IMG/VR virus record: IMGVR_UViG_3300048576_000594
Location: 1 to 31,369 of that record
Strand: one strand, 5' to 3'
DNA length: 31,369 nucleotides
Source of the DNA: a virus
Taxonomy: Duplodnaviria; Caudoviricetes
The notes below the pieces were generated by a model. That model saw only the letters and a program-made list of their open reading frames with translations. It was not told where the DNA came from and made no database searches. Positions 1 through 31,369 of this stretch are shown here, piece after piece (position 1 is the stretch's first letter; every line of letters starts with the position of its first letter). A program made the translations under genes and the position numbers.

Positions 1-408
1 ATGAATGAATTTTCTAAAAAAACGGTTCTTGCGGCGAAGTTGGATTCGCAGACACAGGCAGACTTGCTTGCCGAACAGGCTCGCATAGTTGCGCGTCTTG
101 CCGAGATAACAGCAATATTGAGCAATGGAAATCTGCCAACTACTCATATTAAATGCGTCCCTACACAATCTTTCCCAAAAGATTTTGACCGCAAGGCTTA
201 TTGTATTGGTTTGATTTGGCGGAACCCTACAATTTCCGCTCGCGAATTGACAAGAAAAGCAGGCATTGCCAGAAGTACTCTCGATATGCCAGGCTGGTCT
301 GATGTAGTAAGTGTGCTAAAGGCCAGCCAAAAGGCTTCTTCAAAAGATTGTAAGGATTACAAAAGTTACACTGAGGACGTGGATGACGATCAGGAGGACA
401 ATCTATGA
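1..408 (+). CDS. Putative HTH DNA-binding protein
   Basis: 135-aa ORF with an HTH-like segment (NPTISARELTRKAGIARSTL) and an acidic C-terminus; followed by direct repeats. Confidence 0.55.
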   Translation: MNEFSKKTVLAAKLDSQTQADLLAEQARIVARLAEITAILSNGNLPTTHIKCVPTQSFPKDFDRKAYCIGLIWRNPTISARELTRKAGIARSTLDMPGWSDVVSVLKASQKASSKDCKDYKSYTEDVDDDQEDNL

Positions 409-495
409 ACAAGGCCACCTACAAGGCCACCATGTCTGAATTTTTCTGCGATTTTGAACTGAAATCAAGCATTTTTAAGAAAGCACAAGGCCTCC
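409..495 (+). repeat. Three 11-bp direct repeats ACAAGGCC(A/T)CC, candidate protein-binding sites
   Basis: ACAAGGCCACC at 409-419 and 421-431, ACAAGGCCTCC at 485-495, intergenic between two HTH-like genes. Confidence 0.7.
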
Positions 496-523
496 ACGCC
501 TATTTATAGAAAGGCACTCAATC

Positions 524-868
524 ATGAGTATCGATTTGAAAACTGAAAACTTAATAACGCTCAACCAGGCAGCGCAGCTTCTGCCGAGGGTCAATGAAAA
601 TCGAATCCATATATCTACGCTTTGGCGATGGTGCAAAAAGGGTCTAAAAGGAATAAATTTGGAATACCTCCGCAGCGGCTCAAGGATATTTACCAGCCAG
701 GAAGCAATGCAGAGATTCTTTGAGGAGCTAGTTAGGCTCGATGAGGCAAAGGCTCGGCGATCTTTTCATAAACCTGCGTATCTAAAAAACAAACCTCGCT
801 CGGAAAAATCACGTCAACGTCAAATCGAAAATGCCAACAATATTTTAGCTAAAGCAAAAATCATTTAA
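524..868 (+). CDS. DUF1580-like HTH / excisionase-like protein
   Basis: Motifs LITLNQAAQLLP, HISTLWRWCKKG and LEYLRSGSRIFTSQEAMQRF; SD-like AAAGG upstream. Confidence 0.75.
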   Translation: MSIDLKTENLITLNQAAQLLPRVNENRIHISTLWRWCKKGLKGINLEYLRSGSRIFTSQEAMQRFFEELVRLDEAKARRSFHKPAYLKNKPRSEKSRQRQIENANNILAKAKII

Positions 869-882
869 TAGGAGTTTTTTAA

Positions 883-1374
883 ATGGAAGAACAGACAAAA
901 GCAAAGAAATCGGAAAAAAGGCTTGCACAAGAAGCGGAAAAAATGCGAAAGGGCAGAATAATGCTTCGCAAAGTGGATTGTGTTCTTAAAAGCCAAGGTA
1001 TTGAAGCAGCATTAAAGGCGCTTATGAAGGCAAGACTTCAAATGCCAAACAATTCTATCGTTTGCGGCTGGTTTGAGGGTTATCGCGATATGCTCGATGC
1101 CTGGCAATATCGGATGATGCCGGATGTTGTAGCTGAATTTCAAAAATTCGGTTTTCGCCGGGCACGTACAATAGCAGCCAACTATGTCATCAGAAAAGTA
1201 AACAGCAATAAGCTTCATTTTTATAGTATGTGCTTGCAAACATTAGATGAGATGTCGGAGCGAAGCAGACTTGCTATAAGCGATCAGGAAAGCGAGCTGC
1301 CCGAAACACCGCCAACCGAAGTCTCACTTGACGAAATAAACCAACAAGAAATCGAATCTGGAAAAAAACTTTAA
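883..1374 (+). CDS. Hypothetical early protein
   Basis: 163-aa ORF, AGGAG SD upstream, co-oriented in the operon; no motif recognised. Confidence 0.6.
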   Translation: MEEQTKAKKSEKRLAQEAEKMRKGRIMLRKVDCVLKSQGIEAALKALMKARLQMPNNSIVCGWFEGYRDMLDAWQYRMMPDVVAEFQKFGFRRARTIAANYVIRKVNSNKLHFYSMCLQTLDEMSERSRLAISDQESELPETPPTEVSLDEINQQEIESGKKL

Positions 1375-1393
1375 TTTATCGAAAGGAAAAAAC

Positions 1394-2188
1394 ATGTCAG
1401 TGTTAGAACAAATCAGAACAGGCAAGCAATCATCGCCGCCGCGAATTTTACGTTACGGCACAGAAGGAATTGGCAAATCAACATTTGCAGCGCAGGCACC
1501 GAATCCAATCTTCATACCAACCGAAGATGGATTAAACGAAATAAACTGTGCAAGTTTCCCCATGGCTAAAAAATATAGCGATGTGGAAAGTTATCTATCA
1601 GCTCTTGCGATAGAACAACATGAGTACCAGACAATAATTATTGATTCATGTGATTGGCTCGAACAGCTTATCTGGGATGAATTGTGCCGCCTGTCTGGGG
1701 CAAGCAGTATTGAACGAGTTGATGGTGGATACTCCCGCGGTTACACAGCAGCGGTAGGTTTTTGGAGACAGATTGTTGATGCACTTGATGCCTTGAGAAC
1801 TGAGAGGCATATGGCAACAATTTTAATCGCACATGCAAAAGTCGAACGCTTCGAAGATCCAGAATCCAATGCCTACGATAGATACACACCACGCACGCAT
1901 AAACATGCTACAGCTTTACTTACGGAATGGTCGGATGCAGTTTTATTTGCAACACGCAAATTCAGAACTGAATCTGAAAATATGGGCTTTGGAAAAGAGC
2001 GTACAATCGCTGTTGGCCTTGGTAAAGATGGCGGCGAGCGTGTTATTCGCACTGTTGGCGGGCCATCGTGTATTGCCAAGAACCGCTACAATCTTCCATA
2101 TGAAATTCCTCTTTCGTGGGATGCGTTTGTAAACGCACTCAATAACAACAATCAACCTCAAACTATAGGAGACGTAAACAATGGCTAA
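1394..2188 (+). CDS. Phage AAA_24 / Sak4-like ATPase (recombinase)
   Basis: Walker A YGTEGIGKST, Walker B IIIDSCDWLE, ILIAH, and C-terminal AKNRYNLP; adjacent to an SSB-like gene. Confidence 0.85.
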   Translation: MSVLEQIRTGKQSSPPRILRYGTEGIGKSTFAAQAPNPIFIPTEDGLNEINCASFPMAKKYSDVESYLSALAIEQHEYQTIIIDSCDWLEQLIWDELCRLSGASSIERVDGGYSRGYTAAVGFWRQIVDALDALRTERHMATILIAHAKVERFEDPESNAYDRYTPRTHKHATALLTEWSDAVLFATRKFRTESENMGFGKERTIAVGLGKDGGERVIRTVGGPSCIAKNRYNLPYEIPLSWDAFVNALNNNNQPQTIGDVNNG

Positions 2189-2633
2189 TCTTAATGGCTT
2201 TAACGCAAACAATGTAGAACCGGCAGATAATTTTGAACCCATACCAGCAGGCAAATATATTGCTGTGATTTCTGATTCACAAATGAAGCCTACCAAAAAC
2301 GGAGATGGCAGCCTTCTCGAACTTAAATTCGAAATTATTGAAGGCGAATATAAGGGTAGATTTATTTGGTCCCGGCTTTGTCTGGAAAATAAAAATGAAC
2401 AAACAGTAAAAATCGCCAAAAGTCAGTTGGCTGATATTTGCAGATCAGTTGGTATTTTAACCCCTCGCGATAGCTGCGAACTGCACAATTTACCAATACA
2501 AATTAAAGTCGCAGTAAAAAAACGCAGCGATAATGGTGAGGCTACAAACGAAGTAAAGGCTTATCAAAAGCGTGAAACCGCTGTAACGCAAAATTCTGCA
2601 GCTGCAAAAGGAGTCGCTCCCTGGAAACGCTGA
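2181..2633 (+). CDS. DUF669-family single-stranded DNA-binding protein
   Basis: FEPIPAGKY, EIIEGEYKGR and C-terminal APWKR; SD AGGAG. Confidence 0.85.
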   Translation: MANLNGFNANNVEPADNFEPIPAGKYIAVISDSQMKPTKNGDGSLLELKFEIIEGEYKGRFIWSRLCLENKNEQTVKIAKSQLADICRSVGILTPRDSCELHNLPIQIKVAVKKRSDNGEATNEVKAYQKRETAVTQNSAAAKGVAPWKR

Positions 2634-3007
2634 TAATAGAGCTGCCATATCCGCCAAGTATCAATCATTATTTCAAACGGCGGGGGAACAGGACGTTCAT
2701 AGGGGCTGAGGGCATGATATTTCGCAATCGTGTCTGCAAAACCCTTATGGCAGCTAATGTAAAGCCGATGGCGGGTATGCTTGCAATGAAGGTAAGAGCA
2801 TACCCGCCGGACAGGCGGAAGCGTGATATAGACAATATTCAAAAGCCGCTTCTGGATGCATTGGAAAAAGGCAGGGCCTTTTATAACGATTGCCAGATTA
2901 AACATCTGACTACCGTTATGAAAGAACCGATCAAGGGTGGCAAAACAATAGTAACTATAAGGAAAATGAATGATAGAACTTCGGCCATATCAAAAACAAG
3001 CTGTTAA
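2621..3007 (+). CDS. rusA: RusA-family Holliday junction resolvase, probable CTG start
   Basis: N-terminal ELPYPPSINHY lies upstream of the ORF-track start (2714); catalytic PPDRRKRDIDNIQKPLLDAL...NDCQI; SD AAGGAG at 2608-2613, 7 nt before in-frame CTG 2621. Confidence 0.85.
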   Translation: METLIIELPYPPSINHYFKRRGNRTFIGAEGMIFRNRVCKTLMAANVKPMAGMLAMKVRAYPPDRRKRDIDNIQKPLLDALEKGRAFYNDCQIKHLTTVMKEPIKGGKTIVTIRKMNDRTSAISKTSC

Positions 3008-5414
3008 CGCTTGTTACGACTATATGCGAAAAAGTACAGGCAATGGCTGTCTCGTGCTGCCAACAGGATCAGGAAAATCGGTAATTTTGGCACAAATCTG
3101 TCATGATGCAGTTTCATTATGGAATGGAAGAGTCCTGGTTCTTGCACATGTGCAGGAATTAATTGAACAGAATGCGGCAAAAATAAAACATTTTCTTGGT
3201 GATAATTTTGTGGGCATATATTCTGCCGGCCTTAAACGAAAAGATATGCACCAACCCGTAATAGCGGCATCGATTCAATCCATTTATAAAAAAGCATTTG
3301 AGTTTGAGCCGTTCGATTTAATCATAATTGACGAGGCTCATCTGTTGGCACCAAAAGATGATGGAATGTATCTGTCCTTCCTGCGCGATGCAAAAATTGT
3401 AAATCCAAATATTCGACTTATTGCTACGACAGCCACGCCTTTCAGAACCAGTACAGGTATGATATGCGGGCCGGATAATATCTTAAACTCAATCTGTTTT
3501 GAGGTAGGGATAAAAGAATTAATCAGAGATGGTTTTTTATGCCCATTGCGCAGCAAAGCATCAAAAACACGCATTGATACAAGCGGTCTCCATATTCGCG
3601 GCGGTGAATTTATCGCCAATGAGCTTGAAGATTTGATGGATACTGACGCTCGCGTTAAGGCTGCATGTGCTGAAATTCTCGAATATACGCAGGATAGACA
3701 CGCGGTTCTTATTTTTGCCGCTGGTGTTGATCACGGCAAGCACATTCAGCGGATTTTCCAGGAAAATCACAATATCGAATGCGGATTTGTCAGCGGCGAT
3801 AGTCCCGATGGCTGGCGAAAGAAGATGATTGATGATTTTCGCAGTGGAAAACTCAAATATCTATGCAATGTAAATGTTTTAACGACAGGTTTTGATGCAC
3901 CTAATATCGACTGTATAGCAATGTTACGCCCGACAATGTCGCCGGGGCTTTATATTCAAATGGTAGGAAGGGGTTTTAGATTACATCCAAGTAAAACAAA
4001 CTGCATTGCAGAGGGACAACGAATTTTAACAGACCAAGGTCTAATTCCAATTGAGCGAGTCACTACTGCAATGCGTGTATGGGACGGTTTCAATTTCGTT
4101 AATCACAATGGTGTTATTTGTAAAGGAGAACAAGATGTTATTAACTATGCCGGCATCGTTGCAACCCCCGACCATCAGGTGTGGACAAAAGAAGGTTGGA
4201 AGACCCTCAGGGAGTGTTCCATCAAACAAACTCCCATCATTGTTACCGGAATTGGTAGAAAAGTCATTCGGGAAACTGATGGTTATTTCCGAACAAGTGA
4301 TTCGCAAGGGAAATCGTGGAAGACCTTATCTGCTTGTGAAATGCAAAACGTGTGGCCAGCAGTCCCTGAAAGACTATACCAGTATAATCCGCCAAAAAGC
4401 AGGCTGTCGAACATGCGGACAGCCACGACGTGCTCTGCAATGGCTTGTGCAGCGAGCATCGAACGCGAAGGATCGCTGTACGAATCCCCGCAATCGAAGA
4501 TACCACGACTATGGTGGCCGGGGAATAGGGTTTCACTTCGAAACACCGACAACAATGGCAATATGGATTCAGGAAAATCTCGGCATTCACCGAAATATGC
4601 AAATCGACAGAATAGACAACAACGGTCATTACGCACCTGGAAATTTGCGTTATCTTACTGCGAGGGAGAATATGCGAAACAGGCGTACTGTAGGCGTGTG
4701 CGTGTCTGGGACATCGTAAATGCTGGCCCAAGGCATCAATTTACCTGCGAAGGGCTTTTGGTCTCAAACTGTACCGTTCTTGATTTTGGTGGAAATATTC
4801 TTCGTCATGGTCCCGTCGATTGCCTTCGGGTCACAGATGCAGTTGTCAAGGGAAACGGAGATGCACCAGCAAAGGAATGTCCCCAATGTAATGAAATCAT
4901 TCACGCTGCCTACGCAAGATGTCCTGCTTGTGGATACGAGTTCCCACCGCCGGAAAAGACCAAGCACGAAACCTCTGCCAGTACCGAAGGGATTCTGTCC
5001 GACCAGGCAAGTGTTAATGAATACGAGGTGCAGGAAGTTCTGTACAACGTTCACACCAAGAAAAGTGCTAAAACCGAATCACCTCGAACCATGCGAGTGC
5101 AATATAAAATAGGTTTTGCCTCTTATATTTCTGAATGGATATGTTTTGAACATACTGGTTTTGCACGCCATAAGGCGGAAATCTGGTGGAGCCAAAGGTC
5201 TAGTGATCCTATCCCTGACCAATCTGATATGGCAGTGTTTTTCGCAGAAAATGGAAGATTAAAAGAACCTGTAAAAATAACAGTAAAACATATCTCTGGT
5301 CAGAAGTTCGACAGAATAGTCAGTTATCAATTTGAAAATCCTGAAGAATCGGATTGGCAGATCAACAAAGTTGTACCTGACTATGTCCAGGCGGACGATT
5401 CAATACCTTTTTGA
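2970..5414 (+). CDS. SF2 DEAD/DEAH-box helicase (RadD/YejH-like, C-terminal zinc ribbon) containing an intein
   Basis: LRPYQ, PTGSGKS, IIIDEAH, TATPFR, VLTTGFDAP, QMVGRGFR; CPQC...CPAC zinc ribbon; DDSIPF tail. Confidence 0.92.
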   Translation: MIELRPYQKQAVNACYDYMRKSTGNGCLVLPTGSGKSVILAQICHDAVSLWNGRVLVLAHVQELIEQNAAKIKHFLGDNFVGIYSAGLKRKDMHQPVIAASIQSIYKKAFEFEPFDLIIIDEAHLLAPKDDGMYLSFLRDAKIVNPNIRLIATTATPFRTSTGMICGPDNILNSICFEVGIKELIRDGFLCPLRSKASKTRIDTSGLHIRGGEFIANELEDLMDTDARVKAACAEILEYTQDRHAVLIFAAGVDHGKHIQRIFQENHNIECGFVSGDSPDGWRKKMIDDFRSGKLKYLCNVNVLTTGFDAPNIDCIAMLRPTMSPGLYIQMVGRGFRLHPSKTNCIAEGQRILTDQGLIPIERVTTAMRVWDGFNFVNHNGVICKGEQDVINYAGIVATPDHQVWTKEGWKTLRECSIKQTPIIVTGIGRKVIRETDGYFRTSDSQGKSWKTLSACEMQNVWPAVPERLYQYNPPKSRLSNMRTATTCSAMACAASIEREGSLYESPQSKIPRLWWPGNRVSLRNTDNNGNMDSGKSRHSPKYANRQNRQQRSLRTWKFALSYCEGEYAKQAYCRRVRVWDIVNAGPRHQFTCEGLLVSNCTVLDFGGNILRHGPVDCLRVTDAVVKGNGDAPAKECPQCNEIIHAAYARCPACGYEFPPPEKTKHETSASTEGILSDQASVNEYEVQEVLYNVHTKKSAKTESPRTMRVQYKIGFASYISEWICFEHTGFARHKAEIWWSQRSSDPIPDQSDMAVFFAENGRLKEPVKITVKHISGQKFDRIVSYQFENPEESDWQINKVVPDYVQADDSIPF
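4002..4769 (+). mobile_element. Intein (256 aa) inserted just after helicase motif VI
   Basis: Block A CIAEGQRILT, block B ATPDHQVWT, blocks F/G VWDIVNAGPRHQFTCEGLLVSN, +1 Cys. Removal restores GRGFRLHPSKTN-CTVLDFGGN. Confidence 0.92.
4135..4719 (+). CDS. HNH-type endonuclease (194 aa) nested in the +1 frame of the intein
   Basis: SD AAGGAG 4123-4128 and ATG 4135. Motifs FGKLMVI, CKTC, CRTC, RCTNPRNRRYHDYGGRGI and IDRIDNNGHYAPGNLRYLTARENMRNRR. Confidence 0.85.
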   Translation: MLLTMPASLQPPTIRCGQKKVGRPSGSVPSNKLPSLLPELVEKSFGKLMVISEQVIRKGNRGRPYLLVKCKTCGQQSLKDYTSIIRQKAGCRTCGQPRRALQWLVQRASNAKDRCTNPRNRRYHDYGGRGIGFHFETPTTMAIWIQENLGIHRNMQIDRIDNNGHYAPGNLRYLTARENMRNRRTVGVCVSGTS

Positions 5415-5426
5415 TGAAAGCGCATA

Positions 5427-7655
5427 ATGCCGAATATAAAAGAAATATCTTTTTCATATTTAAAAGCTGGCCTCTCAGTACTGCCGGCAAATGTGCAATT
5501 GAAATTTGCCGCACTGTCAGGCTGGAAACAATATCAGCAACGTTTGCCTTACGATTCTGAATTAGCATCTTGGTTCAGTAACGGAAATAACGGTGTATGT
5601 ATAGTAACTGGTAAAGTCTCCGGCAATCTTGAAATGATAGATTTTGATATTGCAGCTGAAATGTTCGAACCGTGGCAGGCAATTGTTAAAAAAGAATTGC
5701 CCGCTTTACTGCCTAAACTTGTTATCGAGAAATCTCAATCAGGCGGTCGCCACGTTATTTACCGCTGCGAGGATGAGATTTGTAAAAGCCTTAAACTTGC
5801 AAAACGTAAAATTACAGTAGACAGCAATGATGAAGTAACTTTTTGTGGCAAGAAATTCAAGCCAATTCAGGATAAGGATGGAAGCTGGTATATTCTGCCA
5901 ACGTATATTGAAACTCGCGGTGAAGGTGGATTATTTCTATGTGCTCCAACTCCTGGTTATGAACTGATTAAAAATGATTTTACTGAAATTCCTGTAATAT
6001 CCGCAGAAGACCGCGACATACTACTTTCAGCGGCACTATCTTTAAATGAATATGTTCCAGAGCCGATACAGCCACCTCAAACAACAACATCTCCCTCAGG
6101 TAATCTACGTCCCGGTGATGATTACAATACCAACGGAGATATAAGGGAAGTTTTACTTCAACATGGCTGGCAATGTTATCAAGGCGGTGAAAACGAGCAT
6201 TGGTGCAGGCCGGGTAAAACAAGCGGAACTTCTGCAACACTTAAAAACAGAGTGTTTTATGTATTCAGTACTAATGCCCATCCGTTTGAAAGTGAAAAAG
6301 CATATTCACCATTTAGCGTTTACACACTCTTAGAACATAACGGAGATTTTGCTCAAGCGGCTCGAGCACTGGCACAGCAAGGCTATGGTCAAAGACAGCA
6401 GGATAGCAGCGATGTGGATATATCGGGGATTGTCGGCAAAGATTTGGCTAGTGAATCCAGCGAATGGCAGGATGATGCGGTTTCACTCAGCAATTTAATA
6501 ACCGATTTTTCCGGATTAAATCCGCCAATTATTCATGGTTTATTGCGTGAAGGTGAAACGATGAATATTATCGCTGCACCCAAAGTAGGCAAATCCTGGC
6601 TGGTCAATTCTCTGTCCATTGCGATTGCCACAGGTCTGGACTGGCTTGGATTCAAGGTCGAGCAAGGGTCTGTTCTGGTTATCGATAATGAGCTGCATGT
6701 AAATACCCTCACCTATCGGTATATGGAACTTGCCAAAGCAATGAAATTGAATCCTAAATTATTCAGTCAGCAGGTGAAAATTAAATCTCTTCGCGGTCAA
6801 TTGAAAGATTTGATGGCGCTGAGTGAATATTTTCAGCGGCTTAAGCCCAATGCCTACAAAGTTATTATTCTCGACGCCTTTTACCGTACATTGCCTGACA
6901 AGACCGACGAAAACGACAATGGCGCGATTGCCCGGTTATACAATAGCTTGGATTGTCACGCGATGCGTTTGAATTGTGCATTTGTTCTTATTCACCATAC
7001 CAGTAAGGGCAATCAGTCTCAAAAATCAATTACTGATGTCGGCGCTGGTGCCGGCAGCCAATCTCGTGCTGTCGATACTCACGTCATCCTGCGTCCGCAT
7101 GAAGATGAGGACAAAATTGTCATGGATGCGGTTGTGCGATCGTGGGCACCGCTTGAGTCATTGGTTTTACGGAAACAGCATCCGCTATTTGAAGTGGATA
7201 CAACCGCTGACCCAACCGCGCTTCTTGGCGCAGAGAAGAAACGTGAACCTAAAAAAGAAGTGCTACTCAATGAATTTGTTGACACCTGCATTGGCAGTCA
7301 AGACCCGTGCTTGATGAGCGATATTGTGCGGCTGGCCAGCAAGCATTATGACCTCTCTGAACGCAAGACCAAAACGATGGTGGACTCGGCGATCGATGAA
7401 AATCTTGCTGTAAAAATCCACACCGGTAGCAGGATTCAGTACACGAAATTTCGTGAAGGTTTTAGTGGTGAAAAAGGTCAATGGGTTGCCGCTTTACTAT
7501 CGCGAAATCCTGACGCAGATATTGCAAATATCGCTCATTTAACCGGCGCTTCCCAGCGTTATATACGCATGGTCAAAAACGGAAATGACGCGGAAATGGC
7601 CGGAAATGATTTCCGCGACAGTTCCACCTTAACTCCTGATGAGGACACAAGTTAA
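5427..7655 (+). CDS. Bifunctional primase-polymerase fused to a RepA/AAA_25-type helicase
   Basis: GLSVLPA, WKQYQ, GNLEMIDFD, SQSGGRHVIYR, IETRGEGG; Walker A AAPKVGKS, IILDAFYR, VLIHHTSKG. Confidence 0.88.
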   Translation: MPNIKEISFSYLKAGLSVLPANVQLKFAALSGWKQYQQRLPYDSELASWFSNGNNGVCIVTGKVSGNLEMIDFDIAAEMFEPWQAIVKKELPALLPKLVIEKSQSGGRHVIYRCEDEICKSLKLAKRKITVDSNDEVTFCGKKFKPIQDKDGSWYILPTYIETRGEGGLFLCAPTPGYELIKNDFTEIPVISAEDRDILLSAALSLNEYVPEPIQPPQTTTSPSGNLRPGDDYNTNGDIREVLLQHGWQCYQGGENEHWCRPGKTSGTSATLKNRVFYVFSTNAHPFESEKAYSPFSVYTLLEHNGDFAQAARALAQQGYGQRQQDSSDVDISGIVGKDLASESSEWQDDAVSLSNLITDFSGLNPPIIHGLLREGETMNIIAAPKVGKSWLVNSLSIAIATGLDWLGFKVEQGSVLVIDNELHVNTLTYRYMELAKAMKLNPKLFSQQVKIKSLRGQLKDLMALSEYFQRLKPNAYKVIILDAFYRTLPDKTDENDNGAIARLYNSLDCHAMRLNCAFVLIHHTSKGNQSQKSITDVGAGAGSQSRAVDTHVILRPHEDEDKIVMDAVVRSWAPLESLVLRKQHPLFEVDTTADPTALLGAEKKREPKKEVLLNEFVDTCIGSQDPCLMSDIVRLASKHYDLSERKTKTMVDSAIDENLAVKIHTGSRIQYTKFREGFSGEKGQWVAALLSRNPDADIANIAHLTGASQRYIRMVKNGNDAEMAGNDFRDSSTLTPDEDTS

Positions 7656-7860
7656 GTATATGCCGCAGACGCGGAAACAGACACGTCGGAATCGGCGTCT
7701 GATTTCCGCGACATGAAAAACGATAAGCTCTTTTAAAACAATGAATTATGAAAAATATTTTTGGAAATATAGGTGGAAATTGCGCAGTACCCCCCTAAAG
7801 GGGGGAATGATGTGTGTCTGAAACACACACATTTCCCCCGAAAGTTTAGGGTTCCGCGAG
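7580..7860. repeat. Iteron-like repeats and palindromes, candidate replication origin
   Basis: Repeated CGGAAA(TG) and TGATTTCCGCGAC units at the end of the primase gene; palindrome CCCCCT-AA-AGGGGG; inverted repeat GGGGGAA..ATGTGTGT / ACACACAT-TTCCCCC (7801-7839). Confidence 0.5.
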
Positions 7861-7925
7861 CAAAAAAACATACCGGCAAAGTGCCGGAGAAAAAAACAAA
7901 TTTTTTACAGAAAGGACACAAACAA

Positions 7926-8128
7926 ATGACTACTGAAAGAAAACATTTTTATGCTCACTACTGTCTGGATTGCCAGATGATGTATTTCGGTACAGAGAGC
8001 TGAATGTAGTCAAACCTTGTGTTCGTTGCAGCAGCAAAAATGTTCTCAATGGCCCGCTTATGAATTCAAAAGATAAATCGGCAAACGTTGCCGAAAATAA
8101 TAACCAACTTTTTTTAGGAGTAAGAAAA
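7926..8128 (+). pseudogene. Small zinc-ribbon gene split by a frameshift (CLDC in one frame, CVRC in the next)
   Basis: SD AAAGGA and ATG 7926; MTTERKHFYAHYCLDC...TES stops at 8003; LNVVKPCVRCSSKNV continues in the -1 frame across AGAGAG (7994-7999). The end coordinate is approximate. Confidence 0.5.
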
Positions 8129-8761
8129 ATGAAATCTTTAAAACAAATCAGTAAATGGGATGTGGTGATTGCAGCAATTATCATCGTCACTATCCTCGGT
8201 CTGTGGATCGGTGGTTGCCAAATGCCAAATGTCCAACCGGATGATCTTCGAAATTTAGCTGATCAGACCCAGCAGTTAAGCAGTCAGCTCGATGATTTTC
8301 AGCAGCAGACCAAAGCAACATTCGAATCGCTGAAACAAAATGGCAGCATCGATTCTAATGCGATTGCGAAAGTTGAAAAACTTCAAAGCAGTATCGATGC
8401 CGTTCAAAACAAAACCGCTGTAATTGCTGATGCATTAAAAAAAGCTCAATACAGCGGTTCGGATGGTTTGACTACTGTGCTTGAAGGTGCAAGAGCAGCT
8501 AATGCAGCGAGCTCGCCTTTCAATCCTTATGCACCGCTTATTGATGTAGGTCTGGGATTAGCAGCAGCGTTTGCAGCGGCAATTGCGAAAAAGAATGCAC
8601 AAAAAGCAGCCGAGGCTCTTGCCAAATACGATGCGCATAAGCAGGGTGTTGAACTGACTATGAAGCAGGTATCGCAATCAACTGTTCCGGAAGTTAAAGC
8701 TGTTGAAACACAGTTGTATCAGAACATTGGTGAAGCAAGAAAAGCTAATACAGGCAGCTGA
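8129..8761 (+). CDS. Putative lipoprotein with coiled coil (210 aa)
   Basis: SD AGGAG 8116-8120, ATG 8129; basic N-terminus, hydrophobic stretch, lipobox-like WIGG-C; Gln-rich helical region; second hydrophobic segment. Confidence 0.7.
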   Translation: MKSLKQISKWDVVIAAIIIVTILGLWIGGCQMPNVQPDDLRNLADQTQQLSSQLDDFQQQTKATFESLKQNGSIDSNAIAKVEKLQSSIDAVQNKTAVIADALKKAQYSGSDGLTTVLEGARAANAASSPFNPYAPLIDVGLGLAAAFAAAIAKKNAQKAAEALAKYDAHKQGVELTMKQVSQSTVPEVKAVETQLYQNIGEARKANTGS

Positions 8762-8776
8762 TGAGTGATGAATAGA

Positions 8777-8866
8777 GGTTTGGCTGGGGAGGGTTGAACA
8801 ACAACCCACCCCGCCATGGAACAGCCAAACCGAATTTGATTATAACAAAATTATTAAAAGGGGCAA
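8777..8866 (-). ncRNA. Candidate minus-strand promoter and structured small RNA or leader
   Basis: Minus-strand TTGCCC-16nt-TATAAT with extended TG (8866-8839), followed by a long hairpin GGTTTGGCTG/CAGCCAAACC (8777-8831) with an inner GGGTTG/CAACCC stem. Confidence 0.45.
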
Positions 8867-8869
8867 GCA

Positions 8870-9106
8870 ATGTCAAAATGTTATGAAGACACAATCGACG
8901 ATGACGACAGTCATATTTGTGTTATCTGCGAAAAACCTCGCAGCAAAAATCATAAATGCAGTAAGGAAGGCGAAGCAAAGTTTAATAGAAAATGTAACAC
9001 GCAACCATCAGTGTACACGCGGCGAATTGTAAATCGATATGGAATTGGATTTTCATTCAATGAAAAAATTCGCGATGCATTTTCTGTATTTGGAGCCGAC
9101 ACATGA
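8870..9106 (+). CDS. Small Cys/His-containing hypothetical protein
   Basis: 78 aa with CVIC...HKC; AAGGGG SD upstream. Confidence 0.5.
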   Translation: MSKCYEDTIDDDDSHICVICEKPRSKNHKCSKEGEAKFNRKCNTQPSVYTRRIVNRYGIGFSFNEKIRDAFSVFGADT

Positions 9107-9197
9107 ATGCATTCTTTGTGCAGGGCACATGAACGCCCACGTTTGCGCGTGTTGCGACAAAATAGAGAGAAGCGATCTTTCTACCCACAAGAAAGTG

Positions 9198-9290
9198 TGT
9201 TGCAACCTGTTGCAACGTGGTGCGATGTGATGTAAGTCTTGGGTCCTCTGGAACTTAAAAACAGGACAAACCCAGGCGGGAACGGTCCCC
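9198..9290 (+). other. Candidate cos (DNA packaging) region
   Basis: GGGTCCT at 9241-9247 is identical to lambda cosQ and is followed by GC-rich AGGCGGGAACGGTCCCC; tandem TGTTGCAAC at 9198-9216; located upstream of the packaging module. Confidence 0.4.
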
Positions 9291-9345
9291 TTATAAAAGA
9301 CATTCGGTCGCAAGTGAACATATTTTAAAAAGGAAAGTTTTAGCT

Positions 9346-10566
9346 ATGAAAATTGAATTAAAAAACATCAATGATATTCGTCCATATGACAATAATCCGC
9401 GTGATAACAGCGGGGCGGTCGATGCTGTAGCGGCAAGTTTGAAGGAATTTGGATTCAGGCAGCCCATTGTGGTTGATAAAGACGGCGTAATTATCGTCGG
9501 CCATACCCGCTACAAGGCAGCGCAAAAGTTAGGTTTGGAAAAAGTTCCTGTGCATGTAGCGCAGGATTTAACCAATGCCCAGATAAAAGCATATCGAATC
9601 GCCGACAATCAAACCGCGACACTCGCGGAATGGAACTATGAACTGCTGCCAATCGAATTAAAAGATTTGCAGTCGATGGATTTCAATCTCGAACTGCTTG
9701 GCTTCGACAGTGACGAACTTGCAAAAATTCTTGATCCCGGCATACAAGAAGGTCTCACTGATCCGGACGATGTTCCGGAACCGCCGGCCGAGCCTATAAC
9801 AAAACCCGGCGATATATGGCTTTTAGGTGAGCACCGACTTTTGTGTGGTGATAGTACCAATCGTGACGATGTTGCCTATTTGATGAAAGGCGACAAGGCA
9901 GGTCTGGTATTCACGGATCCTCCATATAATGTCAACTACGGAATTTCTAAAAACCCGCGACATAAAATACGATCCATCGAAAATGATTCCATGTCAACTG
10001 ATGAATGGAGCATTTTCTGTCATAAGATGTATGAGATTTTTCAGGAATTTAATACTGGTGATATTTACATGTGGGGAGCATCAGGCCCGGAGGGAATGAG
10101 AATGAGGCTTTGGCTTGTGGAAATGGGCTGCCACTGGTCGGCAACAATTATTTGGAAAAAGCAGCAGCTTGTTTTATCTCCCGCAAAGTATCAGCGAATG
10201 TACGAACCATGTTACTATGGATGGTTTGGAAAGAGCAGCTTTGGTGACGATCGAACCCAAACAGAAGTATGGGAAATTAACCGTCCGCTCAATTCTAAAC
10301 TTCACCCAACTATGAAACCAGTGGAACTGTGCATTAAAGGCATAACAAATAGTTCCGTGCCAGGCACGATTGTATTTGATGGCTTCCTTGGCAGTGGCAG
10401 TACATTGATTGCATGTGAACAAACAGGGCGGAAGTGCTTCGGTGTTGAAATTGATCCGGCGTATTGTGACGTCATAAAAAACAGATGGGAACAATTTACA
10501 GGTAAAAAAGCAAAACTGGCCAACGACAAAGCCCCGATCGATGCCGGGGCTGAGGAGATAAGGTAA
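9346..10566 (+). CDS. ParB-N domain fused to an N6/N4 DNA methyltransferase (beta class)
   Basis: PYDNNPR, FGFRQPIVVD, IIVGHTRYKAA, YRIADN; catalytic TDPPY, HPTMKPV, SAM-binding DGFLGSGST. Confidence 0.92.
   Translation: MKIELKNINDIRPYDNNPRDNSGAVDAVAASLKEFGFRQPIVVDKDGVIIVGHTRYKAAQKLGLEKVPVHVAQDLTNAQIKAYRIADNQTATLAEWNYELLPIELKDLQSMDFNLELLGFDSDELAKILDPGIQEGLTDPDDVPEPPAEPITKPGDIWLLGEHRLLCGDSTNRDDVAYLMKGDKAGLVFTDPPYNVNYGISKNPRHKIRSIENDSMSTDEWSIFCHKMYEIFQEFNTGDIYMWGASGPEGMRMRLWLVEMGCHWSATIIWKKQQLVLSPAKYQRMYEPCYYGWFGKSSFGDDRTQTEVWEINRPLNSKLHPTMKPVELCIKGITNSSVPGTIVFDGFLGSGSTLIACEQTGRKCFGVEIDPAYCDVIKNRWEQFTGKKAKLANDKAPIDAGAEEIR
10526..10551 (-). terminator. Probable intrinsic terminator of the antisense cassette
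   Basis: AGCCCCG-8nt-CGGGGCT hairpin followed by TTGT on the minus strand, just past the stop at 10575. Confidence 0.55.
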
Positions 10567-10574
10567 TGGCTTTG

Positions 10575-11033
10575 TTATTTAGCGACAGTAAATTTGCCTC
10601 GCTCGGTTTTGACAAAGCGGGATTCGTGACCTTTTACCTTGATTTCGCGCGATATTGCAGCATGAAGTGTGGCGGCCGGTGTTTTTCCACCGGTTTTCCA
10701 CATACCCTTGTCCAACATTTGTTTGACGATCTCCTGGCAATCAAGCGGCTGGCCGGCATCGGCAAGGACCATAAAGGCTGCGGACAAGCCGCCAAGTTTT
10801 TTTATTTTTGGTTGGTCAGTGATTGTTACGGTCGGCGTTTTGGTTTCGGGTTTATCCTTATGAAAGAGGCCCCGGAATCTGTCGGCAGATTTAATAATCA
10901 TCTGTTTGTTAGTTTTGATATTGGCCCCAACCCAGCTGCCATCGGCGTTTTGGCTCATGATACGGACACCAATAGTATTTTTTCCGATTTTTATAGCGTA
11001 GATTTTACTGATTTGGATTTCGTTTGCATTCAT
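10575..11033 (-). CDS. Winged-helix (HARE-HTH-like) domain protein
   Basis: LSAAFMVLADAGQPLDCQEIV...W...GKTPAATLHAAISREI...SRFVKTERGKF; SD AAAGGA. Confidence 0.8.
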   Translation of the reverse strand: MNANEIQISKIYAIKIGKNTIGVRIMSQNADGSWVGANIKTNKQMIIKSADRFRGLFHKDKPETKTPTVTITDQPKIKKLGGLSAAFMVLADAGQPLDCQEIVKQMLDKGMWKTGGKTPAATLHAAISREIKVKGHESRFVKTERGKFTVAK

Positions 11034-11063
11034 TGTAAAAGTCCTTTCATTAAAAATATTTTT

Positions 11064-11234
11064 TTATCTGCTTTGAATAATTGTTATTTGAAATTCGCTG
11101 CCATCGCTGGTTCGGATGACAAGTCCGTTATTTGTGGTAAGAACTCCGGCTTCTTCAAAAGTCTGAACTCTTATGATTTCATCCTGACCCGCTATGGCAT
11201 CTGTGATAATTTCCTGAATATCTGCTCCGTTCAT
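11064..11234 (-). CDS. Small hypothetical protein (56 aa, absent from the ORF track)
   Basis: MNGADIQEIITDAIAGQDEIIRVQTFEEAGVLTTNNGLVIRTSDGSEFQITIIQSR; SD AAGGAG; fills the gap between neighbours. Confidence 0.75.
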   Translation of the reverse strand: MNGADIQEIITDAIAGQDEIIRVQTFEEAGVLTTNNGLVIRTSDGSEFQITIIQSR

Positions 11235-11246
11235 TTTAAAATCTCC

Positions 11247-11498
11247 TTAATCTGCAAAAAGGGTTATGTGGCGGAAATATTCATGTTTCATACTGTTGGT
11301 TCCGTGGCATCCATCGAGTTGGAACTGGATGCATTCGGCAAGGCTGAACATATCGTCCCGATCGTCGGGCGATACAAGATGGATGTTGACGCAGTCACCA
11401 TTGTTATCTGCGATATGGCAGACAATACTTTTTTCCTCTCTGCTGATAGTTGCTATGAATCCTGTTTCACCTTCGAGTGTTATTGTTTTAACCTTCAT
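11247..11498 (-). CDS. Hypothetical protein (83 aa)
   Basis: SD GGGAG, tightly packed in the minus-strand cassette. Confidence 0.7.
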   Translation of the reverse strand: MKVKTITLEGETGFIATISREEKSIVCHIADNNGDCVNIHLVSPDDRDDMFSLAECIQFQLDGCHGTNSMKHEYFRHITLFAD

Positions 11499-11501
11499 CG
11501 C

Positions 11502-11666
11502 TTATATCTCCCTGCAAGTGTTAATTTTGATAACCATCTGTTTGGGTTGGTTGGGTTTTGTGTGGGGTGGTTTGATAACGTTAATGTCGTAGCGGCCATC
11601 GGTATAAACTCCAACTACTCTGCCTCGGATTCCTTTGTATTTACCTTTTGTGATTTCGATCTTCAT
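11502..11666 (-). CDS. Small KOW-motif-like protein (54 aa, absent from the ORF track)
   Basis: MKIEITKGKYKGIRGRVVGVYTDGRYDINVIK...; ATGA overlap with the upstream gene; ITKGKYKGIRGRV resembles KOW. Confidence 0.7.
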   Translation of the reverse strand: MKIEITKGKYKGIRGRVVGVYTDGRYDINVIKPPHTKPNQPKQMVIKINTCREI

Positions 11667-11869
11667 TTGGTTTCCCTTTCAGTAATGTCTTCGAGTGATT
11701 CTTTGATTTGTGTTTCTGATATGCTGCTAAATATCGAAAGTGCCCGGATCAATTCTCTGCGGGCATCGATGGGCGAGCCAATGTTTGATTCTTTTGCCAG
11801 CTCGCATTCGAACCAGCCGAGCAGGTTTGCGATATCAAATCTTGCTGCTTTATATTCCGCGTTTTCCAT
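11663..11869 (-). CDS. Hypothetical protein (68 aa), first gene of the antisense cassette
   Basis: SD AAAGGG, ATG at 11869, stop overlaps the next start. Confidence 0.65.
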   Translation of the reverse strand: MENAEYKAARFDIANLLGWFECELAKESNIGSPIDARRELIRALSIFSSISETQIKESLEDITERETK

Positions 11870-11901
11870 TTTATTACCCTTTCAAAAATTATCGTTTAAG
11901 G

Positions 11902-11938
11902 ACATGCATGTGTTATCTAAATGAATATGCTAAAGCAA
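11902..11938 (-). promoter_or_regulatory. Possible promoter of the antisense cassette with palindromic site
   Basis: Minus-strand TTGCTT-17nt-TAACAC (weak -10) overlapping the palindrome ACATGCATGT at 11902-11911. Confidence 0.3.
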
Positions 11939-11980
11939 CTTAGTAATTGAATTATTTCGAAGTAATTACATGGAATTTTT

Positions 11981-12175
11981 ATGACCACACAAAATGACAC
12001 AAAGCAAATAAATCCTGCGGCACTAAGCCCTGAAACAGCGGCTAAAATGCTTGGATTACCTTTAGAAGTTGTCCAGAAACATATCGCACAAGGTGCACCT
12101 GTAGCGGCCGATGGAACTATCAGTCTTATTTCTTATGCAGCATGGTTAAACAGCAGGGAAAATTATGGCAATTGA
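11981..12175 (+). CDS. Small HTH protein, probable terminase small-subunit-like
   Basis: LSPETAAKMLG...GAPVAADGTISLISYAAWL; overlaps the terminase start. Confidence 0.7.
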   Translation: MTTQNDTKQINPAALSPETAAKMLGLPLEVVQKHIAQGAPVAADGTISLISYAAWLNSRENYGN

Positions 12176-14411
12176 CGTAAATAAATTATCGCAATCGCAG
12201 CTTTTGCAGTTGATAAATGCCACACCGCTTGGGCCGGTATTAGACCGTTCGCATTTGCGAAGGCAGATGGATATCGCTGCGTATCGCATTGGTGATGGCA
12301 AGCATATTAATTTGGTGCGCTATGTCTCATGGCTTGCCCGCGAATATGAAAAACCAAAACAGGCGAAGCAATCTGTAGAAGATTCCAGACTCAAAGATTT
12401 AATCGCAAAAAACGCGGCGCGTAAAGCTGCTCAGGATATTGGCGAAATTCCTGCTATTGAAAATGTTGAACGCAGGGAAAAAGCATGCGGTGATTTCAGA
12501 TACTTTTGTGAGACTTACTTTGCAGATGTGTTTTATTTAACCTGGTCCGATGATCACCTGCGAGTAATCTCAAAAATAGAACAGTCCGTTCTTCATGGAG
12601 GACTGTTTGCTTTTGCTATGCCTCGCGGAAGTGGCAAATCTGCTTTGACAAGGTCGGCTGCCATATGGGCAATTTTAATTGGAGCCCGCAGGTATGTATG
12701 TTTGATTGGCTCTGCCACCAGGCAGTCACTAAATTTATTTCAGAGTGTTCAGGCTGCCATGCTGGGTAATAATCTGCTTCTGGCAGATTTCCCAGAAATT
12801 ATTTATCCAATACAGCAGCTGGAAAATAGTGCTCATAAACAAAGGGGGCAAAGATACGAAGGGCGGCTTACATATCCGGTGTGGGGAACGCATAAAATTG
12901 TTATTCCTACTATCGCAGGAAGCATTGCGTCTGGTTCGGTGATAACGGTTGATAGCCTTGATTCAAATATTCGCGGCCAGATCCATACAACTATGGATGG
13001 CAAGATCATTCGTCCTGATTTGGTTTTAATAGATGATCCGCAAACGAGAGAATCTGCAAAATCAGTTGACCAGACCAATCAGAGATTAAGCACTTTAAAT
13101 GGTGATGTGCTTGGTATGGCAGGGCCGGGTAAAAAAATATCCGGATTATTAACCTGTACAAAGATTTATTGCAATGATTTAGCAGATCAGATTCTTGATT
13201 CTGATAAAAATCCTGAATGGCAGGGGCAATGCACTAAGATGGTTTATGCATTGCCTTCTGATATGAAACTTTGGGATAAGTACGAAGAAATCCGGGCTGA
13301 TAGTCTTCGAGCCGGCAATGGCGGCAGGGAGGCAACAGAGTTTTATATCCAAAATAGAGCTGCCATGGATTTTGGCAGTAAAGTTGCCTGGCCCCAGCGT
13401 CATAATGAGGATGAAGCATCTGCTATTCAGCATGCAATGAACCTGATGCTTCGCGATGAGGCAGCGTTCTACGCCGAATATCAGAACGATCCTATTGCAG
13501 AACAGACTGTTGAGCAGATTTTGACGATCGAGCAGGTTATGGAGAAAACCAATGGCCGAAAAAGATATGAGGTTCCGCTGGGCTGTCAATATCTTACAAT
13601 GTTTATTGATGTGCATGATAAGCTTTTGTTCTATGCAGTATGCGCATGGGCAGAAGATTTTACTGGTTTTGTTGTTGATTATGGTACATATCCTGACCAG
13701 AGAAGGGCATCATTTACGCTTCGAAAAGCACAAATCAGTCTTCAGGATATTTACCGCGGCATGGAAAAAGAAGGTGCGATTCAAGCAGGTTTGGAAAAAC
13801 TATGCACAGATTACTTAAATCGAGATTGGAACCGCGGAACCGGTGTTATGAAAATCGATAGATGCCTGATTGATAGCGGTTATATGCCCGGCATTGTTGA
13901 AAACATTCGTCATAAACTTGGCGGTACTATTATGGCGTCAAAAGGTGTTGGTATAAAAGCCGCAAATAAACCAATGTCAACTTACAAACGCAAGCCAGGC
14001 GAGCGGCACGGTCATCATTGGTATATCCCTAATATAAATAAAACCGGTGAATTTACACATGTGGCGATTGATACAAATTATTGGAAGACATTTGTTCATG
14101 AGAGATTCTTTATAGCGGCGGGAGACCATGGCAGTTTGACAATCTTCGGTAAAAGCAATCATCAGCACGAATTGTTTGCCCAGCATGTAGCCGGTTCCGA
14201 ATCTTGGGTGCGAACCGAAGGTCATGGCAGGGTAGTTTATCAATGGTCACCAAAAGTTGGCGGACTTGATAATCATTGGCTTGACTGCATGGTCGGCTGT
14301 TCGGTAGCTGCCTCTATGTGTGGATGCAGTTTGAGCGGGCACAATGTAAAAACATTTACCAAAAGAGAACGGATTAAGTTATCAGATATTCAAAAGAAGC
14401 AGAATCTATGA
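12165..14411 (+). CDS. Terminase large subunit (GpA-like)
   Basis: Walker A MPRGSGKS, Walker B LVLIDDPQ, AEYQNDP, nuclease FIDVH, LIDSGY, DNHWLDC. Confidence 0.9.
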   Translation: MAIDVNKLSQSQLLQLINATPLGPVLDRSHLRRQMDIAAYRIGDGKHINLVRYVSWLAREYEKPKQAKQSVEDSRLKDLIAKNAARKAAQDIGEIPAIENVERREKACGDFRYFCETYFADVFYLTWSDDHLRVISKIEQSVLHGGLFAFAMPRGSGKSALTRSAAIWAILIGARRYVCLIGSATRQSLNLFQSVQAAMLGNNLLLADFPEIIYPIQQLENSAHKQRGQRYEGRLTYPVWGTHKIVIPTIAGSIASGSVITVDSLDSNIRGQIHTTMDGKIIRPDLVLIDDPQTRESAKSVDQTNQRLSTLNGDVLGMAGPGKKISGLLTCTKIYCNDLADQILDSDKNPEWQGQCTKMVYALPSDMKLWDKYEEIRADSLRAGNGGREATEFYIQNRAAMDFGSKVAWPQRHNEDEASAIQHAMNLMLRDEAAFYAEYQNDPIAEQTVEQILTIEQVMEKTNGRKRYEVPLGCQYLTMFIDVHDKLLFYAVCAWAEDFTGFVVDYGTYPDQRRASFTLRKAQISLQDIYRGMEKEGAIQAGLEKLCTDYLNRDWNRGTGVMKIDRCLIDSGYMPGIVENIRHKLGGTIMASKGVGIKAANKPMSTYKRKPGERHGHHWYIPNINKTGEFTHVAIDTNYWKTFVHERFFIAAGDHGSLTIFGKSNHQHELFAQHVAGSESWVRTEGHGRVVYQWSPKVGGLDNHWLDCMVGCSVAASMCGCSLSGHNVKTFTKRERIKLSDIQKKQNL

Positions 14412-14587
14412 TGAATGAAAACCAGAAAAACGCTGAAAAGAATATTGGCTTGGAATGTAGCAGTTGCGGATGCAGGCATTTTAGTGTTCAGGGTACCCGT
14501 ATTGCAAATAAGCAGATTATACGATATCGATTGTGCAGAAATTGTGGGCTACGGCTTACCACAGTGGAAAGAGCGGTTTCAAAATGA
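14408..14587 (+). CDS. Small zinc-ribbon protein (NrdR-N / Ogr / Com-like), 59 aa, absent from the ORF track
   Basis: MMNENQKNAEKNIGLECSSCGCRHFSVQGTRIANKQIIRYRLCRNCGLRLTTVERAVSK; ATGA overlap with the terminase stop. Confidence 0.8.
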   Translation: MMNENQKNAEKNIGLECSSCGCRHFSVQGTRIANKQIIRYRLCRNCGLRLTTVERAVSK

Positions 14588-14698
14588 AAATAGGTTGAGT
14601 ATGAATGAAGTTGCCACAATTTATGTTACCAGCCCGAAAACCTATACACTATTGTATCAGAACAAGTTAATAAGGAATTTTTTGAATAGGAGTTAGCA

Positions 14699-15019
14699 AT
14701 GTTGAAGAAATTTACAATTTGTTTAGTCGCTTTTATCTCTTTAAGTTTAGCCACCAGCACATTCGCCCGCAGCCATATTAGCGTCGGTATCAACATCGGT
14801 ACTCCCGTTTATGTAGCCCCAGCACCGGTATATGTAGCGCCACCAGTCTATGTAGCTCCCGCACCTGTTTATGTAGTACCTGCACCAGGCTACGGCTATT
14901 ATGCTCAGGCACCAGTTGTTGTTGCTCCACCGGTTTCCTATTATCCGGCTTATCGCTATCCGAATTATGGCCCAAGCTTCCGTTTTGGCTACAGTCGCGG
15001 TCACGGTCATCATCGCTAG
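14699..15019 (+). CDS. Secreted PXPV-repeat proline-rich protein (moron)
   Basis: SD AGGAG; signal peptide ending TFA; tandem PVYVAPA repeats; own terminator. Confidence 0.8.
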   Translation: MLKKFTICLVAFISLSLATSTFARSHISVGINIGTPVYVAPAPVYVAPPVYVAPAPVYVVPAPGYGYYAQAPVVVAPPVSYYPAYRYPNYGPSFRFGYSRGHGHHR

Positions 15020-15080
15020 AAGCGCAGGCAGCCATTGATATAAGCACAAAAGAATATTTATAATTTCAGTCCCCGTCCAT

Positions 15081-15109
15081 AAGCCCCCGACTTTATGCCG
15101 GGGGTTTTT
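15081..15109 (+). terminator. Intrinsic terminator
   Basis: AAGCCCCCG-9nt-CGGGGGTTTTT. Confidence 0.75.
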
Positions 15110-15244
15110 CATAATTGATTGCAAGGTTGATTTTCAGGACTTTGCGATTTACAAAGCATCTTCGGTTGACGAAGAAATCAGTTTTTCAGACACCTCAATC
15201 CGGTTATCCCCTTAAAAAGCCATAAAATCATTTTTTATTTTTGC

Positions 15245-15290
15245 TTGCCTAAAAACTATTCTATATCGTATAATCTTACTGGTAAGATTA
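15245..15290 (+). promoter_or_regulatory. Sigma70-type promoter with palindromic operator for the TA operon
   Basis: TTGCCT (15245)-18nt-TATAAT (15269); perfect inverted repeat TAATCTTAC-TG-GTAAGATTA at 15271-15290. Confidence 0.75.
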
Positions 15291-15310
15291 ATTTATTTTA
15301 AAGGTGTGTT

Positions 15311-15577
15311 ATGATAGCAAATTTGGCTACAACTAAAATGTCTTCTAAAGGACAGGTAGTGATTCCTGAAACAATTCGAAAAACGCTTGGCCTGGAAAAC
15401 GGCTGCCAATTCCTTGTATTAGGAGAAAAAGATGCGGTTATTCTTAAAACTATAACAGCTCCTTCAAAGAAAGAGTTCCAAGACCTGGTTAACAGTGCAC
15501 GCAAGGCTGCAAAAAAAGCCGGCTTAAAACCCAAAGACGTCTTTGGTGCCGTTGCGCAGGCCAGGGGTAAGAAGTGA
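15311..15577 (+). CDS. AbrB/MazE/SpoVT-family antitoxin
   Basis: TKMSSKGQVVIPETIRKTLGLENG motif; GTGA overlap with the PIN gene. Confidence 0.9.
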   Translation: MIANLATTKMSSKGQVVIPETIRKTLGLENGCQFLVLGEKDAVILKTITAPSKKEFQDLVNSARKAAKKAGLKPKDVFGAVAQARGKK

Positions 15578-15996
15578 AAACAAAGGTCGTAATCGATACC
15601 AATGTTTTTATTTCCGGCATCTTCTTCAATGGGCCGCCATCACGAATTCTCCATGCATGGCAGGAAGATCAATTTCAACTTGCGATATCTGAGGAAATAG
15701 TTGCAGAATACAGACGGGTCTTGGATATATTTGCAGTCAAATTCAAGCATATTGATTTTAAGCCTGTTATCGAAATGCTTCTTATCAAGGCGGAACTTGT
15801 AGGTTCATATTCATTTAAAGAACAAATCAGCGAAGATCCGGATGATGATAAATTTATCGCATGTGCAATTGCATCAGAAAGCAGGTTCATTGTTAGCGGA
15901 GACAGACATTTGCTTAAAATCGGCAAATATCTTAACACAACCATTGTTACTCCGCGATATTTCGTTGACCACCTGCTTAAAAAAGAAAGCATATAA
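15574..15996 (+). CDS. PIN-domain toxin (VapC-like)
   Basis: VVIDTNVFISG, EIVAEY, DPDDDKFIACA, IVSGDRHLL. Confidence 0.9.
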   Translation: MKTKVVIDTNVFISGIFFNGPPSRILHAWQEDQFQLAISEEIVAEYRRVLDIFAVKFKHIDFKPVIEMLLIKAELVGSYSFKEQISEDPDDDKFIACAIASESRFIVSGDRHLLKIGKYLNTTIVTPRYFVDHLLKKESI

Positions 15997-16001
15997 ATCA
16001 C

Positions 16002-16031
16002 AATAGTTTCTACTAATAGAAACTATTTTTT
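16002..16031 (+). terminator. AT-rich hairpin, probable terminator after the TA operon
   Basis: AATAGTTTCTA-CTAA-TAGAAACTATT followed by TTTT. Confidence 0.6.
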
Positions 16032-16059
16032 CATTTCATATAAAATCCCTCCAAGTACA

Positions 16060-16088
16060 TTGACTTATAAAAATCAAGAATGTAAATT
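16060..16088 (+). promoter_or_regulatory. Sigma70-type promoter upstream of the morphogenesis operon
   Basis: TTGACT-17nt-TAAATT. Confidence 0.65.
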
Positions 16089-16154
16089 AGAATCGACAAC
16101 TAAATAACGCGGGTAGCTTGCGACTGATCCTCGCAGGTAATCCAGAAAATATAA

Positions 16155-16195
16155 AAGCCGTTCGGGGCCGAACACCCGGTGCGGCTTATTTTTTT
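16155..16195 (+). terminator. Leader terminator (attenuator-like) upstream of the tRNA and head genes
   Basis: AAGCCGTTCGGG-GCCGAACA-CCCGGTGCGGCTT followed by ATTTTTTT; preceded by a second hairpin at 16111-16143. Confidence 0.7.
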
Positions 16196-16219
16196 GCGCT
16201 CGCATATTTGGTTGATCAC

Positions 16220-16291
16220 GGCGGGATAGAGCAACGGTAGCTCGGCAGGCTCATGATCTGCAAGATGAAGGTTCGAATCCTTCTCCCGCAA
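16220..16291 (+). tRNA. Initiator-like tRNA-Met (CAT), no encoded CCA
   Basis: Acceptor GCGGGA/TCCCGC with G1.A72 mismatch; D stem GAGC/GCTC; anticodon arm GCAGG-CTCATGA-TCTGC; T arm GAAGG-TTCGAAT-CCTTC. Confidence 0.85.
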
Positions 16292-16293
16292 TT

Positions 16294-16491
16294 ATGACAG
16301 ATGATTTAAATAATTCGATTTTGGATAATGCCCAACAGCCTGCAAAAGTTTCTAGTGACGGAGTTTCCGTCGAACAGCATCCGCTCTCTGAGCAGATTGC
16401 GGCGGATAAATACTTGGCAAGTAAAACCGCTACGAGGCGTAAAGGTCTGGGAATTAAATTTTCAAAGTTATCTCCTTCGGGAACGGTTTAG
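16294..16491 (+). CDS. Probable head-tail adaptor (gpW-like by position)
   Basis: 65-aa ORF directly before a lambda-type portal; PAKVSSDGVSVEQHPLSEQIAADKYL. Confidence 0.65.
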   Translation: MTDDLNNSILDNAQQPAKVSSDGVSVEQHPLSEQIAADKYLASKTATRRKGLGIKFSKLSPSGTV

Positions 16492-16493
16492 TT

Positions 16494-17927
16494 ATGTGGT
16501 TTTTCGGTAAAAATAAAAAGCAAAAAGTCTTGCAGCCTGCAGGACGAATCCTGCGGGCAAGGTTCGATGCTGCACAGACCACAGCTGACAACCAGAGGCA
16601 TTGGGCCAATGCCGATTGTCTGTCTGCAGATTCAGCTGCAAACGCCGATGTTCGAAAGACCCTTCGTAACAGATCTCGCTATGAAGTTGCAAATAACAGT
16701 TATGCCAGGGGAATTGTCGCAACTCTTGCGAATGATGTCGTTGGAACAGGGCCAAGGCTCCAAATGCTGACCGATGAGACCTTAGGCAATGGTATTATCG
16801 AAACAGAATTTATGAACTGGGCATCTCAAATCAAACTTGCCCAAAAACTTCGTACCATGCGTATGGCAAGAGCAAGCGATGGTGAGGCATTCGGCATACT
16901 TTCAATAAACAGGAATTTAAATTCACCTGTAAAACTTGACCTTCGACTTATCGAAGCAGACCAGATTACTACGCCATGGTCGAAATTCCTTAACACACAA
17001 TCGTTAGTTGACGGCATTGAATTCGACCAGTTTGGAAATCCATCCAGCTATTATTGTTTAAAAAATCATCCAGGAGCTTTCTCGAATGCAGCTTTTTATG
17101 AATATAACACCATCGATGCAGATTCGATGATCCACTGGTATAGAGCTGATAGACCGGGACAGAGCCGCGGTATTCCTGAAATCACGCCGGCATTGCCGTT
17201 ATTTGCACAGCTTAGAAGATATACATTGGCAGTTATAGCAGCCGCTGAAACAGCTGCTGATTTTGCAGCAGTGTTATATACAGATTCACCAGCAAATGGT
17301 GAAGCGGCTAATTTAGAACCGATGGATGTAGTCCAACTTGAAAAAAGAATGGCTACAACGCTTCCTGATGGCTGGAAGCTTGGCCAGATAGAAGCCCATC
17401 AGCCGACAACTACGTACGGTGAGTTTAAAAACCAGATTCTAAATGAAATCGCTCGATGTCTGAATATGCCATTTAATATCGCGGCATGCAATTCATCGGG
17501 ATACAACTATGCATCAGGCCGGCTCGACCATCAAACATATCACAAGAGTATCAGGGTGGATCAGGCTGACATGGCACTAGTGATACTCGATAGGATTTTA
17601 CAGGCATGGCTCAATGAAGCGATTTTAATCTCAGACTACCTCCCGCTAAGTTGGCGAACTATTATGAGCCGGTGCAGGGCTACGCCTTGCCATCAGTGGT
17701 TCTGGGATGGCACAGAACATGTCGATCCTGCCAAAGAAGCCAAAGCACAGGAAATCAGGCTTTCCAATCATACTACCACACTCGCTGATGAATATGCAAA
17801 ACAAGGCAAGGACTGGGAAGTTGAACTACGACAGCGCTCACGCGAGAAAAAATTAATGGATGAATTAGGAATATCACAACAAACAACAACTACTTCAATT
17901 TTGGAGAAAGACGATGAGTCAGAATAA
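16494..17927 (+). CDS. Portal protein, lambda family
   Basis: LRNRSRYEVANNSYARGIV, VVGTGPRLQ, DGEAF, RPGQSRGIP, YNYASGRLD, HVDPAKEA. Confidence 0.92.
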   Translation: MWFFGKNKKQKVLQPAGRILRARFDAAQTTADNQRHWANADCLSADSAANADVRKTLRNRSRYEVANNSYARGIVATLANDVVGTGPRLQMLTDETLGNGIIETEFMNWASQIKLAQKLRTMRMARASDGEAFGILSINRNLNSPVKLDLRLIEADQITTPWSKFLNTQSLVDGIEFDQFGNPSSYYCLKNHPGAFSNAAFYEYNTIDADSMIHWYRADRPGQSRGIPEITPALPLFAQLRRYTLAVIAAAETAADFAAVLYTDSPANGEAANLEPMDVVQLEKRMATTLPDGWKLGQIEAHQPTTTYGEFKNQILNEIARCLNMPFNIAACNSSGYNYASGRLDHQTYHKSIRVDQADMALVILDRILQAWLNEAILISDYLPLSWRTIMSRCRATPCHQWFWDGTEHVDPAKEAKAQEIRLSNHTTTLADEYAKQGKDWEVELRQRSREKKLMDELGISQQTTTTSILEKDDESE

Positions 17928-19812
17928 ATTAAATTTAACGGCAAACTTTTCAATCGAAGCAGCACAGGTAATTGGCGAAAACGAAAAACCCAAGAACAGA
18001 CGGTTCTCAATGACGGCGTATACGGGTGGCCCGATGGCACTCGATGGCTGGAAGTATCCTGTGGTCATTGATTTGCAAGGTTTGAATGTTGGTAGCGGTT
18101 CGCGGCCAATATTTATCAGCCATAACCAGGATATCGATGATCTGCTTGGCCAGACTGATCATGTGGATATTCTGGAAAATAACTTAATCGCTGTTGGCGA
18201 AATTTTAGGCGATTCACCTCGCGTAACGCGTGTAATTGCACTAGCTGATAAAGGTTTTAAATGGCAGGCATCGATTGGAGCAAGGGCCGATCAGGTCGAA
18301 TTTATTAAAGCAGGCAATATCGCTAAAGTAAATGGCAAAGATTTTACAGGCCCACTTAATATAGCACGTAAAGCAACCTTGGGTGAAATAAGTTTTGTAA
18401 CCCTCGGCGCAGATAACAATACATCGGCAACAATAGCCGCAAATTTTCAGGAGCAAACTATGGAAAATAAAAATAAGGAAACCGACAAAAAAGAACAAAC
18501 AACTGTAACCGCAGAAAGTACTACCGCAGATATCCGGGCAGCGGCCGCTGCGGAAACCACTCGCATCGCAGCTATCAAAAAAATCTGCTGCGGTAAATAC
18601 GATGATATCGAAGCAAAGGCTATTTCAGAAGGATGGGACCAGGCCAAATGCGAATTAGAAGTTCTCAGGGCATCAAGACCTACTGTAAATATCGTCTCTT
18701 CGCAGAAACCTGCGGCAACCCCAAAGGTCTTTGAGGCAGTAGCATTGATGGCTTCGGGTATTTCAAGCTCTCGTTTGGAAACGCATTATGATGACCAGAC
18801 ACTTGATGCTGCTGAAAAACTTCGCGGTATAGGTATCCAGGAATATTGTGAGCAGATTTGCGCTATGCAGCTGCCCAGATTCCGCAGGGATGCATCGGCA
18901 TGGCTTGCAGCAGCATTCAGTACAGCATCGCTGCCGGGAATACTTTCCAATGTAGCCAATAAAATGCTGCTTGAAGGTTATAACTATATCGAAGATTCCT
19001 GGCGGAAGATCTGCAAGATTGCAAGTGTAAACGATTTTAAGGAACACAGCCGGTATCGTATGACCGGAAGTTTTAAATTCGAGCAGGTTGGTCCCGATGG
19101 TGAACTGAAACACGGCAAAATCGATGAGCAGAAATACGGCCAGAAGGCTGATACACACGGTATCATGTTTGCACTGACCCGCCAGATGATTATCAATGAT
19201 GATTTGGCTGCATTTACGGATGTACCCAGACAGATTGGTATGGGTGCAGCAGAAGCTATCGCTGATGCTGTATGGGGACTTTTACTTTCCAATCCATCGA
19301 GCTTCTTTTCCACTGCTCACAAAAACTATAAGGATGGTGCTGATACGGCACTGTGCGTTGATTCATTGACGGATGCAGAGGTTGTATTTGGCGAACAGAC
19401 TAAACCAAATGGTAAGCCGCTTGGTGTTCAACCTTCATTAATCCTGGTACCAACGGCTCTGAGGGTCCCGGCTGATTTATTGATGAAGTCACCAACTCTC
19501 AATGAAACTACAACGGCCAATAAAGGTAAACCTGCATCTAATCCTCATATCGGTAAATATGAAGTTGTTTCAAGCAGCTATTTGAGCAACTCATCTTTTG
19601 CAGGCTATAGTTCAAAGGCATGGTATCTGTTTGCTGATCCAAATAGACTGCCTGCCCTGGAAGTTGCGTTTTTAAATGGAATCGATCAACCCACAGTCGA
19701 AAAAACAGATGCCGATTTTAATACACTTGGCATTCAGTTCAGAGGCTTTATTGATTTTGGTGTCAGAGAACAGGATTATCGCGGCGCTGTGAAGTTCAAG
19801 GGTGAAGCGTAA
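17914..19812 (+). CDS. Prohead protease - major capsid protein fusion
   Basis: N-terminal protease-like AYTGG, ISHN, WQASIG, EISFVTLGAD; C-terminal capsid-like SVNDFK, GELKHG, LTRQMIINDDL, AWYLFADP, IDFGV..DYRG. Confidence 0.88.
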   Translation: MSQNKLNLTANFSIEAAQVIGENEKPKNRRFSMTAYTGGPMALDGWKYPVVIDLQGLNVGSGSRPIFISHNQDIDDLLGQTDHVDILENNLIAVGEILGDSPRVTRVIALADKGFKWQASIGARADQVEFIKAGNIAKVNGKDFTGPLNIARKATLGEISFVTLGADNNTSATIAANFQEQTMENKNKETDKKEQTTVTAESTTADIRAAAAAETTRIAAIKKICCGKYDDIEAKAISEGWDQAKCELEVLRASRPTVNIVSSQKPAATPKVFEAVALMASGISSSRLETHYDDQTLDAAEKLRGIGIQEYCEQICAMQLPRFRRDASAWLAAAFSTASLPGILSNVANKMLLEGYNYIEDSWRKICKIASVNDFKEHSRYRMTGSFKFEQVGPDGELKHGKIDEQKYGQKADTHGIMFALTRQMIINDDLAAFTDVPRQIGMGAAEAIADAVWGLLLSNPSSFFSTAHKNYKDGADTALCVDSLTDAEVVFGEQTKPNGKPLGVQPSLILVPTALRVPADLLMKSPTLNETTTANKGKPASNPHIGKYEVVSSSYLSNSSFAGYSSKAWYLFADPNRLPALEVAFLNGIDQPTVEKTDADFNTLGIQFRGFIDFGVREQDYRGAVKFKGEA

Positions 19813-19849
19813 TAAACATTAATATTTTTAAAATACAGGAGTATTTAAA

Positions 19850-20596
19850 ATGGCTTATACAATAAATTTTTATCAAAATGGCAAATCTATCGATTACACA
19901 CCGGCTGTTGATGTAGCGGCCGGTACTATCGTGGTCCAAAAAGGTGTTGTCGGTATAACTAAACTTGATATCCCGGCAAATGTAAAAGGTGCACTTTGCA
20001 TTGAAGGTATCTTTGCAGTGCCCAAAAAGAATGAAGCATTTGCAGCAGGACTGCCTGTATGGTTCGATGCTGATGGCAACCCGCAGGGTGGTGTCGCAGG
20101 TAGCGGGGCAGCTACACAAATTGGCGGCGATGCTCAGGCAGCTGGTGATGTGCTTCTCGGAACGGCAGTAATCGCGGCTGCAGCTGCGGATCAGTTTGTT
20201 TATGTTGCCTTAAATAAATTCGATGCTCGTATTCCGGCATTTGCAGAAAATGCTCGCATCGCCAAGGCAGCAAGTGCAAATGCAGCTGTAACAGAATCCG
20301 GAGTTTGCTACGATTGTACCGCAGATAATACGGTAATCACTCTGCCTGCAACAGCGGTTGGCCTTGAATTTACGGTTATGAATATGGCAGCTGATGGCGC
20401 TGCCAAGGTATCTGTTGATTTCCAGGCAGGTGATAAATCTCTTGGCGGTCTTGGCATTGCCGCAGGCGGTGACGGTTTCCAAATCGATAATACCAAAGCA
20501 ACTGCGAAAAAAGGCGATTTTATTACGCTCGTTGCTGATGGCACTGATGGCTACAGAATCAAGGCTATTCGCGGAACTTGGGCTCAGACAAGCTAA
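19850..20596 (+). CDS. DUF2190-like capsid cement/decoration protein with C-terminal extension
   Basis: YQNGKSIDYTPAVDVAAG...GALCIEGIFAVPK directly after the capsid gene; extra domain with ITLPA..GLEFTV and GDFITLVADG. Confidence 0.75.
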   Translation: MAYTINFYQNGKSIDYTPAVDVAAGTIVVQKGVVGITKLDIPANVKGALCIEGIFAVPKKNEAFAAGLPVWFDADGNPQGGVAGSGAATQIGGDAQAAGDVLLGTAVIAAAAADQFVYVALNKFDARIPAFAENARIAKAASANAAVTESGVCYDCTADNTVITLPATAVGLEFTVMNMAADGAAKVSVDFQAGDKSLGGLGIAAGGDGFQIDNTKATAKKGDFITLVADGTDGYRIKAIRGTWAQTS

Positions 20597-20949
20597 TGGC
20601 TAATTTGCTGAAACAAGGAATTGATTTTTTAGCTGATAAGCTCAAAGCTCATGCATCTGAGACGATCATTTACAAACGCGGCGCAGATAGCATAAGTATC
20701 TGCGCCAGTTTTGGAAAAACAAACTACCAGATAGAAGATGATTCGGGCTTTAAGATTGGCGGTCATATAACTGATTTTTTATTTGAGGCTGCTGATTTAA
20801 TTATTGATGGATTATTAACCGTTCCCAAAGCAGGTGATCGGATCGAAGTCGATGGAAAAGTATATGAAGCGTTATTTCTTGGCGACGGTTGCTGGCGGTG
20901 CAGCGATCCTTTTGGAAAAATCATCCGCCTCCATACAAAGGAAGTTTAA
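20596..20949 (+). CDS. Head-tail joining protein (by position)
   Basis: TAATG-coupled start; PKAGDRIEVDGKVYE and WRCSDPF..IRLHTK. Confidence 0.65.
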   Translation: MANLLKQGIDFLADKLKAHASETIIYKRGADSISICASFGKTNYQIEDDSGFKIGGHITDFLFEAADLIIDGLLTVPKAGDRIEVDGKVYEALFLGDGCWRCSDPFGKIIRLHTKEV

Positions 20950-20951
20950 TT

Positions 20952-21290
20952 ATGTCTCTAACAACTAAAATAGTTTTATCAGCGGTTCCTTTTCTGATGC
21001 TTGGAAGCAGTAGTTCTACGGAAGTTGTAACTATTGCAGATGAGTTCATGAAATATGGCGAACTCGGGCTCTGTTTCGCATTGGTGGCTTATCTTATGTA
21101 CAGCAATTACTGCCTAGTTGCTTCACTTCAGAAACTTATTAAGGAAAAAAGCTCTCAAGAAGAGCGACTGATAAATGCGATCCAGACTTTCTGTGCTGTA
21201 TGCCGCGAGCGGCCGTGTTTATTAGATGCGAATGCATTTAAGATGGATAACCCAGATGGTCTGGCTGCTGTAAAGAAGGAAGATAACTAA
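20952..21290 (+). CDS. Small membrane protein, possible holin
   Basis: ATG 20952; one or two hydrophobic segments (GELGLCFALVAYLMY) followed by a charged helical tail. Confidence 0.5.
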   Translation: MSLTTKIVLSAVPFLMLGSSSSTEVVTIADEFMKYGELGLCFALVAYLMYSNYCLVASLQKLIKEKSSQEERLINAIQTFCAVCRERPCLLDANAFKMDNPDGLAAVKKEDN

Positions 21291-21709
21291 TGGTCTTGCA
21301 ATTAGCTGAAAAAATCGTAACTACGCTCAATGACGGTGAATTTGATTTAGAATTTACTGCGACAAAGACGCTATTTCCATTTTATGAGTTGAAGGATTTA
21401 TCAACTCTGCGGGTAACTATCGTTCCTAAAAGTGTAAATATCACAACGGCTAGCAGGGCAGCTAGTGAATTTGATTATCAGGTAGATATAGCAATTCAAA
21501 AAGCGGTTAAATCGCCAGACGATGCCGAAGTTACGGTTTTGACGGACTTTGCCTTGGTCATTGCAAAAAGTTTCCGCAATAAAGTGTACCAGGATATCGG
21601 CGCTGTATGTTTTAAGCAGTCTATCGATCCACTGTATTCGGTTGAGCATATTCAGCCGCCAAGTGTTTTCACAAGCGTTGTTACATTAAATTTTAAAGTT
21701 ATTGAATAA
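21290..21709 (+). CDS. Tail completion/terminator-like protein
   Basis: TAATG-coupled; size and position; LRVTIVPKS, YQVDIAIQK, VFTSVVTLNF. Confidence 0.6.
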   Translation: MVLQLAEKIVTTLNDGEFDLEFTATKTLFPFYELKDLSTLRVTIVPKSVNITTASRAASEFDYQVDIAIQKAVKSPDDAEVTVLTDFALVIAKSFRNKVYQDIGAVCFKQSIDPLYSVEHIQPPSVFTSVVTLNFKVIE

Positions 21710-21719
21710 GGATAATACT

Positions 21720-22025
21720 ATGCCACTACCAATTACAAAACCAGAGGATATTCAACAGCCAAATGCGGTTTATGTGCCGCAGATAATTCTACAAACTTCG
21801 ATTTACGATGGCAGATTAGTGCCATCGGCTATTATAAATCTTATGCCGGCAAAGTGTGTCGATGGCGTTTGGACTGAAACTGGTGGTCAGGTAAGAACCA
21901 TTCAAATACAAGATGTTACTAATTTGGATGAAGATTTGGCTTCGCTTCAGGAGCAGGCTAATCAGTTGTTTGGCGGCTTTGTGGAAATTATAGGCTATAT
22001 AAATGCAATTCGCAGGATACTGTAA
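21720..22025 (+). CDS. Hypothetical protein
   Basis: AAGGA SD and ATG 21720; TAATG-coupled to the next gene. Confidence 0.6.
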   Translation: MPLPITKPEDIQQPNAVYVPQIILQTSIYDGRLVPSAIINLMPAKCVDGVWTETGGQVRTIQIQDVTNLDEDLASLQEQANQLFGGFVEIIGYINAIRRIL

Positions 22026-23407
22026 TGACTACGTGGTACGGTCAAATCTGGGATAGTTTTAATTTTGATGATGCTGCATTAGCTGATGGGGTTTATACCA
22101 GCACTACTTGGAATAGTGCTTCTGATGGTAGCGGTACGTGGCTATCCTGGAATGAGAATCAAACTATAGTAGATGCTTATGCTGAGGGAGATACTTTCAG
22201 AACAGGTAGTGGTCTTGGTGCAACACTAAATGTAGATATTACTAAACATTGTGTGTTGTACTCTGTTGGCGGTAGTTTTCTTATATATGAAAACAGGATA
22301 ATTAACGCTGATTGTATAACAAATTCTCTAAGTGGTATTAGTATAGAAGCTTCCTGCACTGTTGTTATAAATGGTAATGTAACTGGCGGTGTAACATCTT
22401 CAGCTATAGGTATTTTTATTAAATCCAACGTTACTGCAAATATAACTATCAATGGGACAGTTAATGCTGGTTCGAGTGGAAATTCCTATGGGCTTTATGC
22501 CGCTGGTATCGGCTCAACTATAACAATTAATAACGGCTCAAACAATGCTGTTGTCTCAATTGGCACAGTGAAAGCATTGGTTGTAAGTGAAAATTTCACC
22601 ACCGTAAATATTACTGGTAACGTGGTAAGCGGGACCAGTGGTACTGGCATAATGCTAAACAATACGGGTGCAACACTAAATATCACAGGCAATGTTATTG
22701 GTGGTTCTTCATCGACAGGATATGGTATTAATATCGCTTCTGCTGCAACAAGCTCATCTTTAACTATTGTGGGAAATGTTAATGGTGCAGTTGGCGCAGC
22801 TATTTATTCAAGTGCTGCCGGTGTAACAATAGATGTTACCGGAAATATTACCTGTACAGGCACTGGTGCTGCTATTACTCTTGGCGCTGCTGCGACACTG
22901 GCACAAAGAAATGGCAATATTACAGCATCCGGCACTGCCGGCTCTTCTGGTGGACATGGCATTAGCATTACCTCAAATAATTGCATTCTAAATTTAAGTG
23001 GTAATGTATATGGTGGACAAAGTGCGGGCATAAATAATATATGTGGTATAAAAGTAAGTTATTCGGGAACCACAAGTTTTACACTTGCGCTCAATGGTAA
23101 TGTTTATGCCGGATTAGGCATCCTTTGCCATGGTATTTCAGTTGTTTCTGCAACGGCTTTTGGCACATATTCGGTTGTTATAAATGGAAATATTTTCAAT
23201 AATGAAAAAGCCCTCGGTGTTTCAGCACCTTATACGCTTGGTAGTTCAAACCAGTATTTTACCCAAAATCCAATAACAGGTGGTTCAATGATTAAATTTC
23301 CCATGCAGCTTGCTGTAGAAAAAGTGTTAAAAGGCCAAGTGCACGGCAATGTTGTGGGTACTCTTGCACCAGCAAGTCCATTTAGAAGATTGAAAAGATT
23401 TGTTTGA
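22025..23407 (+). CDS. Gly/Ser/Thr/Asn-rich beta-solenoid repeat protein, possible fibre or spike
   Basis: About ten repeats of (V/L)xIxGNVxGG with roughly 25-28 aa spacing. Confidence 0.7.
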   Translation: MTTWYGQIWDSFNFDDAALADGVYTSTTWNSASDGSGTWLSWNENQTIVDAYAEGDTFRTGSGLGATLNVDITKHCVLYSVGGSFLIYENRIINADCITNSLSGISIEASCTVVINGNVTGGVTSSAIGIFIKSNVTANITINGTVNAGSSGNSYGLYAAGIGSTITINNGSNNAVVSIGTVKALVVSENFTTVNITGNVVSGTSGTGIMLNNTGATLNITGNVIGGSSSTGYGINIASAATSSSLTIVGNVNGAVGAAIYSSAAGVTIDVTGNITCTGTGAAITLGAAATLAQRNGNITASGTAGSSGGHGISITSNNCILNLSGNVYGGQSAGINNICGIKVSYSGTTSFTLALNGNVYAGLGILCHGISVVSATAFGTYSVVINGNIFNNEKALGVSAPYTLGSSNQYFTQNPITGGSMIKFPMQLAVEKVLKGQVHGNVVGTLAPASPFRRLKRFV

Positions 23408-23462
23408 AAGTGAAAAGTTAAAAACTAAAAGTGAAAAATTTACGATTCGGCCTTTCGGCCGA
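23407..23462 (+). repeat. Five degenerate 7-bp tandem repeats plus a GC hairpin
   Basis: AAAGTGA AAAGTTA AAAACTA AAAGTGA AAAATTT (23407-23441); TCGGCC-TTTC-GGCCGA (23447-23462). Confidence 0.65.
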
Positions 23463-23487
23463 GACTTATTTTACTCGGTAAGAAACA

Positions 23488-23985
23488 ATGAATAATAATT
23501 TTAGAAATAATTCCGGTTGGCAATTGTTACGGACAGTTGAGGCTGTAGATAATCCGGCGCTTTCTGCAAATACATTTGATAGCAAACCGTCATTTGCTAA
23601 AAATATTAATATCGCAGCAATCAGAGGTTTGGAATTAATCCTTGCTGCAGTTGGTGATGAAAACGGAACTGCCATTGTTCGTCTCTGGGGCGGCAGGAAT
23701 ATAAATTCTGGTCCAGCACAGCTTATAGCAGATATTACATTTACGCTCGGTACTATGACTGTAAATAAAGACCCGCAAACACAGGCAGCAACTGCACTGA
23801 CGCGATATGCCGATTCAGCTGCGATTACTTCTTATTGGCCCACAGATATCAAGGCTGTAAATACGGGCAACAATTTAATGACAACGGTCAGTTTCGATGG
23901 GCTCGATATCGCCTGGATCGCGGCTGAGGTAATCTCACTTACTAATGTGACAAAGGCAAACCTTTATTTTGGGTATTTTAGCTAA
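23488..23985 (+). CDS. Hypothetical protein, probably structural
   Basis: 165 aa, beta-rich, TAATG-coupled to the next gene. Confidence 0.6.
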   Translation: MNNNFRNNSGWQLLRTVEAVDNPALSANTFDSKPSFAKNINIAAIRGLELILAAVGDENGTAIVRLWGGRNINSGPAQLIADITFTLGTMTVNKDPQTQAATALTRYADSAAITSYWPTDIKAVNTGNNLMTTVSFDGLDIAWIAAEVISLTNVTKANLYFGYFS

Positions 23986-24437
23986 TGGCAGCAAAAGTCT
24001 CAAATTTTGGTAAGTCAATTTGCAAAGTAAAAAATTTGTTCTTTGATAGTCCGGCTGTTTTAGCTGCGGTGGATTCGGCCACAAGAAAAGTCTTAAACCG
24101 AATTGGCGGTATGATAAGACTTGCCGCCAGAAGGTCGATTAAAAAGGCCGCCTCGCATACTACTGTAAGTAAGCCCGGCAAGCCGCCGCTAAGCCATACG
24201 GGCCTGCTTCGAAACTATATCTATTATTCGTTTGATCCGCAGTCAAGATCAGTTGTTGTTGGCCCGGTTGCGTTAAATGCAAAAGGTAAAGATGTGCCGC
24301 GTACACTTGAGTACAGTGGAAGTACAAGAATAAAAGGTAAAAACGTTCATATCGCTGCAAGACCCTTTATGGGTCCTGCTTTAGCAGTAAACCAGCCGCG
24401 CATGGCAGCTTTATGGCAAAACAGTGTTAAAAAATAA
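23985..24437 (+). CDS. HK97 gp10-like / virion morphogenesis protein
   Basis: Basic protein with SKPGKPPLSHTGLLR, LEYSG and IAARPFMGPAL. Confidence 0.8.
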   Translation: MAAKVSNFGKSICKVKNLFFDSPAVLAAVDSATRKVLNRIGGMIRLAARRSIKKAASHTTVSKPGKPPLSHTGLLRNYIYYSFDPQSRSVVVGPVALNAKGKDVPRTLEYSGSTRIKGKNVHIAARPFMGPALAVNQPRMAALWQNSVKK

Positions 24438-24461
24438 CTTATTTTTATAGGAGTATTTGAT

Positions 24462-24908
24462 ATGTCAGCAGCAGATTTTATTTTGGGAATAAACGCCAAA
24501 TTATATCACGGCACAAACGATGCCGAATTAACAGCAATGACGGAAGCATCAAACGTCAAAGATTTGACCGTGTCAGTTTCAGCGGGCGAATGCGATATTA
24601 GCACGCGAGCAAACAGCGGCTGGCGAGCAACGGCGGCAACGTTGCGGGAATGTGAATTATCCTGGACCATGAACTGGAAACCTGGGGATGCATTTTTTAC
24701 AGCGGTTAAAACTGCAATGCTAAATAGTACAACTCTATGTCTTGCCGCATTGACAGGAGAAAAGGCTACAGCGTACAGTTCCGGGCCTCATGGAAACTTT
24801 TCAATCACAAAGTTCGATAGAAAAGAATCACTCGAAGAAGCTATTACCGTCGATGTTACAGCAAAACTTGCAAAGTACATTGCATGGGTTGATGTAGCAG
24901 GTGCATAA
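24462..24908 (+). CDS. Major tail (tube) protein
   Basis: SD AGGAG; NVKDLTVS, DISTRANSGW, FSITKFDRKESLEEAITVDVT; precedes chaperone and tape measure genes. Confidence 0.75.
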   Translation: MSAADFILGINAKLYHGTNDAELTAMTEASNVKDLTVSVSAGECDISTRANSGWRATAATLRECELSWTMNWKPGDAFFTAVKTAMLNSTTLCLAALTGEKATAYSSGPHGNFSITKFDRKESLEEAITVDVTAKLAKYIAWVDVAGA

Positions 24909-24925
24909 TTTAAGGAGGTATTGAA

Positions 24926-25372
24926 ATGAAGACTTTTACAGATAGTGCCGGCAGGATTTGGACAATATCGCTAACCATTGATAGCGCAAAGCGAGTGCGT
25001 GATTTATTGAATATAAATCTCCTTGAGCCGGAGGTTGGCGATCCACCCTTAATTACAAGGCTCGGCACAGATGAATTTTTATTGTGTGATGTACTATATT
25101 GTCTCATTAAGCCGCAGGCTGATTCGGTGAACGTTTCGAGCGAGCAGTTTGGTCAGGCTTTGGGCGGTGATGTAATACTTGCAGCGCAGAATGCTTTCTA
25201 TGATGAGGTAATTGATTTTTTCCAGAAACGGGGTCGAACCGACAGAGCCAAGGCGGCATCGACTCAGCAGAAAATGATAAATCTGGCGATAGAAAAGATA
25301 ACTCAGAATCTAACTCAAATCGACCTGGGCGGGAAACTGACGGAAATATTTGGCGCACGGTCTATACAATAG
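24926..25372 (+). CDS. Tail assembly chaperone (gpG-like)
   Basis: SD AAGGAGG; located between tail tube and tape measure genes; contains slippery T-TTT-TTC. Confidence 0.8.
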   Translation: MKTFTDSAGRIWTISLTIDSAKRVRDLLNINLLEPEVGDPPLITRLGTDEFLLCDVLYCLIKPQADSVNVSSEQFGQALGGDVILAAQNAFYDEVIDFFQKRGRTDRAKAASTQQKMINLAIEKITQNLTQIDLGGKLTEIFGARSIQ

Positions 25373-25668
25373 CAGGATACATCGGCGTTGACCCTGCGCC
25401 ACTTACTCTACGCGAATTATGGTGGATGAGCCAGGCGATAGAGTTTCGTGACCGGATGGAGTGGAACAGAGTTTCTGCTTTAATGGCCTTGCTATGTAAT
25501 ATCAACAGTGACCCGAAAAAAGGTAAGACGTTTCATCCGGCTGATTTTAATCCATACTTTAGTAAAAAACGCAAACGCCAAAATGCAATAGAAGTCAAAG
25601 ACGCGGAATCCAGAAGATTATTTAAAGAAGCATTTGAAGGAAGAAGATGGCAAATTCAGGTTCAATAA
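25216..25668 (+). CDS. -1 frame extension of the chaperone (gpGT-like, programmed frameshift)
   Basis: The -1 frame opens exactly at heptamer TTTTTTC (25216-25222, preceded by TGA) and runs to 25668 through IWRTVYTIAGYIGVDPAPLTLRELWWM...DFNPY. Confidence 0.75.
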   Translation, partial: FFPETGSNRQSQGGIDSAENDKSGDRKDNSESNSNRPGRETDGNIWRTVYTIAGYIGVDPAPLTLRELWWMSQAIEFRDRMEWNRVSALMALLCNINSDPKKGKTFHPADFNPYFSKKRKRQNAIEVKDAESRRLFKEAFEGRRWQIQVQ

Positions 25669-27719
25669 AAGCAGGTGCTGCATATGTCGAAATCTTTGCA
25701 GATAGAAGTCCATTAATCCGCGGACTTCGAGCAGCTGAAGCAAGTGTAAAAAAATGGGGACAATCTGTTTCAGCAATGGGCAGACAAATGATGGGCCTTG
25801 GTACTGCGATAATTGGTCCACTCATCGGCGCTGCAAAATATTTTTCTAATTATGGTGATAGTATTGCAAAAATGTCAAAAAGGACAGGTGTCGGTGTTGA
25901 ATCGTTAAGCGCTCTTGGGTTTGCAGCAGAACAATCGGGAAGCAATCTGGAAGCCGTTGAAAAAGGCATCCGCAAAATGCAGCAAAATATCCTGGATGCC
26001 AATAATGGTTTAAAAGCTGCAACTGATGTATTTAGTATGCTGGGTGTTAGTGCTCAATCATTTTCAGGCATGAAGCCAGAAGAGCAATTTCGTCTCATGG
26101 CAGATAGACTCAGTAAAATTGAAGATCCATCAAAACGTGCCGCGATAGCTATGAAAATTTTTGGCAGAAGTGGAACATCATTATTACCTATGCTTGAAAA
26201 AGGCAGTGCCGGCTTAGATGAATTAATGAATGAGGCCAAACAGCTTGGCCTTGTTTTATCAAGTGAAGATGCTATGGCTGCGGAGGAACTTAATGATGCG
26301 TTGAATCGTATGTGGCGGACAATAAAGATGTCTTTTGCAAATATCGGCGCAGCTGTCGCTCCTATTATTACGGATTTATCAAATAAAATAGCTGTAATCG
26401 TCGGCAAAATATCAAACTGGATTAAAGAAAACAGGGGCTTGTTTCAAACAGCTTTATTTGTGGGGGCAGGTCTTATTGCAGCAGGCAGTGCATTTATTGT
26501 TTTTGGAAATGCTTTAATTTATGCAAGCAAAGCATTTGCTATTATAAGAACCAGTTTTACTGCGTTAAGAACAGGACTTGCTTTTTTAATCTCGCCAATT
26601 GGTTTAATTTCAGCAGCTGTTACAGCTTTGACAGGAGTATTTTTATATTTTACGGGATATGGCGGGCAATTATTAAATTGGCTGGGCGGTTGTTTTAATA
26701 CATTAAAACAGGATGCGACAGATGCGATTGGAGGAATTTCCGCTGCGTTTGCAAAAGGTGATTTGGGCCTTGCTGCACGTATCGGCTGGATGTTTGTAAA
26801 AACCGAATGGCTGCGTGCCAAAGAATGGATGCTTGGATACTGGCACAGCATAAAACTATTTATTACACAAATCTGGTATTCATTAGTTTATTCAATTGCC
26901 GCTGCCTGGTACGGAGCAGTTTACGGAATCGAAGTTGCTTTTGCTGAAACTGCGGGATTTTTAGGTCAGGTTTGGACAAGAACAGGGGCTATTTTAAAAA
27001 CCGCATGGGTCGATGCGGTACAATTTTTCAAAACTATATGGATTGGTTTTAAAGAATGGTGGGCAAATACAATAGATGCAGTTGAAAAGAAATTAATGCA
27101 AGTTTGGATATGGTGGAAGAAAATCACAGATTCAAGTTTTGATGCAGTTGCAGCAGAAAAACAATTAAGCGATAGTTTTGCACAAGATAGGGACAATCGA
27201 GAAAGTACAGCAAATGAAAAACTTTTACACATTGACAAAGAAGCTGATGCAAAGCGAGCTGCAATTGAAAAAGAAAAAGACGATTCATTAGCAGATATTG
27301 AAACCCGCAGATCAGGCAGACGCCAGCAATCAAAAGCTGAATTCGATTCCGGTATGGCTGGGGCAAACCAATATTTAGAAGACAGCTTGAAAAATGTAAT
27401 AGACAAAAATAGTGCTGACAAAAAAGCTGTTGCAGATGAGCTTGCCAAAACAAAAGAGGAATTCAATGCAGCCATTGCCAAAGCAAAAGAGCCAGTTGAG
27501 TCAAAAGCAAAAACGCTAGTAGCTCCTAAAAAAGATTGGCAATCGGAAAGTGGTCTTACCAAAGCATCTACAACCGGAACCTTTAGTGCATTTGGATTAT
27601 CTCAGATGGGAGCAGGCGGTGTAATGCAAAAAATTGCAGATTTTACACAGCGAACTGCCGAGGCAACTGAGGAAATCGCTGAAAACGCAGATAGCAGCGC
27701 AGCAGAGTTCGGAGAATAA
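25647..27719 (+). CDS. Tail tape measure protein
   Basis: 690 aa, helical, IKAGAAYVEI start, AMKIFGRSG, central hydrophobic segments and Trp periodicity. Confidence 0.88.
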   Translation: MANSGSIKAGAAYVEIFADRSPLIRGLRAAEASVKKWGQSVSAMGRQMMGLGTAIIGPLIGAAKYFSNYGDSIAKMSKRTGVGVESLSALGFAAEQSGSNLEAVEKGIRKMQQNILDANNGLKAATDVFSMLGVSAQSFSGMKPEEQFRLMADRLSKIEDPSKRAAIAMKIFGRSGTSLLPMLEKGSAGLDELMNEAKQLGLVLSSEDAMAAEELNDALNRMWRTIKMSFANIGAAVAPIITDLSNKIAVIVGKISNWIKENRGLFQTALFVGAGLIAAGSAFIVFGNALIYASKAFAIIRTSFTALRTGLAFLISPIGLISAAVTALTGVFLYFTGYGGQLLNWLGGCFNTLKQDATDAIGGISAAFAKGDLGLAARIGWMFVKTEWLRAKEWMLGYWHSIKLFITQIWYSLVYSIAAAWYGAVYGIEVAFAETAGFLGQVWTRTGAILKTAWVDAVQFFKTIWIGFKEWWANTIDAVEKKLMQVWIWWKKITDSSFDAVAAEKQLSDSFAQDRDNRESTANEKLLHIDKEADAKRAAIEKEKDDSLADIETRRSGRRQQSKAEFDSGMAGANQYLEDSLKNVIDKNSADKKAVADELAKTKEEFNAAIAKAKEPVESKAKTLVAPKKDWQSESGLTKASTTGTFSAFGLSQMGAGGVMQKIADFTQRTAEATEEIAENADSSAAEFGE

Positions 27720-27722
27720 GCT

Positions 27723-28541
27723 ATGGCAGGCACATATACAATCTCTGAACGATGGTCAGCTCGCAAACGCGGTGGCGGATCTAATAAAGGCGCAACTGTC
27801 GAATATGTAATTCAAGAGACAACTGCCGGCGCACCAGAAATGGATGATGGGCAGGTTATAACTGCACTTGCCGATAGCGCACCTACAACCTGGGGAACAG
27901 CTTTAATACCACGTGTATCATACGATGTAGAGCAAATTGCTGATCGAATTTGGATCGGCACAGTTAATTATGGCTATAACAAAAAGGAAGTTGGTGATAT
28001 TGAATACAGCTTCGACACTGGTGGCGGCAGCCAAAAGATCACCCAAACGATTTCACCTTTAAATGTTTGGAGATATGGAAATAGTGCACCTGATTTCAAG
28101 GGTGCGATAAACGTCGATGACAACAGCGTAAATGGCGTTGATATTGTAGTGCCGGTATATAGTTTTAATGAAACCAGAATTGTTGATAATGACGATGTTG
28201 GCTCAGCTTTTAAATCTGCTTTATTTAATCTTACTGGCAAAGTTAATCATTTAAGCTGGCATGGCTTTAATGCCGGCGAAGTTCTATTTATGGGAGCAAG
28301 TGGTTCACGTCATGGCCGAAGAGGTGATTGGGAAATTAATTATAAATTTGCAGCAAGTCCTAACAAAACCAATATAACTATCGGGACCATTACCGGTATT
28401 GATAAAAAAGGTTGGGAGTATCTTTGGGTCAGATATGAAAAAAGCACAGACCAGAATTGTCTGGTACAAATTCCTAAGGCAGTTTACGTGCATCAAGTTT
28501 ATGAATATGGTGATTTTGCAGCGCTAGGGCTAGGTGACTAA
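27723..28541 (+). CDS. Minor tail / tail-tip protein
   Basis: Directly follows the tape measure gene; GKVN..W.GFNAGEVLFMGASG, KKGWEYLWVRY. Confidence 0.65.
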   Translation: MAGTYTISERWSARKRGGGSNKGATVEYVIQETTAGAPEMDDGQVITALADSAPTTWGTALIPRVSYDVEQIADRIWIGTVNYGYNKKEVGDIEYSFDTGGGSQKITQTISPLNVWRYGNSAPDFKGAINVDDNSVNGVDIVVPVYSFNETRIVDNDDVGSAFKSALFNLTGKVNHLSWHGFNAGEVLFMGASGSRHGRRGDWEINYKFAASPNKTNITIGTITGIDKKGWEYLWVRYEKSTDQNCLVQIPKAVYVHQVYEYGDFAALGLGD

Positions 28542-28542
28542 T

Positions 28543-29379
28543 ATGGGTGATACATTCCGCAAAGTCCGCGATGGTGAAAAACTTCGAATTCCTGCCCGTA
28601 CGTATAACGCGATGGTCGATGCTGCACAGGATTTTATCAACCGAAAAAACAATGTGTCAGCTGAAACCGGTAATCAGCTTCCTGCAAATATGGTTTATAT
28701 AAAAAATGACAGCGGCGCAAATGTTGATAGATTCAATGTACTTGGAATTGCAGGTTCTGCCATTCTTCCAGGCGGCTCTGATGCGAGTAACTTCTTTAGA
28801 AGTGTGGTTTTTTCGGGTGTAACACCTTTACTGCCTGACCATAGAGGTGGCAATTTTGTTGTTACCGCCGAACCTATCGCCAATGGCTCGGTTGGTCTTG
28901 GCTATATTTCGGGTGTTATTCAAATTAAAGTTTACGCACCATACGCCGTACTAAATGGTACGTTCGCAGATATTGCACACAATGATGTTACACAGCTTGC
29001 CGTTAGCAATTCGCCATCTACGACAAAAATTATGTTCCGCCATAGTACGATAGTTGGGCCAAGCGGCAATACTTATTGGGCAATTGTAAGGCTCAATTAT
29101 TCTGAAAACCCCATCAGACGAGCTGTTTGCAAGCAATCAGCGGGAGCATCGAATAGTATTCAAGTAAACTTGATCAGAAACAATGCAGAGCAGACATCTG
29201 GTATTGAATCCAATGTAACTGTTACCTGTGATATATTTGGCGGGGAAATATCTCTTCAAAACGCAATGCCGAAACTGCAAAGCGGTGATATTATTTATGT
29301 TACTAATGTTGATGGCAGCTGGCGATGTATAAATACATTTACACCGTTTGTTTCATGTGAATGCGAGGATGCTATTTAA
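28543..29379 (+). CDS. Putative tail protein
   Basis: Operon position; IPARTYNAMVDAA, IKNDSG..VDRFNVLGI, AEPIANG. GTG at 28534 is an alternative start. Confidence 0.6.
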   Translation: MGDTFRKVRDGEKLRIPARTYNAMVDAAQDFINRKNNVSAETGNQLPANMVYIKNDSGANVDRFNVLGIAGSAILPGGSDASNFFRSVVFSGVTPLLPDHRGGNFVVTAEPIANGSVGLGYISGVIQIKVYAPYAVLNGTFADIAHNDVTQLAVSNSPSTTKIMFRHSTIVGPSGNTYWAIVRLNYSENPIRRAVCKQSAGASNSIQVNLIRNNAEQTSGIESNVTVTCDIFGGEISLQNAMPKLQSGDIIYVTNVDGSWRCINTFTPFVSCECEDAI

Positions 29380-30995
29380 TGGCGTACTTACCAGAGATTT
29401 ATGATGATGCTAATTGGACTTATCAATCTAATAAGTATAAGTATAGAAACGTAGCAAGAAATGTTCATCGAACGAGCGATAATAAATTAAAAGTTCATAA
29501 TAATAAAATTATTGTAACTTGCGATTGGCCTCAAAGGTTGTGCCTGACTTTCAAAGATATTAGAGAAGATAGCCCGGGTTGTCAATATTCTTATGATTAT
29601 AGCTGTGATGCACCTGCCTGGATAAATCCAAACCGCAAATTCATTGTATATAAAATAATGGATTTTGATGGCCAGGTTATGTACGAGTGCATAAATGAAA
29701 ATTGGGTGGTTACTTTAGCTATCCGGTATGTTACCGGCAGCAACAGAATGTTTATGCCAAGAGGGGTATGGGTAAGCCTTGTCAGAATAACAGACCAAAT
29801 GGGCGGTGAAGATGAAGACTATCCCACAAATTGTTCTTGTCCAATTTTTTTAGTTGGTTCAGAATTTATGTACGAAACACCTTTTTGGGATGGCAACGCT
29901 CGCTACTACGATGAAAATGAAAATTATTGTTTTGGTGATATGGTTCTAAAGTACAGAAACGATGGGGATAACCAAGAAGATTATGAATATTATCTCTGCA
30001 TCAAAGATAGAATAGCCACAAATGCTTATGGCACTTGGGAAGGTACAACCCAGCCGGATAATTGGATTAATGACCATGTTTATCAGATAGGCGATCGGGT
30101 TTTGGGTACAGATGGCTTGCATTATCGATGCGGCGAAGTCCATAAATCAAGTTCCACAAATAAACCTACTAGCGGTGATTATTGGCAGTCTCGCTGGACT
30201 CTTGAAAGTAACCATTACGGAAGCGGGATTGACATTGTAACAGGAACTGATGGTAACTATCATACGTGTAAATGGCCGCATTCTGGTTCGTCCATATTTA
30301 AGCCGATTACAGGAACAAAATGGAGTGATGTTTGGGGTACAGCCGCTGGTATATGGTCAAGCAGTATAGCTTATACTTGGGGGCAAAGGCCGATTTATAA
30401 TGGCAAAGTTGTAGAGTCAAAACAATCTCCCAATTTAAATCACGTACCTCAAATTGATAATTTATGCAGATTTGATTGGTGGTGGAAATATTGTGATTTT
30501 TACAATTTTAAAACGTGGTCATCTGGCGAGTTTTATTCAACTAAACTTTCAAGAGTTGTCGGAACAGATGGGAATTTTTACAGATGTAAAAAAACACATT
30601 TCCCATACGATGATAGAAGGCCAGTAACAGGCTCAAATTGGGAGATGTATTGGGATTTGGAGCAAAAGCCTAATACTCCGGAAACAGGTATTGATTGGCA
30701 AACTTACTGGAAGAAGATAAAATGCAAAACACCTTTTGAAGAAGGGGTGTATTTTTTAAATCAGCTTGAAAACGAATTTGCCTGGGGTACTTGGGGACGA
30801 GTTGAAATATCTAAAGATATCCAGTCTTATCAAACTTGGCAGCCCGATTACGAATACAATGTAGGCGATATGGTCATAGGCTCTGACCAGAATATTTATG
30901 CATGTGAAATACATCATACATCAACTATTAATGATTGCCCGATCACGGGTGCAAATTGGGATGATTATTGGGTTTTAGCGGAGTGCTCAGGATGA
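29379..30995 (+). CDS. Tail fibre-like protein with repeated CBM5/12-like carbohydrate-binding modules
   Basis: TAATG-coupled; repeats of W....Y..GD.V.G(T/S)DG..Y.C...H.S....P..G..W...W (four clear copies plus degenerate ones). Confidence 0.7.
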   Translation: MAYLPEIYDDANWTYQSNKYKYRNVARNVHRTSDNKLKVHNNKIIVTCDWPQRLCLTFKDIREDSPGCQYSYDYSCDAPAWINPNRKFIVYKIMDFDGQVMYECINENWVVTLAIRYVTGSNRMFMPRGVWVSLVRITDQMGGEDEDYPTNCSCPIFLVGSEFMYETPFWDGNARYYDENENYCFGDMVLKYRNDGDNQEDYEYYLCIKDRIATNAYGTWEGTTQPDNWINDHVYQIGDRVLGTDGLHYRCGEVHKSSSTNKPTSGDYWQSRWTLESNHYGSGIDIVTGTDGNYHTCKWPHSGSSIFKPITGTKWSDVWGTAAGIWSSSIAYTWGQRPIYNGKVVESKQSPNLNHVPQIDNLCRFDWWWKYCDFYNFKTWSSGEFYSTKLSRVVGTDGNFYRCKKTHFPYDDRRPVTGSNWEMYWDLEQKPNTPETGIDWQTYWKKIKCKTPFEEGVYFLNQLENEFAWGTWGRVEISKDIQSYQTWQPDYEYNVGDMVIGSDQNIYACEIHHTSTINDCPITGANWDDYWVLAECSG

Positions 30996-31369
30996 GTTGT
31001 TGCGGCAAAAAAATAATTACAGGCAAAAAAGCAGTTGCAAAGTTAAATAAAATCAAAAGCATTGCAGAAGGTTTCACTAAACTTGCAGCTAGCAGGGCAG
31101 GTATGAAGTTTGAATATGCAAAAGAAAGACTAGCTGTTTGCGAAAGCTGTGAAAATGTGACATGGCTTAAAGATAGAGAATTTGCAGCATGGCTTAATGA
31201 AAATAAAATCGAGGTTTTGAAAAATCTCGAATCATTGGAGAAGCTAAGCGATCTACCGAAAAAGCCGCATAGGGCTTTGACGCGACGGTACTGTATAAAA
31301 TGTAAATGCAATATTATGGCGAAAATTCATAGTAAGGAGGAGAAGTGTCCGAAGGAGAGATGGAAGTAG
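30992..31369 (+). CDS. Cys-rich hypothetical protein
   Basis: ATGA overlap; RLAVCESCE, CIKCKCNIMAK, CPKERWK. Confidence 0.7.
   Translation: MSCCGKKIITGKKAVAKLNKIKSIAEGFTKLAASRAGMKFEYAKERLAVCESCENVTWLKDREFAAWLNENKIEVLKNLESLEKLSDLPKKPHRALTRRYCIKCKCNIMAKIHSKEEKCPKERWK

Follow-up and report, generated by a model that had tools for sequence, protein, structure and literature searches.

A phage helicase intein carries, within its own DNA and in the +1 frame, a selectively maintained second gene, likely to be translated separately into a homing nuclease that would cut intein-less alleles and thereby copy the element into them. An out-of-frame nuclease inside an intein is a layout already in print; here it is found as the rule for a large family. 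The intein lies in the window, by which we mean the whole 31,369-nt stretch of viral DNA analysed (Table 1).

Table 1. Features of the helicase intein and its overprinted gene, in window positions.
Feature	Position	Strand	Basis
Host gene, phage SF2 (RadD/YejH-like) helicase including the intein, 814 aa	2970..5414	+	Pfam, PHROG, NCBIfam
Likely co-conversion tract, upstream side	3987..4001	+	mismatch to five close empty alleles at 5/12 consensus columns
Intein, 256 aa, class-1 type ends (Cys1 ... Ser-Asn / Cys+1)	4002..4769	+	empty alleles, model, Foldseek
Shine-Dalgarno-like AAGGAG, built from intein K-G-E codons	4123..4128	+	sequence; co-varies with ATG in relatives
Overprinted ORF (+1 frame), 194 aa (190 aa from ATG 4147), putative nuclease	4135..4719	+	phrog_374, homologs, alignment, model
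Block B TPDH, also nuclease N-terminal arm when read in +1	4164..4175	+	alignment of 66 inteins, all with T55 and H58
N-terminal beta-sheet domain with two CxxC pairs (C70, C73, C91, C94), predicted DNA-binding/zinc module	4225..4431	+	alignment, model
Predicted catalytic domain: D158 (4606), R159 (4609), Y166 (4630), N170, N179 (4669)	4435..4692	+	conservation, PacI alignment
Nuclease 3' end overlapping intein block F (Asp237 at 4710)	4680..4719	+	sequence
Likely co-conversion tract, downstream side, beginning with Cys+1	4770..4784	+	4/13 columns differ

A HINT-fold intein in an open helicase frame

The host ORF matches the Pfam families ResIII, Helicase_C and DEAD and phrog_16 (E = 7e-102), as well as an NCBIfam RadD-like model with an E value of 5.5e-88 that falls short of the cut-off. 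Its frame is uninterrupted for 814 aa, so the gene is not broken into two ORFs, as fractured genes are. The intein sits directly past helicase motif VI. It is absent from 79 of 79 related helicases, and because their site reads ...H.xK.[DN]/CLVLD without interruption, the boundaries of the intein are fixed. The closest empty helicases are 84–89% identical in DNA. Run X1 has contigs that skip exactly 768 nt, at a depth of 31–51, alongside intein contigs at a depth of 6–7; an X3 contig over the upstream junction, with a 90%-identical extein, was left out of the count because it has just 25 nt on the intein side. Relatives as a rule have the empty helicase allele, which in one sample occurs together with the intein-plus allele; relative to the empty alleles the in-frame insertion is precise.

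The insert has the residues of a class 1 intein: Cys1 (codon at 4002), TxxH in block B, Asp in block F, a terminal Asn (Asn256, 4767–4769) and Cys at +1 (from 4770). C1, T55, H58, D237 and N256 are invariant across 66 aligned inteins. A penultimate His is usual in class 1 inteins, although not universal; here the residue is Ser255, and SN, AN and EN endings recur among the relatives. The structure model is confident at residues 1–90 and 231–256, with a pLDDT of about 50 in the middle, and its best Foldseek matches are all inteins (DnaE, RecA, DnaB and DnaX, probability 1.00; 13 at E ≤ 0.001). On this model the insert has the HINT fold of an intein around a disordered middle, and its removal by the HINT domain is predicted. 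Pfam and NCBIfam searches returned no intein match, and a PDB sequence search with the intein gave weak matches only (E ≥ 0.017). A preliminary description had proposed a complete intein with a Ser/Arg/Gln-rich middle lacking an in-frame nuclease, and both points hold: Ser, Arg and Gln make up 36 of 128 in-frame residues of the middle, and Pfam, PHROG, NCBIfam and an intein-first search gave no nuclease match in the intein polypeptide.

A second gene with its own start signals

Between 4045 and 4716 the +1 frame contains no stop, which bears out the preliminary description of a frame open across the intein's central region; over the first 14 intein codons it is closed. Within it lies the intact 194-aa ORF, and the host frame is kept open throughout. 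The ORF therefore makes 585 nt dual-coding and overlaps both splicing regions, its TAA falling within the D-I-V-N codons of block F. The AAGGAG stands 6 nt ahead of ATG 4135, as first described, and relatives more often start at the position of another ATG, 4147. When the nuclease was recoded synonymously, a mean of 14.6 stops arose in the intein frame, which stayed open in 0 of 5000 trials; recoding the intein-frame protein left the +1 frame open in 1 of 5000. Because such recoding almost never keeps the other frame open, the double open frame is not due to chance.

Among 143 inteins, 96 have an ATG at codon 48, and a Shine-Dalgarno match of at least 5 nt accompanies 63 of these 96, compared with 7 of the 47 without that ATG. 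An alternative ATG at codon 44 occurs in 17 of the 143, 14 of which lack the codon-48 ATG. At the Tyr codon contributing to the ATG, TAT and TAC occur in a ratio of 93:28 (339:336 in exteins), and in 69 of the 96 a +1 stop lies at most 6 codons upstream of the ATG. On these alignments, the start codon and Shine-Dalgarno sequence of the predicted nuclease gene co-vary and shift together. We saw no sign of an internal promoter, as no promoter-like site was found on the + strand between 2900 and 5450, and RNA structure over the nuclease start was nothing unusual (z = 0.59).

Selection changes frame along the intein

The preliminary description had called for a search for purifying selection in the +1 frame, and that signal is present. 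In 27 disjoint pairs, nearly all of them polymerase copies rather than members of the window's own clade, dN/dS in the central region was 0.15 in the +1 frame versus 1.55 in the intein frame. The N-terminal end (codons 0–43) gave 0.16 in the intein frame, and block F gave 0.49 and 0.50 in the two frames, with synonymous divergence down to 0.12 from 0.35–0.38. Selection thus switches frame: the ends are constrained as intein, the middle as +1 gene. Comparison of the window with six same-site relatives gave 45–58% identity for the middle in +1 and 20–32% in the intein frame. Contigs from three studies, five in all, span the intein without a gap, and both contig variants are silent in +1 and missense in the intein frame. 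The ORF is intact in close homologs, where an interruption would have counted against a real gene.

A predicted PacI-type nuclease

The 194-aa protein carries C70-C73, C91-C94, YHDYGGRGI and IDRIDNNGHYAPGNLRY. It matches the HNH family phrog_374 (E = 1.3e-24) and, weakly, an endonuclease VII PHROG (3.1e-5), and 420 homologs were found. The four cysteines are invariant over 40 aligned proteins; the N-terminal domain has weak SH3/Tudor-like fold matches only (Z ≤ 4.9). Asp-Arg, Tyr at +8 and Asn at +12 are kept in 142 of 143 inteins, and Asn at +21 in 120 of 142, so the His general base that follows the metal-binding Asp in I-HmuI-type HNH enzymes is replaced there by Arg. This had prompted a caution that activity was not guaranteed. 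The difference from the classic His stands, and the caution can be softened, because PacI too has an Arg where the His would be expected, followed by a Tyr (PMC3765158; PMC5714182). The R-Y-N spacing of +7/+20 in PacI (PDB 3M7K; R93, Y100 and N113), as given in PMC3765158, matches that of R159, Y166 and N179, and the D-R motif is therefore likely to form a PacI-type site. A structural alignment of the catalytic domain ranked PacI (3m7k_A) second of 48,161 (Z 5.0, rmsd 3.3, 73 residues, 19% identity), a score tied with that of an unrelated axonemal chain (Z 5.4) and below the tool's reliability level of about 8. PacI differs in being a homodimeric restriction enzyme, and an equivalent of its H42 was not located in the window's nuclease.

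The nuclease model has a mean pLDDT of 86.7. It has no Foldseek match in the PDB at E ≤ 0.001 (I-HmuI appears at E = 0.75), PDB sequence and profile searches found no solved relative, and Pfam and NCBIfam gave nothing on this frame beyond a weak DUF723 match. A viral structure library yielded 99 Foldseek matches at E ≤ 0.001, those with names being for the most part putative HNH or AP2 proteins, and the closest ESM Atlas clusters (0.94–0.96) are unnamed viral proteins. Taken together, the sequence features point to a likely His-Me-finger-like nuclease of PacI type in a short form: it is without the roughly 60-aa C-terminal region of most relatives (about 250 aa) and, at two sites that hardly vary in the family, has E42 instead of G and L101 instead of P.

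Junction and proposed mechanism

Compared with close empty alleles, the junction differs in 9 of 25 columns within 15 nt of the intein and in 25 of 503 beyond (13/240 further upstream, 12/234 further downstream). The 15 nt on either side look co-converted, and are likely to be so, although these differences could instead reflect selection on the splice flanks. We infer that the nuclease mobilises the element as follows. Translation of the helicase mRNA would give an 814-aa precursor from which the HINT domain splices itself out, its in-frame middle forming an unstructured loop, and a second initiation at AAGGAG/ATG 4135 (or ATG 4147) would give the 190–194-aa protein. This would bind the exon junction through its CxxC beta domain and nick or cut it with a PacI-type centre using Asp/Asn for the metal and Tyr as base; repair templated by the intein-plus genome, in co-infection or against a resident prophage, would then carry over the intein together with some 15 nt of flanking DNA per side. 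As to origin, a free-standing D-R..Y nuclease gene may have invaded a mini-intein out of frame and later extended into both splicing regions.

Alternative explanations

The window is a metagenomic provirus record, in which two compensating indels might conceal an ordinary in-frame HNH intein. The gap-free contigs from three studies and the frame layout shared by 161 of 169 close homologs refute this, leaving it a negligible chance. It is unlikely, too, that the family is active and the window's copy an early-decay relic, a short nuclease that has lost a DNA-binding region and no longer homes. The length of 194 aa and the two substitutions would suit a relic, and loss does occur in the lineage, since 14 of 80 inteins are mini-inteins. 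Against decay, the short form recurs uninterrupted in L327 and in six or more database proteins of 62–74% identity (P0001–P0003, P0005, P0007 and P0008), all catalytic and zinc residues are present, and near-identical copies in three studies carry only +1-silent variants.

Interference by an intron nuclease offers a precedent for a different role, in which the nuclease is kept chiefly to attack phages that lack the intein during co-infection, or to serve the phage in some other way, homing being secondary. The strong purifying selection, the choice of essential replication genes as targets and the rarity of intein-plus alleles beside empty ones would agree with this, but patchy presence in close relatives and a junction tract on both sides are in keeping with gene conversion; one role need not exclude the other, and we consider a chiefly non-homing function very unlikely. 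Still less probable is a fusion product, made by ribosomal +1 frameshifting off the helicase frame without separate initiation. The window's +1 frame is indeed open from 4045, 90 nt ahead of the ATG, 23 of 143 inteins lack an ATG at the three usual positions, and fusions exist in the databases (P0058, P0123 and P0126). These fusions, however, join at differing places and are without block G and the C-extein, as expected for indel errors or dead alleles, and both the start signals that shift together and the +1 stop shortly before the ATG in 69 of 96 inteins count against frameshifting. A separately translated homing nuclease remains the reading that we prefer.

Relation to known systems

The idea that this was a third, undescribed architecture is not supported: same-strand out-of-frame intein nucleases are published, and a nested gene is annotated in APSE-1. 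In actinobacteriophages, inteins have been reported with a same-strand, frame-3 endonuclease VII-like homing endonuclease (HEN) or with antisense LAGLIDADG or VSR HENs (Gosselin, Arsenault and Gogarten 2025, 10.1101/2025.01.02.630785). As described there, these share with the window's element a contiguous intein, an open host frame, a nuclease in another frame, a disordered in-frame middle and a proposed invasion by a free-standing HEN. Judged from the same description, the window's element falls outside that family, because its nuclease is D-R..Y (PacI-type) and in +1, and its ORF overlaps blocks B and F, whereas theirs typically lies outside the splicing domain; helicases, among the hosts of the window's lineage, are unlisted in their non-canonical set. 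A cyanobacterial DnaX intein has a '+2 ORF', an out-of-frame LAGLIDADG HEN with Shine-Dalgarno and dN/dS evidence (Phillips, DeSimone and Gogarten 2026, 10.64898/2026.09.14.751524), first proposed by Gorbalenya in 1998 as cited in that paper. By that account, the likeness extends to a same-strand overlapping ORF, an SD-like motif, frame-dependent dN/dS and coexisting full, mini and empty alleles; there, however, the nuclease is of another superfamily, in one chromosomal gene and site, whereas the window's lineage has about a dozen sites, spread over three families of phage genes, and includes split forms. Both papers, as far as their accounts go, are computational and treat such nucleases as rare.

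RefSeq NC_000935.1 annotates a nested 'HNH endonuclease', P46, within the APSE-1 DNA polymerase (P45) intein. The splicing domains are related (44% over 68 aa), as are the +1 nucleases. The APSE-1 nuclease differs in starting past block B and in grouping with free-standing genes on the tree (support 92/90, not starred), so it is possibly a separate invasion. The ShiLan domain (Arsenault et al., PMC11855218) likewise has an out-of-frame, 195-aa HNH gene inside an open phage gene frame, but no splicing domain, whereas the window's insert is predicted to be removed by its HINT domain. In fractured genes (Dassa et al., PMC2677866), a separate nuclease lies between intein halves with a 6–69 bp overlap with the downstream half; 10–11 relatives of the window's element share that split layout. 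The window's intein differs in being contiguous, and their nucleases are GIY-YIG and Vsr-like. A literature search, with most subscription papers outside it, found no paper on this lineage, in which a predicted PacI-type nuclease overlaps the two splicing regions of inteins in polymerase A and in helicases of two families.

An overprinted lineage across phage genes

Close nuclease homologs lie inside an open host frame of at least 400 aa in 168 of 169 cases, compared with 9 of 70 weaker homologs, and the layout shared by 161 of the 169 runs from the N to the C splicing region. The intein-first search returned 80 inteins, 63 of them full with an intact +1 gene, 14 mini and 0 with this nuclease in frame. 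A search of 207 longer candidates gave 8 matches, none of them a complete in-frame form (IntN-nuclease-IntC-extein in one frame), which is weak evidence. Hosts are polymerase A and two helicase families (SF2 and DnaB-like) at about a dozen sites, distribution is patchy with empty and mini alleles, and mini, split and +2-frame relatives occur, some in cultured phages. Caulobacter phage RW (host C. vibrioides CB15) is a cultured carrier of the +1 type, and Escherichia virus fEg-Eco19 (laboratory E. coli) one of the +2 type. On the nuclease tree, host class shifts 3 times, compared with a shuffled mean of 40, a clustering that can stem from descent. The Fisher tests take no account of common ancestry. 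The trees lack resolution in their deep branches, the splicing-domain tree is a quick version, and we take no order of contiguous and split forms from them. An origin from introns is not supported, because Rfam found no group I intron around four free-standing relatives (L185, L189, L227 and L237).

On balance, we lean towards a broader view, in which an overprinted PacI-type nuclease is the standard means of homing for one widespread, annotation-invisible lineage. The nuclease's start signals would be written in splicing-domain codons and shift in compensation, the pair would have been retargeted together to about a dozen sites (DNA polymerase A, SF2 and DnaB-like helicases), and the lineage's contiguous, split and mini forms would be intermediates that models had only proposed. 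Hundreds of phage loci show the overprinted layout, and because Pfam and NCBIfam miss this lineage in both frames, many 'nuclease-less' phage inteins may be mobile. The overprinted, split and mini forms offer a natural series for the joining of homing nucleases and inteins, and the related nucleases, a large family that is likely to be active and to use a Tyr base (PacI type), offer material for studying how specificity changes across many sites. Across the 585 nt of dual coding, both products are predicted to be folded at the ends. Sister elements are present in cultured phages of Caulobacter, E. coli and Salmonella, which makes translation and out-of-frame homing directly testable. The lineage also contains new short split inteins.

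An intein with an overprinted nuclease-like gene

The window is a 31,369-nt provirus record in which the genes for replication precede those for terminase, portal, capsid and tail. Pfam and NCBIfam searches found no match for the insert in its helicase. A structural model built from a 66-sequence alignment was confident at residues 1–90 and 231–256 and poor between, and Foldseek retrieved DnaE, RecA, DnaB and DnaX inteins. These HINT-type matches, with C1, T55, H58, D237 and N256 invariant in the alignment, bear out the preliminary identification of an intein; the overlapping +1 ORF and every motif named there, including AAGGAG, were also found in the sequence, alongside the open helicase frame. 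When the nuclease was recoded synonymously, the intein frame acquired a mean of 14.6 stops and was open in 0 of 5,000 recodings, which excludes chance as the origin of the dual open frames. The helicase intein with its overprinted nuclease-like gene is real and under selection, and very likely functional.

Features of the window and of related loci (window positions unless a locus is named)
Feature	Location	Size	Remarks
Helicase frame	2970–5414	814 aa	open
Intein	4002–4769	256 aa	within helicase
AAGGAG	4123–4128		
+1 ORF	4135–4719	194 aa	+1 frame of helicase gene
ATG at intein codon 44	4135		SD match 6 nt
ATG at intein codon 48	4147		SD match 3 nt
Long ORF	10566–11924		no Pfam or PHROG family match
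tRNA gene	16220–16291		Rfam RF00005, 58 bits; between terminase region and portal gene
Capsid protein	17914–19812	632 aa	capsid domain confined to C-terminal half
Cement protein	19850–20596	248 aa	~2x Pfam model length
Long ORF	22025–23407		no Pfam or PHROG family match
Long ORF	27723–30995		no Pfam or PHROG family match
CBM_5_12	within 29361–30995		sub-threshold match, n=1
Other in-frame intein	L255:1790 onward	~360 aa (by eye)	close helicase relative; 13 codons upstream of window's site
P46	L404:2231–2653		annotated; nested +1 nuclease of APSE-1 polymerase intein
Split forms	L070, L074, L077–L082 and L186: around 1900–3200 in most		polymerase A genes

Distribution of the element

Nuclease similarity retrieved 239 loci (at least 80 viral, at least 80 metagenomic and 79 genomic), of which 169 were close (E ≤ 1e-22, at least 120 aligned residues) and 70 weaker. 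Among the matches listed, an open host frame of at least 400 aa surrounds the nuclease in 168 of the 169 close loci versus 9 of the 70 others. By HMM, again among listed matches, 161 close loci have the two splicing regions within a single open frame, one has stops between the halves and seven show just one half, at contig ends or breaks; the weaker loci comprise 5 contiguous, 10 split and 55 without an intein. Intein boundaries were parsed for 155 of the 177 cases with an open frame (the window among them), giving 143 inteins distinct in DNA: 96 in polymerase A, 42 in SF2 helicases and 5 in DnaB-like proteins, as assigned from flank motifs and checked on representatives. Flanks judged by eye delimit about a dozen insertion sites. 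On the nuclease tree host class switches 3 times, compared with 40 after shuffling, and nuclease and splicing-domain distances correlate (0.69); both patterns can reflect descent. An intein-first search was free of nuclease-based selection bias. Its best 80 loci, which include the contig of the window and overlap with the earlier set, comprised 63 full inteins with an intact +1 gene, 14 mini-inteins, 2 truncated and 1 unclassified with a +1 match; none of these 80 carried the nuclease in frame or antisense.

Nuclease identity, selection and start signals

The +1 product is nuclease-like: it matches phrog_374 (HNH; 1.3e-24), 420 of 484 candidates are its homologs, and its model reaches pLDDT 86.7. 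Its modelled catalytic half aligns with the PacI structure at rank 2 of 48,161 (Z 5.0), a result that is no more than suggestive. The PacI site is H42-R93-Y100-N113, in which Arg occupies the position usually taken by His (PMC3765158), and PMC5714182, PMC3384342 and PMC4081073 describe Tyr in place of His; R159-Y166-N179 of the window are spaced as R93-Y100-N113. Of 143 inteins, 142 retain D-R, Tyr and the following Asn, and 120 of these 142 have the helix Asn at a PacI-like offset. The nuclease of the window is a short form, missing ~60 C-terminal residues, that at least six other proteins share, and two nearly invariant positions are altered in it.

We estimated dN/dS from 27 disjoint pairs, out of 214 that align without gaps; almost all are polymerase copies. 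The intein frame gave 0.16 over codons 0–43; in-frame and +1 values were 0.27 and 0.72 in block B, and 0.49 and 0.50 in block F. Purifying selection in the +1 frame, which the preliminary description had proposed checking, was evident in the central region (0.15, versus 1.55 in-frame), and the same central pattern appeared when the window was compared with six same-site relatives.

In counts that are not phylogenetically independent, ATG48 occurs in 96 of 143 inteins, with an SD match of at least 5 nt in 63 of the 96 versus 7 of the 47 others; ATG44 occurs in 17 (14 without ATG48, 11 with such a match), a codon 62 start in 13 and none of the three in 23. The window has both ATG44 and ATG48, and the longer SD match makes ATG44 the likelier start.

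Mobility and alternative explanations

All 79 other helicase loci fetched with the N-extein (80 with the window itself) are empty at the window's site. In one sequencing run, X1, empty alleles join the two flanks with exactly 768 nt missing, at depth 31–51, alongside intein contigs at 6–7 (summed depths, not copy numbers). Compared with five close empty alleles, the window departs at 9 of 25 consensus columns in the 15 nt on either side of the site, as against 25 of 503 farther out. A short co-converted tract, derived from a divergent donor, fits this pattern; selection acting on the splice flanks is an alternative.

Frames, selection, conservation and empty alleles are observed, and we consider it probable that the intein would splice from the helicase precursor, while the nuclease, initiated separately, would cut empty alleles and repair would copy the element plus short flanks. 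Decay of the window copy is unlikely. Rather less likely is a nuclease serving competition instead of homing. Slightly lower still we place production as a frameshift fusion; in 69 of 96 inteins (not phylogenetically independent) the six codons that precede ATG48 contain a +1 stop, which argues against entry through an upstream frameshift. An assembly artefact is exceedingly improbable: five contigs from three studies cover the intein with no gaps, leaving no sign of compensating indels hiding an in-frame HNH, and their two variants are +1 silent and in-frame missense.

The claim of an undescribed third architecture does not stand, because contiguous inteins with out-of-frame nucleases are already in print (10.1101/2025.01.02.630785; 10.64898/2026.09.14.751524); the latter cites Gorbalenya 1998 as an earlier source. 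PMC11855218 and PMC2677866 were compared as prior art for out-of-frame and split nuclease layouts, respectively. The window's element is not described in the available text of 10.1101/2020.03.17.996009, PMC3185647, PMC1564403, PMC8425127, PMC6293099 or PMC5418858, and our literature search found no paper on this intein–nuclease lineage; InBase and paper supplements could hold it. What merits a specialist's attention is the scale, the extension of the overlap into the two splicing regions, the PacI-type site and the existence of cultured models.

Split, broken and free-standing relatives

In 10 loci (L070, L074, L077–L082, L186 and L202), N-half, nuclease and C-half each lie in a different frame, and in L098 stops separate the halves; candidate restarts precede block F. 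These layouts are of the fractured-gene type. The nuclease lies between the halves and overlaps them, the short C-halves have candidate ATG/SD starts, and the forms are possibly new natural split inteins. Polymerase A is interrupted by free-standing nuclease relatives lacking an intein in L185, L189, L227 and L237 (near the same motif in L185 and L227), and none of the four has an Rfam intron match. Among broken copies, the polymerase terminates inside block F in L026, L028 and L105, and the nuclease is fused to an unrelated upstream ORF in L033. In four database proteins (P0058, P0123, P0124 and P0126) an indel fuses the nuclease frame to that of the host or intein, and none of the four represents a complete in-frame intein.

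Cultured phages

The same element sits unannotated in the polymerase genes of Streptococcus Javan prophages and Gardnerella phage AB1, and a related intein, which harbours a related +1 nuclease, occurs in APSE-1, Caulobacter phage RW and Shewanella phage SFCi1. These nested genes lie in L404 (APSE-1), L406 and L407 (RW and SFCi1); the start annotated for P46 falls well inside the open frame. Jerseyvirus-type phages have a related nuclease in +2, with 154 matching phage records; in three pairs, differences are concentrated at the +2 wobble position (63 of 105). A tree, itself not well supported, hints that there were separate invasions. In six fetched Jerseyvirus/Kagunavirus records (L405, L408–L412), a 299-aa polymerase intein hides an unannotated +2 D-R..Y nuclease ORF of 248–253 codons, and in SE2 (L405) the polymerase is annotated as two pieces.
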